DNA of 64,000 nucleotides from Candidatus Moraniibacteriota bacterium (GTDB lineage Bacteria; Patescibacteriota; Minisyncoccia; Moranbacterales; UBA1568). Location: contig JAYRRF010000024.1 in the NCBI GenBank assembly GCA_041910335.1, forward strand, positions 18,529-82,528, given 5' to 3'. The position numbers were made by a program, and so were the translations under genes. The notes beneath the pieces were generated by a model. The model searched no databases. It saw only the letters and a list, made by a program, of their open reading frames with translations, and was not told the DNA's origin. Below, piece by piece: positions 1 to 64,000 of the stretch; the stretch's first letter is position 1; each line of letters opens with the position of its first letter.

Positions 1-2
1 CT

Positions 3-866
3 CGCTACGAGCAGAGGGAGACGCGTCAGGCTAATCGTGAACAAAGAATGGAGGACAGGCAGCAGAATCGTGAGGCGCGAATGGAGAACCGTCAGGAGGA
101 ACGAGAAGCTAAACATGAAGAAAATCAAGCCAATCGTCAGGAAAAGTTTTGCGAACGTTTTACAGAAAATGCCAGTAACATTAGTAGCCGTCTTGAAGAG
201 CGAAAAGGTAAGTTTGCAGAACGCAAAGAAAACCGCATGACTCGCTCTGAGGATAATCGTACCAAGCGTGATGAGAACCTTGCCACTAAGCGTGCAGAGG
301 CGAAGACTCGTCGTGAAGCTATGTACGCTCGTTTGCTTGAAAAGGCGGACACAGACACAGAAAAGGCAGCAGTAGAAAAATTCAAGACTACAACTGAAGC
401 AGCAGTACTTGCTCGTCAAACCGCTGTTGATAAGGCTATCGCTGATTTTCGATCCAGTGTAGACTCTCTTATTGCAAGCCGAAAAGACAGCATGACCAAT
501 ACGGGAGATACCTTTAAGGCAGCGGTGGATGCTGCTATCAGTCAGGCCAAAAGCGACTGCGCTGCTGGCAAAGATGTAAAGACAGTGCGCTCTAACTTCA
601 TGAGTGCTATGGCTACTGCCCGTGAAGGAGTACAAGCCAAACGTCAGTCAACTGACAAAATTGGTGATGACATCAAGGCACTTGCAGCGACACGAAATGC
701 TGCTCTCAAGGCTGCCAAAGAAACCTTTCACACTGCTATGGTAGCTGCCCGTAAAGAGCTCAAAGCCGCTTTCGGAGAATCAACAACAGATGGTACCGCA
801 GGAGCAGAGATGCCCGAACCAGCACCAGCTTCAGGGGTGACGACCCAGCCGAGCGCTGGCGAATAG
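3..866 (+). CDS. Charged low-complexity coiled-coil-like protein (repetitive N/R/Q/E/K), 5'-truncated at window edge
   Basis: The frame of ORF 48..866 stays open back to nt 3 (RYEQRETRQANREQR...). Composition is K/E/A/R-rich and repetitive. A stem-loop terminator follows. Confidence 0.5.
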   Translation, partial: RYEQRETRQANREQRMEDRQQNREARMENRQEEREAKHEENQANRQEKFCERFTENASNISSRLEERKGKFAERKENRMTRSEDNRTKRDENLATKRAEAKTRREAMYARLLEKADTDTEKAAVEKFKTTTEAAVLARQTAVDKAIADFRSSVDSLIASRKDSMTNTGDTFKAAVDAAISQAKSDCAAGKDVKTVRSNFMSAMATAREGVQAKRQSTDKIGDDIKALAATRNAALKAAKETFHTAMVAARKELKAAFGESTTDGTAGAEMPEPAPASGVTTQPSAGE

Positions 867-882
867 TGATATTTCTTCTCAA

Positions 883-924
883 AGAGCCCTTTCTCAGTGC
901 GTGAAAAAGGGCTCTTCATTTTTC
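883..924 (+). terminator. Rho-independent terminator
   Basis: AGAGCCCTTT (883-892) pairs with AAAGGGCTCT (906-915) and is followed by TCATTTTTC. Confidence 0.7.
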
Positions 925-927
925 ATA

Positions 928-956
928 TTGAATGACGTGTTGTTTTGTGCTAGAGT
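928..956 (+). promoter_or_regulatory. sigma70-like promoter of uvrA paralog 1 (TTGAAT-17-TAGAGT); the transcript would be near-leaderless
   Basis: TTGAAT at 928-933, a 17-nt spacer, TAGAGT at 951-956. The ATG is at 965, 9 nt after the -10 box, and no SD sequence is visible. Confidence 0.5.
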
Positions 957-964
957 GAACCACT

Positions 965-3553
965 ATGAGCAAGTCAACCAAAAGAGTCAACAAAGATCAG
1001 AACATCAATCCAAGCGAAGAGATTGTGGTTTGTGGTGCCCGGACGCATAACCTCAAAAACATCACTGTTGCTATGCCTCGCAACAAGATGGTGGTGTTCA
1101 CGGGTCTATCTGGTTCTGGTAAGTCATCACTTGCTTTTGATACTATTTTTGCGGAGGGGCAGCGTCGTTACGTCGAGTCTCTCTCAGCTTATGCGAGGCA
1201 GTTTTTGAATACGATGCAGAAGCCTGAGGTGGATGAGATACGCGGCCTCTCTCCAGCGATCTCCATTGACCAAAAGTCAGCGAGTCGCAATCCTCGCTCG
1301 ACAGTGGCGACGGTGACAGAAATTTATGACTACCTACGTGTACTTTTTGCTCGTGTCGGAAAACCACATTGTCTTGAATGTGGTCGAGAGATTGAGAAGC
1401 TCTCAACGGAGGAGATGCTTAACATTGTCCGTGAGAAGATTGCTAAGGCACAAAAGAAGAAAGGGAACGATAAGGTAGGTCTCATTATCACTGCTCCAGT
1501 AGTACGTGGACGCAAGGGAGAATATTATCAGTTACTCTACAATGCTCTTGGAAAAGGATTCAGTGAAATATTTCTTGACGGAGTTCGTAAGAGTTTACGT
1601 GAGCAGGTGTTGTTGTCTAAGAACAAAAAGCATGATATCGACTTTATTGTTGATGAGTTGCCACTCATTGAATTTGAGAAGTTTCCCGAGACATCGGGAG
1701 AGCGTCTTTCTGAGGCAGTGGAGCGAGCATTGGAAGAGAGCGAGGGTTTGGTGCGTATTCATCTTGGCAAAGAAGTGTTCCTTCTTTCTTCAAAGTTTTC
1801 TTGTCCATATGATGGCTTCTCCTATCCAGAAGTAGAGCCTCGACTCTTTTCCTTCAACTCTCCGTACGGAGCTTGTCCTGACTGTAATGGTCTTGGGACC
1901 AAGCATTTCTTTGGTAATGAAGCATGTGACACATGTCACGGATCACGTCTTCGTGAAGAAGCACTTCATATCAAAGTAGGGGGCAAGAACATCGTTGAAC
2001 TGACCGCGATGATGATTGATGCTACGTATGAGTACTTTCAGACACTCGCTCTCTCAGAGAGAGATGTACAGATAGCTTCAGTAGTGCTTCGAGAAATAGA
2101 GAGTCGCTTGAAGTTTTTGTTAAATGTGGGACTTAACTACCTCACTCTTGATCGACGTGCCAATACGCTCTCAGGAGGGGAGGCACAGCGTATTCGTCTA
2201 GCAAGTCAGTTGGGCTCACAGTTAGTGGGGGCTCTTTATGTTCTCGATGAACCGACTATTGGTCTGCATCAGCGTGATAATGAACGCTTGATTGAGACGT
2301 TACAGGCACTTCGCAACCTCGGTAACACCATCATTATTGTTGAGCATGATGAAGATACTATTTATGCTTCCGACTACATTGTTGATATTGGTCCCGGTGC
2401 TGGTGTCCATGGTGGCCAGGTAGTTGTCTCTGGTTATCTTGATGAACTTCTTCTGGCGCCGAAGAATAAGTCAGGCTCTTTGACGCTTGGTTATCTCCGT
2501 AATGAAGAAAGTGTACCGGTACCAAAAGAACGTCGTACCAAGGAAAAGGGTGAATTGAAGATTCGTGGCGGCAAGCTCTTCAATATCAAAAACATGAATG
2601 TAGATGTGCCACTCGGACGCTTCAATGTTATCACGGGTGTCTCTGGTTCAGGGAAGTCGACTCTCATGTATGAGATTATTTATGAAAACTTGAAAAACCG
2701 CTTTGATCGACGCTACAAGTCCAATCGAGTGATGAATTGTACGTCATTCACTGGGACAGAGTACCTTTCTCGAGTAGTGATGATTGATCAGAGTCCTATC
2801 GGGCGGACGCCACGTTCCAATCCAGCGACATACACGGGTATGTGGACACATGTGAGAGATATGTTTGCTTCGACTGAAGAGGCTCGAGTGCGAGGTTGGA
2901 AAGCTGGTCGCTTTTCTTTCAACCGGCCAGGCGGTCGTTGTGAGACATGTGAGGGCAATGGTTTCATAGCAGTTGAGATGCACTTCTTGCCGACTGTGTA
3001 TGTCCCTTGTGATGTTTGTGATGGGAAGCGTTTCACCAAGGAGACGCTCGAAGTGCGCTATAAACATAAGAATATTTACGAAGTACTCGAGATGACCGTC
3101 GAGGAAGCTTTTTCATTTTTTGCCGACATTCCAGCTATTGCTGATCGTTTGAAGACATTGAATGAAGTGGGTCTTGGCTATCTCAAGCTTGGCCAGTCTG
3201 CCACCACTCTTTCTGGTGGTGAGGCTCAGCGAGTCAAAATTTCTTCGGAACTTTACCGTCAGCACGTGGAGCGAACCATTTACCTTCTCGATGAACCAAC
3301 TATCGGACTGCACTATGAGGACGTTAAGAAGTTGATTGAGATTCTCGATCGTCTTGTAGCTAAGGGGAATACACTCTTAGTCATTGAACACAATATGGAT
3401 TTGATCAAATCAGCCGACTATATCATCGATATTGGCCCTGAAGGAGGAGTTGGTGGAGGAGAAGTGGTGGCTACAGGTACTCCAGAAGAAGTAGCGCGGA
3501 AGACCTTTTCGCATACCGGTAAGTACCTCAAGAAAGTGCTTGCAAAGAAGTAG
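965..3553 (+). CDS. uvrA: Excinuclease ABC subunit A paralog (UvrA-like, 862 aa) lacking the insertion domain
   Basis: Tandem ABC ATPase modules: [48 protein letters not shown], a second Walker [11 protein letters not shown] and a second LSGGEAQR. Zn-finger cysteines are present. Only about 10 aa separate CPDCNGLG and CDTCHGSRL, where canonical UvrA has an insertion domain of about 110 aa. The second copy at 44621 has the full insertion domain. Confidence 0.9.
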
Positions 3554-3573
3554 GTGATAAAATACGAAAAATG

Positions 3574-3600
3574 AGAGCTCCAAAAGGGAGCTCTTTGTCT
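3574..3600 (+). terminator. Rho-independent terminator
   Basis: AGAGCTCC-aaaag-GGAGCTCT hairpin followed by TTGTCTTCT. Confidence 0.6.
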
Positions 3601-3706
3601 TCTGGGTAGGAGACAAATAATAGGAGTAAACTCCTTGACAAACTCTATAGACAGTGTATGATTTGAAGGTTTTGGGGAAGGCCTCAGAACATTGGGAGGG
3701 TACTTT

Positions 3707-4132
3707 ATGAATACCAGGAAAGCTCAGTCGCAACAGCGACTGCTCATCGGCTTCAGCCTGCTCCTCATCATGATCTGTGCATCTTGCACGGCTTCCATGG
3801 TGAAAGCTGAGCCGGTGCGATCAGCAACTTTTTTGCCTTACTATGCCGCTGAGGTACACAATGCTTCGGGGCAGGCACGCGAGCTCGTTCTGCGTGTCAC
3901 CGATGGGCAAGAAGTTGTCCAGATGCATCTCGATGCCTATGAGGCCAAGCCGCTCTATGTCCACCGGACGAAGGTGCCTTGCTCATCAGCACTCGAAGTG
4001 TCGCTTGATGGGGGGCGTACCTATCAGCGACTTCGGGGCAATCTCTGTCTCAGGAATGAGGCAGGCGATCCCCAAGTGCTCTACATCGATGGAAGAGGCG
4101 GTATCATGCTTCTTCATGTAGACGTCGACTAA
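3707..4132 (+). CDS. Small secreted hypothetical protein (signal peptide) on a high-GC islet
   Basis: GGGAGG RBS lies 7 nt before the ATG at 3707. N-terminus is hydrophobic (LLIGFSLLLIMICASCTASMVKA). Local GC is clearly above the flanks. Confidence 0.55.
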   Translation: MNTRKAQSQQRLLIGFSLLLIMICASCTASMVKAEPVRSATFLPYYAAEVHNASGQARELVLRVTDGQEVVQMHLDAYEAKPLYVHRTKVPCSSALEVSLDGGRTYQRLRGNLCLRNEAGDPQVLYIDGRGGIMLLHVDVD

Positions 4133-4166
4133 GAACGACGCTACGACAATATAGTTGACTTACAGT

Positions 4167-4207
4167 CCCGGTGCTACCAACGTGTGGTGCCGGGATCAGT
4201 TTTTTTC
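4167..4207. terminator. Bidirectional terminator between convergent genes
   Basis: CCCGGTGC/GTGCCGGG stem with two G-U pairs and a 12-nt loop, followed by a T7 run. On the other strand it sits at the 3' end of the minus gene 4196..4708. Confidence 0.55.
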
Positions 4208-4708
4208 TTTGATGGATTTGATTTCTGTTAGGAGTTCGGCTAGCATGCTCTCAATTCTATCAATACGCTCAACTTCTTCAGCGTGTTCTTTAGCATCTTC
4301 TTGGTCATCCTCTTCGATTTCTTCGGAGAGCTCCTCGACATCATCAGCCAACTCTTCAACATCATCAGAAATTTCCTCCACGTCTTCATGGAGCTCATCA
4401 ATATCTTTAGAAATTTCCTCCATTTCCTCAGAAATATCTTCGACATCCTCACTCACCTCAGCAATGATCTCACCCTGTTTATTGACGGTCATTTGGATAA
4501 AGATAGAGAGGTAGATAGCTTCTAGAGAAACGACGGTGGTTAAGATGAGAAGGATATTTTCGAAGCTGAAGCCGATAAGATACAGAGCAAAAATACCCAC
4601 AAAGAAGACTGTGTGGAAAATAAGTGACGGGATAGAGCCAATAGTACGCGTCGCACCAAAAGCGAGCTTTTCCGCCGTAGGGGCCGATAGAGTGGATTTT
4701 TTACCCAT
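4196..4708 (-). CDS. DUF1003-like membrane protein with a C-terminal acidic repeat tail
   Basis: Two TM segments, with FENILLILTTVVSLEAIYLSIFIQMTVNKQ resembling the DUF1003 core. The tail carries 8 or more repeats of (D/E)VEEIS-like units. Confidence 0.6.
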   Translation of the reverse strand: MGKKSTLSAPTAEKLAFGATRTIGSIPSLIFHTVFFVGIFALYLIGFSFENILLILTTVVSLEAIYLSIFIQMTVNKQGEIIAEVSEDVEDISEEMEEISKDIDELHEDVEEISDDVEELADDVEELSEEIEEDDQEDAKEHAEEVERIDRIESMLAELLTEIKSIKEKN

Positions 4709-4756
4709 ATAGACCTATTGTACCTGAGTTTGAGACAGAGAACAAAGGGGTGTGGT

Positions 4757-5374
4757 ATGCTGTGGGATATCACTATGTTTGGTACCAAGAAGGCAAAACT
4801 CATAATCGACAAAGAGGTATGGCAACCGACTGGCAGTAAGGAGGATTTAGGTGTGACGTTTCGAAGAAGTAATCAGTCACGTCATATCAAGATATCTATC
4901 GGTGGGGATGGAGACATACTCGTCTCAGCTCCTTTACGGACAGCGAAGTCATTGCTTCGGAAAGTTCTCTTAGAGAAAGAAATCTGGATTATGAGAAGTC
5001 TCAGTCAGTTGCGCGCAACAGGTAAAGTAAGAAATAAAAAAGACGAAGAAGTATCATATCAACGACATAAAGAGCGAGCAAGGAAACTGGTAGAGCAAAA
5101 GCTTGTCTATTGGAACCAGTTCTATAAATATACATACGGTCGGGTCAGTATTCGTAATCAACGGACTCGGTGGGGGAGTTGCTCGCGTAAAGGTAATCTC
5201 AACTTCCACTACAAGATACTGTTTTTACCAGAAGAACTCGTCGATTATCTGATAGTTCATGAACTCTGTCATCTACGCGCTTTCGACCACAGTCAGCGTT
5301 TTTGGGGCTTAGTCTCAAAGACAATCCCTGACTACCAGAAGCGCCGCCGAGCCCTCAAGCAGAGTAGTCTCTGA
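4757..5374 (+). CDS. YgjP/DUF45-family metal-dependent hydrolase (SprT-like, HExxH)
   Basis: RWGSCSRKGNLNFHYKILFLPEELVDYLIVHELCHL motif. ATG at 4757 is preceded by AAAGGGG. Confidence 0.8.
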   Translation: MLWDITMFGTKKAKLIIDKEVWQPTGSKEDLGVTFRRSNQSRHIKISIGGDGDILVSAPLRTAKSLLRKVLLEKEIWIMRSLSQLRATGKVRNKKDEEVSYQRHKERARKLVEQKLVYWNQFYKYTYGRVSIRNQRTRWGSCSRKGNLNFHYKILFLPEELVDYLIVHELCHLRAFDHSQRFWGLVSKTIPDYQKRRRALKQSSL

Positions 5375-5414
5375 AAAGTGGTATAATGAATGTAGAATCA
5401 TTAACCATAATCCT

Positions 5415-5909
5415 ATGAGCGAAGAAGCACAGTCAGTAGAGGAAACCAAACATGAAGTCAAGAAGCGAAACCCTACAGCGCCATCGGGCGACATTGCGGA
5501 TTGGCGTAAGAGCAAGAAGGTGCGTCTTGGTATTATCATCGGACTAATTGTCTTGGTCGGTATCATCGCTATCTTTTTTACGAAGCTTCGTGTCTGGATG
5601 ATTGGCATCATGCTCGTACTTTTCGTTGGTTTGGGATTGGAGGTATCCAATACTGACTATGACCTGGGTAAGATGTGGGAGACCAAGTCCGTCTCTCAGT
5701 CTAAGGTACTACGTGACAAAGATGGTAATGTCGTGACCGATAGCACTCAAGGTAAGGCTACCGATGAGTATAATTGTGAAGATTTCGATACACAGCCACA
5801 AGCACAGCGCTTCTTTGATAAGGCTGGTGGATCTTCTAATGACACCAATCGCCTTGATGGTAATAAGGATGGTATTGCCTGCCAGAGTTTACCGGCTGGT
5901 GCAAAGTAA
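5415..5909 (+). CDS. Membrane-anchored Excalibur (extracellular Ca-binding) domain protein
   Basis: One TM helix, then C-terminal CEDFDTQPQAQRFFDKAGG...RLDGNKDGIACQSL, which matches the Excalibur signature. Confidence 0.7.
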   Translation: MSEEAQSVEETKHEVKKRNPTAPSGDIADWRKSKKVRLGIIIGLIVLVGIIAIFFTKLRVWMIGIMLVLFVGLGLEVSNTDYDLGKMWETKSVSQSKVLRDKDGNVVTDSTQGKATDEYNCEDFDTQPQAQRFFDKAGGSSNDTNRLDGNKDGIACQSLPAGAK

Positions 5910-5920
5910 GGGAAGCTTTC

Positions 5921-6544
5921 ATGGTCAAGAGATACGATGTTGTTATTATTCCAACACCGGAGGTCGCGCGAGCTGCTTGTGAGTTGAGCCAGCTCGTCGC
6001 TTCTCGATACGACACATGTTTTATTTTGAATGATGCTAATCAGGTACCACATCTGTCCCTGTATCACTTTGTTGCTCACGAAGAGAAGTTATCTGATATT
6101 ATAGAAGCTCTTAGTGAAAGATCTGCTTCTCAAGAAGCTTTTATGTTACAAGCAGTTGGCTATGATAGAGATAACATGCCATGGTTGCAGGCCCTCTACG
6201 AGAGAAGTGACCATCTTTCTAACCTTCATGAGAGCGTCTTAGAAGCAGTAGCTCCATTTCACGAAAAAAGAAAAAACTACAACCAGACAGAAGAATGGTC
6301 TACTGAGTCCCTCGTTCGCAAGGAAAATCTTGAGCGTTATGGTTGGTCGGAGGCAGGATCTCTCTATAAGCCACACATTACCCTTACTCGTTTTGATGAG
6401 GCTATCGATCAAGATAATATACCACCTTTCCCAGCGTCAATGACTTCTTTTATGGCGACGAAGCTTGGCTTGTATGAGCTTGGTGATTATGGTACATGTC
6501 ATAATTTGCTTGCTCAATTCAACCTCAACACACCTATCGTATGA
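5921..6544 (+). CDS. 2H phosphoesterase superfamily protein (LigT/2'-5' RNA ligase-like)
   Basis: Two H-x-[TS]-x motifs: HLSLYH and HITLTR. Confidence 0.65.
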   Translation: MVKRYDVVIIPTPEVARAACELSQLVASRYDTCFILNDANQVPHLSLYHFVAHEEKLSDIIEALSERSASQEAFMLQAVGYDRDNMPWLQALYERSDHLSNLHESVLEAVAPFHEKRKNYNQTEEWSTESLVRKENLERYGWSEAGSLYKPHITLTRFDEAIDQDNIPPFPASMTSFMATKLGLYELGDYGTCHNLLAQFNLNTPIV

Positions 6545-6978
6545 AAATACATGAACTCGGACACGTCGTCCTGTTTGTCACCAATCTGACCAAAATGGCT
6601 GACTTTTATCGAGACACTCTTGGCTTTCATGAAATTGCTCGTGATAGTCAGACGGCACTCTTCGGAGCTGGGCGTACTCACCATGAGATGCTTTTGATTG
6701 AGATAGGAGGACACGTAGAGCCTCGTGCTCATGCCAAGCCAGGCTTGTACCATATCGGCTTCAAGATAGGGGAGACGACGGATGATATCCGAAATGCTTT
6801 GGAGGAGCTCCAGTCAAAGGGAGTGACTATTGTTGGCACCGCTGATCATCATGTGACTCATAGTCTCTATATTCTCGATCCAGAAGGTAATGAGCTTGAG
6901 CTCTATGCCGATGTCTCTGATGAGTGGAAGACTGACCCGAAGGCAGTTCTACGACCAACCAGGCATCTCTACTTGTAA
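6541..6978 (+). CDS. VOC-family (glyoxalase/bleomycin-resistance/dioxygenase fold) protein
   Basis: HVVLFVTNLTKMADFYRDTLGF ... HIGFKI ... ILDPEGNELEL pattern. Confidence 0.75.
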   Translation: MKIHELGHVVLFVTNLTKMADFYRDTLGFHEIARDSQTALFGAGRTHHEMLLIEIGGHVEPRAHAKPGLYHIGFKIGETTDDIRNALEELQSKGVTIVGTADHHVTHSLYILDPEGNELELYADVSDEWKTDPKAVLRPTRHLYL

Positions 6979-7024
6979 GCAAAAGAAGAGTATACTAAAG
7001 ATGTAATTCATAACACTCAAAACT

Positions 7025-7393
7025 ATGAAAGGTTATGTTGGTAACATCGAAAAAAAGACAGAAGAAAACGAGAACTATCGAGAAGTGGTTTTCACTGGTC
7101 AGCACATGCAGCTCGTCGTTATGACTCTTCAGGTAGGCGAAGAGATTGGTCTTGAAGTGCATGATACACATGACCAGTTTTTTCGAGTAGAGGTTGGCCA
7201 AGCCAAGATAGTGATGAATGGAGAAGAGAGTATCATCGGTGCCGGTAGTGCTGCTATCGTGACCGCTGGCACAGAGCACAACGTGGTCAATACCGGAACT
7301 GAACCACTCAAGCTCTACACCATCTACGCTCCTCCACAGCATCCAGATGGTACTATCCATAAGACCAAAGCTGATGAACCAGAACATCACTAA
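7025..7393 (+). CDS. Cupin-domain protein
   Basis: Cupin beta-barrel motifs G(X)5HxH-like: LEVHDTHDQFFRVEVGQAKIVMNGEE ... GTEHNVVNTG. Confidence 0.65.
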   Translation: MKGYVGNIEKKTEENENYREVVFTGQHMQLVVMTLQVGEEIGLEVHDTHDQFFRVEVGQAKIVMNGEESIIGAGSAAIVTAGTEHNVVNTGTEPLKLYTIYAPPQHPDGTIHKTKADEPEHH

Positions 7394-7557
7394 AAACATT
7401 GAAGCCAACGTCAATGAGAAGAATGTGACGGGAATTTTAGGATTTCTCTTTGGCAAGAAAGTGACGAAGGATAAGAGATTACTTTTTCTTTTGCCATTTA
7501 TCATCGCTTTTATTCAAAGAATCCTTACCAAAAAAACAACAGGTAAGTAATAAACTT

Positions 7558-7977
7558 ATGGTCAAGCAAATATTCATCAATCTAGCCGTCAAGAACCTCG
7601 AGCGATCGGTAGAGTTTTTTGCGGCGCTTGGGTTCAGTTTCAATCCAGATTTTACCGATGAGAAAGCTACTTGCATGATCATGGGAGAGAATATCTTCGC
7701 GATGCTTCTCACAGAAGAGTTCTTTGATACTTTCATCCCGACGACTGAGAGGGTAGATTCCTTGCGTATGACTGAGGTACTTACTGCTATCACTCTCGAG
7801 AGCCGTGAGGCAGTCGATAAAATGGTTGATGTAGCGCTGTCCTTGGGCGCGACTGAGCCACGGCCACCACAAGACTATGGGTGGATGTACTCTCGCTCCT
7901 TTCAGGACTTAGACGGTCATATCTGGGAGCCATTCTACGGGGACGAAGAAGTGAGACAACAACAAGGCGACGAATAA
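7558..7977 (+). CDS. VOC/glyoxalase-family protein
   Basis: FINLAVKNLERSVEFFAALGF ... DLDGHIWEP pattern. Confidence 0.7.
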   Translation: MVKQIFINLAVKNLERSVEFFAALGFSFNPDFTDEKATCMIMGENIFAMLLTEEFFDTFIPTTERVDSLRMTEVLTAITLESREAVDKMVDVALSLGATEPRPPQDYGWMYSRSFQDLDGHIWEPFYGDEEVRQQQGDE

Positions 7978-7980
7978 CCA

Positions 7981-8004
7981 AAAACCGAGGGAAACCTCGG
8001 TTTT
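7981..8004. terminator. Bidirectional intrinsic terminator
   Basis: AAAACCGAGG-gaaa-CCTCGGTTTT, with A/T runs on both sides between convergent genes. Confidence 0.75.
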
Positions 8005-8025
8005 GAATAGGCTTTGCTAGAAGAG

Positions 8026-8238
8026 TTATTTCTTCAAGATTTTTGCCATTAGGATAGCGCCAGGGCAGTAACCAGTTAGCGCAAAGATGCATAACATACC
8101 ACCCACAAAGATATCACCCCAGAGGAACCGAACATCGAGAGTGAGAGTGAGAATAGCAAAAGCTATCACGAGCAATCCGCCGACAAGGTACATAGCACGC
8201 TCTACTGACCAAGTATCAGTATTCATTTTGTAAATCAT
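8026..8238 (-). CDS. DUF2892 (YgaP-like, rhodanese-associated) small membrane protein
   Basis: 70 aa, two TM segments, C-terminal GYCPG motif typical of DUF2892. Confidence 0.6.
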   Translation of the reverse strand: MIYKMNTDTWSVERAMYLVGGLLVIAFAILTLTLDVRFLWGDIFVGGMLCIFALTGYCPGAILMAKILKK

Positions 8239-8254
8239 ACGTCTTTTTTATGAG

Positions 8255-11200
8255 TTATTTTTTATTATCCCACTTCTTTCTCTCAAAAACAAAATAAACA
8301 AGAGGAAAGACAATGAGCGTGAGAAGTGTAGAAGCGGTGAGTCCAAGGATGATAGACCAGGCCAATCCCTCCCAGACAGGGTCACTAACGATAGTGAGTG
8401 ATCCAAGAATGGCCGCGAGTGATGTCAGAACTATAGGGAGAAGACGAATACGTCCAGCTTCTACCAAAGCCTGAACGAGAGGCAAGCCTTTTTGTTTGAG
8501 AGGTTCGAGATACTCCAGATAGATGACCGCGTTCTTGACAGCGAGTCCTGCAAGAGCGATGACACCAATCATAGAAGTGGCATTGAAGTAAGTACCTTTC
8601 AATGCATAGAGAATTGCAAAGCCAGGAAGAACACCGATGAGTGAGAGGGGAATGCTGACCATGATAAGGAGTGGTGTGAAGAGGGACTTTGCTTTAGCAG
8701 CCAATACGAAGTAGATGAGGAATATAGCAAAACCCATAGCAATACCAAGGTCACGAAAAACCTCGAGCGTGAGCTTCCATTCGCCGTCTATTTCGATAGA
8801 GTAGGGTTCACCCGTAGCAGGTACTTGATAGTTAGTACCAAAGAGTGACCAATGATGAAGCTCTGCTTCTCCATTTGGAAAATGATAATTGAGCAAAAGA
8901 GGAAAGAGATCAAGTACAGCATAGATTATGCTACGATTCTCCATTTCCCCAGAAACATAGACAGTCTCTTCACGACCATCGGTAAGGATGGTAGTAGAGG
9001 CGGGGGAGTTATCTTTCGTAAGAATCTCACTAAGAGGTACTTTCGTTCCATCTTGAGCAGAGAGCAGAATCAGAGAAAGGTCGCTTTCTTCGTTGCGAGA
9101 GTTTTGGTCGTATCGAACGATGATGAACTCTTGTTCTTCTTTGGTGATTCCTTCGTGAAGAGTTTGATGATAGAGACCGGCTGATGTACCCGAGAGAGCT
9201 GTTTTGAGAGCGCTGACAGCGTCATGAGGAGTAATTCCAAGGAGTTGAGCCTTTTCTCTGTCTAAATGATATAGGTAATCATAGCCTCGTTCAGGCACAG
9301 AAGTCTTGAGATCGACTATACCGGGAATACTTTGAGATTTGATAGCAAGATCCTGAGCAATTGCTTCAAGAGTTTTGGTATCGGACCCTTTTATCTTGAG
9401 CAGATAGGTAGATTTGACAGGTGGTCCTGGCGGATCTTCCATGAGACGAACATGAGCATCAGGAAAGAGAGTTTGGTACTCTGGCAGAGCATGACGTGTC
9501 TCAGTGGCTATTGCCTCCGAGGTTATAGAACGTTCTTCATGTGGAGTTAGGCGAACCTTGAGAGTAGCTTGCTCAGTACCTTGACGCATGCTGCTACCTT
9601 TGAAGAGGCCGTTGAAGTCAATGATTTGAGAAGTACCAATGAAACTCTCGACACCAGATACCTCAGGCTGTTTCAGTAGCAAATCCTCGAGGCCCTGAGT
9701 AGCAAGAGTTGTTTTGGAAAGAGCGGTACCCTTAGGGAGGTCAAGATAGATATAGAACTGATCCTTATTCGCCTTCGGTAGCATACGAAATGGTACCAAT
9801 GGAGTGAGGGGAAGGATGAGAGAAATAAGTAACACAAAACCAATACCAAGGAGAAATCGTCGACGTTGTCGGTGTACAGCTAGAAGATTGCTGAGGAACT
9901 GTGCATAGCGAGTCTCTATCTTTTGCATGAGACGATAAAAGAAGCCTTGCTCATAGTCGTGATGATTCTGGTTGTCTCCCTTTGCAAGAAAGAGGTGAGC
10001 AAGGTAAGGATTGATTGTTACCGATAGTAAGAGTGACACCAGGAGAGCGGCTGGCACAAAGAAGGGGATCGGTCCCATGTAAGGCCCCATCATACCCGTT
10101 ACGAAAGCCATTGGCAGGAACGCGAGAGCCATAGTGAGAGTGGAGAGAGAAAGTGCGCCACCTACTTCGTTGACCGCTTGGACGATGAGGTGAATTTTAT
10201 TTGGCTCATTTGGATGAAGGCGAAAGTATCGGGCAATGTTTTCTACCACAACGATAGCATCATCTACGAGCAGCCCAAGAGAGAGGATGAGTGCGAAGAG
10301 AGTAATACGATTGACGGTCTGATCAGCCATAAGTCCAAGTCCAAAGACTGCCAAGAGTACAAGTGGGATAGAGATAGAGGCGACAAGAGAGTTGCGGAAA
10401 CCGAGAAAAATATACAACAGTATCCCGACAATGAGGATGGATTTGATAAGGTCAAAAGTCAGCTTGAAGATTTCAGCTCGAGCCGTCTCACCTTCATTAT
10501 TAAGGACATCTAAGTAAGTATTTTGTGGAAGGGTAGATGTGCGAATTTCTTCGAGCTGTTGCTCTACCGCGTCAGTGACAGTAGTGGAGTTAATGCCAGC
10601 GTGTTTTGCGAGGGCGATATGTACAATTTCTTCGCGAGGAGTATCCTTTTCGTGCAACCATACAGAATGAGTAATTTCACCAGGGCCGGCCGTAATCGTA
10701 GCGATATCACCGAGACGAGTAAGGCTTTGTCCTTGGCTTCGGACAATAAGACGAGATAGATCATCAGGATTGGTAATGTTTCCTTCTACAGAGACAAGAG
10801 GGTTGCGGTCTTCCCCGCTGAGGCTGTCGAAAGTATAGATAGTATTGGTGCTCTGAATAGCACGGAGTACTTCGTCAAGGCTGATACCAGTCGCTTTGAG
10901 TTTCTCTCCATTGAGACTGACCTGTAGGTGATTGACAGTGCCACCCTTGATTTCATATGTAGATACACCGGAGACACGTTTGAGTTTCTCAGCTATATCT
11001 TGAGCGAGTTTACGTAGGGAGCTTTGCGAAAGTTCACTAGAACGAACGCCAATATCTATAACAGGTACGTCATCAGGATTGACGGATTGTATCAGCGGAG
11101 TAAGAGCACCCGCTGGTTTGAGATAGCTCTTATCGAGTATTTTTTGGTTGAGTGAAATCTTAGCATCTTCTTGATTCGATCCGACCAAGAACTGTACAGT

Positions 11201-11518
11201 GACTTGGCTGGCACCACCTGGGCTACTAGTCGAAGAAATCTTATCGACGGCAGGTATCTCAGCTACAGTATCTTCGAGTGGTCGCGTCACAAGGTCGTAC
11301 ACCTCTTCAGCTGAGGCGCCAGGAAATTCAGTAGTGATAACAAAGGCCGGCGCTACGATTTCTGGATTGTATTGTTTGGGCATGAGAACAAAAGAAATGA
11401 GTCCCCAGAAACCAAGGATAAGAATACTCAAGAAAGATATTTCTCGATTGGTGAGAAAAAAATGAGTCAGTTTGCCAGCAATGCCAAGAGAGGATTTGGG
11501 AAGAGTAGACATAAGCAC
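8255..11518 (-). CDS. RND-family efflux transporter permease (AcrB/HAE1-like, 1087 aa)
   Basis: 12-TM RND architecture with two large periplasmic loops. The stretch around VFVTGMMGPYMGPIPFFVPAALLVSLLLSVTINPYLA is typical of the family. Confidence 0.9.
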   Translation of the reverse strand: MLMSTLPKSSLGIAGKLTHFFLTNREISFLSILILGFWGLISFVLMPKQYNPEIVAPAFVITTEFPGASAEEVYDLVTRPLEDTVAEIPAVDKISSTSSPGGASQVTVQFLVGSNQEDAKISLNQKILDKSYLKPAGALTPLIQSVNPDDVPVIDIGVRSSELSQSSLRKLAQDIAEKLKRVSGVSTYEIKGGTVNHLQVSLNGEKLKATGISLDEVLRAIQSTNTIYTFDSLSGEDRNPLVSVEGNITNPDDLSRLIVRSQGQSLTRLGDIATITAGPGEITHSVWLHEKDTPREEIVHIALAKHAGINSTTVTDAVEQQLEEIRTSTLPQNTYLDVLNNEGETARAEIFKLTFDLIKSILIVGILLYIFLGFRNSLVASISIPLVLLAVFGLGLMADQTVNRITLFALILSLGLLVDDAIVVVENIARYFRLHPNEPNKIHLIVQAVNEVGGALSLSTLTMALAFLPMAFVTGMMGPYMGPIPFFVPAALLVSLLLSVTINPYLAHLFLAKGDNQNHHDYEQGFFYRLMQKIETRYAQFLSNLLAVHRQRRRFLLGIGFVLLISLILPLTPLVPFRMLPKANKDQFYIYLDLPKGTALSKTTLATQGLEDLLLKQPEVSGVESFIGTSQIIDFNGLFKGSSMRQGTEQATLKVRLTPHEERSITSEAIATETRHALPEYQTLFPDAHVRLMEDPPGPPVKSTYLLKIKGSDTKTLEAIAQDLAIKSQSIPGIVDLKTSVPERGYDYLYHLDREKAQLLGITPHDAVSALKTALSGTSAGLYHQTLHEGITKEEQEFIIVRYDQNSRNEESDLSLILLSAQDGTKVPLSEILTKDNSPASTTILTDGREETVYVSGEMENRSIIYAVLDLFPLLLNYHFPNGEAELHHWSLFGTNYQVPATGEPYSIEIDGEWKLTLEVFRDLGIAMGFAIFLIYFVLAAKAKSLFTPLLIMVSIPLSLIGVLPGFAILYALKGTYFNATSMIGVIALAGLAVKNAVIYLEYLEPLKQKGLPLVQALVEAGRIRLLPIVLTSLAAILGSLTIVSDPVWEGLAWSIILGLTASTLLTLIVFPLVYFVFERKKWDNKK

Positions 11519-12657
11519 TATTCGATATGGACGGAAGCATTGTCATGAAGAGAGTGTTGTCCTTCGATAACGACAATGTCATTAGTAGTAAGGCCATCGA
11601 GTACTTCTCGTTGGTTGCCAATACTTTGGCCAAGAGTAACTTTTTGCATGTGAGCATGATTGTCTTTGACTACGTACACATAGGTGTCATCGTAGACCCA
11701 GAGCAATGCCTTTTCCGGTATCAGAATGTGTTCATCAGCAGTAGGTTCTGTCAGAGTGAGGAGAGCCTGAACGTGGTCACCAATATGCACGTGTTGTCTC
11801 GCTTCTTTTCCGAGAGCAATGCGAATGCCCATTTCTTCAGAGCGCTCCCCGAGAGATTCTGCGATAGATATGATATGCGCAGGCACAGCGTCACCAGCCT
11901 CAGTCTCTAGCGTGATAGTGGTGTCTGAAGTAATAGCAGATCGATAGCTGCGAGGAACAGAGACAAATACCTCTAGCTCTTCGGGTGTGGCGAGTGTATA
12001 CAGGGGAGTGCTTGGTGAAACAAGGTTACCAAGGGAAGCTTGTCTTTCTAAGATGACACCACTGAAAGGAGCCCGCACGATAGTGTTGGCGAGCATAGCA
12101 TTAGCTATCAGTGATTGACTTTGAGTAGCAGCTTCACTAGTGAGTGCCTTTGCGATTTCGGCATCACGTAGACGCTTAGCGCTTATGACGCTTTCTTGGG
12201 CGACATCTACATCATGACTTGTGGCATCACCATTGCGCTTGGAAGCCTTCACTTGGTCAAGTGAAGCCTCTGCCTCAGCTACTTTTTGCTTGAAATAGCG
12301 AGCGGCTTCTTCGGTAGCAGCAGAGTTTTGTTCTGAGACCTGGTCGGCACCTGATGCACCTGCACGGAGTTCGCTTGCTTCAAGGACAGCAAGAACTTCT
12401 CCTTTGTGTACGAAGTCACCCTCGAGCTTAGTAAGACGGACTGTGTAGCCAGCGATACGCGGATAGACCACAGTATGGTTTTTACCTCTGGCAAATCCAG
12501 AAAATGCAATCTTTCGAGAGGCATGGGTGTCGGTAAGAGTAACGGTTTTGACTGGCGTTTCAGATGAAACGGTCATAACCCCTTCTTTTGCTTGAGCATA
12601 GTAATACCCAGCGCTTACGACCAAAAAGAAGATGATCCAAAAAATAGATTTTTTCAT
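11518..12657 (-). CDS. RND efflux membrane-fusion (periplasmic adaptor, HlyD-like) protein
   Basis: N-terminal signal anchor, coiled-coil hairpin (A/E/K-rich) and beta-barrel regions. Its stop overlaps the RND gene start at 11518. Confidence 0.85.
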   Translation of the reverse strand: MKKSIFWIIFFLVVSAGYYYAQAKEGVMTVSSETPVKTVTLTDTHASRKIAFSGFARGKNHTVVYPRIAGYTVRLTKLEGDFVHKGEVLAVLEASELRAGASGADQVSEQNSAATEEAARYFKQKVAEAEASLDQVKASKRNGDATSHDVDVAQESVISAKRLRDAEIAKALTSEAATQSQSLIANAMLANTIVRAPFSGVILERQASLGNLVSPSTPLYTLATPEELEVFVSVPRSYRSAITSDTTITLETEAGDAVPAHIISIAESLGERSEEMGIRIALGKEARQHVHIGDHVQALLTLTEPTADEHILIPEKALLWVYDDTYVYVVKDNHAHMQKVTLGQSIGNQREVLDGLTTNDIVVIEGQHSLHDNASVHIE

Positions 12658-12668
12658 AGAAAATTTTC

Positions 12669-13733
12669 TTAACGATTATGATTTCTCCCCATGCCATTAC
12701 CAGTTTCTTGAGGGGTGTTAAGGATGGCGGTTAGTTCTTCAGCACTTATGTACTGTGCTGCGTATGTCGTACCAGTTTTTTGTTCAAGCTGACGATTGAA
12801 AGCACGGAGATGGTTGCGTGATCCGCGAGTAAGGTTTTCGTACACATTTTGGATATCAGTTTTCTGAGTGCGTCCTAGAGCAGTGTTGATATCACGAATA
12901 TCTAGATCTTCAATAGTAGCACCCACGAGAAGAGCTTGTTCAAGAGATAGTACACCTTGTTTTGTGAGACTTATGTACAGTGCTTGGAGTTCTTGATTCT
13001 GAAAAGTCCCCGGAGTATCTGTAGCGACCGGATCTGGCAGACCGTACTTTTCGAGAAGTGCACCAACGGTGGCCATGTGAGTAGTTTCACTTTGGGAAAT
13101 ATTTTGAAAAATAGGAAGCTTCCACTGGTTGTACAGAGCTCTATACACATCTCTTGCGAGCTTTTCTTCTTCGCGGGTGAAGATAAGATCAGCCTTCTCT
13201 TCTGAAGAAAGGGTATCAGACGTCATAGCTGGTCCGCTTACAATATCAGCAGGAACGAGCATATCAGACTCATTTACGATGTATGTAGATGGATGTAGCC
13301 ACAGAAACCAGGCGAGTCCAGCGATAAAAGCTATTCCTAGCAGAAAGAAGGCAATAGTTTTTTTTGATACGTAAGGAAGAGCCATAGAGTAATGATTATT
13401 AGGAGAAGAAAGTTCACGAAGAGAATCTTGCATTGCTTGCCAGGCGATGAGACCACCAGAGACGTTGATGAGCTCACCGTTGACCCCAAGAGCATGAAGA
13501 GTCTCGATGGCCTTTTCAGAGCGTCTACCGCTCCGGCAATGGACATAGATAGTCTTTTTGTTGCGTAGCTCATCGACATGACCGAAGAGTGCATCGAGGG
13601 GTACATTGCGGACACCAGCAATATGGTGTTCCGCATATTCTTCGGGAGTACAGACATTGATGAAGTCGACCTCGGGAGAGGTGTTACCTTCGTGGAGTGC
13701 CTTCTGGAATTCTTCGACAGTGATGTGTTTCAT
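12669..13733 (-). CDS. Rhodanese-domain protein fused to a TM segment and a DUF2202 (ferritin-like) domain
   Basis: Rhodanese active-site loop IYVHCRSGRRSEKA, then a TM helix, then a C-terminal EEKLARDVYRALYNQW ferritin-like motif. Confidence 0.7.
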   Translation of the reverse strand: MKHITVEEFQKALHEGNTSPEVDFINVCTPEEYAEHHIAGVRNVPLDALFGHVDELRNKKTIYVHCRSGRRSEKAIETLHALGVNGELINVSGGLIAWQAMQDSLRELSSPNNHYSMALPYVSKKTIAFFLLGIAFIAGLAWFLWLHPSTYIVNESDMLVPADIVSGPAMTSDTLSSEEKADLIFTREEEKLARDVYRALYNQWKLPIFQNISQSETTHMATVGALLEKYGLPDPVATDTPGTFQNQELQALYISLTKQGVLSLEQALLVGATIEDLDIRDINTALGRTQKTDIQNVYENLTRGSRNHLRAFNRQLEQKTGTTYAAQYISAEELTAILNTPQETGNGMGRNHNR

Positions 13734-13744
13734 AGGGGAGAGTC

Positions 13745-13999
13745 CTAACCCTTGATGAGAGCGATGAGTTTACTGAACATCTCTTTCTCTTTGCTCGTAG
13801 TAGGTGAAGCAAAATGACGTAAGAGAAATGATTCAGTGAATTTTTGACGGAGCCCCGCAAAAGAACGTGAGGCAGAGAGAAGGGTCTCGCTCGCACGAAT
13901 ACAATTAGGTTCAGGGAGGAGGAGTTCCTTTTTGACAGCGAGAAGCTGGCCCTCGAGACGGCTAATATGGTCGATGATTGCTTTTTGTTCTTTGGTCAT
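13745..13999 (-). CDS. CsoR/CstR/RcnR-family (DUF156) metal- or persulfide-sensing repressor
   Basis: 84 aa with an all-helical pattern and a conserved Cys in LPEPNCIRASETLLSASRSF. It sits directly upstream of a palindromic operator. Confidence 0.7.
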   Translation of the reverse strand: MTKEQKAIIDHISRLEGQLLAVKKELLLPEPNCIRASETLLSASRSFAGLRQKFTESFLLRHFASPTTSKEKEMFSKLIALIKG

Positions 14000-14028
14000 A
14001 GGTGCTTGGTTATTTGGCTACTCTTCTT

Positions 14029-14048
14029 GTATACCATAGGGGGTATAC
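14029..14048. promoter_or_regulatory. Candidate CsoR-type operator: inverted repeat GTATACC-ATAGG-GGTATAC
   Basis: Perfect 7-bp arms around a G-tract, located 30 nt upstream of the repressor start. It resembles the B. subtilis CsoR operator ATACCnnnnGGGGTAT. Half-site-like GGGTATATAC and AGTATAC recur at 14062-14075 and 14099-14106. Confidence 0.6.
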
Positions 14049-14296
14049 TATAGTCAAGAGGAGAGGTAAAAAGGGTATATACTAAAAAGGTAAACAAATA
14101 GTATACAAATCTATGCATCAAGAAGACGAAATGAGTGAAGGCTACCCAGAGCAAGACCATCCAGAGCCTGGCGTTGTCTCAGTCAATGATGAGAGCTTTT
14201 CGGAAGGCGAGCTCCATATTCGCTACGAAGAGAAGCAGGCCGATATGGGTATTGATGAAGAGCGTCTTGCTGAGGAGTTCAGTGAACTTTAGAGCT

Positions 14297-14698
14297 ATGG
14301 ATACAAAAATGTGGTACATGCAGTTAGTCAAACCCGCCTGGGCACCGCCGAGCTATCTTTTCGGTCCCGTCTGGACGATTCTCTATGCTGTCATTGTTGT
14401 GACGTATGGGACTGTTCTCTACAAAGTCATCAAAGGAGAATGGCCGGCAGTTATCTTGATACCATTTGGACTCAACCTATTTTTCAACCTTATTTTTTCA
14501 CCCATACAGTTCGGCCTTCAGAATAACGTGCTTGCAAGTATCGATATTCTTCTGGTGCTCATGACTCTCATCTGGATGATTGTCACTATCTTTCCATACG
14601 CAAGATGGATTGCCTTTGCCAATGTTCCGTATCTTCTTTGGGTCGCTTTTGCTACTGTGCTTCAGTTAACGATTACGTATCTTAATTGGGGAAAGTAA
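14297..14698 (+). CDS. tspO: TspO/MBR-family tryptophan-rich sensory protein
   Basis: MWYMQLVKPAWAPPSYLFGPVWTILY signature plus 5 TM segments. Start is placed at the ATG at 14297; the ORF-track start at 14135 adds a non-homologous extension. Confidence 0.75.
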   Translation: MDTKMWYMQLVKPAWAPPSYLFGPVWTILYAVIVVTYGTVLYKVIKGEWPAVILIPFGLNLFFNLIFSPIQFGLQNNVLASIDILLVLMTLIWMIVTIFPYARWIAFANVPYLLWVAFATVLQLTITYLNWGK

Positions 14699-14756
14699 GT
14701 TGTATTTTTTCCAGGGGTTGCTATCATAGAGACATCTAAAATTTTTTATAAAAGTT

Positions 14757-17700
14757 ATGCAAAAGACTTTTGTTGGGGCAGTAGTTGTCTTGATGGGAGT
14801 CTTTTGTCTTTTTTCTTCGGCGGAGGCAGCAACGATTGTGAACGGAGCTCTGCCGGCAAGTACTACTTGGACAAAAGCGGGGAGTCCATACATAGCTACT
14901 GGTGTGACGGTGCCAGCTGGCATGATGCTTACTATTGAGCCAGGAGTTATCGTGAAGTTAAGAGGAACACAAGCTCTTTATTCAGCTGGTACTCTCAATA
15001 TAGGCGGGGATGGTGAGCCTGTGATCATCACGACTCAGAAAGATGATAGTTATGGTGGCGATACCAATAATGACGGATCAGCTACAGCGCCCTCTAAGTC
15101 AGACTGGTGTTATATTGGAGTACATACCAATGCTACTCTGATAGTCAAGAATACTCACATCTACTATGGAGGTTGCACTCCTACCTATGGTCAGTTGTAC
15201 AACTTCGGAGGAGTAATGGTGGTAGAGAATTCGCTTCTTACCAAGAGTGGACAGTTCGGTCTTTTAGCTGCCAGCGGTAACACCACTTTCCGCAACAACG
15301 AAGTGACGGGCAATGTTATCGGAGTGCGCTATCATAGTGGTACTCTGACTATGGAGGGAAATAGCATCCATGACAATCTCGAGTATGGTATGACCAATAC
15401 GTCGCTCGCTCATACAGTAGTAGACGCGCGCAATACCTGGTGGGGTGACACGACCGGACCACTCCATGTCACCACCAATCCGAATGGTCTCGGTAACAAG
15501 GTGTCGGACTATATTCTCTACACGCCCTGGAAAGACTGCTTCAATAACTGTGTATCGAATGTGATGTTTTTACCAGGCATCATGGGGACGAGACTGTACG
15601 GCACCGGTGACGAAGAGCTCTGGGTCTCGAGTAGTGATAGTAAGCAGGAGCGGATGGAGATGAACTCAGACGGTATCAGCAAACATGATATCTATACCAA
15701 GGATGACACGATGAGGGGGAACGAAATAGATGAGACAGGTATCGTTGATGATATCTATGGAGCTAACTTGTACCAGTCATTTCTTAATGACTTGCGTGAC
15801 TGGAAGACAGAAGGGGTGTATAGCGACTATGCTTTTATTCCCTATGACTGGCGTTTATCACTTGATGATATCGTCATGAATGGTCGAGTAGATGTATCAG
15901 GTAATCTCCGCTATACAGAGAACAATACAGACTTGACCCAGAGTTATCTTTACCAGAAGGCCAAAGCCTTACAGCTAAGCTCCAAGTCAGGTAAGATCAC
16001 TCTCATTGGACATTCCAATGGAGGGCTCGTCATCAAGGCCTTCGTCCAGAAATTGAAAGATGTGAATGATCCACTCTACCACACTATCGATAAAATCATC
16101 CTCGTCGGTGTACCGCAGACCGGGACACCTGACAGTATCGTGAGTATGCTCTACGGATCCAAGATCGGTATTGCTTGGCTCGGAGTCTCTGATAGACGCA
16201 CTCGCTCCCTCATCCATGATATGCCGACGATGTACAATCTTCTTCCGAGCGAGAGACTGTTTGATACTATCAACCCACCCATTGAATTCGTTGGAAGCAA
16301 TATCGACCCGAGTTGGACGAGTCGCTATGGTGAAAAAATTAATACCTATGGAGAGCTCCAAGATTTCCTCGGAGGCAGTGAAGGGAGAAGTCGACCAGAG
16401 TTTGCGGATACCTATGCACCAGAGGTGCTCAACCATAACATGCTCAGTCAAGCAGAGGGAGTTCATCAAGTGCTTGATAATTGGACGCCAGCTCCAGAAA
16501 CAGAAGTAGTGCAGATAGCTGGCTGGGGAATGTACACTGTGGCAGGGCTAAAAGTGACTGATGATAAGAAGTGTATCTTCAATAGCAACCAACTCATCGG
16601 CGGCAGACCGGTCTGTGTAGAGATCAGAGGAAGTGTCACAGTTGAGGATAAAATGACGCTCAATGGTGATGCAACAGTGCTCGTACAGAGCGCACATAAT
16701 ATTCCGGAGAGCGGGAATGTGAAGAAGTATTGGATTGATTTAGGTCGTTATAATACCAGAGCTTTCGTGCAGCGATTTATACCAGACACAAAACATAAAG
16801 ACGTTCTTGAAATGAATTCTATCCGTCCTTTCATAAAATCTCTCATTAATAAAAGTATCAGTACAGATTTTGACTATATTAGTTCTTTTGAGCCAGAACC
16901 CATTAATGATCCATACATTAAATATGACATCCACTCACCATTACATCTGACCGTCACTGATGCTAATGGACGAGTGGTCGGCTGGGACGCATCAAGCGGT
17001 GAGATAGTCGAGCACGTCAAGGGGGCGCAGTACTTCGAGATAGGAGAGAATAAGACTGTATTGATACCGAAAGCCACTCTGCACACTGTCCGACTCACTG
17101 CCTATGAAGAGGGGTCATTCACGCTCGGAGTGAGTGAGCTTTCTGGTGAGAGTGTCACGAGTGAGACGAAGTTCACCGCTATCCCGACTCTCGCTCACTC
17201 AGTAGTAGAGGTGACTCCAGCGACAGAGACAGTACCTCTCGGTATGCAGGTAGACTTCGATGCCGATGGTACAGTAGAGACGACGCTCGAGGCAGTGCCA
17301 GGAGAAGTGACAGAGTACGAAAATCCAGTCCCTCTTGATACGACGCCACCAGAGACGACACTCAGTCTTGATGGACCTGTAGGGATGAATGGTTGGTATA
17401 GAGGCGATGTACGCATCACTCTTACGACGGAAGAAGGTGCTACGACAGAATATTCACTTGATGGTGGTAGCTGGCAGACATATACTGAGCCGTTCACGGT
17501 TACTCGAGAGGGGATTACAGAGCTTCATTACCGCTCTATCGATGTGGCGAGGAATATAGAAGAGACTCAGTCAAGTGAGATCAAGATAGACATACTGCCA
17601 CCAGAGGCCAAGATAGGTTTCGATGTAGCCACTGGTACACTCAAGGTGGTTGGTCTACAGGAAGGTATTCAGGTGGAGTCTACTAGCATGACGTATCTTT

Positions 17701-18089
17701 TGACTGACCAGGCGGGCAATACTACAAGACTGATGTTCGGTAAGATCAAAGAAAAAGAAAAGAAAGAACAAGGGGAGTATATATTGCGAGCGCTCCAGTA
17801 TGACCAAGAGCCGGTGATCAACCTCAAAGATACGAACCTCAAGTATTTCTACAAAGGGGAGAAAAAGCGAGATGATGCTAAGGCATTCACTTCATCTCTA
17901 CGAACTCATACTCAGAGGCTTATCGCACACTATGTGAAGAAACGCAACCAGACATATATCATGGACAAAACAGAGAGTGAAGATGATGACCCGGAGACAT
18001 GCGAAAAGCGAAAGATAAAGAAGGTTTTATCAGGCCTCGTGGTACCATATATGGAGACAGAGAAGGGGAAAATAAATATTAAATATTAA
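14757..18089 (+). CDS. Large secreted multidomain protein (1110 aa): signal peptide, parallel beta-helix repeats, GxSxG lipase/esterase domain, C-terminal Ig-like domains
   Basis: Signal peptide MQKTFVGAVVVLMGVFCLFSSAEA. PbH1-like repeats (NNEVTGNVIGVRY, GNSIHDNLEYG). Lipase-type nucleophile elbow LIGHSNGGLVIKAF (PGAP1/DUF676-like). Chitobiase/Big-like C-terminal modules (YSLDGGSWQTYTEPFTVTREGITELHYRSIDVARN). Confidence 0.8.
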   Translation: MQKTFVGAVVVLMGVFCLFSSAEAATIVNGALPASTTWTKAGSPYIATGVTVPAGMMLTIEPGVIVKLRGTQALYSAGTLNIGGDGEPVIITTQKDDSYGGDTNNDGSATAPSKSDWCYIGVHTNATLIVKNTHIYYGGCTPTYGQLYNFGGVMVVENSLLTKSGQFGLLAASGNTTFRNNEVTGNVIGVRYHSGTLTMEGNSIHDNLEYGMTNTSLAHTVVDARNTWWGDTTGPLHVTTNPNGLGNKVSDYILYTPWKDCFNNCVSNVMFLPGIMGTRLYGTGDEELWVSSSDSKQERMEMNSDGISKHDIYTKDDTMRGNEIDETGIVDDIYGANLYQSFLNDLRDWKTEGVYSDYAFIPYDWRLSLDDIVMNGRVDVSGNLRYTENNTDLTQSYLYQKAKALQLSSKSGKITLIGHSNGGLVIKAFVQKLKDVNDPLYHTIDKIILVGVPQTGTPDSIVSMLYGSKIGIAWLGVSDRRTRSLIHDMPTMYNLLPSERLFDTINPPIEFVGSNIDPSWTSRYGEKINTYGELQDFLGGSEGRSRPEFADTYAPEVLNHNMLSQAEGVHQVLDNWTPAPETEVVQIAGWGMYTVAGLKVTDDKKCIFNSNQLIGGRPVCVEIRGSVTVEDKMTLNGDATVLVQSAHNIPESGNVKKYWIDLGRYNTRAFVQRFIPDTKHKDVLEMNSIRPFIKSLINKSISTDFDYISSFEPEPINDPYIKYDIHSPLHLTVTDANGRVVGWDASSGEIVEHVKGAQYFEIGENKTVLIPKATLHTVRLTAYEEGSFTLGVSELSGESVTSETKFTAIPTLAHSVVEVTPATETVPLGMQVDFDADGTVETTLEAVPGEVTEYENPVPLDTTPPETTLSLDGPVGMNGWYRGDVRITLTTEEGATTEYSLDGGSWQTYTEPFTVTREGITELHYRSIDVARNIEETQSSEIKIDILPPEAKIGFDVATGTLKVVGLQEGIQVESTSMTYLLTDQAGNTTRLMFGKIKEKEKKEQGEYILRALQYDQEPVINLKDTNLKYFYKGEKKRDDAKAFTSSLRTHTQRLIAHYVKKRNQTYIMDKTESEDDDPETCEKRKIKKVLSGLVVPYMETEKGKINIKY

Positions 18090-18095
18090 AATTGT

Positions 18096-18503
18096 ATGAC
18101 AAGAAAATCATCTTTACGTGGGAGTGTTTTGTTGACTGTTATTTTTGTAGCACTCCTTTTTTTAGAGGAGTCAGTAAAATCAAATTTTTGTGGATCACGC
18201 GACTTGTCTTGTTGGAGAAATTACAACTTAATATTAACAATATTATTACTAAGTCCTACTCTTCTCATCTCTTCCCTTGCATCACTAAAAGCCTCAGATG
18301 AAGCGTTCAGCAAATGGAAGAGTATGACACTGTACTTCATCCCAGCCTATCTCCTCATTGTTATTCTGACTCCGTGGGATATGGGCAATGCTATGGCGGG
18401 ACCAAGTCTTTCCAAGGGTATGGTCGCTTTGGCACTGTGTGTCATCTATCTTGTTTTCTCGGTATTCTACCTTCTCACCAAATCCAGCAGAAAAATCTCT
18501 TAG
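18096..18503 (+). CDS. Hypothetical small membrane protein
   Basis: ORF with 3-4 predicted TM helices in an AT-rich region. No recognisable motif. Confidence 0.35.
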   Translation: MTRKSSLRGSVLLTVIFVALLFLEESVKSNFCGSRDLSCWRNYNLILTILLLSPTLLISSLASLKASDEAFSKWKSMTLYFIPAYLLIVILTPWDMGNAMAGPSLSKGMVALALCVIYLVFSVFYLLTKSSRKIS

Positions 18504-18635
18504 CTTCTTAATAACAAAAAACAGTCCTTCTTTCGAGGGTTGTTTTTTTATCTTGATAACGCTATACTGATCAGTTCCTTAATAACTGCATAAAATCAGA
18601 TTGATTGAGAGAAATCCAGCAAAAGGACCGAAATC

Positions 18636-19397
18636 ATGGAACAGACACCAATTGAGGAAGCTGGCTCACCTCAAGCGGTGAGACCATGGACAGTAATGGG
18701 AATTCAGAAGTTAGTCGCCACATATTTCGGGGTAGAAGTCCTCGATCTCAAATCAAAGGCTCGAAGGAGAGCCGTCTCTCATCCCAGGCAGGTAGCTGTC
18801 TATCTCATCAAAAAGTTCTTTGGTGAGCGCTATAGCTATCCATGGATCGGGGGTAGGTTTGGCGGACGGGACCACTCGACGATGATTCATGCTTACCGAT
18901 GCATTGAAGAAGGGATCGGCAAGAATCCCACTTTGCATCATGACGTCATGACTTTGTGGCACCGCATCACTTTGCAAGGTCCGCCACAAGATGGTGTGGA
19001 TTTCGTGATAGAGCCGAAGGTCAGGCAAGAAAAGAGAGAACCTGATTTTCCTCAAGTAGTGGCAGTGAAAGTACCTGAATTACCAAGGCCAAAGCCCGTC
19101 TTGGCAAGCGCGGAGGTTCGCAGGGTAGTAGCTGATCACTACAGCGTAGAGATACGCTATCTTGAGGACATTCATGATGACGAATACTATCGGTTTTGTC
19201 GAGAAGTGCTGATATTCTTGCTCCAGTACCTCGAGCGACAAGGAGTTGTCATCGGGCATGACCAGTTCTGTGGCACAGAAGAAGAAAGGAGAAAGACCTA
19301 CCGGTACATCCACGGAGTATCGAGAGGAGACAGAGAAATTCGATCCGATATTGAAAGTATCTTGGCGACGCTGGACAAGCTCTCCATCATCCCATGA
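18636..19397 (+). CDS. Standalone DnaA C-terminal (domain IV, DnaA-box-binding HTH) protein with no AAA+ domain; second half looks like a degenerate repeat of the same domain
   Basis: Residues about 20-95 (IQKLVATYFGVEVLDLKSKARRRAVSHPRQVAVYLIKKF...IGGRFGGRDHSTMIHAYRCIEEG) match DnaA domain IV closely. The C-terminal stretch VRRVVADHYSVEIRYLEDI reiterates the start of that domain. GC is elevated. Confidence 0.7.
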   Translation: MEQTPIEEAGSPQAVRPWTVMGIQKLVATYFGVEVLDLKSKARRRAVSHPRQVAVYLIKKFFGERYSYPWIGGRFGGRDHSTMIHAYRCIEEGIGKNPTLHHDVMTLWHRITLQGPPQDGVDFVIEPKVRQEKREPDFPQVVAVKVPELPRPKPVLASAEVRRVVADHYSVEIRYLEDIHDDEYYRFCREVLIFLLQYLERQGVVIGHDQFCGTEEERRKTYRYIHGVSRGDREIRSDIESILATLDKLSIIP

Positions 19398-19422
19398 TAT
19401 TTCAGGTGCTTCAGTGAAGCGA

Positions 19423-19453
19423 TGGCAGCCCACCTCAAGAGGCTGCCTTTTTG
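19423..19453 (+). terminator. Rho-independent terminator
   Basis: GGCAGCC-cacctcaaga-GGCTGCC followed by TTTTT. Confidence 0.75.
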
Positions 19454-19471
19454 TTTCCCAAAATCAGAGTT

Positions 19472-19502
19472 TTCTACTTGGAGATCGAATCTCCAAGTAG
19501 AA
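19472..19502. repeat. Perfect 14-bp inverted repeat with 3-nt spacer (TTCTACTTGGAGAT-cga-ATCTCCAAGTAGAA)
   Basis: Verified by reading: the two arms are exact reverse complements and no T-run follows. It lies in the intergenic DNA after the DnaA-domain gene. Confidence 0.7.
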
Positions 19503-19614
19503 GTGAAGAGATGGCTGGAGATTGACGGGAGAAGGATTTTGCTTTAGGGTGAAGGCAAGAAGGAGGAGGGTGACACCCTCCTTTGCTGTTTAACAAAAGA
19601 AAGGACGCCTTGTC

Positions 19615-20517
19615 ATGGACATGATAGCGCATGCATCAACTGGTGCTTCCTCGCATGACCCTGACCAGGTCATCATCAAGCTCCAATATGAACAGGATGC
19701 CAAGTTGTATTGGCGACCAGAAGACTTGATTTATCACTTCGAGTATGACCTTCGAGATTTGTTTCATCGAGCTGGCCTTCGGGGAGTTCTCGAAGTCAAG
19801 CGTATCGGTCGTCGTGAACGTGGTATCGGCCAAGAGGGCATCGCCCTTGGTCACCCGCAGGATTTCGTCATCGAAATCAATGCCGAGTACGGTCAGCAGA
19901 ATAAGGGAAGGGCTGACGTTTGGTTCATCAAGGTGGACGCCAAGGATACGACTCCGATTCGGGAGCGTCTGACGCGCGCTTTGGCAGGAGAAAAACTTCC
20001 ATCAATACTCGAACCACCAGAAAAGCCTGAGTCGCAGCCGACTATTCCCGAAGAACCAGACGTGTCTACGGCTGATGTGCCGTGGCCTACGTTACCAGGG
20101 CAGGAAAGTTCTGTGAAGGAAGCTCTTTTTCGGCGAGATCCTCTGGGAATGACCTATTGCCTCGTGTTTTTGTGGGGTAGCGCTAACGCTGACAACCAGG
20201 TAGAAAGGGGCGTACTGACCAATATCGCCATGGAGTACTATCCAGAATTTCAGGATAAGCGCAAAACAACACCCATCCACAAGTCGTTTGGTCAAGAAGG
20301 CTTCCTCAGTCGCCTAGAAAGTGGCAACTACCAGCTTTTCCTTGAGCCCATCAAAGCCTTTGTATCAGAACATCACGATGCACTCATAGCATCACCGATG
20401 TTCTGGAAGAAAATCAAAAAGGTTGAAGGGCTTTCCCAGGGTAACCAAGGGAGGATGGCAACGCAGGAGGCGCTACGGGCAATTGAGCGCATCTATGATT
20501 TGATTTTGGAGAAATAA
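19615..20517 (+). CDS. Hypothetical protein (300 aa), high-GC island
   Basis: Long ORF with protein-like composition and no recognisable motif. A strong terminator follows. Confidence 0.5.
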   Translation: MDMIAHASTGASSHDPDQVIIKLQYEQDAKLYWRPEDLIYHFEYDLRDLFHRAGLRGVLEVKRIGRRERGIGQEGIALGHPQDFVIEINAEYGQQNKGRADVWFIKVDAKDTTPIRERLTRALAGEKLPSILEPPEKPESQPTIPEEPDVSTADVPWPTLPGQESSVKEALFRRDPLGMTYCLVFLWGSANADNQVERGVLTNIAMEYYPEFQDKRKTTPIHKSFGQEGFLSRLESGNYQLFLEPIKAFVSEHHDALIASPMFWKKIKKVEGLSQGNQGRMATQEALRAIERIYDLILEK

Positions 20518-20546
20518 ATAACATCCCAAATGGGATAAGGGCTGGA

Positions 20547-20582
20547 GGGCGGGACATCGAACCACGATGACCCGCCCTTTTT
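20547..20582 (+). terminator. Strong Rho-independent terminator (13-bp stem with one mismatch)
   Basis: GGGCGGGACATCG-aacca-CGATGACCCGCCC followed by TTTTT. Confidence 0.8.
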
Positions 20583-20672
20583 GCTTTTGTAAAAATATAT
20601 ACCAAAAGAGAAGAGCCGCTATCCGAATAGGACAGCGGCTCATTCTGTGGATCATTGATCCTGTTGGCTGGT

Positions 20673-21146
20673 TTAGCCCGAACATTCGTAGGACTTGCCA
20701 TCGTGTTCGGCAGCGGCCTCGTAACCGCGCCAGAGGTAGACGATCTGCGGTGAGCAGTCGTTACGCAGGCGATGGTCGCCAAGAGCCTTGCGGCGCTCAG
20801 CGAAGTCCTTGTGGTCGCGGGCGCTCTGTTCGAACGTGCCCCAGTCGTTATCGACCGTGAGTCTGTCGAAGACCTCCGGCCAGGCAGCTTTCACCACTCT
20901 TCGCCGTTCGGCAAAGATGGCCGCCTTTTCGTTCTCTGGGCAGAAAGTACCGCAAGCCACGAACTTGCGGAAGTTCCTTTCCACAGCCGGGTCTCGGCGT
21001 ACCAGCTCGCTGGCTAGGCTGCCGATGCGATCATCCATTATTCCCAAGCGGCTTCCGGGATAAACCCAGCTGCAGCCATTGGGCAGGATGATCAGGGTGA
21101 ATAGCAACAAGGCCGCTATTCCCAGGCTCAAGAGTACTTTCTTCAC
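20673..21146 (-). CDS. Secreted/membrane-anchored Cys-containing hypothetical protein, paralog of 40217..40762
   Basis: GTG start at 21146 with an AGGAGA RBS 7 nt upstream. Signal-peptide-like MKKVLLSLGIAALLLFTLIIL. Shares WP(E/L)VFDRL and RLRN(D/H)C blocks with the protein at 40217..40762. High GC. Confidence 0.55.
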   Translation of the reverse strand: MKKVLLSLGIAALLLFTLIILPNGCSWVYPGSRLGIMDDRIGSLASELVRRDPAVERNFRKFVACGTFCPENEKAAIFAERRRVVKAAWPEVFDRLTVDNDWGTFEQSARDHKDFAERRKALGDHRLRNDCSPQIVYLWRGYEAAAEHDGKSYECSG

Positions 21147-21201
21147 GCGCAATCTCCTCTGAAATGGCGTGAATAGTGTAGCACTCTTTTGAAAAAAGTC
21201 A

Positions 21202-21780
21202 ATGGACACCAAGAAGCACATTAAGAAGCAGTCGTCTCTCAAGAGGCAGCTTCAGCAGCTTGGCAAGTCAGTCGATGGTGTGGAGGAGGCTTACCGCCAA
21301 ATCCGCGAAGTGGCTGATCTTCACCATCATGCCAAGTCTGGTGGCTACGAAAAAGCACTGGGCCGAGCAGGTACCGCTATCCGCAGTGCCCGTGAGGTGG
21401 TGGAACATGAAGATGCTGGTGTCAACGCTCGAGGTATGATCACTCGGGCAAACAATGCCAAGACCGACGCCGTCAGCATGGCGCATCAGCCGAAGCCTGA
21501 CTGGATCGGTGCCATGATGACGCTTGATGCAGTAAGCGAGCTTGCTCGCCAAGCACAGGCCGAGGCAGAGCGTGATATCGGTTCAGCCGAAGAAGCTCGT
21601 CAAAGAGCAGCTCGCCGTCGTCGCGATGAAGAAGATCGTCGTCGCCGACAACGGGACGATGATTCTTCCGATGACGGATACGGTGGAGGCAGATCTTCGT
21701 CGTCCAATTCTTCAGGAGGCGTTTTTGGCGGTTTCGGCGGGGGCAACTCTGGTGGTGGTGGCGCTACCGGTAGCTGGTAG
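21202..21780 (+). CDS. Hypothetical protein with Arg/Asp-rich and Gly/Ser-rich C-terminal tail
   Basis: ORF in the high-GC island. C-terminus reads RRRRDEEDRRRRQRDDDSSDDGYGGGRSSSSNSSGGVFGGFGGGNSGGGGATGSW. A long hairpin terminator follows. Confidence 0.45.
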   Translation: MDTKKHIKKQSSLKRQLQQLGKSVDGVEEAYRQIREVADLHHHAKSGGYEKALGRAGTAIRSAREVVEHEDAGVNARGMITRANNAKTDAVSMAHQPKPDWIGAMMTLDAVSELARQAQAEAERDIGSAEEARQRAARRRRDEEDRRRRQRDDDSSDDGYGGGRSSSSNSSGGVFGGFGGGNSGGGGATGSW

Positions 21781-21815
21781 GCTCGACCCTCTAGTCGAGT
21801 AAATGTGTGTACCTT

Positions 21816-21856
21816 GGGGAGGTGGCTTCAGCTGAAGCTACCTCCCTCTCTTTTTA
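21816..21856 (+). terminator. Rho-independent terminator (long palindromic stem)
   Basis: GGGAGGTGGCTTCAG/CTGAAGCTACCTCCC followed by TCTCTTTTT. Confidence 0.75.
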
Positions 21857-21866
21857 TCCGGAGGCA

Positions 21867-21901
21867 TACTTTTTGCTTTTGTAGAGGGGAAAGAGTAGAA
21901 T
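21867..21901 (+). promoter_or_regulatory. Copy 1 of a 35-nt duplicated promoter element (TTGCTT-17-TAGAAT) upstream of the DUF3800 gene
   Basis: TACTTTTTGCTTTTGTAGAGGGGAAAGAGTAGAAT. -35 TTGCTT at 21873-21878 and -10 TAGAAT at 21896-21901. ATG at 21909, so the transcript would be near-leaderless. Confidence 0.6.
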
Positions 21902-21908
21902 TTTAGGT

Positions 21909-22553
21909 ATGAATACACCACAATCAACAAAACAATTAGTATTTATTGATGATTCGGGTGATCCTGGCTTTAAGTTGGAACAGGGTTCTACGAGCCACTT
22001 TGTAATAGCATGCGTGATTTTTGATGATACTTTAGATGCTGAGGAAGCAGCCTTGATAATAAAAAAGTATAGGCGCGAGCTTGGCTGGTCTGACCAGCGA
22101 GAGTTTAAGTTTAACAAAACAAATAAAAAGCTGATCAAAGAGCTTTTAGAAAGATTGCAAGGCGTAGGTTTTCGGGTGAGGGCAATTTGTATTGATAAAA
22201 AAAGAATCTATAGTCATGAGCTCAAAAATAAGCAAGACTCTTTCTATAACTACGCTATCAAGGAAGTTTTGGAAAAAACAAAAACTCTCAGTCATGCTAG
22301 CGTAAAGCTCGATGGGCATTCTGGACGTACCTACAAAAAATCAGCCATCACTTATTTGCGGAGAGAGGTAAATAAAAAATCATCAAAAATAGCGAAGGTA
22401 AAGTTTGTCCATTCTCATTCAGATGTGCTTATTCAGCTCGCTGACCTAGTAGCAGGAGCTATACTGAGATCTACTCAAGAGACTAAAACTGACCATAAAG
22501 ACTACCTTCAAATTATCCAAAAAAAAGTAGAAGATGTTTGGTATTTTGGATAA
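21909..22553 (+). CDS. DUF3800-family protein
   Basis: N-terminal LVFIDDSGDPGF motif characteristic of DUF3800. Low GC. Confidence 0.6.
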   Translation: MNTPQSTKQLVFIDDSGDPGFKLEQGSTSHFVIACVIFDDTLDAEEAALIIKKYRRELGWSDQREFKFNKTNKKLIKELLERLQGVGFRVRAICIDKKRIYSHELKNKQDSFYNYAIKEVLEKTKTLSHASVKLDGHSGRTYKKSAITYLRREVNKKSSKIAKVKFVHSHSDVLIQLADLVAGAILRSTQETKTDHKDYLQIIQKKVEDVWYFG

Positions 22554-22679
22554 AATCAAAACCGACTCCTATCCTAGATGTCCTAGGCACGCACACCATA
22601 CGGTGACAGTTCAGAGCCGGTTTCATTTGTACTGGAATTATAGCATCTGAAGGGTTTTTGTCAAGGTACCAAGAAACGG

Positions 22680-22714
22680 TACTTTTTGCTTTTGTAGAGG
22701 GGAAAGGGTAGAAT
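22680..22714 (+). promoter_or_regulatory. Copy 2 of the 35-nt duplicated promoter element (TTGCTT-17-TAGAAT) upstream of the PLD-SNF2 gene
   Basis: TACTTTTTGCTTTTGTAGAGGGGAAAGGGTAGAAT, 34/35 identical to copy 1. -35 at 22686-22691, -10 at 22709-22714. ATG at 22743. Confidence 0.6.
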
Positions 22715-22742
22715 AGGGGTATATTTTCCTAATTTTAGACTC

Positions 22743-25700
22743 ATGTCTTACTCTAAGATTATTGACAATAAAAGGGTGTCCTTGAAGGATGTTCTTTTAG
22801 ACGTATCGAAAAACTTTTCTGAACTCTCAATTGCCACTGGTTATTGGGATATTGAGGGCATGAGGTTGGTTCTGAATTCAATAAAGGAGTATAAAAAAGT
22901 CCGTATCCTTATAGGAAGAGAGCCTTTACTGAAGAGAGATAATAAGACCGGTATCGATCAACCTGAACCAGACTATCCAGATCAGGATTTTTTTGAAGAT
23001 CTTCAAAGAATCAGCCCTTCTTCGGAATTAAAGCAAGTTGTTATAGCGTTGAAAAAACTGATCGACAACGGTCAGTTAGAGGTAAAAGTATATCGCAGGT
23101 CATTTTTACATGCAAAATGCTACATTTTTGGAAATTATGAGTCAACGGAAGCAGTAGGAATCATTGGTTCTTCGAATTTTACTAGAAATGGCATGACCTC
23201 TAACTCTGAATTAAATTCACTCGAATCAGATCATCGAGTAGTTGCATTTAGACCACAGACTGAACAGCAAGAAGTTGGACATTTATATTGGTTCGATAAT
23301 CTTTGGGATGATGCACTGACGGAGGATTGGACAGGAAAATTTATCGAATTAGTACGTACCTCACCACATGGTGATCTTTTGAATAGTCCTCGTGATATGT
23401 ATTTACGTACACTCTATGAGCTTTATCGTCATGAAATTGAACAGGAAGAGGAGGACATTATTAATCCTACCTCGAAAAAACTTTTTGAATTTCAAGAAAA
23501 AAATGTCAAAAATTTAAAGAGAATTTTAGATACTTACGGAGTTGCCATGCTAGCTGATTCGGTAGGGCTTGGTAAAACTATTTCTGCAATGGGCGTGATT
23601 AAACAATATAAAAATCAACGCGTAGTTGTTATTGCACCAAAAACGCTTGGTCAACAATGGGAGCAAGAGTTAGCTCAAGAGGATCTTCATAATGTCCGGG
23701 TTGTTTCTTTACAAAACAGACAAGAGATTGAAGAGCAGATAAATATTGATCAGTACAGCTCACCAGCACTCTTTGTGATTGATGAATCTCATAACCTCCG
23801 ATCCAACAATGGAACACGTTATGAATTGATTTCAGATTGGATTTCGAGCTCGTACAATGAAGAATCACATGTGCTGCTTTGTACAGCTACCCCAATCAAT
23901 AACTCGCTTACTGATCTTACGAGTCAAATTCTTCTTGGCGCACGTGGAGATCAGGATATTTTTACTTTGGCCGTTAAGACATACGGAGGACAAGTGGTGA
24001 CGAGGTCTTTTTATGAAGCCATTGATAATATAAGAAAACGTATTCAGCAAGATATTGCTCAGGGAGGAGAGAACTTAGAAGAAATTTATTTGGAGGCTCG
24101 TATTACCTTGGAGCCTATTATTCGTAATTTTGTAGTACGCAATACTCGTCAAAGTATCGGTTCATTGATTTCAGAGAATGGTGATGTACAAAATTTCCCA
24201 GAAGTAAAGATCAACAACACTAAATATCAGCCAGTACAGGTGCCACTTACCATCAGTGAACGACATCAGAAAATAACAAGTCATTCTATTGAGCAATTAG
24301 CTGATACGATGGATCGACTTAAGCATCCTATGCGTCAGATTGATGATCTTGATGTTGAGGGTGTTGCTCCCGAAAATGCAAACTCAATTTATCGTATATA
24401 CCAGCTGATTCTTGGGCTCTCGTTTGTGCCGTATCGGTGGTATATGTATGACTTTAGGCTTTATGATAAGACGAGAGATGAGTTGAGAAATATGCGCTTG
24501 TCTGGCTCCGACCTGATGAAAATCAATATGCAATTGAGCCTTTATGGAATCATGAGAACGCTTTTCTTGAAGCGCTTAGAATCATCAGCGTATGCTCTGG
24601 AAGTTTCATTGAAACGATACTTAAATCGATTGCAAGTATTTGAGCAGATTCTTCGTGATGAAAATATAATTATCAACCTCTCCGAAGTTGCCGATATCTT
24701 AGATGAGTATTCTCCAGATGACGGAGACCAGATTACTTATTCGACAGAGGAATTGTTGGAAAAGGCTCGCAAAAATCCAGAAGAAGTAGATAAGAATTTT
24801 AATAAGACAGTGCTACTTGAAGATATCCATATAGAGAAAGATCTTATCTCTGAAATCATTGGTCTTGTGGCTACCATAAAATCTACAGATCCAAAAATTA
24901 AAGATTTAAAGAGAAAATTAAAGGATTCGTATAGAGAAGATCCAGCCAAAAAGATACTCATCTTTACTTTTTTTGCTGACACTATAGATTACATTGAAAA
25001 AGAATTAGGGACTGATCCTGATATGAAGGAAGTTTTTAATCAGTCAGCTTTTGTTTCAGGAAGGGACAGAAGGCATGCTCTGCACTGTGCAAATCGTTTT
25101 GCTCCAGAAGCCAAGGGCGCGCAAAGTCTCGTAGCAGAAGAAGGTGAAATTACTTATCTTTTTGCTACAGATGTTCTTTCGGAAGGTCAAAACTTGCAAG
25201 ATTGTGGAGAGATTATCAATTATGATCTTCACTGGAATCCGGTGCGCATGGTACAGCGCAATGGTCGTATCAATCGATTGGGTACCAAACATGAAACAGT
25301 GTGGGTTGATAATTTTGTGCCAGGTGATGATCTGGAGCTCTTTTTGGGTATCATGGATCGATTAAACAAAAAGATTGAATTGATTAAACATGCTATAGGA
25401 AATGACTCTTCTATTTTTGGAGAAACTATAGATGCACGTAGCTACACAGATCTTTATAGTGATGATGCAAATAGAGCCTCGATTGCTTATGATCAACTTG
25501 AGACAAGTATAGACGCCTTTTCTGACGATATCTTTTTGAAAGATCTTAAGCACTTTCTAAAAAAAGCTACAGATGAAGAAATTCGTCAAATGAAGCGTAT
25601 CCCGTATGGATCATGGGGGATTGTACCTCAAGGTCTTACTGATCCCAATGATGTGATTCTGTTTTCCAAATTAGCGTATACAAACGGGATTACAAAAAAT

Positions 25701-26168
25701 ATTTTCTTTGGAAATGATAGAGAGGCTTTTGGAATAGGAATTATTCAAAATACCTTAGCATTGCAAATGCTTCGTTCTAGTTTGGAAGATAAGCCGTTGG
25801 ATACAATTTTGTTAGACAAAGAAAAGCAAATTCAAACCATGTTTCGCAGGGGACCCCAAATTGCCAGAGATACGAATGTAGATAGTTCACTGACTCCTAC
25901 CAAGGAAAGAGTATTGAACGAATCAAGGGTATACGGATGGAGTGCCGAAGAAATAGACAAATTACGTTCCACTCTTTCTACACGCAATGTAAATCTTGGA
26001 CGAAAAGTTAGTCGTATTGTTCGACTTATCAATGCAGCTATCAAAGAAAATATTTCAACAGAAAGTTATTATAGAGATCTCAAGAAGCTTTTAGTGGAAC
26101 CTTCTGAATCAGCGATGGTGACGGATGTACAGTTTTTGCTTGGGTATACTGATCATTACTCACGATAA
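22743..26168 (+). CDS. Phospholipase-D-family (HKD) nuclease fused to an SNF2-family SF2 helicase (1141 aa); restriction/defense-type
   Basis: N-terminal single HKD motif: FLHAKCYIFGN...GIIGSSNFTRNG. Helicase motifs: I LADSVGLGKT, II VIDESHNLRS, III LLCTATP. A long insert follows, then C-terminal motifs V LFATDVLSEGQNLQ and VI HWNPVRMVQRNGRINRLG. Confidence 0.85.
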   Translation: MSYSKIIDNKRVSLKDVLLDVSKNFSELSIATGYWDIEGMRLVLNSIKEYKKVRILIGREPLLKRDNKTGIDQPEPDYPDQDFFEDLQRISPSSELKQVVIALKKLIDNGQLEVKVYRRSFLHAKCYIFGNYESTEAVGIIGSSNFTRNGMTSNSELNSLESDHRVVAFRPQTEQQEVGHLYWFDNLWDDALTEDWTGKFIELVRTSPHGDLLNSPRDMYLRTLYELYRHEIEQEEEDIINPTSKKLFEFQEKNVKNLKRILDTYGVAMLADSVGLGKTISAMGVIKQYKNQRVVVIAPKTLGQQWEQELAQEDLHNVRVVSLQNRQEIEEQINIDQYSSPALFVIDESHNLRSNNGTRYELISDWISSSYNEESHVLLCTATPINNSLTDLTSQILLGARGDQDIFTLAVKTYGGQVVTRSFYEAIDNIRKRIQQDIAQGGENLEEIYLEARITLEPIIRNFVVRNTRQSIGSLISENGDVQNFPEVKINNTKYQPVQVPLTISERHQKITSHSIEQLADTMDRLKHPMRQIDDLDVEGVAPENANSIYRIYQLILGLSFVPYRWYMYDFRLYDKTRDELRNMRLSGSDLMKINMQLSLYGIMRTLFLKRLESSAYALEVSLKRYLNRLQVFEQILRDENIIINLSEVADILDEYSPDDGDQITYSTEELLEKARKNPEEVDKNFNKTVLLEDIHIEKDLISEIIGLVATIKSTDPKIKDLKRKLKDSYREDPAKKILIFTFFADTIDYIEKELGTDPDMKEVFNQSAFVSGRDRRHALHCANRFAPEAKGAQSLVAEEGEITYLFATDVLSEGQNLQDCGEIINYDLHWNPVRMVQRNGRINRLGTKHETVWVDNFVPGDDLELFLGIMDRLNKKIELIKHAIGNDSSIFGETIDARSYTDLYSDDANRASIAYDQLETSIDAFSDDIFLKDLKHFLKKATDEEIRQMKRIPYGSWGIVPQGLTDPNDVILFSKLAYTNGITKNIFFGNDREAFGIGIIQNTLALQMLRSSLEDKPLDTILLDKEKQIQTMFRRGPQIARDTNVDSSLTPTKERVLNESRVYGWSAEEIDKLRSTLSTRNVNLGRKVSRIVRLINAAIKENISTESYYRDLKKLLVEPSESAMVTDVQFLLGYTDHYSR

Positions 26169-29100
26169 TGAATTACGATCAAATCAATCAACAATTAGAG
26201 ACAATACGCAAAACTAAAAACATTGAAGATGTGCAGTCTTTGGTGTGTCTTTTGCTTGAGCCGCTAGGTATTGTAGGATGCAAGCCTGAAGAATTACTTA
26301 ATCATAGCTCGGTACAACGTGAATTTTCTCGTTTCATGCCCGCACAAGGGTTCAGAGATCGAGCTGCTGCTTATACCATCAAACATACGTCGGATTTGCC
26401 GGTAGATATCAAACTCTACTGGATCAAAAAAACCACCAAAGCCAATCTTTCATGGCTCATGGCTCTTACTCCTAATTACGAAGACAACCCAGAGATTAAT
26501 ACCTCTATGAATCTGGGCATCGATATTATAGTTTCAGAGAATTGTGAAAGTATCTATCTGGTACTTTCAAGTATGCTCAAAGTTCGAGTATTGGAGTTAA
26601 ATGGGGTTCTCTCTCATACTCAGAGAGAAATACTTGAGAACTGGCAGAAAATAGGTTCTACTACAGATTCTCAATCAGAGAACTTCAAGCAAGAATTGCA
26701 TAAACTTCTTTGGAAGAGTTTTGACTTTGAGCCGATCAACCGTAAATTCTATCAAGAACTTGTCACACAGTTTGATCATCTAGTCCTTCATCTCAAGCCT
26801 ATAGTTGGGGAGGCATCGGCCAAGATGTTTGCAGTGAGGTTTATCGGAAGAACACTCTTTTTGTGGTTTCTCCGCAAAAAGGATTTTATCAATCCAGAGA
26901 AAGAATACTTCAATGTTTCAGGAAGTGATGATCAGAGTCTTTACTACCATTCCAAGTTAGAATCATTGTTTTTTGAGGTGCTCAACACTGAGGTAAAATC
27001 ACGTAGTTTTGATGATTTTGTGACTCCATTTCTTAATGGAGGGCTATTTGAGCCAATAGAAACAGATTTTTATAGGGATGAGAAGCTGACTTTTCCAGAA
27101 GGATTCTTCACTCAGTTCTTTGATGTCCTTAATCGCTATAATTTCACCGTAGATGAGGGTACTTCTGAGTATGAGCAAGTGGCGGTGGATCCAGAAATGT
27201 TGGGACGAGTATTTGAGAATCTCCTCGCTTCTATCAATGATGAGACAGGCGGGCAGGCCCGTAAGTCTAAAGGAGCTTTTTATACACCTCGTGAGATTGT
27301 GGACTATATGTGCAAGCAGTCTCTCATAGAGTATTTAAAAACAAAGCTTCCAGATACCGCTAATCGAGATCGTCGTATAGAAGAACTTGTCACTATGGAC
27401 GAGGCCACATTTCGTGATCAGGATCACAACAAGCGTCGTGACTGGAAGAAAGATCTTGGTCAAGAGACTGTACTAAAAGCCCTTGATGAATTACGTATCC
27501 TTGATCCGGCAGTTGGGTCGGGCGCTTTTCCTATGGGTATGCTGAATCTCTTGGTCAAGGTCTATACACGTATTGATACTAGCAGAGAGAAAGATCTTGC
27601 TACGCTCAAAAGAGAAATTCTTTCTCGATCGCTCTATGGTGTAGATATAGATCAGATGGCTATACAGATTAGTCGTCTCCGAGCCTGGCTTTCTATTTTG
27701 GTAGATATGGAGAGTCTCAAAAAAATTGATCCGCTGCCAAACCTAGACTTCAAGTTTGTTTGTGCTAATACGTTGATAGCCCTTGATGAAGGGCCAAATA
27801 GTTTATTTGATACTGATATAGAACTCAAAAAACATTTGATAGATCTTAGGGATAAGTACTACGCTGCTACACGTAAGGTAGACAAAGGGAAAATTAGAAA
27901 AGAATATCTATTTTCTATTCAAAAGGGAGGCGAATTATTCGCTTCCAAAAGAGAATTGCAGTTGAGGGATTATAATCCTTTTAATCCTCTTAATTCTACC
28001 AATTTCTATGATCCTGAACTCATGCACGGAGTGGAGAGTTTTGATGTCGTGATAGGTAATCCGCCATACGTGCAGCTTCAAAAGTTTGCCCGTACTCAAA
28101 TTCAGAAAGATTTAGAGAATGAAAAATACCAAACCTTTGCAAAAACAGGAGATTTATACGCTCTCTTTTACGAAAAAGGATTGAATCTTACCAGTCTAGA
28201 TTCAGGTTTGCTCTGTTACATTACGAGCAACAAGTGGATGAGGGCGGGGTATGGCGAAAGTCTTCGTAGATATTTTGTGCAACACAATCCGCTTCTTTTG
28301 CTAGATTTAGGAAGTGGTGTGTTTGAGAGTGCTACGGTAGATAGTAATATTTTATTGATTCAGAATACCTTAAATAAAGGAGAAACAAAGGCAGTCACGA
28401 TTAAGGATAATAAGAAAAGTTTTTCTACTCAGTTGCAAGAACATGGATCAGTGGTAAATTTTGATTCAAGTGGTCCGTGGTTTATTGGTACTCAAGTAGA
28501 GATTAATCTAAAAAATAAAATTGAGACAAATGGAAAACCTCTTAAAGATTGGGATGTTTCAATTAACTATGGTATAAAGACCGGCCTTAATGAAGCTTTT
28601 ATTATTAATCAGGAAAAACGAGATGAGTTGATTGCTCAGGATCTAAAAAGTGAAGAAATTATTAAGCCTATTTTGCGAGGAAGGGATATAAAGAGATATT
28701 CCTACAATTTTTCAGGTCTATATTTGTTAATGACAGGTTTTGATTTTGACATTCCAGTGGAATACCCTGTCGTTTTTAATCATCTGAAGCAGTTTGAAGA
28801 AAAGGCAAAGAAAAGAGATGATCAGGGTAAAAATTGGTGGAATTTGAGAGCATGCGTTTATTATGATGAGTTTGAAAAAGAAAAAATAGTATGGGGAAAT
28901 ATAGCATACAATTCCACTTTTTCAGTGCTAGGTAGTAGCTATTACTTAAATGCTCCTGGAAACCTTATAACTTCTAATTCCACTAGTTTAAAGTTTTTGT
29001 TAGGTTGTTTAAATTCGAAAATATTCAATTGGGAATTCAAAAAAGAAGGTATATTTTTAGGGAATGCTTATGAATGGAAGAAGCAGTATGTAGAACAGAT

Positions 29101-29287
29101 TCACTTGCCATTGAAACAAGATTCACAAAGTATTAAAAAAATTGAGAGTATTGTTGAAAAAATCATATACTTAAAAAAAATAAATCTTGATGCAGACACC
29201 AAAGATCTAGAAGCTCAAATTGATCAGCTTGTTTATCACCTTTATGACCTAACAGAAGATGAAATTAAGATAATTGAAGAATCTTAA
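26168..29287 (+). CDS. Gamma-class N6-adenine DNA methyltransferase with Eco57I/TaqI-like C-terminal target-recognition domain (Type IIG/ISP/PglX-like architecture, no recognisable nuclease domain; 1039 aa)
   Basis: FLNGGLFEP and KGAFYTPREIVDYM N-terminal motifs, motif I ILDPAVGSGAFPMG, motif IV VIGNPPYVQ. TaqI_C-like GIKTGLNEAFII and ILRGRDIKRY. C-terminal LYDLTEDEIKIIE. The start overlaps the upstream stop (TAATG), consistent with translational coupling. Confidence 0.85.
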   Translation: MNYDQINQQLETIRKTKNIEDVQSLVCLLLEPLGIVGCKPEELLNHSSVQREFSRFMPAQGFRDRAAAYTIKHTSDLPVDIKLYWIKKTTKANLSWLMALTPNYEDNPEINTSMNLGIDIIVSENCESIYLVLSSMLKVRVLELNGVLSHTQREILENWQKIGSTTDSQSENFKQELHKLLWKSFDFEPINRKFYQELVTQFDHLVLHLKPIVGEASAKMFAVRFIGRTLFLWFLRKKDFINPEKEYFNVSGSDDQSLYYHSKLESLFFEVLNTEVKSRSFDDFVTPFLNGGLFEPIETDFYRDEKLTFPEGFFTQFFDVLNRYNFTVDEGTSEYEQVAVDPEMLGRVFENLLASINDETGGQARKSKGAFYTPREIVDYMCKQSLIEYLKTKLPDTANRDRRIEELVTMDEATFRDQDHNKRRDWKKDLGQETVLKALDELRILDPAVGSGAFPMGMLNLLVKVYTRIDTSREKDLATLKREILSRSLYGVDIDQMAIQISRLRAWLSILVDMESLKKIDPLPNLDFKFVCANTLIALDEGPNSLFDTDIELKKHLIDLRDKYYAATRKVDKGKIRKEYLFSIQKGGELFASKRELQLRDYNPFNPLNSTNFYDPELMHGVESFDVVIGNPPYVQLQKFARTQIQKDLENEKYQTFAKTGDLYALFYEKGLNLTSLDSGLLCYITSNKWMRAGYGESLRRYFVQHNPLLLLDLGSGVFESATVDSNILLIQNTLNKGETKAVTIKDNKKSFSTQLQEHGSVVNFDSSGPWFIGTQVEINLKNKIETNGKPLKDWDVSINYGIKTGLNEAFIINQEKRDELIAQDLKSEEIIKPILRGRDIKRYSYNFSGLYLLMTGFDFDIPVEYPVVFNHLKQFEEKAKKRDDQGKNWWNLRACVYYDEFEKEKIVWGNIAYNSTFSVLGSSYYLNAPGNLITSNSTSLKFLLGCLNSKIFNWEFKKEGIFLGNAYEWKKQYVEQIHLPLKQDSQSIKKIESIVEKIIYLKKINLDADTKDLEAQIDQLVYHLYDLTEDEIKIIEES

Positions 29288-29291
29288 TGTC

Positions 29292-29846
29292 ATGAGTCAA
29301 TCTTACAAAAACTTCTGGAGTCTGAATACTGACGAGGCTGTAGTAACGGGAATTCTAAAGAGTGAGACCGAAAAACAAGTAGAGGTCCTGATGCCGCTCA
29401 ATGCCCAGATGAAAGGAATAGATCTTTTCTTGATGAACGTAAAAAATAAAAAGATTGTCTCAGTTCAGGTAAAAGGGAGTCGTGCGTACGAACCGAAGCC
29501 TACAGAAGTAAAAAAGTATGGAGCGGGTTCTACGGGCTGGTTCTTTCTTTCACAAGATGTATTTGATAAGTCTTCTGCAGACTTTTTTCTTTTTCTGGTG
29601 TATGTAATCTGTGATTCTAGTAAGACGGGTAAAAGAAGCATCGAAACACATACTATCACTATCCCTACCAAAAAAATTAAGGAACTATGTAAAAAATACA
29701 AAAAACCTCATCCAGATAGATATAGCTTTTATTTTTGGGTAAATCCAGAAGAGAAAAAAGCTTTTGACTTTAGAGATCAGTATTATGATGTGAGTCAGTA
29801 TCTAGACAAGAAAGGTTTTGAAGTCTTAAACAAAATTCTAAAATAG
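29292..29846 (+). CDS. Hypothetical protein, possible PD-(D/E)xK-like fold (weak)
   Basis: ATG lies 4 nt after the methyltransferase stop. GIDLFLMNV...KIVSVQVKGS resembles a D...(E/Q)xK core. No firm family assignment. Confidence 0.45.
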   Translation: MSQSYKNFWSLNTDEAVVTGILKSETEKQVEVLMPLNAQMKGIDLFLMNVKNKKIVSVQVKGSRAYEPKPTEVKKYGAGSTGWFFLSQDVFDKSSADFFLFLVYVICDSSKTGKRSIETHTITIPTKKIKELCKKYKKPHPDRYSFYFWVNPEEKKAFDFRDQYYDVSQYLDKKGFEVLNKILK

Positions 29847-29887
29847 GGACAGGGGGGTATTGTTAAAATTGATGGTCTTAAAAATAT

Positions 29888-30355
29888 ATGTCTAATATAA
29901 AATTTGCGCGGAATTTAGTGAAAGGAAAAATTGCTGAGACAGTATTTGCTCAGATGCTTCGTGATACTAAGGAGTTTACTGTGTTGGAGTTTGGCTATGA
30001 GAAAATTATCCCAGAGCTCGTGCAGCGTGGCGCCAAAGAGGGAGATAAGGAGCTGGAAACCTTGCGCACAGCACCAGACTTTGCAGTAATCAATAAGACG
30101 ACAAATAAAGTGCATCTTATCGAAGTAAAGTATCGTAAAACAAAAAAGAAAAGCGATATCTTGGCTATCGCCACGCGTATGACAAAATCTTGGAATCCAT
30201 CATATCTTTTCTTGGCTACTCAAGACGGATTCTATTTTGATGAAGTCCAAGAAATCATAAAAAATTGTGGCAATATAAAACCATTGGCGCATGAACACAT
30301 ACCACAAGAGTTACAAAAAGATTATTTAGAAATACTTAATGCTTTTGAAAAATAA
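29888..30355 (+). CDS. PD-(D/E)xK nuclease-fold protein (YraN/Hjc-like motif arrangement)
   Basis: GKIAETVFAQML (Gly-x-x-A-E helix), then APDFAV, then VHLIEVKYRK (D...E-x-K). Confidence 0.5.
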   Translation: MSNIKFARNLVKGKIAETVFAQMLRDTKEFTVLEFGYEKIIPELVQRGAKEGDKELETLRTAPDFAVINKTTNKVHLIEVKYRKTKKKSDILAIATRMTKSWNPSYLFLATQDGFYFDEVQEIIKNCGNIKPLAHEHIPQELQKDYLEILNAFEK

Positions 30356-30661
30356 ACTAATTTGACTTTTGCTTTGATTCGATCAAAGATCAAAGCATAA
30401 ATGAAGAAATACAAAATTTTCCAAAGCACGCGTGCCAGTTTTGTGGCAGTGAACGAAAGTGGGCAGAGACCCTTATCGATGATGAGTTTTTTTTGGAATA
30501 AAGATACTAGCCAGTATGAGCCAAATAAATTTACTGATGATTTCGAGCATACAGGCAACGATAGATGTTCTCAGTGTAAGAGGAAGTGGACTGGGTTTTA
30601 AGGACTGATTTTTGTTTTCTTTACTCAGAAAGAGTAAAATAAAGAGGTAATCATAAGTGCT

Positions 30662-30925
30662 ATGCGTATGGCAGAATCTCAGAAAAAACGTCACAATTGC
30701 GCGAGTTGCTTCATGCCTTTCAAGGAGGATCCGGGAGTGCGAGAGCATCCTGACTACTGTAGCTATTGCTATCGGAACGGTCAGCATAATGCTGATGGGT
30801 CTACTCTCAAGCATTTTCAGGAGATGTGCTATACCAATATGGTGAAAAATGGCTTACCTCAATGGAAAGCAAAATTCTTTGCTTGGACTATCCAGTTCGC
30901 TCCATACTGGAAAGGAAGAAAATAG
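30662..30925 (+). CDS. Putative zinc-ribbon domain protein (Zn_ribbon_2-like)
   Basis: CASCFMPF ... HPDYCSYCYRNG pattern of two CxxC knuckles, then a C-terminal MCYTNM region. About 87 aa. Confidence 0.5.
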   Translation: MRMAESQKKRHNCASCFMPFKEDPGVREHPDYCSYCYRNGQHNADGSTLKHFQEMCYTNMVKNGLPQWKAKFFAWTIQFAPYWKGRK

Positions 30926-30954
30926 CAAGTTTGTTTCAGTCATATAAAATCGAA

Positions 30955-30990
30955 GGCCCGGGTCACTGCAGTTGCAGGCCCGGGCTTTTC
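30955..30990. terminator. Bidirectional GC-rich hairpin terminator between convergent genes
   Basis: GCCCGGG-TCACTGCAGTTGCAG-GCCCGGGC palindromic stem followed by TTTTC. Confidence 0.6.
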
Positions 30991-30995
30991 GGTTC

Positions 30996-31268
30996 TCATT
31001 GACCAAAGCGTTCCTCGCTTCGGTAGTGACTGGCATAGGTCGACCTGAGGCCGTTTTTGCCTCGCTTCTGGAAGCGTTGCTCCCAGATGTCGAGTTCTTC
31101 TTGGCTCATCTGGTAGAAGATGAGGATGTTGTCAGGCGTGACAATGCCATCATGGATGGCACGGAGGATGACGGCTTTGCGCTCATACGTCATCCGTGCA
31201 TCAGGGGCGGGCAGACGACCATCCCTGACGAGTTCGTCGGGGGCGACCATGGATGCGAGACAGTTCAT
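30996..31268 (-). CDS. DUF1153-family small protein (alphaproteobacterial type, often IS-associated), high GC
   Basis: ERKAVILRAIHDGIVTPDNILIFYQMSQEELDIWEQRFQKRGKNGLRST matches the DUF1153 pattern (LSxEEf.xWq..fxxhG..gLR.T). AAGGAG RBS lies 5 nt upstream of the ATG. Confidence 0.6.
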   Translation of the reverse strand: MNCLASMVAPDELVRDGRLPAPDARMTYERKAVILRAIHDGIVTPDNILIFYQMSQEELDIWEQRFQKRGKNGLRSTYASHYRSEERFGQ

Positions 31269-31339
31269 GTGAGCTCCTTCTCTTGAGAACAGGAATTCAT
31301 TAAAGCATGAGAAGGGGCGTCTGTCTAGAGAGTGAGAGG

Positions 31340-32548
31340 TCAGGCTTTTTTCTTGAAGAAAAGCATGTACCAGGAAGCGAGAGCGAAGCAGCTTCCAGTG
31401 ATGAATGGCATAGCAATGCCAAAGAAGCCAGAACCGAAGCCAGCAAGAAGAGGGATAGTACCTTGGGCAAGGGCCATGAGGGAGCCATTGATACCGAGGG
31501 CGACGCCTTGCTTACTCGGGCCGACGCTTTTACTCACCAGGGCGCTCATGTTGGCCATGGTGAGACCATTGGGGATAGCGAGAAGTGGGATGATGCTATA
31601 AATCCAGATGAGTGATGGCACGAATGGGTAGAGGGAGAGCGCGAAGGCCATGACGAGGATGGTGATGCGGAGAATCTGACGCTCTCGGTAGCGACGACTG
31701 ATGATGCGGAGGATGACTGCCTGAGTGATGATAATCCAAAAACCGACCGCACCGAAGAAAGTACCGATAGCACTCTCAGAGAGACCGAAGCGAGAGACGA
31801 GGAGTATGCCGATGAAAGAGGTGAAAAAAGCAAAGCCAGACGTGTAGAAAAAGCTCGCGATGTAGACTGGTCGAGCATCATGATCGCGCCACGCGGCCTG
31901 GATATTGTGGATGCCTTTCCAGAGGTGGAAGTTCTTTTCTTCTTTTCTGTTATGATGGGTCTCGGTGAGAAAGAGTGAGATGAAGACGACGTTGATGATA
32001 CCGAGAGCTGAGGCGAACCAAAAAGGTGCTGCGGCATTGCCACTGACTGAGACGATGAAGCCACCAAGCATCGGTCCGAGGATGAAGCCAATACCGACCG
32101 CCACACCGATGAGACCGAAGTTGCGGGCACGAAATTCAGGGAGAGTGATATCAGCGATACTGGCCTGAGCGACTGAGAAGTTGCCACCAGCAATACCAGC
32201 GATGATACGACTGATGAAGAGAATGAGGAGGGATCCAGTCTCTATCCCGAAGCCGAAGAGGAGTTGGGAGATGGCTAAGACGCCGACACCGAATGTGATA
32301 ATCTTCTTGCGACCATAGACATCTGAGAGTTCACCGAAAAGTGGGGCGGAGATGAACTGCATGAGCCCGAAGAGTGCCGTAAGAAGCCCAGCCATGGTGT
32401 ACTGTAGGCCAGTAGAATAGCCTTGAAGTATGAAGTCGGGTGAGCTCGGGTCGGTGAAGATGACTGGGATAATCGGGATGAGCATCCCGATACCGATCAT
32501 ATCGAGGAGGATAGTAGCGAAGAGAACGGGGAAAACTTTACGTGCCAT
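31340..32548 (-). CDS. MFS-family transporter (12 TM; drug/H+ antiporter-like)
   Basis: 12 hydrophobic segments. MFS motif A-like [11 protein letters not shown] between TM2 and TM3. Confidence 0.8.
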
Positions 32549-32709
32549 AGCGTTTTATGAATGGATGGATTGGAAGTAAATAAGAATGAGCGTGACAATG
32601 ACAAAACTCGCTACAACAGGTAGGAGAAAGAGAAGTGATTTCATAATAGTTTGGTATGGCCTCATTATACCATCTTTCGGAAGTGCTTGGAGAGGAGTAT
32701 ACTAGAAGC

Positions 32710-33006
32710 ATGACTATCGAAATCCATCCACTCCTTCTCATTCTCTTCGCACTCATCAACGGAGTGGCTTTTGTCGTTATGTTGTGGGATAAGGCTCAGT
32801 CGATGCAGCAAGGCGCAGAACGCATCTCTGAGGGGATGTTGTTTTTCTTGGCGACCATTTTCGGAAGTGTCGGTATCTACGCTGGGATGATGCTCATCCG
32901 TCACAAGAGTCGTAAGTGGTACTTTCTGATCGGTATTCCGCTTCTCATCGCCGAAAACCTCGCCACTCTCTACGTCATCAATCTCTCTCTCAATAACGCA
33001 CTCTAA
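32710..33006 (+). CDS. DUF1294-family membrane protein
   Basis: WDKAQSMQQGAERISEGMLFFLATIFGSVGIYAGMMLIRHKSRKWYF matches DUF1294. The ATG at 32710 has a GAGAGGAG RBS; the ORF-track start at 32656 is an alternative. Confidence 0.55.
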   Translation: MTIEIHPLLLILFALINGVAFVVMLWDKAQSMQQGAERISEGMLFFLATIFGSVGIYAGMMLIRHKSRKWYFLIGIPLLIAENLATLYVINLSLNNAL

Positions 33007-33031
33007 AATAATTCATTAATATAATAAGAGT

Positions 33032-33454
33032 ATGAATTTCTTAGTCATCCTCGGTTGTGGTGTGCTTGCCATGATTATCGGAGCACTATGGTACGGGCCA
33101 GTTCTTTTCGGGAAGGCATTCCTTCGGGCCAATGATTGGCCAGAATGGGAGTCTATGAGTGATGCAGAAAAGGAAGTCAAAATGAAAGAAATGAAATGGA
33201 TGTACCTCATCCAATTCGTCTTTGTCTTGCTCCAGGTCTTCATCCTTTCTAACATGATTCACTACTGGGCGGGTGCGTCTGGCGTGATCATCGCTTTCTT
33301 TATGTGGCTCGGCTTCATCATGCCGACTATTGCAGGCGGTGTCATTTGGAACATGAGTACACCGAAGAAGCGTATCACCTTATTCTGTATCATGAGTGGC
33401 TACCAGCTCGTCTGTATGCTCCTCTTCGGATACATCTTGAGTCACGTCGGCTAA
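33032..33454 (+). CDS. DUF1761-family membrane protein
   Basis: N-terminal AMIIGALWYGPVLFGKAFL motif and 4 TM helices. Confidence 0.55.
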   Translation: MNFLVILGCGVLAMIIGALWYGPVLFGKAFLRANDWPEWESMSDAEKEVKMKEMKWMYLIQFVFVLLQVFILSNMIHYWAGASGVIIAFFMWLGFIMPTIAGGVIWNMSTPKKRITLFCIMSGYQLVCMLLFGYILSHVG

Positions 33455-33470
33455 ATCCCAGTAATTCTTT

Positions 33471-33779
33471 ATGGAGAGAAAAGAAAAAGTACCACACTAC
33501 TGGTTTCGACCAGTGCGGTTTTGGAAAATATGTGCCTGCTACTATCCGAGCTCGAGAGAGGGTGTCGGAGTGACGCTTTTTCTTGTCTTTTTGCTCGGAG
33601 CACTCTTTTACTTTATTGATATGGAGTCGCACTCAGTATCTGATACGTTGATACGTTTCGTACCCTGGCTCTTGGTCGGACTGCTGTTGTTTGACTTGTT
33701 CTGCTTTCGTTTTGGGGAGTACCCAGCCTGGTGGCGGGAGCACAAAAAACGACATCCTTTCTCAAAACACACCAAGTAA
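33471..33779 (+). CDS. Hypothetical small membrane protein
   Basis: ORF with 2-3 TM helices and no motif. It overlaps the next gene's alternative N-terminus. Confidence 0.35.
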   Translation: MERKEKVPHYWFRPVRFWKICACYYPSSREGVGVTLFLVFLLGALFYFIDMESHSVSDTLIRFVPWLLVGLLLFDLFCFRFGEYPAWWREHKKRHPFSKHTK

Positions 33780-33793
33780 CAATAACTAGAGAC

Positions 33794-34573
33794 ATGAAAA
33801 GATACATACTTATTATCATAGGGCTCGTGGTACTCGGAGGAGGCTGGTTTTGGTTGCATGGAGATAAGCAAAAACAAGCTACCACAGTAGAAGCTCCAAA
33901 GATAAATCAGGAAGAACAGCAAGCTAAGGCAAGCGAGCTGCTGGTAGGTATGTACACGGGTACATACAAGAAAAACGATGCCGAGACAGAAGTCATACTC
34001 GTCTTAGGTCAAGATAAGACGGCTACTTTGACGATAGCTACCACGTCAGTAGAGAAGGGTGGCTGGCAGTTTGGCGAAGCAGAGAAAATAGTAGTTGATA
34101 TCCCAGCATCGACGAAGTCATCGGAAGCCAAGAAGCTCGTGTTTGACTATGATACGACGGCAGGAACACTTGAGCTCGATGATTATGATAAAGATGTTTG
34201 GGGGAAAGGTGGACTTGATCTCTCAAAGACACTTGACTTGGTAGGGACGACGTGGGTATGGCTGGAGACCACCTTGGCCGATGGGACAGAAGTACAAGCC
34301 GATGATAAACGGTCGTTTCGCATCACTTTCGGAGAGAAAAACAAGCTTGAGCTTACCACTGACTGTAATCGAGTCTCCGCTAGCTATAAGACGAATAATC
34401 GAGACGAGCTGACTATCGCTCTGGGGGCGATGACAGAGATGGCTTGCGAGGGTTCACATGAAGGAGATTTCTTGAAGGAACTTGGGAGTGTCGAGATGTT
34501 TACTTTGGAAGGAAGTTCGTTGTGGCTTACTCTCAAAGACGAAACAGGGACAATGACATTCACTCGTCAGTAA
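33794..34573 (+). CDS. Membrane-anchored META-domain (HslJ-like/DUF306) protein
   Basis: TM anchor MKRYILIIIGLVVLGGGWFW. C-terminal META pattern TTDCNRVSASYKT...LTIALGAMTEMACEG...GSSLWLTLKDETGTMTF. Confidence 0.65.
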   Translation: MKRYILIIIGLVVLGGGWFWLHGDKQKQATTVEAPKINQEEQQAKASELLVGMYTGTYKKNDAETEVILVLGQDKTATLTIATTSVEKGGWQFGEAEKIVVDIPASTKSSEAKKLVFDYDTTAGTLELDDYDKDVWGKGGLDLSKTLDLVGTTWVWLETTLADGTEVQADDKRSFRITFGEKNKLELTTDCNRVSASYKTNNRDELTIALGAMTEMACEGSHEGDFLKELGSVEMFTLEGSSLWLTLKDETGTMTFTRQ

Positions 34574-34726
34574 CCGCTGATGACTAAAGTGAATCGATGA
34601 AGGGCTGGAGAGGGCTTTGTTTTGGGGTAGATGAATTCTTGTGTTTAGTTGGAAAAAGCCACAAGACTGTGATGAGGAAAAGGAGGCTAACGAGAAGCAA
34701 AGCGATGAGATTCTTGGGCATGAGGT

Positions 34727-35026
34727 TTACTTACCAGTTGGACCAAGATCTGCCCAAGCATCATCGACACGGTCGATCTCTCTGAGACGATCAATTTCTT
34801 TGTCTGGATCAAGAATAGCAGCACGTACTTCATCATCAGTACGTCCGTGGAAACGATGTTTGCCTACTCTCTCGAAGTAGAGTTTCTCTAGGGCCTCACG
34901 ATCAAGGCTAGCCAAATCCAGCTCCGCCGTCTGTTCATCCACAGCATCCTCTTTTTTGGGAAGATTTAAATCGAGTTGCTCCTCAGGGGTTTCCATGAAG
35001 GAGAAATGAAATTGTTGTTCACCCAT
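34727..35026 (-). CDS. Small acidic hypothetical protein
   Basis: Start at the internal ATG (MGEQQFHFSFMETPEEQ...). The ORF-track start at 35128 would overlap the divergent exonuclease gene and add an implausible N-terminus. Confidence 0.4.
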   Translation of the reverse strand: MGEQQFHFSFMETPEEQLDLNLPKKEDAVDEQTAELDLASLDREALEKLYFERVGKHRFHGRTDDEVRAAILDPDKEIDRLREIDRVDDAWADLGPTGK

Positions 35027-35060
35027 AGCAGTAGTTATTAGGCGTATTGATACGGTCATT

Positions 35061-35082
35061 ATAGCATGGTTTGGCATGCTAT
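35061..35082. promoter_or_regulatory. 8-bp perfect inverted repeat (ATAGCATG-gtttgg-CATGCTAT) in a divergent promoter region
   Basis: Seen directly in the sequence between divergent genes 34727..35026 (-) and 35109..35846 (+). Confidence 0.4.
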
Positions 35083-35108
35083 ACTTAAGGGTATTATAGA
35101 ACAAAAAT

Positions 35109-35846
35109 ATGACCAAAAATAACCTCATTTTCCTGGATACTGAGACGACCGGACTGACCCCAGAAGACCGTCTCTGTCAGCTTGCCTATACTTTTCAAGG
35201 AAAGGAATTCGAAGCTCTATTCAAGCCACCACTGCCAATTTCTATCGAAGCAATGTCGGTCACTCATATCACCAATCGCATGGTGGCTGATAAAGAGGTG
35301 TTTGCTGATTCCCGGGCGAAGTCAGAGCTCATCCATCTGTTAGGAGAGGGGAATATACTAGTCGCTCACAATGCACGATTTGATATCGATATGCTCAAGC
35401 GAGAAGGGGTAGAAGTAGGTAAGTATATCGACACCTTCAAGGTCGCCTATGCCTTGGATGAGCAAGGTGAGATCCCACGTTACGCATTGCAGTACCTTCG
35501 TTACTATTTCGACCTCGATGTATCGGAAGCGACAGCGCACAGTGCACTTGGCGATGTACGCGTACTAGTAGCAGTGTTTGACTTTCTGTTTGCCAAGATG
35601 ATGGTGGTGCACCAGGATGAAGACCGGGTCATCGAAGAGATGAGCGCCCTTTCTGATAAGCCTCTTCTCTTCCGCACTTTCACCTTCGGGAAGTATAGTG
35701 GGCAGTCTATCAAAGAAGTCGCTGCTAACGATCAGGGCTATATCGCCTGGCTCCTCAATCAAAAAATCATGAATCGTGAGAATGGTGGTGAAGATGATGA
35801 GAACTGGATTTATACACTCGACTATTATCTCGAAAAAACATCATGA
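35109..35846 (+). CDS. DEDDh 3'-5' exonuclease (DnaQ/ExoX-like) with C-terminal DUF3820-like domain
   Basis: Exo I FLDTETTGL, Exo II VAHNARFDIDML, Exo III HSALGDV. C-terminal FGKYSGQSIKEV...YIAWLL. Confidence 0.8.
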   Translation: MTKNNLIFLDTETTGLTPEDRLCQLAYTFQGKEFEALFKPPLPISIEAMSVTHITNRMVADKEVFADSRAKSELIHLLGEGNILVAHNARFDIDMLKREGVEVGKYIDTFKVAYALDEQGEIPRYALQYLRYYFDLDVSEATAHSALGDVRVLVAVFDFLFAKMMVVHQDEDRVIEEMSALSDKPLLFRTFTFGKYSGQSIKEVAANDQGYIAWLLNQKIMNRENGGEDDENWIYTLDYYLEKTS

Positions 35847-37324
35847 TTCTCACCAAAACTGATTTCAAAGAACATCTCCTGTGTCACAAAAGTTTGTGGC
35901 TCAAAAAGAACAAGCCGGAGCTCTACACGCCAGGAGAGTTTTCTTTGTTTCTGCAAAAAATCTTGAAGGATGGTGATGAAGTAGAGTCATATGTACAGAG
36001 GCTTTTTCCTGAAGGGAAGATGATCCATGGTTCCAATCCAGTTTTGGTTGAGCGAACCAAGGAGCTTCTTCCAGATCAGGGGACGCTCTTTCAGGCAACG
36101 TTTGAGACGGTGGAAGAACTTTTTGCGAAGATAGATATTCTTCAGTGGAACCAAGAGACGGAGAAGTGGGATATCTATGAGGTGAAGGCAAGCACTGAGA
36201 TCAAGAGTGACCTCAAGCACAACCATCTCAAAGACATCACCTTCCAGACACTCGTCGTACGAGAGGTGCTCGGTCGAGAGATGGTAGGTGAAAGCACGCT
36301 CATCTATATCAATAAAGACTATCGCCGTGGTGAAGAACTGAATCTCGAAGAACTTTTCATTTTCGAAAACGTGACCGCGGCAGTCAATGAACAAGCTGGG
36401 GTGGTCTCTAGTGAGATGAACGAAGCACTCCAGCACCTTGGGCAAGAAGAGATCAATTATCAGACCTGCCCGTGTCTGTATCGGACCAATGGTCAGCGTT
36501 GTGATGCGTTCTTTTTCTTCAATCCTGATGTTCCTGCTTATTCAGTGCATCACATAGTGAGCGGAAAAAAACTTGAGGCACTACTCGATATGGGAGTGCT
36601 CAGTATCGAGTCGATTCCAGAAGATTTCAAGTTGACCGCTATTCAGCAGAGTAAGGTAGACTTGGTCAAAAATGGCCAGCCAAGAATTGATCTTGCTGGT
36701 ATCAAGGATGAGTTAGACGGACTGGTCTTCCCACTCTACTTTCTTGACTATGAGACCTATGGATCACCAATTCCGCTCTTACCTGGGTATAAGGCTAATC
36801 AGGCAGTGGTCTTTCAGGTGTCAGTCCACAAGCTTTCAGAAGACGGAGCACTCGAACATTTCGAATATCTTGCTGATGATTTTGTCTCTGCGACCGAAGG
36901 GCTGGTCGCCATGCTTCGTCAGACCATTGGTGAGACAGGGAGTATCATTGTGTGGTATGAGAGTTTTGAGAAGGGGCGTAATAAGGAGCTATCCGAGCTT
37001 CATCCAGAAGCGAGCGGGTTTTTTCTCCAGATGAATGAGCGCATCTTTGATCTGATGAAAGTGTTCACTCAATACTATGCTGATCCGAAGTTTGGTGGGA
37101 GTTTTTCTATCAAGAATGTGTTGCCAGTGTTGTTGCCAGCATTGTCGTATAAGAGTCTCGAAATCCAAAACGGTACCATGGCTCTTTCTGAGTGGGAGAA
37201 GATGGTGCGAGGCAATATGACACCAGAGTACCGGGCACAGGTACGAGAAAATCTTCTTCGTTACTGTGAGCTTGATACTCGTGCGATGGTAGAACTCTAT
37301 CAAGCATTGCAGAAAATGATCTAG
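35843..37324 (+). CDS. Cas4/RecB-like PD-(D/E)xK nuclease (4-Cys cluster) fused to a DUF2779/RNase-H-like C-terminal domain
   Basis: Overlaps the upstream stop (ATGA). Cys14 plus CPCLYRTNGQRC gives four Cys in total. AKIDILQW...DIYEVKAST carries the D and ExK nuclease motifs. C-terminal FLDYET...IVWYESFEK is RNase-H/DEDD-like. Confidence 0.6.
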   Translation: MILTKTDFKEHLLCHKSLWLKKNKPELYTPGEFSLFLQKILKDGDEVESYVQRLFPEGKMIHGSNPVLVERTKELLPDQGTLFQATFETVEELFAKIDILQWNQETEKWDIYEVKASTEIKSDLKHNHLKDITFQTLVVREVLGREMVGESTLIYINKDYRRGEELNLEELFIFENVTAAVNEQAGVVSSEMNEALQHLGQEEINYQTCPCLYRTNGQRCDAFFFFNPDVPAYSVHHIVSGKKLEALLDMGVLSIESIPEDFKLTAIQQSKVDLVKNGQPRIDLAGIKDELDGLVFPLYFLDYETYGSPIPLLPGYKANQAVVFQVSVHKLSEDGALEHFEYLADDFVSATEGLVAMLRQTIGETGSIIVWYESFEKGRNKELSELHPEASGFFLQMNERIFDLMKVFTQYYADPKFGGSFSIKNVLPVLLPALSYKSLEIQNGTMALSEWEKMVRGNMTPEYRAQVRENLLRYCELDTRAMVELYQALQKMI

Positions 37325-37327
37325 TAT

Positions 37328-37570
37328 ATGCGAGTAGCAGTCACAGTCAAAACCAATGCGAGAGAAGAAAAAGTCACAGAATCACGTGGGGGTTCGGCCT
37401 CCAAGTATGGGCGAGAGTTAGTGGTGAGTGTGAAGGCAGTGCCGGTAGAAGGTAAAGCGAATGAGGCTCTGCGCAAAATACTCGCCAAGCACTTCAAGAC
37501 CAGTCCATCATGCATCACGTTGGTACGTGGCACAAGAAGTAAAGAAAAAGTTTTTGATATCCTTTTATGA
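37328..37570 (+). CDS. DUF167 (YggU/UPF0235) family protein
   Basis: VKAVPVEGKANEALRKILAKHFKTSPSCITLVRGTRSKEKVFDI matches DUF167. Confidence 0.65.
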   Translation: MRVAVTVKTNAREEKVTESRGGSASKYGRELVVSVKAVPVEGKANEALRKILAKHFKTSPSCITLVRGTRSKEKVFDILL

Positions 37571-37860
37571 CCAAAGAGTATAAAATCAAGGCCAAAGTCT
37601 TCGTCTATAGCGTTGAGCCAGCGAGCTGGTATTTCGTCAGTATTGATAAAAAAATAACAGAAGAAATAAAAGCAAAAGCGAAGAAGAAAGTGGGGTTTAG
37701 TTTTGTACCAGTCGAGGTGACAGTAGGGAGGACGACTTGGCGGACAACCCTCTTCCCGACCAAGGAAGGTCCATATATACTGGCTCTCAAAAAGATAGTG
37801 CGACAAAAAGAAGATATCCGAGAAGGGGACATAGTGACTGTAAGATTTCATCTGGTTTAG
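37567..37860 (+). CDS. DUF1905-family protein
   Basis: WYFVSI...GFSFVPVEVTVGRTTWRTTLFPTKEGPYILALKKIVRQKEDIREGDIVTV pattern. Confidence 0.55.
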   Translation: MTKEYKIKAKVFVYSVEPASWYFVSIDKKITEEIKAKAKKKVGFSFVPVEVTVGRTTWRTTLFPTKEGPYILALKKIVRQKEDIREGDIVTVRFHLV

Positions 37861-37881
37861 CTAGCTGTTATACTGAAAAAT

Positions 37882-38682
37882 ATGCAAAAAATCGAAATCC
37901 AAAACCGTAAAGGTCAGAAAATAGTCGGACTCCTTAATTTACCAGAAGGTGTGACCAGAGGAACGGCAGTGATTCAGCATGGGTATGGTGGACTCAAAAG
38001 TCAGGCTCATATTCTTAAAATGGAACAAGCATTTCATGATAATGGTTTTGTGACGTTTAATTTTGATACAACGAATTCTTTCGGAGAAAGTGATGGTACA
38101 TACTGGGAGGCGAGACTCGGACTGCATGCCGAAGATCTTGAAGACGTCGTCAAATGGGTAGAGCAACAAGAGTGGTTCGTGAAACCTCTCGCGCTCACCG
38201 GGCATAGCATGGGTGGCTATGCAGTAGCACGGTATGCAGAACACTATCCAGAAGAGGTAGATATACTCGTACCAGTTGCACCAGTTGTCTCCGGTGAGCT
38301 TTCATGGGAAACTCATCAAGAACTTGAACCTGAGGCATTCAGGATTTTTCAAGAAAAAGGGTATAAGGAATCAGTCAGTCAGACTACAGGAATTGTGAAG
38401 AAATCTCCTTGGGCAGAAATGGAAGAGAGACTCGATCATGATCTTCTGCCGTTGGCTAAAAATCTCACTATGCCCACACTTCTAGTAGTAGGCTCACAAG
38501 ATGAAAGTTGCCGTCCTCAGGACATCAAGCTTCTTTACGATGCATTACCTATAAGCACGAAGAAAAATTATGTAGAGATAGAAGGTGCGCCGCATACTTA
38601 TCGTACAGAAGAACATCTACAGTCTCTTTACGATATAATAAACGATTGGCTGAAAGAAGTGGTTTTCAATAATGCCCAATAA
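37882..38682 (+). CDS. Alpha/beta-hydrolase fold protein
   Basis: Nucleophile elbow LTGHSMGGYAV. Acid/His region LLVVGSQDE ... APHTY. Confidence 0.75.
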   Translation: MQKIEIQNRKGQKIVGLLNLPEGVTRGTAVIQHGYGGLKSQAHILKMEQAFHDNGFVTFNFDTTNSFGESDGTYWEARLGLHAEDLEDVVKWVEQQEWFVKPLALTGHSMGGYAVARYAEHYPEEVDILVPVAPVVSGELSWETHQELEPEAFRIFQEKGYKESVSQTTGIVKKSPWAEMEERLDHDLLPLAKNLTMPTLLVVGSQDESCRPQDIKLLYDALPISTKKNYVEIEGAPHTYRTEEHLQSLYDIINDWLKEVVFNNAQ

Positions 38683-38685
38683 ATC

Positions 38686-40011
38686 ATGACCCAAAAGACA
38701 GCACTTGCATTGTTACGAGCTGGCCACAGTATCTTTCTCACGGGGGAAGCTGGCGCTGGTAAGACACATACTATCAATGAGTATGTGCGTTTTTTGCGTG
38801 AGCACAAAATAGCCTACGCAGTCACTGCTTCGACTGGTATCGCCGCGACTCATATCAGTGGGATGACTATCCATTCATGGAGTGGCATAGGGACAGCGCG
38901 AGAGCTTAGTGAAGCAGAAATCAAAAATATTGCTAAGACGGCACATGTTGCTAAACGAATCAGAAAGGCTAAGGTGCTCATCATTGATGAAATCTCTATG
39001 TTGGACGGCCGCACGCTCTCTTTGGTGGAGACGGTTTGTCGAGTGGTTCGGAAGACGAGCCTGCCTTTCGGAGGAATGCAAGTCATTCTTGTCGGGGATT
39101 TTTTTCAGTTGCCACCAGTGACGGGTCGAGGTGAGGCGCCGCAGTATGCTTTTGAGAGTGAGGCGTGGTCACGCTTGATGCCAGTCATTTGTTATCTCGA
39201 GGAGCAGTATCGCCAGGAGGATGAAGTATACCTACGTCTCCTCAAAGCCATTCGCCACAATACACTTGAAGAAACAGATTATGAGACTTTTCGTGCTCAG
39301 ATGGTTTCAGAGGATGAGGCGCCACTTGGAGTGACGCGACTGTACGCTCACAATATTGATGTGGACAGAGTCAACCAAGAAGAGCTCAGACAACTTCCAG
39401 GAAAAGTGATGGCCTATCAAATGAGAGGAGAAGGAAAAGAACAGCTTGTAGAAGCATTGAAGCGCAATTGTCTTTCCCCAGAACGTCTTGAGCTCAAAGT
39501 AGGTGCACTGGTCATGTTCACGAAGAACAATCAGCTCGATGGCTATGTCAACGGTACGCAAGGAGTGGTGCTTTCATTTCACCCAGACACCAAGCTCCCG
39601 ATTGTGAAAACCAAGAGTGGGAATATCATTGAGGTGGGACCAGCCGAATGGTCACTTTTTGAAGGTGATGAGGAGTTAGCAAGTGTGACCCAGTTGCCTC
39701 TCCGTCTAGCGTGGGCACTCACCATCCATAAGAGTCAAGGGACGAGCCTTGATGCGGCGGTCATTGACCTCTCCAAAGCTTTTGAATATGGGCAAGGTTA
39801 TGTAGCATTGTCACGTGTCCGCACTCTCCGCGGACTACATCTTATCGGCATGAATCAGAAGGCCACAGCTATCCATCCATATATCCGCACAATGGACGAA
39901 GAATTTCGTCAGGCTTCTCATGAAGCCAAACAAAAACACGCTTCTTTGTCAGATGAAGCGCGTCAAGAACTTGAGCACACTTTCCTCCTTTTTGTTGGCG
40001 GAAAGAAGTAG
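38686..40011 (+). CDS. PIF1/RecD-family SF1 DNA helicase
   Basis: Walker A FLTGEAGAGKTH, Walker B LIIDEISML, VGDFFQLPPV motif, C-terminal ALTIHKSQG. Confidence 0.8.
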   Translation: MTQKTALALLRAGHSIFLTGEAGAGKTHTINEYVRFLREHKIAYAVTASTGIAATHISGMTIHSWSGIGTARELSEAEIKNIAKTAHVAKRIRKAKVLIIDEISMLDGRTLSLVETVCRVVRKTSLPFGGMQVILVGDFFQLPPVTGRGEAPQYAFESEAWSRLMPVICYLEEQYRQEDEVYLRLLKAIRHNTLEETDYETFRAQMVSEDEAPLGVTRLYAHNIDVDRVNQEELRQLPGKVMAYQMRGEGKEQLVEALKRNCLSPERLELKVGALVMFTKNNQLDGYVNGTQGVVLSFHPDTKLPIVKTKSGNIIEVGPAEWSLFEGDEELASVTQLPLRLAWALTIHKSQGTSLDAAVIDLSKAFEYGQGYVALSRVRTLRGLHLIGMNQKATAIHPYIRTMDEEFRQASHEAKQKHASLSDEARQELEHTFLLFVGGKK

Positions 40012-40177
40012 TCTGGGTATAACAAAAGCCCTCAATGCGGGCAAGTGGGTCTGGGTCCCTGAAAATAAGCATCGGAAAAAATAATTTTTTCCCTAGAAAT
40101 CTAGGTGGGTCCCAATTAGGAGTAGAAACTCCGTCACGTACCTTTCTGAAGGCTTTCAACTATAGTATAGCACAGGT

Positions 40178-40218
40178 GAAAAGGCGCCCACTTCCATCGA
40201 TGGGAAGGGGCGCCTTTC
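40178..40218. terminator. Bidirectional hairpin terminator between convergent genes
   Basis: AAAGGCGCCC-ACTTCCATCGATGGGAAG-GGGCGCCTTT with a nested inner hairpin. It abuts the stop codon of the minus-strand gene. Confidence 0.65.
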
Positions 40219-40762
40219 AGTTGCAGCGATAGCCCTGCTCGCGGTTGAGGCGATAGTAGGGCATATGGCTTTGGGGGTCGGTATAGAACTCGATGATCGG
40301 AACGCAGTGATTGCGCAGTCGGTCGGCACCAAGATGCCGAATGGAGCGAAAAAATCGATCATGAGCATCCTGAGCCTTGAGCTCTCGTTTGCTTGGGTCA
40401 CTTGATGGCTTGAGCCAGTCTTGACCACCGTCATTGACGAGACGGTCGAAAACAAGTGGCCACTCCTTACGAATTGTTTCATCACGATGTTTCATGATGA
40501 GCCTGAGTCGTTCAGAGTCTTCGCAAATCGGTGAAGCCATGCAGCGCTTGAAATCTTCGAAAGAAGCTGAGAGGCTTGGTGAGCGGCGCATGAATTCGCC
40601 GCTGACCGCCTCGATACTTTCTTCGTAGAGTCCAAGTTTGCTCCAGGGGTTGAGCGCCCGCGGGTTGCCCCCAGCGAGCTGGAAGAGGAAAAGACTGACA
40701 TAGTATACAGCCACTAGTAGCGAGACGCCCCACAGGAGGCGCTTGAGATGATTGTGAGTCAC
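40217..40762 (-). CDS. Membrane-anchored/secreted Cys-containing hypothetical protein, paralog of 20673..21146
   Basis: N-terminal anchor LLWGVSLLVAVYYVSLFLF. Shares KEWPLVFDRLVND and ADRLRNHC blocks with the 20.7-kb copy. High GC. Confidence 0.6.
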   Translation of the reverse strand: MTHNHLKRLLWGVSLLVAVYYVSLFLFQLAGGNPRALNPWSKLGLYEESIEAVSGEFMRRSPSLSASFEDFKRCMASPICEDSERLRLIMKHRDETIRKEWPLVFDRLVNDGGQDWLKPSSDPSKRELKAQDAHDRFFRSIRHLGADRLRNHCVPIIEFYTDPQSHMPYYRLNREQGYRCN

Positions 40763-40815
40763 CGTAGGTCTCCTTTAGACGGAAAAGAACAGATGTCTAG
40801 GATACAAGATGACAA

Positions 40816-41325
40816 ATGAAAAATCAAGAACCGTGGCTTGACGGAAGGATATCTCTAGGTATAGGATGTCTGAGCATACCAAGAGTATGCTTTTGTGTGG
40901 AAGGATATTTGATGTCGAAATCAGTTTCAGTACGAGGTGATCATGCTTCTCGGCGATGCAAAAGGGGGCCAGCAAGTAAGCCTCAGGGCAGGGCGGAAGG
41001 TGTCCCCGAACATGATATCCTTGTTCTGGCACGGGGTACGCCAGCTCGCAGGGTCATTGAGGGCGTATTGTCTGGCGCAACCGCTTCCAAGAGTGGTCAC
41101 AGGGCATCAACCGTCATTCTGATGGAGGCTCGCGGTGAAGAAATTCGCCCAGCGGCCCGCAGGGTATTTCCGATTTCGTTTGCCGATGCTGCGCGTATGC
41201 TCAGTCACGAGAAGAATCTCTCGGGCGGAGCGGATGACTTCGGCTTCTTCGAAATCGTGGATGCCAAGGCGGGTCTAATTCGCCAGGTTCCTTCGGAACA
41301 GGTCGTCGAGCTGGTTCGTGCCTAG
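40816..41325 (+). CDS. Hypothetical protein, high-GC islet
   Basis: ORF in a high-GC segment with no motif. The true start may be the internal ATG at about 40912. Confidence 0.4.
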   Translation: MKNQEPWLDGRISLGIGCLSIPRVCFCVEGYLMSKSVSVRGDHASRRCKRGPASKPQGRAEGVPEHDILVLARGTPARRVIEGVLSGATASKSGHRASTVILMEARGEEIRPAARRVFPISFADAARMLSHEKNLSGGADDFGFFEIVDAKAGLIRQVPSEQVVELVRA

Positions 41326-41410
41326 ATAAGGCACTACCCGATCAGAGACAATGATGATGTGGGGCGGATTCGAGATTCTCGGGTCCGCCTCAAACACTTT
41401 TTATAAAGAA

Positions 41411-41449
41411 TTTTCGTCACTTGACGAAAATAAAAAGACGTGTTAATAT
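41411..41449 (+). promoter_or_regulatory. Consensus-like sigma70 promoter (TTGACG-17-TAATAT) with a 9-bp-arm palindrome (TTTTCGTCA-ct-TGACGAAAA) overlapping the -35
   Basis: -35 at 41421-41426, -10 at 41444-41449. Palindrome at 41411-41430. GAAGGGGA RBS lies before the ATG at 41508. Confidence 0.65.
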
Positions 41450-41507
41450 GTAGGCGCCTGAATTTCTTGGGCAACTGTTTTTGATAGATAGAAGGGGACC
41501 GCATCAA

Positions 41508-41915
41508 ATGAGTCATGGAAAACCGTCCGCGCAGGTCTTGCGGGCACAGACGGTCCGGGTCGCCCTCGACGAAGTCGAGGATGATCGTCAGGAAAGGATG
41601 AGATGGTGGCGGCAGGATGGCAAACATCGTGACGTGCCAGCTCTGCTCAACCACGGATTCCCGTTCGGATTGACCGAAGCGGATCGAGGGCTGATTTTGC
41701 CCAATGAGGTGGAGATGGCACAGGCCACGCTCCGCCAAATGTTGGATCAAGGTCCACGTGAACATTTAGGTGTTCGCTACGAAGATGTTGATATCCACCC
41801 GGAAAGCCGCTTGATCAATCCGGATCATAACCAGGCAAGCCTGTTCCTCTTTTGCGAGCGTGAAGGATGGTACCAGGTTACGTCGGATTCACCTATTTTC
41901 GATCGGGCCGCCTAA
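41508..41915 (+). CDS. Hypothetical protein (135 aa), high GC, with its own strong promoter and terminator
   Basis: RBS and ATG at 41508. The promoter above and a hairpin+T5 terminator at 41955-41991 bracket it. Confidence 0.55.
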   Translation: MSHGKPSAQVLRAQTVRVALDEVEDDRQERMRWWRQDGKHRDVPALLNHGFPFGLTEADRGLILPNEVEMAQATLRQMLDQGPREHLGVRYEDVDIHPESRLINPDHNQASLFLFCEREGWYQVTSDSPIFDRAA

Positions 41916-41954
41916 GGGCGCCTGATTTACCCGATAATACGGGAACAGTAAAGA

Positions 41955-41991
41955 GCGGCAGATCACCGAACCTGGAGATCCGCCGCTTTTT
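41955..41991 (+). terminator. Rho-independent terminator
   Basis: GCGGCAGATC...GAGATCCGCCGC stem followed by TTTTT. Confidence 0.7.
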
Positions 41992-42006
41992 CGCATCCAA
42001 AGAAAA

Positions 42007-42038
42007 GATGACCGAAGGTGCATGGAGCTTCGGTCATC
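42007..42038 (-). terminator. Perfect 11-bp hairpin at the 3' end of the minus-strand gene 42037..42420
   Basis: GATGACCGAAG-gtgcatggag-CTTCGGTCATC. Confidence 0.5.
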
Positions 42039-42420
42039 AGTCGGATGGTGGCGCATCAAGAAAAGGAGTGGAAACAGAAAAGTGTTGGTAGCCAATATTG
42101 TCAGTAAAGGCCAACATACTCTCAATTTCATTCTCTGGTAGATTGCCGACAAGAGCATCTCTTTCAGTGAGCGCCTGGATTATCTCAGCTTCTTCCTTTT
42201 GTTTGTTGCGCATAGCGCGTCGGAGGAGGCCATTATTTCGCTCACTGACTCGACTACGAACAAGGGCAAATGTTTCATTGTAGTGACGGGCATTTATATG
42301 ATGCCAGATATCACGACGATGAGCTGCCCAGGAGAAAGCTCGTCGGAAGTCAACGCCTTTTTCTTCGATGTCATGTATTACTTCATCAGCCATCAGGCTG
42401 ATCATGTCACCCTTTGGCAT
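42037..42420 (-). CDS. Hypothetical protein (127 aa)
   Basis: ATG at 42420 with a GGGAGA RBS. MPKGDMISLMADEVIHDIEEKGVDFRRAF... Confidence 0.45.
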   Translation of the reverse strand: MPKGDMISLMADEVIHDIEEKGVDFRRAFSWAAHRRDIWHHINARHYNETFALVRSRVSERNNGLLRRAMRNKQKEEAEIIQALTERDALVGNLPENEIESMLAFTDNIGYQHFSVSTPFLDAPPSD

Positions 42421-42529
42421 GGGAATTCTCCCGTATGAAGTGGAGGAAAAGGTGCTTATTTTTATTACACACCTAAGGGTATAAAGAGTCAAACTAGCAA
42501 AGAAAGAAAGAGAATGCTTCAATAGAACT

Positions 42530-43807
42530 ATGACCGACAAAGAAAAGCTCTGGGAAGAGCTCATCTCTATCACAGATTTTCAGAACAAAAATACGCTGCC
42601 AGAGTATCCGGGAGTATACTTTTTTCTTGATGACAAAAAAGAAGTGCTCTATGTCGGTAAAGCTACCTCACTTCGTGATCGAGTGAAAAGCTATTTCGTC
42701 CAAGATATGCTGGAGACGCGAGGGCCAAAGATAGAGCTGATGATGCCGAAGATTGGCTTCATTGGGTACCGCAAGACGGATTCGGTTCTCGAGGCACTTC
42801 TCTTGGAGTCAGAATTGATCAAAAGTCTGCAGCCGCCTCACAACACTGATGCCAAAGATGACAAAAGTTATAACCAAGTCGTCATTACCAAGGAACTCTT
42901 TCCGCGCGTACTAGTTGTCCGTAGTCGGGATATCGCTCAAGGGAAATTCAGTGATCCTATCAAGTATTCTTTCGGACCATTCCCTGATGGAGGGAGTCTG
43001 CGAGAAGCGATGAAAATCATTCGTCGTCTTTTCCCATTTCGTGATAAATGTGTGCCCTATGAGTCTCTGACAGATACACAGAAGAAAAAAGCACGAGCTT
43101 GTTTTTCTGCTCAGATTGGGCTCTGTCCGGGGGTGTGTACAGGAGCTGTCACAGCTGCAGAATATCAAGAAGGTCTCAAGCACCTCAAGCTTTTCTTTCA
43201 AGGGAAAAAAGGTAGGCTGGTAAAGACTCTCGAAAAAAAGATGATGACATTTGCTCATGAACTTCGTTTCGAAGAAGCAGGAGAGGTAAAGAAACTCTTA
43301 TTTGGACTGCAGCACATACAAGATATTGCTCTCGTCAGACAAGACATTGGTGAGGGTGAGCGGCACCGCATCGAAGCCTATGATGTGGCTCATCTTCAGG
43401 GGAGTGCTTCGGTCGGAGTGATGACGGTTGTTCAGAAGAGTCGAGTTCAACCGAGTGAATATCGACAATTCAAGCTGCGAGCTAAGCACAATGGCAATGA
43501 TCTTTCGGCTTTGGAGGAAATTTTGCGACGACGCTTCACTCATCCTGAGTGGCCCTTTCCCGAACTGATTGTCATTGATGGAGGCGAGACGCATCGCAGA
43601 CAGGCAGAGAAAATTTTACAAGAAATAGACGTGAGTATCCCTGTGCTATCGGTCGTCAAAGATGAGCGTCATCGTCCGAGAGAGGTGCTGGGTCTTATTG
43701 CACTAGCAGAACGTTTCAAGAAAGAAGCTTTGCTTGCCAACAATGAAGCTCATCGTTTTGCTATCACCTTTCACCGCAAACGTAAGCGTCAGGATTTCCT
43801 CTCGTAA
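42530..43807 (+). CDS. uvrC: Excinuclease ABC subunit C, short form (GIY-YIG + UvrBC-interaction + RNase-H-like endonuclease domains; lacks C-terminal HhH)
   Basis: GIY-YIG: YPGVYFFLDDKKEVLYVGKATSLRDRVKSY. UVR domain: LRFEEAGEVKKLLFGLQHI. Length is 425 aa against about 600 for canonical UvrC. Confidence 0.75.
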   Translation: MTDKEKLWEELISITDFQNKNTLPEYPGVYFFLDDKKEVLYVGKATSLRDRVKSYFVQDMLETRGPKIELMMPKIGFIGYRKTDSVLEALLLESELIKSLQPPHNTDAKDDKSYNQVVITKELFPRVLVVRSRDIAQGKFSDPIKYSFGPFPDGGSLREAMKIIRRLFPFRDKCVPYESLTDTQKKKARACFSAQIGLCPGVCTGAVTAAEYQEGLKHLKLFFQGKKGRLVKTLEKKMMTFAHELRFEEAGEVKKLLFGLQHIQDIALVRQDIGEGERHRIEAYDVAHLQGSASVGVMTVVQKSRVQPSEYRQFKLRAKHNGNDLSALEEILRRRFTHPEWPFPELIVIDGGETHRRQAEKILQEIDVSIPVLSVVKDERHRPREVLGLIALAERFKKEALLANNEAHRFAITFHRKRKRQDFLS

Positions 43808-43911
43808 CGGTAGACAAGGGAGTATTGACAAAGGTGCGCTAGAGGAGTAGACCTATAGAGCAACTTCAAAATGAGGGTATTTCGATGTCAGTTTTGCCAT
43901 ACGAACTTACC

Positions 43912-44424
43912 ATGATTGCTGCCTACATGGGTGCGCGGCGCATCATTGGTTACCAGGGAGAAATGCCTTGGAGTATTGAAACGGAGACGCAGTTTTTTCG
44001 CGAAACGACGCGAGGTTCTATCGTCATTATGGGACGTGTGACGTGGGAGTCTATCCTACGGCGGAATGGTCACCGGCTTCTTGGTCGCACCAATCTTGTT
44101 CTCAGTCGAAATGATCAGGACGGCGGCGGCTATGTTCCAGTTTTTTCGGTCGAAGATGCTCTTCGAGTGGTCGAACAACTTCGGCATGAAAATCAGAAGG
44201 TTTTCGTCATTGGTGGCGAACAGGTCTATAAGGCTTTTCTGCCATACGCCTCTCGACTGCTTATTTCAAGAATCGTGCATCGACGAGGAACTTTGCCTCA
44301 ACATGCTGATGCATTCTTTCCTTGCTTCAACAAGAAGGAGTTCCCGATTCACCGAAGAATTCGTTCCGGACAGGATGGGAGATACAGAATCGTTTTTGAA
44401 GAGCGAAAGCGGGTCAGTCGCTAA
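43912..44424 (+). CDS. folA: Dihydrofolate reductase
   Basis: MIAAYMGARRIIGYQGEMPW...VIMGRVTWESI...VFVIGGEQVYKAFLPYASRLLISRI aligns with the E. coli FolA pattern. Confidence 0.8.
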   Translation: MIAAYMGARRIIGYQGEMPWSIETETQFFRETTRGSIVIMGRVTWESILRRNGHRLLGRTNLVLSRNDQDGGGYVPVFSVEDALRVVEQLRHENQKVFVIGGEQVYKAFLPYASRLLISRIVHRRGTLPQHADAFFPCFNKKEFPIHRRIRSGQDGRYRIVFEERKRVSR

Positions 44425-44451
44425 GTCACCAAAAGTGGAGATATAAGCGAG

Positions 44452-44494
44452 GAGGGGTCTATCGTGCAGTGTCACGGTGGACCCCTCTCTCTTT
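44452..44494 (+). terminator. Hairpin terminator
   Basis: GAGGGGTC-(20 nt)-GACCCCTC followed by TCTCTTT. Confidence 0.5.
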
Positions 44495-44620
44495 ACAGCA
44501 TGTGAAAAATCATGTATCCTGAGAGACATCTTATTTAAGTGAAAAGTAAAAATGCAAAGCTAAAAATGACTTGCCTTTATACTCTTTCCATTTTGATGTT
44601 TTCATTTTGAATTTCAGAAT

Positions 44621-47416
44621 ATGGCAGATAAAAAAACAGTCATTGAAGTGCGAGGCGCACGAGTGAATAACCTGAAGAATATCGATGTTGATATTCCGCG
44701 CGACGCATTGGTGGTCGTCACCGGTCTTTCTGGTTCGGGCAAATCATCACTGGCTTTTGATACTCTTTTTGCGGAAGCGAATCGACGCTATGTCGAGTCG
44801 CTTTCTTCATATGCACGTAATTTTCTTGATGGTTTTGAGAAACCGGATGTAGACACTATTCACAATCTTTCTCCAGCTATCTCTATTGATCAGAAGAGTG
44901 TTTCTCGTAGTCCGCGTTCTACTGTAGGCACGATGACGGAAGTCTATGATTACCTTCGTGTACTCTACGCCAAACTCGGTGAGCCACATTGTCCAAATTG
45001 TAGTGCGAAATTGAGTCGTCGAAGTGTTCGAGAGATTCTTGAGGAGATTCTGTTGTTACCGAATGACACCGCTCTAGTGTTTACTACGGAGAGTTTTGCT
45101 TTGCGTGGCAAGAATGAAAAAGATGCTCTGCAGATGATTCAGACCTGGGGGTATCCTCGAGTGATGAAGGACGGTGAAGTTCTTGGAATTGCTGAAGCAG
45201 CGATGACTGCCAAGGGAGATCAAGAACACCGCTATGAGCTCGTGATTGATCGTATGACACTCAACACGGCTCGTCCTGATAAGGAGCGTATCATCGACAA
45301 CCTTCAGACAGGTTTTCAGTTAGGTCATGGGACGCAAGCGGTAATCATTGGAGAAGACGGTGAGAAGCGTCACTACAATGAAGAATATCGTTGTGACAGT
45401 TGTGATATCTATCTCCCAGAGTTTTCACCGAGCCATTTTTCTTTCAATAATCCAGAAGGGGCTTGTCAGAAGTGTTCGGGTCTTGGCGTGACCCTTGCCT
45501 TTGATCCAGAACTGATTATTCCTAATAAGAATCTTTCTTTTCTTGAAGGAGCTGTACGGCCATGGAGCAAGATGAATAGTGGTCGTGAGAACGGACATGG
45601 GCCTCTCGCTCAGCTTTTGGATGCCTTGAAGCGTCTTCGTATTGGAGCAAGCACTCCAGTCAAAAAACTCTCCAAGAAACAGCTTGATATTATTTTCTTC
45701 GGTGAGGAGAAAGAGGGTGGCTTTGAGGGAATTATTTCTCTTTTGGAGCGTAAGTACAAAGAGACGAAATCAGAACATCTGCGAGGCGATATCGAAGCTT
45801 ACATGCATACGCAGGTATGTGATAGTTGTCAGGGTAAGCGACTCAAGAAGGAGTCTCTCTCAGTGTTGCTTCAGGGGCTGTCAATCGATGATATTGCTTG
45901 TCAAAGTATCGATAAGTTATTGATCACATTACCTACACTGGAAAAGAAGCTTGTCACCAACAAGGAAAACAAGGCATTCGTAGAGCCCCTTTTTCGTGAG
46001 ATGTTCACTCGTTTACGTGCAGTAGAGAAGGTCGGCCTAGGTTACTTGGAGATACGTCGTGGAGCTCACACGCTTTCTGGTGGAGAGGCTCAGCGTATCC
46101 GTCTTTCTGTGCAAATGAAGTCAGGTCTCTCAGGTATCATCTATGTCCTGGACGAACCCTCAGTTGGGCTTCATAGTCGTGATACTGAGAAACTCTTAGG
46201 GGCTCTCGAGGATTTACGTGGTGCCAATAACTCTCTGGTAGTCGTAGAGCATGATGTAGCTATCATGAAACGAGCTGATTATATTATCGATATGGGGCCT
46301 GGAGCAGGGAGTGAGGGAGGCGAAGTCATTTTTGCTGGGACACCTTCTGCACTCCTCAAATCAAAGATGCTCACTGCGGAGTACCTCAATGGTAAACGCA
46401 GCGTCTCCGAGAAGAAGAAGCTTCGCAAGGGGACTGGTAAGAGTCTTTCTATTATCGGTGCGAAAGAACACAATCTTCAGAACGTTGATGTGAGCATTCC
46501 TCTCGGTATGTTGGTCTCAGTAGTAGGAGTGTCTGGATCGGGTAAGTCATCCCTTGTCCACAGTATTCTTTCAAAAGCTCTCTCGAAACACTTCTACCAT
46601 GCCAAGGCAGAGCCAGGCGCTCACAAGAAAATCACCGGCTTAGAGAACATCGATAAAGTCATCACTGTCAATCAAGATCCAATTGGACGAACACCTCGCA
46701 GTAACGCAGCGACCTACACAGGAGTCTTTGGTCTTATTCGCGATGTTTTTGCAGCGACGCCTGATGCAGAGAAAGAGAAATTCAGCGCTAGTCACTTCAG
46801 TTTCAATATGCGTGGTGGACGCTGTGAAGAGTGTCAGGGAGGGGGAATGAAGAAAATAGAGATGTATCTCTTACCCGATGTATATGTACCTTGTGAGTAT
46901 TGCCAGGGCACTCGCTACAACCAGAAAACGCTTTCCATTGAGTACCGAGGGGTAAACATTTCTCAAATTCTCCAAATGACCGTGACAGAAGCGAGAAGAT
47001 TTTTCCTTGATCAACCAATGATTGAGGAGAAGCTCCGCGTGCTTGAAGAGGTGGGCCTTGGCTATCTTGTCTTGGGTCAGAGCGCTACCAATCTCTCCGG
47101 AGGTGAAGCTCAGCGTATCAAGCTCGCTACTGAATTGGCGCGTAAGTCTACTGGAAAGACTCTTTATATTCTCGATGAGCCGACTATCGGACTGCACTTC
47201 GAAGATGTGAGAAGACTCCTTGAAGTATTAGATGTTCTTGTAGACAAGGGGAATAGCGTCTTGGTAGTAGAGCATAATATCGATGTCGTCAAAGCATCAG
47301 ACTGGGTGATAGAGCTTGGGCCAGACGGTGGACAGGCTGGAGGAGAGCTGGTGTTTTCTGGTACACCTACGAAACTGAAGGCTGTTAAGAAAAGCTTCAC
47401 CGCTAAATACCTCTAG
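44621..47416 (+). CDS. uvrA: Excinuclease ABC subunit A (canonical, 931 aa, with insertion domain)
   Basis: [34 protein letters not shown], two LSGGEAQRI signatures, and a full insertion domain of about 110 aa between CQKCSGLG and CDSCQGKRL. Confidence 0.95.
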
Positions 47417-47433
47417 CCAACACAGTCAAAACT

Positions 47434-48351
47434 ATGGTAACGAATTTGTACAAGAATATCATCGCCACTGTTACCTACTACGATGTCTTAGAGTATCCAC
47501 TGACAGCGTATGAGCTTTGGGCATATTTGATCTCATACGATGGGGAAAATTCGACAGACTGCTGTACACTTCGCGATGTGGTACTTGCTCTCGAAACTCC
47601 CGAAATGAAAAAGCAACTTGCCTTTCTTGGAGGATTTATCTTCCTTCCAGGACGCGGCCTTTTGGTGACAGAGAGAATTGCTCGGGAGAAACTCTCAGCA
47701 CATAAACTGAAGGGTATGGAGCAATTGGTACGCATCATTCGTTATCTGCCCTTTGTGCGTATGGTAGGAGCAACCGGAAGTCTCTCACTCAAGCATGGTA
47801 CAAAGGCGAGTGATTGGGACATGCTCGTCGTTTTCGAAGAGGGCCATATCTGGATAGGAAGGTTCATCTTGACCACTTTCTTACATCTCATTGGTAAGCG
47901 ACGTCACGGAGATAAGATAACCAATCGTGCTTGTCTCAATTATTTTATTACGACGAAGCGTCTCGAGATTCTTAATCAAGATCTCTACGCTGCCCATGAG
48001 TATCAAACTATGCGCCTTTTGTATGGTGTTCAAACGCATGAAAAGTTCCTGCAGGCTAATCGCTGGATCAAACGTTATAAACCAAATTATGACGGACAGG
48101 CTCTAAATGAGCGTTTCGTGACTAAGGACACGTTTTTTTCTTTGGGTGTCCAAAAACTCCTCGAACAACTAGTGGGTTGGCTACCTCTCCAGTCAAGATT
48201 GATAGAGTGGCAGAAAGAGAAGATTGCTATGAACCCAAACACCCATCTTCCCGGGAGTTATATTGAAGCGACTGATGAAGCGTTGGTATTCCTACCGAAG
48301 CCACGTGGGCCAAGAGTTTTCGAAGCTTTCAAAAAGAGACTCGTTTTCTGA
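47434..48351 (+). CDS. Hypothetical protein with nucleotidyltransferase-like GS...DxD motif
   Basis: MVGATGSLSLKHGTKASDWDMLVV resembles the Pol-beta-superfamily NTase core. No further assignment. Confidence 0.45.
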   Translation: MVTNLYKNIIATVTYYDVLEYPLTAYELWAYLISYDGENSTDCCTLRDVVLALETPEMKKQLAFLGGFIFLPGRGLLVTERIAREKLSAHKLKGMEQLVRIIRYLPFVRMVGATGSLSLKHGTKASDWDMLVVFEEGHIWIGRFILTTFLHLIGKRRHGDKITNRACLNYFITTKRLEILNQDLYAAHEYQTMRLLYGVQTHEKFLQANRWIKRYKPNYDGQALNERFVTKDTFFSLGVQKLLEQLVGWLPLQSRLIEWQKEKIAMNPNTHLPGSYIEATDEALVFLPKPRGPRVFEAFKKRLVF

Positions 48352-48400
48352 TTTCGTGATACAATAGAAAGTAGAAATACAAAAAAGCAACACCAAAAGT

Positions 48401-49621
48401 ATGCCGAAGTTTTTGTATACGGCAAAATCTATTGAAACCGGTCAAGCCAGTTCTGGTGAGACAGTCGCTAAAGACGAAAAAGAACTTGCTCAAGACTTAC
48501 GTAGTCGAGGGTTATTGTTGACGTCTCATCGTGAAGTAGGTGAGAATAAAAAATTGGAAATCAAGTTCCTTGACGGGCTTCGCTCAGTGCCACTCAAGGA
48601 GAAAATGGTCTTTACCCGTAACCTCGCCGTGATGGTTTCTTCCGGATTGACTCTCTCGAGAGGTATTCATAACCTGAGTCTTCAGACTACCCATAAGGGC
48701 TTCAAAAAAATCCTTGAGGATGTTTTCAATGAAGTCCAAGGAGGGAAGTCTCTCTCTGAGGGGTTGGCTAAGTATCCGAAGGTCTTTAGTGAGCTTTTTA
48801 CCAATATGATAGCAGTGGGAGAGGTATCGGGTAACCTCGAAGAAGTCTTGGATATCCTCGCTACTCAGCTCGAGAAAGAAAATGATCTTTTGAGTAAGGT
48901 ACGAGGGGCTCTTATCTACCCGATGGTCATCCTTGTTGCGATGTTTGGCATCGGTGTTTTGATGTTGGTCTATATCTTACCAAGAATCACTGGAGTCTTC
49001 AAAGATATGAATGTCACTCTGCCGGCGTCAACAAGAGCTATCATGGCCTTCAGTGATTTTTTGCGCAATCATTACATTCTTTCTTTTGGCGGACTTTTCC
49101 TCTTCATCTTTGCTGTCAAAACTTTTGCGGGTACGACCACAGGAAGAAATTTTTTCCATTGGCTCTATATTCGCCTTCCTATCGTCGGTAACATTGTCAT
49201 CAAGGTGAACTGCGCACGTTTTGCTCGTATCCATAGCTCACTTTTGAAAAGCGGCGTCTCAGTAGTGACTTCGCTTGGCATCGTGTCCAAGACTTTGGGG
49301 AATGTGTACTACAAGAGAGCTGTAGAGAGTGCTATTGATGGCATTCAAAAGGGAACAGATCTCTCGAAAATCATCGAAGGCTATCCGAAACTGTTTCCTA
49401 TCTTGGTACCGCAGATTATCCAAGTAGGTGAAGAAACAGGAAAGACGGAGCTAGTATTGCAACGTCTCGCTGAGTTTTATGAAGAAGAGGTCTCGCAGAT
49501 TACCAAAAACATGTCTTCTATTATTGAGCCAGTTTTGATGCTACTTATTGGTGGTGGTGTGGGATTTTTTGCAGTGGCGATGTTGCAGCCGATGTATAGT
49601 GTCCTCGAAAATATCAAATAG
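48401..49621 (+). CDS. pilC: Type IV pilus/T2SS platform protein (PilC/GspF family)
   Basis: Two GspF repeats and 3 TM segments. Typical LTLSRGIHNLS...FTNMIAVGEVSGNLEEVL and SGVSVVTSL...IIQVGEETGKTELVL blocks. Confidence 0.85.
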   Translation: MPKFLYTAKSIETGQASSGETVAKDEKELAQDLRSRGLLLTSHREVGENKKLEIKFLDGLRSVPLKEKMVFTRNLAVMVSSGLTLSRGIHNLSLQTTHKGFKKILEDVFNEVQGGKSLSEGLAKYPKVFSELFTNMIAVGEVSGNLEEVLDILATQLEKENDLLSKVRGALIYPMVILVAMFGIGVLMLVYILPRITGVFKDMNVTLPASTRAIMAFSDFLRNHYILSFGGLFLFIFAVKTFAGTTTGRNFFHWLYIRLPIVGNIVIKVNCARFARIHSSLLKSGVSVVTSLGIVSKTLGNVYYKRAVESAIDGIQKGTDLSKIIEGYPKLFPILVPQIIQVGEETGKTELVLQRLAEFYEEEVSQITKNMSSIIEPVLMLLIGGGVGFFAVAMLQPMYSVLENIK

Positions 49622-49817
49622 CGGATTCAAATTATTTTTTGGAGAATTTCATTGTTGCAAGTTCCAGTACTTGCTCAAGGTACTGGTAAGTACCTCTCGC
49701 TCCGTGCTTCACTTGTGCCTCGAACTTCTCTCAAAAAATACTTTGAATACAAAGTAGCTTTGACGAATTTGTCTGTTATACGTTCTGGTGCTCGGTCTTG
49801 TACCGTGAAAAGGTAAA

Positions 49818-51200
49818 ATGAAAAAAGAAAATACACAAAAGAAGAGAAGAGGATTCACATTGATTGAGTCGATGATTTTTTTGCTGTTGTTCGCGCTTAT
49901 CTCCACGACTTTTTTTCAGGCGTATATAGTGACAACTCGGACTATTATTGAGTCAAGAAATCGTCTCGGAGGAACTGCTCTCGCCAACCAACGCATGGAG
50001 ATCATCCGGAGTATTGAATATACAACGATTGGTACGAAGCACTGGAATGGGAGCGCTTGGGTATACGGTATTCCAGCGGGAGACCTCATTGAGGAAGAGG
50101 ATGTAAGTGTCAGTGGAGCTCAGTATCATGTCGACACGTTTGTACAGTACGTGGATGATGCTTTTGATGGTGTTACACCGGCAGATACTATACCGACGGA
50201 CTATAAACGTGTGCGTATTACGGTCAGTTGGGGGAGTCGAGGAGCTGATCAGCAAGTGGCACTTTTCGGGAGTTTTTCACCTAATGGGGTGGAGAGTTCG
50301 AGTGGCGGAGGTGTGCTTTCGGTGAATGTGCTTGATGCTGGTGGTAACGGTGTGAGTGGGGCTGATGTTCGGATTCAGAATAGTAGCGCCAGTATTGATA
50401 CAACAGCAACGACAGACGCAACAGGTAATATCACCTTGCCGGGTGCACCAGCAGGCACCCAGAAGTATATTCTTACGGTTTCTAAGTCAGGTTACTTCGG
50501 AGCCAATACGTATGCGCCATATCCTACGACCGCGTACAATCCTGTAGATGTGCATGCTACAGTGGTAGCCAATGTACTCAATCAGAAGTCTATAGTGATG
50601 GATAGGGCAGTGAATATCAAACTCTCCACAGAAGATCCATTCGGGAGCGACGTAGCTAGCGTGCCATTTACTCTGGCAGGTGGGAGGCTGCTTGGTACTA
50701 ATCCGAGTACTTCGGCTGCTGTCTATAACTTCTCTAACTCTTCAACTACCGATGGCAGTGGAGAAAAAACATACTCGAGTCAGAGCTATGGACAATACAC
50801 ATTGACTGTTCCGGATACGGCCACGCATACTTTTTGGAAAATTACACCAGAAACGACAGCGACCAATCTTCTAGATGTTCTTCCAGGAGCTAATGCTGAC
50901 ATCAAGGTAGTGATGGTACCGAAAAACACAGCGGGTCTTTGGGTTACAGTAGTGAATGATGCCAATGGCTTACCAGTGAGTGGAGCTACTGTGAAATTAA
51001 GCAACGCAACACTGCCGTATGATGTAACCCGGACGACTGATGCCTTCGGCAAGGTCTACTTTCCGGAATCAACCTCGGCGCCACTATCAGCAGCTGACTA
51101 CAGCATAGAAATTTCTGCTACTGGCTACACCACCAAGACTGATACGGTCACCGTTGGCACAGCTCTTCTTCAGAAAAGCTATAATCTTGTTGCTAATTAG
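49818..51200 (+). CDS. Prepilin-type N-terminal cleavage/methylation domain protein (large pseudopilin/minor pilin, 460 aa)
   Basis: Class III signal RRGFTLIESMIFLLLFALIS, then a long beta-rich extracellular region. Confidence 0.8.
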   Translation: MKKENTQKKRRGFTLIESMIFLLLFALISTTFFQAYIVTTRTIIESRNRLGGTALANQRMEIIRSIEYTTIGTKHWNGSAWVYGIPAGDLIEEEDVSVSGAQYHVDTFVQYVDDAFDGVTPADTIPTDYKRVRITVSWGSRGADQQVALFGSFSPNGVESSSGGGVLSVNVLDAGGNGVSGADVRIQNSSASIDTTATTDATGNITLPGAPAGTQKYILTVSKSGYFGANTYAPYPTTAYNPVDVHATVVANVLNQKSIVMDRAVNIKLSTEDPFGSDVASVPFTLAGGRLLGTNPSTSAAVYNFSNSSTTDGSGEKTYSSQSYGQYTLTVPDTATHTFWKITPETTATNLLDVLPGANADIKVVMVPKNTAGLWVTVVNDANGLPVSGATVKLSNATLPYDVTRTTDAFGKVYFPESTSAPLSAADYSIEISATGYTTKTDTVTVGTALLQKSYNLVAN

Positions 51201-51202
51201 GT

Positions 51203-51841
51203 ATGGTATTCTCATTCTCCTCAAAAAAGAAAGGCATGACGTTAATTGAGATGCTCGTAGCTATCTCCATTATGATCATTGCGATGGAGGGATTCACGTA
51301 TGTTTTTGTCAGGTCTTGGGAGAATAATCGCTTCACTATTGAGATGGGACTGGCTTCTACCACAGCTTCGAGAGCAGTGAATCAGACAATTATTCAGCTA
51401 CGCGCTATCAAACAAGCTGACAATGGTGATTTTCCAATTGAGGAAGCTGATGATTTTGACTTGACTATCTATACAGATATTGATGATGATGGTGTAACGG
51501 AGCGAGTGCACTATTATCTTGATTTAGCTACAGATGAATTTAAAAGAGGAGTAACTGATCCTAATACGGCAACTATACCAGTCACGTATCCAAGTGGTGA
51601 CACGACCACCACAGTCATGGCAAAATACATTACGAACAGTAGTACGGAGCCAATTTTTCACTACTACAATGGAGATTATCCTGGAGATACAGTAAATAAC
51701 CCACTTGCTACTCCTGCGAGTGTTGGTAATATTCAGCTTGTGAAAGTGAAAATCAAGGTCAATATTAACCCAGCTAGGGCACCAGAAAACATCAATCTTG
51801 AATCATTTGTTGATTTACGTAATATGCACAACTATGAGTAG
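51203..51841 (+). CDS. Prepilin-type pseudopilin
   Basis: KKGMTLIEMLVAISIMIIAM prepilin leader/TM. Confidence 0.8.
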   Translation: MVFSFSSKKKGMTLIEMLVAISIMIIAMEGFTYVFVRSWENNRFTIEMGLASTTASRAVNQTIIQLRAIKQADNGDFPIEEADDFDLTIYTDIDDDGVTERVHYYLDLATDEFKRGVTDPNTATIPVTYPSGDTTTTVMAKYITNSSTEPIFHYYNGDYPGDTVNNPLATPASVGNIQLVKVKIKVNINPARAPENINLESFVDLRNMHNYE

Positions 51842-53252
51842 GAAATCCTTTTCTTCAGCAAAAAGAAAGGGTACGGCCCTTGTGTACGGTCTTATCATTA
51901 TGACAGTAGTGTCTATTGTTTTGACGTCTATTATTACCTTTGTGGCCAACTACACTAAGTATTCATTGCAGATTCACGCGCGTGAGCAAGCATTTCAGGT
52001 AGCTGAATCAGGTATCCATTTCTATCGCTGGTATCTTGCTCATCAGGTGGAGGGAAGGACTGCTTCGCAGATAGCTGCTTTTTGGGCAGGCACTCCGTAT
52101 GGAGTAGCTACACCATATGAGGTCGAATACAAAGATCCATCAGGGAGTGCTATAGGTAAATATAAGCTTGAAGTGGTACCACCCTCAGGTACATCTACTA
52201 TTGTGACAGTCAAGTCAACAGGTTGGACGTACCGTTACCCGAATGACAAACGTGTTATTGAAGTACGTTTTCGTAAGCCAGCCTGGAGTGAGGATATCGT
52301 GCTCGCGAACGATGTGTTGCGTTTCGGAGCTGGAACAGAAGTGTTTGGCAAAATCCATTCAAATGAGGGAATTCGCTTCGATGGCGTAGCTCATAATCTT
52401 ATCTCAAGCTCAGTATCTACTTATGATGACCCGGATCATACTGGAGGAAACGAATTCGGAGTACATACGCATGACAGTCCAGTAGATCCATTACCACCAG
52501 CAGCAGTACCGACACGCGCGGATGTTTTTGAAGGCGGAAGAAAATTCCCCGTTACAGCCACTGACTTTAATGGAGTTTTGGGGGATTTAGCTTATATGAA
52601 AAGTGAAGCTCAGGCGGGTACGAATGGGAGTAGGTACTTCAATAATACTGGACAAGGGAGACATATTATTCTCAATACGAACGATACTTTCACTATTCGT
52701 ACGGTGCAGAGTTTCAACGCTGCCACGAACCAGATTATCAATTATTCAGGTGGATGGTCCACCTACAATCTTCCAGAAGACGGTGTTATTTTTGTAGAAA
52801 ATAATGTTTGGATCTCTGGCGCAATTGATTCGCGACATGTCACGGTAGTAGCTGCTAATCTTACCTCTGCCTCACAGAAATCTATCTATATTGGTAATGA
52901 TATTCGTTATACCAATTATACGAACTGTACCGATATTCTCGGGATTATTGGACAGAATGATGTTGAAATATTTCGAGCCAGTGAAGACGACCTTCGTATC
53001 GATGCTTCCTTGATTGCGCAAAACGGTCGTGTAGGAAGGGCACATTATAGTGGTGGCGGAGGCGATTTGGTGAAGTCGGTGATTACAGTGTACGGTGCTA
53101 TAGCAACTAATCAGCGCTACGGTTTTGCTTGGACTGATGGTACGGGCTATACCACGAGGAATCTCTACTACGATAATAATCTCTTGTATTGTCCTCCGCC
53201 ATACTTTCCAACAGGTACGCAGTATGAAATGGATTTATGGAAAGAGTACTAA
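51834..53252 (+). CDS. PilX-like minor pilin/pilus-assembly protein (N-terminal TM, large extracellular domain)
   Basis: ATG at 51834 overlaps the upstream stop by 8 nt. RKGTALVYGLIIMTVVSIVLTSIITFVA anchor. The ORF-track start at 51798 is a TTG. Confidence 0.65.
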   Translation: MSRKSFSSAKRKGTALVYGLIIMTVVSIVLTSIITFVANYTKYSLQIHAREQAFQVAESGIHFYRWYLAHQVEGRTASQIAAFWAGTPYGVATPYEVEYKDPSGSAIGKYKLEVVPPSGTSTIVTVKSTGWTYRYPNDKRVIEVRFRKPAWSEDIVLANDVLRFGAGTEVFGKIHSNEGIRFDGVAHNLISSSVSTYDDPDHTGGNEFGVHTHDSPVDPLPPAAVPTRADVFEGGRKFPVTATDFNGVLGDLAYMKSEAQAGTNGSRYFNNTGQGRHIILNTNDTFTIRTVQSFNAATNQIINYSGGWSTYNLPEDGVIFVENNVWISGAIDSRHVTVVAANLTSASQKSIYIGNDIRYTNYTNCTDILGIIGQNDVEIFRASEDDLRIDASLIAQNGRVGRAHYSGGGGDLVKSVITVYGAIATNQRYGFAWTDGTGYTTRNLYYDNNLLYCPPPYFPTGTQYEMDLWKEY

Positions 53253-53293
53253 AAATCTGTTAAAATAGACACAAAAGAAAAATCAAAAGTAGA

Positions 53294-54388
53294 ATGAGTA
53301 TTTTGCAGAAAAAAATTATCAACCTTTTCCCTACCTCGTTTGGGCTTGATCTTTCTGATCTCTCAGTGAAAGCTGTTTGGCTTGAGCGAAATGGCAGTCG
53401 AGAATCCATTGCGAGCTTTGGCTCCGTACCTATTCCGGCGGGGGCTATTTCTGATGGAGAAATCATAGATGCTGAAGCCGTTAAGGTAGCGATTAAGAAT
53501 CTTCTGGAAAAAGCAGGTCCGAAAAAGATTAAGACCAAGAAAGTCATTTGTTCTTTACCAGAAACAAAGGCTTTTTTGCGTATCATTACACTGCCTCGCA
53601 TGCAACCAGATGAAGTCCGTGAAGCCATCAAATGGGAGATAGAAGCTAATATTCCATTAACACTTGATCAAGTATATTACGACTGGCAGATGCTCGACCT
53701 GAATGTGACCAATGAAAAAGATAAAATGAGCGTTCTGGTTATTGCAGTATCTCGAACGAACGTAGATCAGTTTCAAGAGGTGCTTGAAGGAGCAGGCTTG
53801 GAGCCGCTTGGCCTTGAGACGGAATCTGTTGCAGAAGCCAGGAGTTTACTCCTTGAGAGTGATGAAAAAAGAACAACACTCATCGTAGATATAGGTGATC
53901 GTCGCTCGAGTTTCTTAGTAGCTATTGGTAATAGCCCATGTTTTACTTCGAGTGTACCACTTTCATCACAGATGATGACAGATGCTATTTCTAAGTCGCT
54001 TCAGATTTCTTTCGATGATGCTGAAACAATGAAGATTAAGCATGGTCTTGGGTCACTTGCTGAGAAAAGTCCAGCATTTCTGGCCTGTGAACCAATTCTT
54101 GAAAGTATTGCTGTAGAAATTGAGAAGTCAGTAGACTTTTTTCTGACCAACTTCACTCTTGTTGAGAAAATTGACCATATCGTTTTTTGTGGTGGAGGAT
54201 CCAATATGCATGGATTATTGCCATATATGGCTAAGCGTCTTGGCAGACCAGTGGAGAATGGTAATCCTTGGATCAATCTTCGACTAGGTAAAAGGCTGCC
54301 ATTGATTGATCGAGAGCATTCAGTTCAGTATTCAACCGCTATTGGTCTAGCATTGCGAGGCCTTGATGAATATGAAGATTTTACTTAA
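53294..54388 (+). CDS. pilM: Type IV pilus assembly protein PilM (actin-like ATPase fold)
   Basis: FGLDLSDLSVKAV N-terminus, IVDIGDRRSSF and IVFCGGGSNMHGL actin-fold motifs. It precedes the PilN/PilO-like genes. Confidence 0.8.
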   Translation: MSILQKKIINLFPTSFGLDLSDLSVKAVWLERNGSRESIASFGSVPIPAGAISDGEIIDAEAVKVAIKNLLEKAGPKKIKTKKVICSLPETKAFLRIITLPRMQPDEVREAIKWEIEANIPLTLDQVYYDWQMLDLNVTNEKDKMSVLVIAVSRTNVDQFQEVLEGAGLEPLGLETESVAEARSLLLESDEKRTTLIVDIGDRRSSFLVAIGNSPCFTSSVPLSSQMMTDAISKSLQISFDDAETMKIKHGLGSLAEKSPAFLACEPILESIAVEIEKSVDFFLTNFTLVEKIDHIVFCGGGSNMHGLLPYMAKRLGRPVENGNPWINLRLGKRLPLIDREHSVQYSTAIGLALRGLDEYEDFT

Positions 54389-54938
54389 CCTCCTCCCAGA
54401 AGAAAAAAAGTCTGCAATTGAGCGCGGTCTGCACGCTCGAATTTTGTTGTGGCAATTTTTTCTTCTCTTTTTTCTTGAAATCTTTTTCATAGGTCTTTTG
54501 GTGACCATTATTGTGCTGTTACGCGTGGAGTTTGAAAGTGTCAAACTTTCTGCTCAGAATGCTGATCAGGCGGTGCAGGGTGACAAAAAAGATCTCGCTC
54601 GTTATGAAGAGAAATTCGCGGGCACTAACGAGGCTATCGGTACGATTGGTAAAATTCAGATGAGTCATTTTCATTTCACACAACTCTTCCGTATTCTTGA
54701 TATGACACAGCCAAAAGAGGTGTTGTTGCGTCAGATGGTTACCAAAGATAGAGTAGTGTCCCTTACGGGAGTAGCAAAAACTCGAGAAGATCTTCTTGCC
54801 TTTGAAGAGCAGCTGAAAGGATCTGTTTGTGTAGAGAATGTCAACGTGCCTCTGTCAAACCTCTTTTCTCAGAAAGACTTGGAGTTCCAAATGGATTTCA
54901 CTATTACGCTAGACTGTTTACGGAAAAATAGCTTATGA
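54363..54938 (+). CDS. pilN: PilN-like bitopic pilus assembly protein
   Basis: Short cytoplasmic N-terminus, one TM helix, periplasmic coiled-coil. Overlaps the pilM end. Confidence 0.6.
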   Translation: MMNMKILLNLLPEEKKSAIERGLHARILLWQFFLLFFLEIFFIGLLVTIIVLLRVEFESVKLSAQNADQAVQGDKKDLARYEEKFAGTNEAIGTIGKIQMSHFHFTQLFRILDMTQPKEVLLRQMVTKDRVVSLTGVAKTREDLLAFEEQLKGSVCVENVNVPLSNLFSQKDLEFQMDFTITLDCLRKNSL

Positions 54939-55708
54939 AAGACTTCTTCAAAAAGTATCAATTGACGATAGGCACTGTTGCGCTCATACTCCTCATGGGA
55001 TTGACGGGCTGGTTTGGTATTTTACCGCTGTATCAGCAGATATTTTCATTACGTGACGAAATTCAGAAAGAAATAGTGCGTCAACAAAATCAAGAAAAGC
55101 AACTGAAGTATCTTCCAGAGTTGAAGAAACAGTATGATGCAGTGTTGGTGGATGAAGGATATTTCGATATTCTTCTTACGGAAGAAAAAGTAGTTAGTTT
55201 TATCCGTACTGTGGAAGGCGTGGCAAGTGAGAGTGACGTGGAAATTAAAATTCAGTCAAATGATGCTGCTCTTGATACACCGACGAAGAAGAAAGGTGCT
55301 AGCAATAATGATGAGACTACAGCCAATAATCCAGCGAGCGATGGCGATCAAAAAAAGTCGAAACTCTTAGCAGAACTTCTTCCTTTTGGGAACTCTCTAC
55401 GATTGACCCTGACCCTCAAGGGAGACTACGCAGCTTTGGTTAAGTTTCTTTCTCGACTCGAGTCATTACCAGTAGCGCTGGATGTTGTATCTGTGGAAGT
55501 ACGACAACCGATACAAAACGACAATTCCACAGAAGGTGATGTGCGTTCTGTGAACCCATTTACAGGTACTGGTGATGCAGGACAGACTAATAAAACATCT
55601 CCAGATATATCTAAGGATGGCGGGTTGCCAGCAGAAATTACTCAGCCAATTTCACCAAAACTCGAGATGGTGGTAGATTTACTAGTCTATGTCGATAAGC
55701 AGAAATAA
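54935..55708 (+). CDS. pilO: PilO-like bitopic pilus assembly protein
   Basis: N-terminal TM helix, coiled-coil, C-terminal periplasmic domain. Translationally coupled (ATGA). Confidence 0.55.
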   Translation: MKDFFKKYQLTIGTVALILLMGLTGWFGILPLYQQIFSLRDEIQKEIVRQQNQEKQLKYLPELKKQYDAVLVDEGYFDILLTEEKVVSFIRTVEGVASESDVEIKIQSNDAALDTPTKKKGASNNDETTANNPASDGDQKKSKLLAELLPFGNSLRLTLTLKGDYAALVKFLSRLESLPVALDVVSVEVRQPIQNDNSTEGDVRSVNPFTGTGDAGQTNKTSPDISKDGGLPAEITQPISPKLEMVVDLLVYVDKQK

Positions 55709-56051
55709 CGGTATGGATATACAGTCAATACATATAGCAGATATTCAAAAACACTTCTCGTTTCGACGAGTGACGCTTTTTTGGTATCGTCACTTCAAGC
55801 TTATGTTTATATTGTTATTCTTTCTGATGCTCGGATTTGCAGCCTTTCTTTGGTATAGCAGTGTTTATCACTACGAATGGGATGAAAGCCAGAAAAAGGC
55901 ATATATAGAACAAACGTTTACAGAGACGAACCTGAAAGAAAAAGAGTTTCAGAAACTTTTGGAAAGTCTAAGACAAAGAAAAATAGAGTATGAAAATCCA
56001 TTTGAGATAAACAGAAACCTTTTTACTGGCGAACCTCTAGTCAAGAATTAG
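55689..56051 (+). CDS. Small membrane protein at the end of the pilMNO cluster (PilP-like position)
   Basis: One TM helix (MFILLFFLMLGFAAFLWY). Overlaps the upstream gene. A strong terminator follows. Confidence 0.45.
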   Translation: MSISRNNGMDIQSIHIADIQKHFSFRRVTLFWYRHFKLMFILLFFLMLGFAAFLWYSSVYHYEWDESQKKAYIEQTFTETNLKEKEFQKLLESLRQRKIEYENPFEINRNLFTGEPLVKN

Positions 56052-56069
56052 CAAAAAAAGAAAAGAAAA

Positions 56070-56093
56070 AACCCTCGCTAACGAGGGTTTTTC
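56070..56093 (+). terminator. Rho-independent terminator
   Basis: AACCCTCG-ctaa-CGAGGGTT followed by TTTT. Confidence 0.8.
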
Positions 56094-56147
56094 AATAAGA
56101 ATAGGGTGTGTTGACGAAGAGGATAAAAAGTGGCAGAATAAAGAGCT

Positions 56148-57197
56148 ATGTTTATAGAAGATCGCCTTACATTTTTTAAAGAAACCTTCCCGAGTAGTCC
56201 GGCGTATCGTCAGGAGCAGTTTGTGCGCGCTTTTTTTACACCAGGGTTTCGTTCTATTGAAGATATCACGACTTTGAGTAAAGTTGATAGAGAAGCTCTA
56301 GCACAGGTGTCTTGGCAGGCATTTGCCGACGTTCTTATTTTAGAAAGCAAGAAGGGTGATACTTACAAAGCACTCATCACTCTCCATGATGGTAAAAAAA
56401 TAGAAACTGTTCTCATGCAAAATGCTCGTGGACACTGGACGGTCTGTGTTTCTTCTCAGGTAGGTTGTGCCATGGCGTGTACGTTTTGTGCCACAGGTAC
56501 AATGGGCTTTACACGTAACTTAACGGTAGATGAAATAGTCGATCAGTATCGTGTATGGATGATGTATCTCGAGGACCATCCAGAATTGACTGGGCAGATC
56601 ACTAATATCGTCTTTATGGGGATGGGGGAACCACTCGCTAATTATCAGAACGTCAAGCAAACAATAGAAACGATTCTTCGGTATACCGAAATAGGACCGA
56701 CACGTATCACGGTATCTACAGTGGGTCTTATTCCCATGCTCCACAAGCTTTTGGATGATGAGACATGGCCACCGGTACGCCTTGCCGTTTCGCTTCATAG
56801 TGCAGATGCTAAGACTCGGACCAATATTATGCCGAGCTCGTATCCGCAGTTTCTTGATAAACTTCTCGAATGGACAGAGAAATACTTTGCTAAATTTTCT
56901 AGTCGTAGACGACACCTGACTTTCGAGTATGTTATGCTGTCTAAAGTAAATGACACAAGCATGCATGCTAAGGCTTTGATACAGTTCGCTCGTCGAGTAG
57001 GGAAGGTGCGTATCAATCTTATCCCATATAATTTCACAGGAGAAGTGTATCGAGATAGTCTTCCAGCTGACTTTGCGCGTTTTGAAGCGGAACTTCGTGA
57101 AGCAGGAGTATTAGTCACCCGCAGAAGAACGATGGGGGACGATATTGCAGCTGCTTGCGGGCAATTAGTAGTAGAAAAAAATAATACAAATATATGA
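56148..57197 (+). CDS. rlmN: 23S rRNA (A2503-C2)/tRNA methyltransferase RlmN (radical SAM)
   Basis: VSSQVGCAMACTFCATG radical-SAM CxxxCxxC. The conserved GMGEPLANY block is present. Confidence 0.9.
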   Translation: MFIEDRLTFFKETFPSSPAYRQEQFVRAFFTPGFRSIEDITTLSKVDREALAQVSWQAFADVLILESKKGDTYKALITLHDGKKIETVLMQNARGHWTVCVSSQVGCAMACTFCATGTMGFTRNLTVDEIVDQYRVWMMYLEDHPELTGQITNIVFMGMGEPLANYQNVKQTIETILRYTEIGPTRITVSTVGLIPMLHKLLDDETWPPVRLAVSLHSADAKTRTNIMPSSYPQFLDKLLEWTEKYFAKFSSRRRHLTFEYVMLSKVNDTSMHAKALIQFARRVGKVRINLIPYNFTGEVYRDSLPADFARFEAELREAGVLVTRRRTMGDDIAAACGQLVVEKNNTNI

Positions 57198-57745
57198 TCA
57201 ATCGGTATGTCATTGGAATAGTAGGTGGGCCAGGAACTGGCAAAGACACGATAGCAAGACTCTTACCGGAAGTGGTAGGTGAGTCAGTCGAGGTGTTATC
57301 TTTTAGTCGTCTCATTATTGATGAGTACTGTAAGCCGCTTGGTATTGAGCCAACTCATACCAATCTCCAGTTTATCGGTAATGCTATCCGTCCGGAGTGG
57401 ATTCATGAGCGTATCTATCAGAAGATAGAGCAGTCGAATGCTAAATACTTTGTCATTCCTTCCATTCGTCGAGAGGGGGATTTTCTTTTTGTACGGAGTT
57501 TTCCAAAGCATCTTCTTATCGCTGTAGAGACTGAGGGGCGGATAGCTTATGAGCGCATGAAACAGCGTAATGAGAAGCCTAATGAAGATAAATTGACCTG
57601 GGAAGAATACTTAGTGCTTTGCAATGCTCCAATTGACCAGGAAGTGCCGAAACTGAGGAAACAAGCAGACGCAACCTTAGAGAATAATGGCACGGTAGAG
57701 GAGCTCAAAGAAAAACTTAAGCAGATATTTAGTGAAGTTGCATGA
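57194..57745 (+). CDS. P-loop kinase-like protein (dNMP/adenylate/dephospho-CoA kinase-like fold)
   Basis: Walker A IGIVGGPGTGKDT. Small size, about 180 aa. Confidence 0.5.
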   Translation: MINRYVIGIVGGPGTGKDTIARLLPEVVGESVEVLSFSRLIIDEYCKPLGIEPTHTNLQFIGNAIRPEWIHERIYQKIEQSNAKYFVIPSIRREGDFLFVRSFPKHLLIAVETEGRIAYERMKQRNEKPNEDKLTWEEYLVLCNAPIDQEVPKLRKQADATLENNGTVEELKEKLKQIFSEVA

Positions 57746-58890
57746 GTAAGTATTTCATCAAAACTTTTGGCTGTCAGCAGAATGTGGCTGATAGTGAGCG
57801 ACTTGCGAGTTACTATGAGGCTCGAGGCATGACTCCAGGTACAGGCCAGGAAGACTGTGATGTTCTTATCTTGAATACCTGTGTGATTCGAGATAAAGCC
57901 GAAGAGCGAGTCTATGGTCAAATGAAGAGTCTTAAAGAGAAGCTCGGAGATAAAATGCCACATGTGGTAGTGACTGGGTGTTTGGTGGGGAGTGCAGCAC
58001 GAGTACCTGGCGGCAAGATGATGAAGCGACTCAAGCACCGTCTACCTGACGCTGAGATTCTCCCACTCGAAGATATTGGTTTTGAACATGCACCGAAACG
58101 CAAGAGTGGCAAGGAAGCGAGTATTGTCATCTCCAATGGCTGTAATAACTTTTGTGCCTTTTGTATTGTACCTTTTGCGCGGGGCAAAGAAATATCACGT
58201 CCATATGCAGAAATCTTAGAAGAGGTGCAAGAGAGTATTAATAATGGATTTACTGAGATCATGCTCTTGGGTCAGAATGTTAACTCCTATGGGGCAGATC
58301 TCCTGATGGGCGCACTGAAGGACAAAGAAAAATATGAGCTACCGAGCGGTGAGCTCGTTGATCCTGTGATGGTGAAGCATCTGGGGCGTCACCGTATCCC
58401 AACATTGTTCACCTACCTCCTTCGTGATGTAGCAGAAATACCTGGGGTAGAGAAAGTCACTTTCCTCTCATCAAATCCTTGGGACTTCTCTGATGAGCTT
58501 ATTGAAGTGATGGCTACTCATAAGAACATCAATCGGGTTCTTCATCTACCGGTGCAGGCAGGGAGTAATACTGTTATCAAACGGATGAATCGTTGGTATA
58601 CCCGAGAAGAGTACCTTGATCTTGTCGCGAAGTTACGAAAAGCGATGCCAGATATCAAGATCACCACCGACATCATCGTTGGTTTTCCGGGGGAGACTAT
58701 CTCAGACTTTGAAGAAACCAAGAAGCTGGTCGAAGAGGTAGGATTTGTCCAGACCTTCATTGCCTGGTATTCACCGCGTCCTGGGACAGCAGCTACGAAA
58801 GGTATGGAAGATGATATACCAATAGAAGAGAAACAACGTCGTTTTCATGAGTTGGACGAGCTCGCGTATAAAGGTGAGAGCTATTATTAG
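57742..58890 (+). CDS. MiaB/RimO-family radical-SAM methylthiotransferase (short, no obvious TRAM domain)
   Basis: MTTase N-domain FIKTFGCQQNVADSERL. Radical SAM SNGCNNFCAFCIVPFARG. Confidence 0.8.
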   Translation: MSKYFIKTFGCQQNVADSERLASYYEARGMTPGTGQEDCDVLILNTCVIRDKAEERVYGQMKSLKEKLGDKMPHVVVTGCLVGSAARVPGGKMMKRLKHRLPDAEILPLEDIGFEHAPKRKSGKEASIVISNGCNNFCAFCIVPFARGKEISRPYAEILEEVQESINNGFTEIMLLGQNVNSYGADLLMGALKDKEKYELPSGELVDPVMVKHLGRHRIPTLFTYLLRDVAEIPGVEKVTFLSSNPWDFSDELIEVMATHKNINRVLHLPVQAGSNTVIKRMNRWYTREEYLDLVAKLRKAMPDIKITTDIIVGFPGETISDFEETKKLVEEVGFVQTFIAWYSPRPGTAATKGMEDDIPIEEKQRRFHELDELAYKGESYY

Positions 58891-58983
58891 ATTTTCCTAT
58901 TTTTGGAAATAAAAAACAGCCTTTCGGCTCAGTATTTTTGGTGGGTAGGAGGGAGTGCTGTTGCACACCCTCCTCCCAAGTTG

Positions 58984-59541
58984 TCAGTGGGCTGTCTCGA
59001 GACCCTTCCATTCCCGTTCTTCCCAGTTCCGGAACAAGCGTTCCAGGGGCGGGAGAGGATTCAGAGTGTATTCATCGCCGTCGATGATCACCTCGAGTCC
59101 TCCTCGGTCGCGAATGCCCACGACACCCGACCAGTAGCCATCACCGACCCTGGAGTGATCGATCATCATCTGGAACTTCCGGGGCACCAGCTTCGAAACG
59201 AAGTTGGATGCCCGACGATAGATGCCGCTCTCCCAACGATAGACACCGTATTCCCAGGAAGGAGGCTTCTTGTTCAGGCCGAGCATATTCGCCAGGCCCA
59301 GAGTGGACCAGCTGATCCATTTCCAGCGACGCATGCGCCGCGCGTAGAGCAGCTCGTACCGCCGGTGGTACTTCTGGTGCAGCTTGCGCCGGACCAGTTC
59401 TTCTTCATGGTAAGCAGTGTGCGCTTCCGTAAGGAAGGTATTGAGGTCCTGGCTCGACAGCGGCCAGGAGTAGCCGTGCTCGTGGGTCATGGCATGCAGG
59501 ATGCCAGCCATGATTTCGTTTTCGTAGCGGCCAAGGTGCAT
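58984..59541 (-). CDS. Hypothetical Trp/Tyr-rich protein on a high-GC islet
   Basis: ATG at 59541 with a GGAGAGAG RBS. A consensus promoter lies upstream. The opposite-strand ORF 58903..59607 is P/A/V-rich, typical of an antisense ORF in high-GC DNA. Confidence 0.5.
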   Translation of the reverse strand: MHLGRYENEIMAGILHAMTHEHGYSWPLSSQDLNTFLTEAHTAYHEEELVRRKLHQKYHRRYELLYARRMRRWKWISWSTLGLANMLGLNKKPPSWEYGVYRWESGIYRRASNFVSKLVPRKFQMMIDHSRVGDGYWSGVVGIRDRGGLEVIIDGDEYTLNPLPPLERLFRNWEEREWKGLETAH

Positions 59542-59622
59542 GACTCTCTCCGTATCGTGGGGGAGTGTGAGCTCCCAGTTAAACAACTTGTATCCAGTGC
59601 AGCTTAGCACCTTCAACTTTAC

Positions 59623-59651
59623 ATTATACACCTAAAACAATAAAAAGTCAA
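59623..59651 (-). promoter_or_regulatory. Consensus sigma70 promoter on the minus strand (TTGACT-17-TATAAT)
   Basis: Reverse complement of 59623-59651 reads TTGACTTTTTATTGTTTTAGGTGTATAAT. Confidence 0.6.
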
Positions 59652-59736
59652 TAGTGCGAGAGTGGTCTAAAAATGCGATAATGCAAGTGCATTTTTTGCT
59701 TAATACTTACTTCTCACTATTTAATACTTTGTACTC

Positions 59737-60531
59737 ATGAAGATCATCTCTTGGAACGTCAACGGTATACGAGCCGTAGAGCGGAAAGGGCTTTTCCAGC
59801 CGTTTTTGGTTGAGTATGCTCCGGATATTCTCTGTCTTCAGGAGACCAAGGCGAATAGAGAGCAGGTAGAGATAGACCTCCCTGGCTATATCGAGTACTG
59901 GCATAGCGCAGAACGTAAGGGCTACAGTGGGACAGCTATCTTCACCAAAGTTGAGCCGCTTTCTATCAGAAATGGGTTTCTTCCTAAGGTATCCAAAAAG
60001 TTCGCACCCCTTGAAGATAAGTTTGGTGATCCTGAGACCGAAGGGCGAGTGCTCACGGCTGAGTACGAAGGCTTTTATCTTGTCACTTGCTATACCCCGA
60101 ATGCCAAAGATAAGCTCGAACGTATACCGCTGCGACTCAAGTGGGATGCTGCGTTTCTTATGCACTGCAAGGAGCTTGAGAAAGATAAGCCGGTCGTCTT
60201 CTGTGGTGACCTCAATGTCGCTCATACTGAAGATGACCTGGCGCGGCCGAAGGAAAATATTGGGAACAAGGGCTTTACTGATGAAGAGCGGCAGGGATTC
60301 GAGAATTTCATCAAGGCTGGATTCATCGATACCTTGAGAATATTCAAACAGGGGAATGGACTGTATACCTGGTGGACCAACTGGGGTGGAGCGAGAGAAC
60401 GAAACGTTGGGTGGAGGATTGATTATTTCCTTGTTAGTAAGAGTCTCAAAAGCAAAGTAAAAGATGCTTTTATTCTTCCCGAGGTACTAGGCTCTGATCA
60501 TTGTCCTGTGGGGATAGAGCTCAATTTTTAA
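59737..60531 (+). CDS. xth: Exodeoxyribonuclease III (AP endonuclease, Xth family)
   Basis: MKIISWNVNGIRA...LCLQETK...GDLNVAH...SDHCPV EEP-family motifs. Confidence 0.9.
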   Translation: MKIISWNVNGIRAVERKGLFQPFLVEYAPDILCLQETKANREQVEIDLPGYIEYWHSAERKGYSGTAIFTKVEPLSIRNGFLPKVSKKFAPLEDKFGDPETEGRVLTAEYEGFYLVTCYTPNAKDKLERIPLRLKWDAAFLMHCKELEKDKPVVFCGDLNVAHTEDDLARPKENIGNKGFTDEERQGFENFIKAGFIDTLRIFKQGNGLYTWWTNWGGARERNVGWRIDYFLVSKSLKSKVKDAFILPEVLGSDHCPVGIELNF

Positions 60532-60669
60532 TAATTTGATAGCTCACAAATAATAGTTTTTTGCTACCGCCAAAATCCAGCGTATTTTGGCTACCAAGTC
60601 ACTCGAAACCACTCGATGAACTCGTGGACCATGCTTTCTTGCTCCTAGCCGCGCAACAAAACTATTATC

Positions 60670-61968
60670 TTGCTCACTTTTATGATGAATAAACATATAC
60701 CACTCGCAGAACGGATGCGACCAAAGACTTTGGAGGAGTTTTTGGGTCAAGAAAAAATATTTGGTGCAGGGAGTTTTCTGCGTCGCGCCATAGATGAAGA
60801 CAAAGTTCCTTCACTTATTCTCTGGGGGCCGCCTGGAAGTGGTAAGACCACGCTCGCTCTTCTTATTGCTCAGTCAACACAGGCAGAGTTTTTTCAGTTG
60901 TCTGCTGTGGGAAGCGGAGTGAAGGATCTACGAAAAATTATAGAAGTAGCTGAGAAAAATAAAGAGGGGGGCAAAAAAACACTTCTTTTCATTGATGAGA
61001 TTCATCGTTGGAACAAGTCTCAGCAGGATAGTCTGCTTCCGTATGTGGAGCGAGGGGTACTCACGCTCATCGGAGCCACTACTGAGAATCCGAGCTTTGA
61101 AGTTAATGGCGCTCTTCTTTCGCGTTCGCGAGTCGTAGTACTAGAAAAGCATTCTGTGACCTCACTAGTGCATTTATTGAGACAGACTCTGATGAAGTCA
61201 CAAGAATATTTTGGAAGAAAGGTAGACGCAAACAATGAGACGCTTGGGTTCATCGCAGAGGTTTCGGGAGGAGATGCGAGGCAGGCCCTTGGAATACTTG
61301 AAGCTTGTGTAGTCATGCTTGGCAAAAAGAAAATACTGGATAGTACTTTAGTGGAGTCAGTAGTAAAACGCTCCCATGTTCTTTATGACAAAGGTGGTGA
61401 AGAACATTACAATATCATTTCAGCTTTGCATAAGTCACTGCGTGGTGGTGATGCCAATGCTGCGCTTTATTGGTTGGCGCGGATGCTTGAGGCAGGCGAA
61501 GACCCTCTTTATGTAGCCAGACGCTTGGTACGGTTTGCCTCGGAAGATATCGGGTTAGCAAATTCTTTTGCATTGCCGCAGGCCACCGCAGTCTATCAAG
61601 CATGTCAGTATCTCGGGATGCCAGAATGTGAAGTGCATCTCGCACAGCTGGTGGTATACTTAGCAGCTTCTAAGAAAAGCAACACTCTCTATGTTGCTTA
61701 CAATAAAGCCAAAGAAGATGTCCATCGCTTTCCGAATGAGCCAGTACCTCTTTATCTCAGAAATGCTCCGACAAAACTGCTGAAAGATATAGGCTACGGT
61801 AAAGGATACAAATACACTCCCGCACACAATACTTTGCATAATGAGGCGGGCAGGCCAGACAATGGTGGTAGAGGTGGTTATACTCGTGACGAAGACCTAG
61901 GGGTACAGCAAGAGTATCTTCCTGAGAAATTGAAGGGGAAAAAATATATAGATATTAAAGAAAAATAG
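60670..61968 (+). CDS. rarA: Replication-associated recombination protein A (RarA/MgsA, AAA+ ATPase)
   Basis: Walker [16 protein letters not shown], Walker [17 protein letters not shown]. MgsA C-terminal helical domain ([27 protein letters not shown]). Confidence 0.9.
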
Positions 61969-61969
61969 T

Positions 61970-62413
61970 ATGTTTGAAATAAATAAGTTCGATCAGTTCG
62001 GAAATAGAGAGAATCAAAGGTTGAAATCAGCATTTGAAGTGTACCAGAGTCTTTCTGCGGAAAAAAAGAGAAGACTCGAAATAAAATTTTTTGGTGTTGG
62101 TATTGGTAGTGAAGAGGGTATAAAGGCGAATTTTGAATTTTGGGAAAAGGAACATCCAAAAGATGAATCTCTCGCAGCTCTTATGAAAGAATTTTATGAT
62201 ACAGTGGACGATTCAGAAGCTGGTTGCTATGTCGGAAAATATAAGGATTTTGATGGGTTTGATTTTTATCCTGTTAGAAAAATTGATAAAACAGTATTTG
62301 ATAGCTATGTTCAGCAAGATGAATTGGAAATGGTTTATGAGGTTTTTGAGGGTGGCGGTAACTCAAGAGTCATTCAGTTAGCTGATGATATCTTAGAGAA
62401 AATAGTCCGATAA
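61970..62413 (+). CDS. Hypothetical protein
   Basis: ORF starting 2 nt after the rarA stop. No motif recognised. Confidence 0.4.
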   Translation: MFEINKFDQFGNRENQRLKSAFEVYQSLSAEKKRRLEIKFFGVGIGSEEGIKANFEFWEKEHPKDESLAALMKEFYDTVDDSEAGCYVGKYKDFDGFDFYPVRKIDKTVFDSYVQQDELEMVYEVFEGGGNSRVIQLADDILEKIVR

Positions 62414-62611
62414 TTAGTATCTTGACTTCGATAGTTTTTATCATGTTATGATTATCTCAACCGCTGCGTCTGGAAGTTTCAGTAAGGGTTCATCTGGTGG
62501 CGGAAGCGGAGCAATAGGAGGTGTTCTTTTGGAAACTGTAGGAGTGTGCTCCTAAGAAAGTGAAACAGAGAAATATGTTACTATATAGCTATTAAGTATT
62601 AATCTAATTGT

Positions 62612-62938
62612 ATGGGTTTTGGAGAACCGCGATTTGCTGCACAGGTACCTTTGCATGAGACTCCTCAGAAAAAAGAAGAGCTGGAAGAAGGGGAATTTGG
62701 TTTAGATAAAAAGCGTCTCGATCGCTTCGGCTGGATACTTAACAATCATGGCATCATTGGTCTCGATATACTCCGTAATCGTCTTGAGGATGCAGAAGAA
62801 TTTCCAGAAGATTATCCCGAATATGATAAGGCAAGATATGAGAGACTTATTGGTAGTCTAAAAAACTTTGATGTCAAAAGTCCGGAGTTTGCAGAAACAG
62901 CTGAAAAAATTGCTGGCATGTTGCAAAGTAGTCTCTAA
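62612..62938 (+). CDS. Hypothetical acidic protein
   Basis: ORF with no motif recognised. Confidence 0.35.
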   Translation: MGFGEPRFAAQVPLHETPQKKEELEEGEFGLDKKRLDRFGWILNNHGIIGLDILRNRLEDAEEFPEDYPEYDKARYERLIGSLKNFDVKSPEFAETAEKIAGMLQSSL

Positions 62939-62943
62939 AGAGC

Positions 62944-64000
62944 ATGTACAAAGTCTTCTTTTTTCTTTGTTTATCATTCGTTTTTCTGCCAGGATCTCTT
63001 TTGGCTGTGACACCTTTGACTGATGAGCATATAGAATCCTTTAATGTCGACATCATCGTTAATACAGATGGTTCGATCGCTGTCACTGAGAAAATTTTGT
63101 ATAACTCAGGTGGTTTGGAAAAACACGGTATCTATAGGGATATTAGGACTCTCTCATCACAGGGAAAGAAGATGAGTATTGAGAATATTTCTGTGCGAGA
63201 TGAGCAGGGTAGGGAATATGCTTTTGAGAAAAAAGAGCAAGGAAATACATTGCAGCTCAAGATAGGTGATTCGAGAAGCACTTTTTCAGGAGTGAAGACG
63301 TACGTCATTGCTTATCGGGCTACTCATGCTGTGTCTTACTTTGATAATTTTGATGAGATTTACTGGAATACTACGGGTAACAATTGGCCATTTCCCATTC
63401 TCTCCGCTACAGCAGAAGTGATACTGCCGAGCGGAGCTACTCTGAAGCAAAAGAGTTGTTACGAGGGTGTGGCGGGTAGTCAAGAACCCTGTCAGTTCTC
63501 AGAAGAAAAGTTTATCTCAAGCAGAATATTGAGCCAAGGTGAGGGTATGACGATAGCAACGGGTTTTGATAAAGGACTAGTAGTAGAGCACTTTACTTTT
63601 TGGGAAAGGATTCTTGTCTTCATTCATTCTATAAGCATAGTCATTGGTGGAGGTATTGCGTTTTGGGGTTTGTGGAGTGCTTATCGTCGTTGGTATCGAG
63701 AGGGGCGTGACCCGAAAGAGCGTGATGTAGTGGTACCAGAGTACGATGTGCCTGACCACTTGACACCCCTTGAGGTCTCAGGGCTGTTCTCTGAGGCTCA
63801 GGTGAGTATGACTGCGTTCAGCGCTCAGATTATTAGCTTAGCAACGCGTGGCTATATCCGTATTCACCAAAATCAAGATAAATACGTCTTTGGCCTGATC
63901 ACGACTAATGATTATGAGCTCGAGCGTCTTCCAAAAAATGATGGACTCAAAGTATTCGATGTATTGTTTCTAGAAGAGCTCTTTGGTAGCCAGTCAACAG
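62944..64000 (+). CDS. DUF2207-family membrane protein, 3'-truncated at window edge
   Basis: The frame stays open from the ATG at 62944 to the window end; it is absent from the ORF track because it has no stop. Signal peptide MYKVFFFLCLSFVFLPGSLLA. DUF2207-like N-terminal NVDIIVNTDGSIAVTEKILYNSGGLEKHGIYRDI, then TM helices. Confidence 0.6.
   Translation, partial: MYKVFFFLCLSFVFLPGSLLAVTPLTDEHIESFNVDIIVNTDGSIAVTEKILYNSGGLEKHGIYRDIRTLSSQGKKMSIENISVRDEQGREYAFEKKEQGNTLQLKIGDSRSTFSGVKTYVIAYRATHAVSYFDNFDEIYWNTTGNNWPFPILSATAEVILPSGATLKQKSCYEGVAGSQEPCQFSEEKFISSRILSQGEGMTIATGFDKGLVVEHFTFWERILVFIHSISIVIGGGIAFWGLWSAYRRWYREGRDPKERDVVVPEYDVPDHLTPLEVSGLFSEAQVSMTAFSAQIISLATRGYIRIHQNQDKYVFGLITTNDYELERLPKNDGLKVFDVLFLEELFGSQST

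Follow-up and report, generated by a model that had tools for sequence, protein, structure and literature searches.

Does a run of nuclease and helicase genes in a Patescibacteria genome constitute a phage-defence module, as a preliminary description of this DNA had leaned toward, or does it belong to the upkeep of the cell's own DNA? The locus belongs to the chromosomal backbone of a small-genome bacterium of the Patescibacteria (Paceibacteria-type), where several DNA-maintenance genes lie together. Within the window, i.e. the whole 64,000-nucleotide stretch that was analysed, one strand encodes in succession an ExoX-like exonuclease, a DUF2779 protein, DUF167 and DUF1905 proteins, an alpha/beta hydrolase, and a Pif1 helicase, while UvrC and UvrA follow a few kb beyond Pif1. 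An ORF check recovered every open reading frame at the position first reported.

The leading gene (35109..35846, plus strand) encodes a 245-aa DEDDh 3'-5' exonuclease of the ExoX-like type, including an ExoX-like C-terminal domain, assigned from profile matches and motifs. In a Pfam search, the protein matches RNase_T (69.8 bits) and ExoX-like_C (44.4 bits), and alignment to the exonuclease structures of PolC and epsilon places Exo motifs I (DTETTG), II (HNARFD), and III (HSALGD), in line with the DnaQ/ExoX-like enzyme originally proposed. At the sequence level, solved structures are matched weakly (the PolC exonuclease at 2e-8, ExoX at 2e-4). The three Exo motifs, the H-x4-D form, and the PF20600 C-terminal domain are shared with E. 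coli ExoX and the DnaQ family, but the protein scores below both NCBIfam equivalog cut-offs: 108.6 bits against 245 for its best match, PRK06309 (DNA polymerase III epsilon), and 89.2 bits against the curated 202 for the ExoX model PRK07983. Its homologues (n = 1995) come chiefly from Patescibacteria.

The second gene (35843..37324, plus strand) encodes the 493-aa DUF2779 protein, which Pfam, alignments, and an AlphaFold model identify as a PD-(D/E)xK nuclease joined to a DEDDy 3'-5' exonuclease, both sites being strictly conserved. The match to PF11074/DUF2779 reaches 111.4 bits (cut-off 23.3) over residues 299-422. The N-terminal site is of the Cas4/Dna2/Exo5-like PD-(D/E)xK type, with D98 (KIDIL), E113 and K115 (YEVK), and Q135, while the C-terminal DEDDy site comprises D302 and E304 (FLDYET), D403, Y474, and D478. 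Four cysteines, C14, C209, C211, and C220, form a 1+3 pattern. KIDIL, YEVK, the cysteines, and FLDYET are invariant in 21/21 aligned DUF2779 sequences, and the residues of both sites, including Q135, D403, Y474, and D478, and the cysteines are kept in essentially all of 80 GTDB homologues (77-80 of 80; all four cysteines in 77/80). The AlphaFold model has a pLDDT of 90, dipping to 60-82 near residues 201-230; its N-terminal half matches Cas4/Dna2/Exo5 and its C-terminal half the MrfB/PolB exonuclease, with Cas4 (7MI4), SSO0001 (4IC1), and MrfB (8UN9) as top structural matches. The preliminary description had proposed a Cas4/RecB-type core, a 1+3 Cys pattern, and an RNase-H-like half, suggested structure prediction as a check, and named missing catalytic residues as the finding that would speak against it. 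The model yields just these Cas4-like and DEDD exonuclease halves, and the alignment finds both nuclease sites intact and conserved.

The Cas4 model of PADLOC matches the protein weakly (4.3e-5), and Pfam Cas_Cas4 (PF01930) gives no match at E<=0.01. The cysteine spacing is C-x194-C-x-C-x8-C, compared with the canonical CxxCx5C of Cas4 and AddB; the Fe-S cluster therefore stays putative, although the Cas4/Dna2/Exo5-type domain probably holds one of the 4Fe-4S type.

The last gene of the cluster (38686..40011, plus strand) encodes a Pif1-family SF1B DNA helicase of 441 aa, the size of minimal bacterial Pif1 proteins. It contains PIF1 (PF05970, 124.9 bits) and Pif1 2B (34.3 bits) domains and matches human PIF1 (3e-76), yeast PIF1 (5.7e-72), and Bacteroides Pif1 (2.5e-44) over its full length, including the core and the 2B domain, while it falls under the cut-offs of both the RecD2 and the RecD NCBIfam models. 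Thus, the helicase that had been placed downstream as PIF1-family is a true Pif1 by its domains and closest structures. Its linkage to the nuclease genes is loose, and we know of no in vivo role for bacterial Pif1 proteins.

Between the nuclease pair and the helicase, domain matches confirm the three genes originally named there: a DUF167/YggU-family small protein (37328..37570, plus strand; also in the related loci L001, L003, L089, and L091), a DUF1905 small protein (37567..37860, plus strand), joined to it by an ATGA overlap at 37567-37570, and an alpha/beta hydrolase (37882..38682, plus strand; Hydrolase_4 match). The hydrolase is a variable passenger gene: L001, L002, and L091 lack it, and L089 has other genes in its place. 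A -10-like box, TGTTATACT (37866..37874, plus strand), identified by its match to the consensus, stops 7 nt short of the hydrolase ATG and may act as an internal promoter from which a leaderless mRNA would start. Beyond Pif1, GC content rises to 0.50-0.54 at 40-42 kb, compared with ~0.45 elsewhere. The high-GC islet said to border the helicase is thus real, and its ORFs are common to L002 and L089, so the islet did not arrive by recent insertion.

Upstream of the exonuclease gene, an inverted repeat at 35060-35083 (TATAGCATG-6 nt-CATGCTATA) had been taken for an operator-like palindrome with 8-bp perfect arms. The repeat is perfect, but its arms measure 9 bp, and it is formed by two divergent extended -10 boxes, identified by consensus and conservation. 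The left arm belongs to TGCTATAAT (35058..35066, minus strand), which serves the divergent gene, while TGCTATACT (35077..35085, plus strand) lies 24 nt 5' of the exonuclease ATG. The minus-strand box reads TGGTATACT in L001 and L002 and TGCTATAAT in L003, and CATGCTATACT is identical in the window and L001-L003. Both TGnTATAnT boxes are therefore kept in these relatives, whereas the left arm differs and dyad symmetry is lost. The window contains TGnTATAnT 8 times (3.3 expected), 7/8 at promoter-like positions. Moreover, perfect inverted repeats with short spacers and arms of >=9 bp number ~11 in the window (20 hits when overlapping registers are counted; 3.35 hits expected from shuffled sequence), so this one is one of several and unremarkable as a palindrome. 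An operator or transcription-factor site was rejected, since only the boxes are conserved and TGnTATAnT is the window's general -10 element. The palindrome would thus have no role separate from the two promoters, a caution that divergent-promoter palindromes can be merely paired -10 boxes. The divergent gene itself (34727..35026, minus strand) encodes a small acidic protein of 99 aa from an ATG at 35026, the start codon being set by an ATG conserved among relatives. A Pfam search assigns it to no family; it is clade-conserved, with 39-52% identity to its counterparts in L001-L003, and a 99-aa gene is called at the matching position in L089.

How widely is the DUF2779 protein distributed, and in what company? 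The family comprises 9694 clusters at 50% identity, nearly all of 470-520 aa. It is present as one conserved copy across Patescibacteria, where at least 565 species genomes match and identity declines smoothly, and it extends to free-living Roseibium, cyanobacteria, and Campylobacterota. IMG/VR (2.9 million contigs) gave 7 matches only, the INPHARED phages searched gave no full-length match, and the top 150 family representatives include no fusion to a helicase or to ExoX. The family is large and mostly standalone, and its members are in essence cellular and not viral. The preliminary description had left its function open, which stands for the biological role, but the two-domain Cas4-like plus DEDD(y) layout is already in print (NAR 2014, PMC3985635; mSphere 2026, PMC13621843). 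The JCVI-syn3.0 homologue MMSYN1_0389 is quasi-essential, and the authors of that study conclude that it has a part to play beyond immunity (PMC13621843). This protein, the Ureaplasma UU173 family, and RNase-H-like family F.17 belong to the same Pfam family as the 493-aa protein. MMSYN1_0389 shares the domain layout, the catalytic D/E/K and D/E/D/Y/D residues, and the reported structural matches (Cas4, 7MID there and 7MI4 here; 4IC1; 8UN9). In contrast, the mycoplasma protein is ~650 aa long and retains two of the four cysteines, compared with ~490 aa and all four cysteines in Patescibacteria, and the match of the NCBIfam UU173 model to our protein is confined to the C-terminal half (58 bits, cut-off 225).

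The commonest context of DUF2779 is rpoB-rpoC-dnaG-rpoD immediately upstream (10 loci). Within two genes on either side, DnaG, SF1 helicases, PDDEXK_1, and RNase_H_2 exonucleases (7 loci for the last) recur, each with fewer than two members in a control set of genes >=5 kb away. Pif1 lies <=3.1 kb from DUF2779 in the clade of the window and again in L059/L076, whose Pif1 gene comes directly after one for a PDDEXK_1/Cas4-like nuclease, and AAA_11/AAA_12 SF1B helicases abut DUF2779 in L027, L066, L080, and an Aliarcobacter plasmid. This census lends modest support to the earlier remark that nuclease and helicase genes of this kind are repeatedly found side by side, but they do not make up a compact, conserved module.

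On balance, we favour the reading that the cluster is a housekeeping, lineage-specific DNA-maintenance neighbourhood for end or flap processing and not a dedicated anti-phage defence. Its housekeeping character is indicated by the smooth fall-off of identity, the large number of clusters of nearly uniform length, the non-viral spread, the rpoB-rpoC-dnaG-rpoD context, and the quasi-essentiality in syn3.0. In addition, transposon mutants in the DUF2779 gene and in RecD were both recovered in an M. bovis screen (PMC7373297), and Mollicutes are without RecBC and RecJ and retain RecD2 (PMC1193525). The ExoX-like and DUF2779 genes stand in tandem downstream of a single extended -10 promoter and would be co-transcribed. 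From its folds, DUF2779 is predicted to trim single-stranded DNA ends or flaps with both polarities, the Cas4-like domain threading 5' ends and the DEDDy domain taking 3' ends; its preference for DNA over RNA and for ends or flaps, like its polarity, is predicted in the same way. The ExoX-like enzyme would contribute extra 3'-end degradation, and an SF1B motor such as Pif1 could unwind in trans, making up a split, loosely linked analogue of Dna2/AddAB. Such a set might process recombination, repair, or replication intermediates in a genome with few enzymes of this kind.

A bolder version, which we put forward tentatively and rate as possible though unlikely, holds that minimal-genome bacteria have in DUF2779 their missing nuclease for end resection or flaps. 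It would be a dual-polarity enzyme, with an Fe-S Cas4/Dna2-like domain for 5' ends and a DEDDy domain for 3' ends, that cooperates in trans with an SF1B helicase and replaces RecBCD, AddAB, and RecJ. Patescibacteria would use Pif1 as the partner and Mollicutes RecD2, with Upf1-like AAA_11/12 helicases taking this place in other groups; the ExoX-like exonuclease would assist, and the nuclease-helicase pairing would have been recruited to defence islands and plasmids in other phyla.

A link to replication is improbable. It would make the DEDDh protein a DnaQ-like proofreader, with DUF2779 and Pif1 acting on lagging-strand flaps or primers as Dna2-Pif1 does. The epsilon model outranks ExoX, DUF2779 directly follows dnaG-rpoD in 10 loci and is quasi-essential in syn3.0, and the helicase is closest to eukaryotic PIF1; however, both NCBIfam scores lie far under their cut-offs, the ExoX-like C-terminal domain suggests an ExoX-type enzyme, and the dnaG-rpoD adjacency occurs in a few clades only.

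We likewise give little credence to the three proteins forming an uncharacterised anti-phage system that degrades invading phage or plasmid DNA. The locus is no recognisable anti-phage module: no co-located gene set matches the system models of PADLOC-DB v2, and nothing in PADLOC matches DUF167, DUF1905, or the hydrolase. The domain-level matches, namely Cas-associated DEDDh, Cas4, and RecD-like, would fit a defence role, but they are generic, the Cas4 match being weak and that of Pif1 lying in RecD-like P-loop and helicase regions. Neither a CRISPR repeat array nor cas genes occur in the window, and the census finds no cas genes among DUF2779 neighbours. The order of backbone genes around the cluster is conserved in L001-L003, L089, and L091, and the real variable island, of restriction-modification type, lies 6.5 kb upstream, beyond MFS, DUF1294, and META genes (PLD-SNF2 and Eco57I methylase in the window; type I restriction-modification and Fic in L089). 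Near-absence from viral contigs, the single conserved copy in Patescibacteria, and quasi-essentiality in a phage-free minimal cell also speak against defence. Family-wide, the leaning toward defence fares better: restriction, Mrr, RhuM, and SAVED-type genes lie beside DUF2779 in up to 19/147 cases, compared with 5/147 in the control (Fisher P = 0.005). Across 80 genomes, the immediate neighbours of DUF2779 include RhuM/Fic (4), Mrr (3), DUF4011-AAA_11/12-MTES_1575 helicase-nucleases (3), DNA methylases (5), SAVED (2), and DndB-like and PIN-TPR proteins. Plasmid copies are located between QatABCD and a dGTPase, next to type I restriction-modification genes, or next to a PLD nuclease. Given the restriction-type enrichment and the plasmid islands, at least part of the DUF2779 family may have an immunity-related role.

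Are the genes, then, juxtaposed by accident in one clade, the enzymes acting independently? The full ExoX-DUF2779-...-Pif1 order is limited to one family-level clade, the ATGA overlap at 35843-35846, where the ExoX-like stop meets the DUF2779 start, is unique to the window (gaps of 5-34 nt in relatives), and in close relatives 0-3 unrelated genes (hydrolase, adenylosuccinate lyase, YecM) separate DUF1905 and Pif1. ExoX homologues at 61-65% identity are located elsewhere, adjoining DUF1294, in ~88% of lineages DUF2779 is without an ExoX-like gene nearby, and the absence of fusions among the top 150 family representatives points the same way. We nevertheless regard pure coincidence as a doubtful explanation. 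ExoX-DUF2779 adjacency appears in four scattered lineages besides the one clade, and an ExoX-like gene lies <=2.5 kb from DUF2779 in 5/~42 lineages in four different arrangements, where ~0.22 would be expected (Poisson P = 4e-6; 1.6e-3 when these are taken as 3 lineages). The linkage of the two is well above chance, with low penetrance, and in several phyla DUF2779 repeatedly has RNase_H_2 exonucleases, PDDEXK_1 nucleases, or SF1B helicases as neighbours.

Patescibacteria and Mollicutes depend on nucleotide scavenging. That the exonucleases serve salvage, breaking imported or damaged DNA down to mononucleotides in hosts without de novo synthesis, is nonetheless very unlikely: the prominence of DUF2779 in these two groups (UU173 family), an M. 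bovis DUF2779 mutant from a screen that also gave nanoRNase NrnA and GdpP mutants (PMC7373297), and a 5'-nucleotidase gene after one Arcobacter plasmid copy are outweighed by the free-living hosts, by a census without competence genes, nucleoside kinases, or transporters near DUF2779, and by a putative Fe-S, end-threading Cas4-type nuclease being typical of end processing and not of bulk degradation.

The window alone adds one DUF2779 member in a lineage-specific arrangement to a family of ~9,700 clusters. If the neighbour partnerships are real, the candidate partners, i.e. ExoX-like and RNase_H_2 exonucleases, PD-(D/E)xK nucleases, Pif1 and Upf1-like SF1B helicases, and dnaG, would explain the processing of DNA ends in Patescibacteria and Mollicutes in the absence of RecBCD, AddAB, and RecJ, and would provide a testable function for a remaining unknown quasi-essential gene of the minimal cell.

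Among known systems, the Fe-S cluster PD-(D/E)xK end-processing nucleases Cas4, AddB, Dna2, and Exo5 are close, and the DUF2779 protein has the RecB-type nuclease motifs D, ExK, and Q of Cas4. The DUF2779 locus, however, has no cas1, cas2, or CRISPR around it, and the nuclease of Dna2 and AddB is fused to a helicase, whereas that of DUF2779 is fused to a DEDDy exonuclease. MrfB of B. subtilis, a DEDDh enzyme of mitomycin-C repair, has ~15% identity to the protein, and employs H instead of Y as general base; no helicase partner resembling MrfA was seen for DUF2779. The cluster does not belong with AddAB, RecBCD, and AdnAB: it has no SF1A motor, no fused helicase-nuclease polypeptide, and no Chi-type regulation, and DUF2779 and Pif1 are encoded apart, with a distance of 1.4 kb and unrelated genes in between. 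What the cluster would have in common with these complexes and with Dna2-Pif1 is the principle of opposite-polarity nucleases and an SF1 motor acting together at DNA ends or flaps.

An ORF check of the window recovered the reading frames of the preliminary description in place. The cluster comprises an ExoX-like exonuclease of 245 aa (35109–35846; RNase_T, 69.8 bits; ExoX-like_C, 44.4 bits), a DUF2779 protein (PF11074) of 493 aa (35843–37324; DUF2779, 111.4 bits; RNase_H_2 slightly below threshold), DUF167 (37328–37570), DUF1905 (37567–37860), an alpha/beta hydrolase (37882–38682), and a Pif1 helicase (38686–40011; PIF1, 124.9 bits, and the Pif1 2B domain). All six genes lie on the same strand with intergenic gaps of at most 21 nt. 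The ATGA start/stop overlap between exonuclease and DUF2779 (35843–35846) is confirmed, and the DUF167/DUF1905 junction displays an ATGA overlap likewise. The host belongs to the Patescibacteria (CPR, Paceibacteria-type). The nearest homologues of the DUF2779 protein (76–95% identity) derive from metagenome bins, followed at ~62% identity by Yonathbacteria, Kaiserbacteria, and Nomurabacteria. Backbone genes flank the cluster in conserved order, with MFS, DUF1294, DUF1761-like, and META genes upstream and UvrC, DHFR, and UvrA downstream. This UvrC is short (425 aa; GIY-YIG and UvrC RNase-H domains; TIGR00194 match above cut-off) and precedes DHFR and a UvrA of 931 aa (42530–47416), while a second UvrA-like paralogue of 862 aa is encoded at 965–3553.

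Alignment of the 245-aa protein to PolC and epsilon exonuclease structures places all three Exo motifs (DTETTG, HNARFD, and HSALGD). Since its scores fall below the NCBIfam cut-offs of ExoX and of the epsilon subunit alike, we name it no further than ExoX-like DEDDh exonuclease. The 493-aa protein contains a RecB/Cas4-type site (D98, E113, K115, and Q135) and a DEDDy site (D302, E304, D403, Y474, and D478), both invariant in alignments of 21 and 80 sequences, while C14, C209, C211, and C220 are retained in 77 of the 80. Because these catalytic residues are invariant, the earlier reading of the protein as a Cas4/RecB-type nuclease joined to an RNase-H-like half is correct. This two-nuclease architecture has already been published and is thus not new. 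Within the RNase-H-like superfamily, Majorek et al, 2014 (PMC3985635) grouped DUF2779 in the 3′–5′ exonuclease clade and pointed out that a DUF83/PD-(D/E)xK domain is attached to it. Moreover, a 2026 mSphere paper (PMC13621843) describes the family of MMSYN1_0389, the DUF2779 member of JCVI-syn3.0, as fusions of a Cas4-like with a DEDD(y) nuclease, and the window protein shares its best structural templates with MMSYN1_0389. The family comprises 9694 clusters at 50% identity, nearly all of them standalone proteins of 470–520 aa. The 150 best family representatives include no fusion to either a helicase or a DEDDh exonuclease that would argue for a physical partnership; three long proteins (623–740 aa) carry unrelated extensions or are apparent merged gene calls, and the two of them compared with the window exonuclease display no similarity to it.

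To place the cluster in context, we took DUF2779 together with 10 kb on either side from GTDB species genomes (80 loci) and compared the neighbours. In the family-level clade of the window (loci L001–L003, L089, and L091), the ExoX-like gene adjoins DUF2779, and the order reads ExoX-DUF2779-DUF167-(metallophosphoesterase)-DUF1905-(0–3 variable genes)-Pif1. The ATGA overlap of the nuclease pair occurs in the window only, with gaps of 5–34 nt in the relatives. The hydrolase is a passenger gene: its position is empty in L001, L002, and L091 and is taken in L089 by adenylosuccinate lyase, YecM, and one gene of no assigned family. Within 2.5 kb of DUF2779, an ExoX-like gene is also found in four further lineages in differing arrangements, either directly downstream (L030 and L069), one gene downstream (L061), or upstream with RmuC, a DNA recombination gene, in between (L057). 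Chance predicts 0.22 such cases, given a ~1-Mb genome, 5.3 kb of flank examined at each locus, and ~42 lineages defined at 70% identity, versus 5 observed (P ~4e-6; P ~1.6e-3 when counted as three deep lineages). Seen from the ExoX side, homologues at 61–65% identity neighbour DUF1294 and not DUF2779. Thus, the ExoX-DUF2779 link is statistically real but of low penetrance, and immediate adjacency is mostly confined to the window clade.

In other Patescibacteria, ExoX-like genes adjoin DUF1294 (L092, 4697–5735; L093, 5001–6052), and a DUF1294 gene lies 2 kb upstream of the cluster in the window (32656–33006). Across more distant relatives, the ExoX-DUF1294 linkage looks more persistent than that of ExoX and DUF2779. 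Besides the window clade, only L059/L076 have Pif1 within 3.1 kb of DUF2779, there directly behind a PDDEXK_1/Cas4-like nuclease. A jackhmmer search with Pif1 against all flanking ORFs returned no additional divergent Pif1-like genes. Pif1 of L003 is broken into overlapping ORFs of 165 and 339 aa (12552–14038), which makes it a frameshifted pseudogene or else a product of faulty assembly.

Across the family, the commonest context is an upstream rpoB-rpoC-dnaG-rpoD block, directly or within a few genes, at 10 patescibacterial loci (L018, L020, L021, L022, L032, L034, L037, L069, L071, and L073), often with a DsbA-like thioredoxin and a 191-aa RNase_H_2/PolB-exo-like exonuclease on the downstream side of DUF2779. 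Further, an Upf1-like AAA_11/AAA_12 SF1B helicase abuts DUF2779 in L027, L066, L080, and on an Aliarcobacter plasmid. In a Pfam census, the 147 immediate neighbours include sigma-70, DsbA, RNase_T/ExoX, RhuM/Fic, methylases, Mrr, MTES_1575, and SAVED, and the 130 proteins at the second position include DnaG, SF1 helicases, PDDEXK_1, and RNase_H_2, compared with RpoB, tRNA synthetases, three methylases, and two recombinases among 147 control ORFs at least 5 kb away. DUF2779 thus tends to lie near other DNA nucleases and helicases. The proposed recurrence of nuclease/helicase sets thereby gains modest support.

The preliminary description further linked the cluster to phage defence. In the wider family, some connection to immunity is suggested: adjacent genes of restriction/defence type number at most 19/147 versus 5/147 in the control (Fisher P = 0.005, ignoring kinship). 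Census P values are rough, since the ORFs were crudely called (longest non-overlapping, genetic code 11), Pfam counts cover only families with at least two members, and related genomes were left uncollapsed. Moreover, plasmid-borne copies are embedded in defence islands. At the window locus itself, a defence module is not supported. PADLOC detected no system at the cluster, only generic domain matches; the window contains neither a CRISPR array nor cas genes; and the flanks are conserved-order backbone. Additionally, the family is large and almost entirely standalone, it is nearly absent from viral collections, and MMSYN1_0389 is quasi-essential in a minimal cell (JCVI-syn3.0) grown without phages, the authors of the mSphere paper concluding on a role “beyond bacterial immunity” (PMC13621843). 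A phage origin of DUF2779 is rejected, with 7 matches in IMG/VR and no full-length match in INPHARED.

The variable island of the window lies elsewhere, at 22.7–29.3 kb. Two proteins are encoded in this low-GC block (0.34–0.40; 22743–29287): one of 1141 aa that pairs a PLD nuclease with an SNF2 helicase, and an Eco57I/MmeI-type methyltransferase of 1039 aa whose specificity domain is TaqI_C. L089 carries different defence genes, namely a type I restriction-modification system and Fic (1–3617), at the corresponding site ahead of MFS, so that a hot spot for defence genes may lie ~6.5 kb upstream of the nuclease pair. The plasmid-borne copies, from Campylobacterota and one cyanobacterium, are tightly packed with defence or DNA-processing genes (L094 on Aliarcobacter pACRY43158, L095, L097, and L098). 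Their arrangements include QatABCD-like genes, DUF2779, a 927-aa AAA_11/AAA_12 helicase, a hypothetical gene, and dGTPase; a DEAD helicase, HATPase_c_3 protein, DUF2779, and PLD protein; and, on two Arcobacter plasmids, a PD-(D/E)xK nuclease immediately upstream of DUF2779 near type I restriction-modification genes. These loci may represent uncharacterised DUF2779-containing systems.

The operator-like palindrome upstream of the pair is present, with arms of 9 bp rather than the 8 reported before (TATAGCATG-N6-CATGCTATA, 35060–35083), and is instead two back-to-back promoters. The right arm belongs to TGCTATACT, which lies 24 nt upstream of the exonuclease ATG, and the left arm reads on the other strand as TGCTATAAT, upstream of a divergent 99-aa gene. 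The consensus TGNTATAMT occurs 8 times in the window versus 3.3 expected, 7 of these immediately preceding a gene or an Rfam RNA, and is therefore the extended −10 element of the host. In three relatives, the minus-strand box is kept as TGGTATACT or TGCTATAAT and the plus-strand box as TGCTATACT, while the 9-bp dyad is not; ~11 comparable inverted repeats exist across the window. The operator reading is thus rejected. Within the cluster, TGTTATACT (37866–37874) ends 7 nt before the hydrolase ATG, a distance suggesting that the hydrolase-Pif1 unit may have a promoter inside the cluster and be transcribed as a leaderless mRNA.

The 150-nt spacer behind Pif1, which is more strongly conserved than the genes beside it, harbours a candidate small structured RNA (40016–40158, minus strand) that converges on the Pif1 stop codon and has its own −10 box TGCTATACT (40164–40172, minus strand) and a terminator-like 3′ end. 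This candidate is ~88% identical to L002, L001, and L088 versus ~78% for the flanking proteins, and the predicted fold has an MFE of −46.8 kcal/mol (z = −4.1). Compensatory double changes occur at five base pairs among the window, L002, L089, and L091; with four sequences only, this apparent covariation is anecdotal. No Rfam family matched the candidate even at E ≤ 10, and a metagenome scan returned a single near-identical copy. The adjacent GC-rich islet (40–42.5 kb) is neither a recent insertion, its ORFs being common to L002 and L089, nor a known RNA gene, as Rfam gave a sub-threshold Xoo2 match only; its ORFs matched no Pfam or NCBIfam entry. Elsewhere, a DUF3800 protein gene (21909–22553, plus strand) is directly followed by the DUF3800-IX RNA RF02968 (22555–22623, minus strand; 65 bits versus a gathering score of 36.8), with the −10 box TGCTATAAT at 22637–22645 (minus strand).

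At the level of annotation, the initial interpretation was right, and the locus adds a member, in an arrangement specific to its lineage, to a family that is known but uncharacterised. The best lead comes from the family as a whole: exonucleases, PD-(D/E)xK nucleases, SF1B helicases, and dnaG recur beside DUF2779, and from this recurrence a testable hypothesis can be framed about a quasi-essential gene of unassigned function. RecBC and RecJ are missing from Mollicutes, another group with DUF2779, but the SF1B helicase RecD2 is kept there (PMC1193525). In a transposon screen of M. bovis, DUF2779 and RecD mutants were both recovered (PMC7373297). Most likely, DUF2779 would unite two activities, a 5′ nuclease of the Cas4/Dna2/Exo5/AddB type that threads ends and a 3′–5′ DEDDy exonuclease, and could thereby trim single-stranded DNA of both polarities at ends or flaps. 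The ExoX-like enzyme would contribute 3′-end degradation, and an SF1B helicase would provide unwinding. As a set, the three proteins would resemble a split Dna2 or AddAB.
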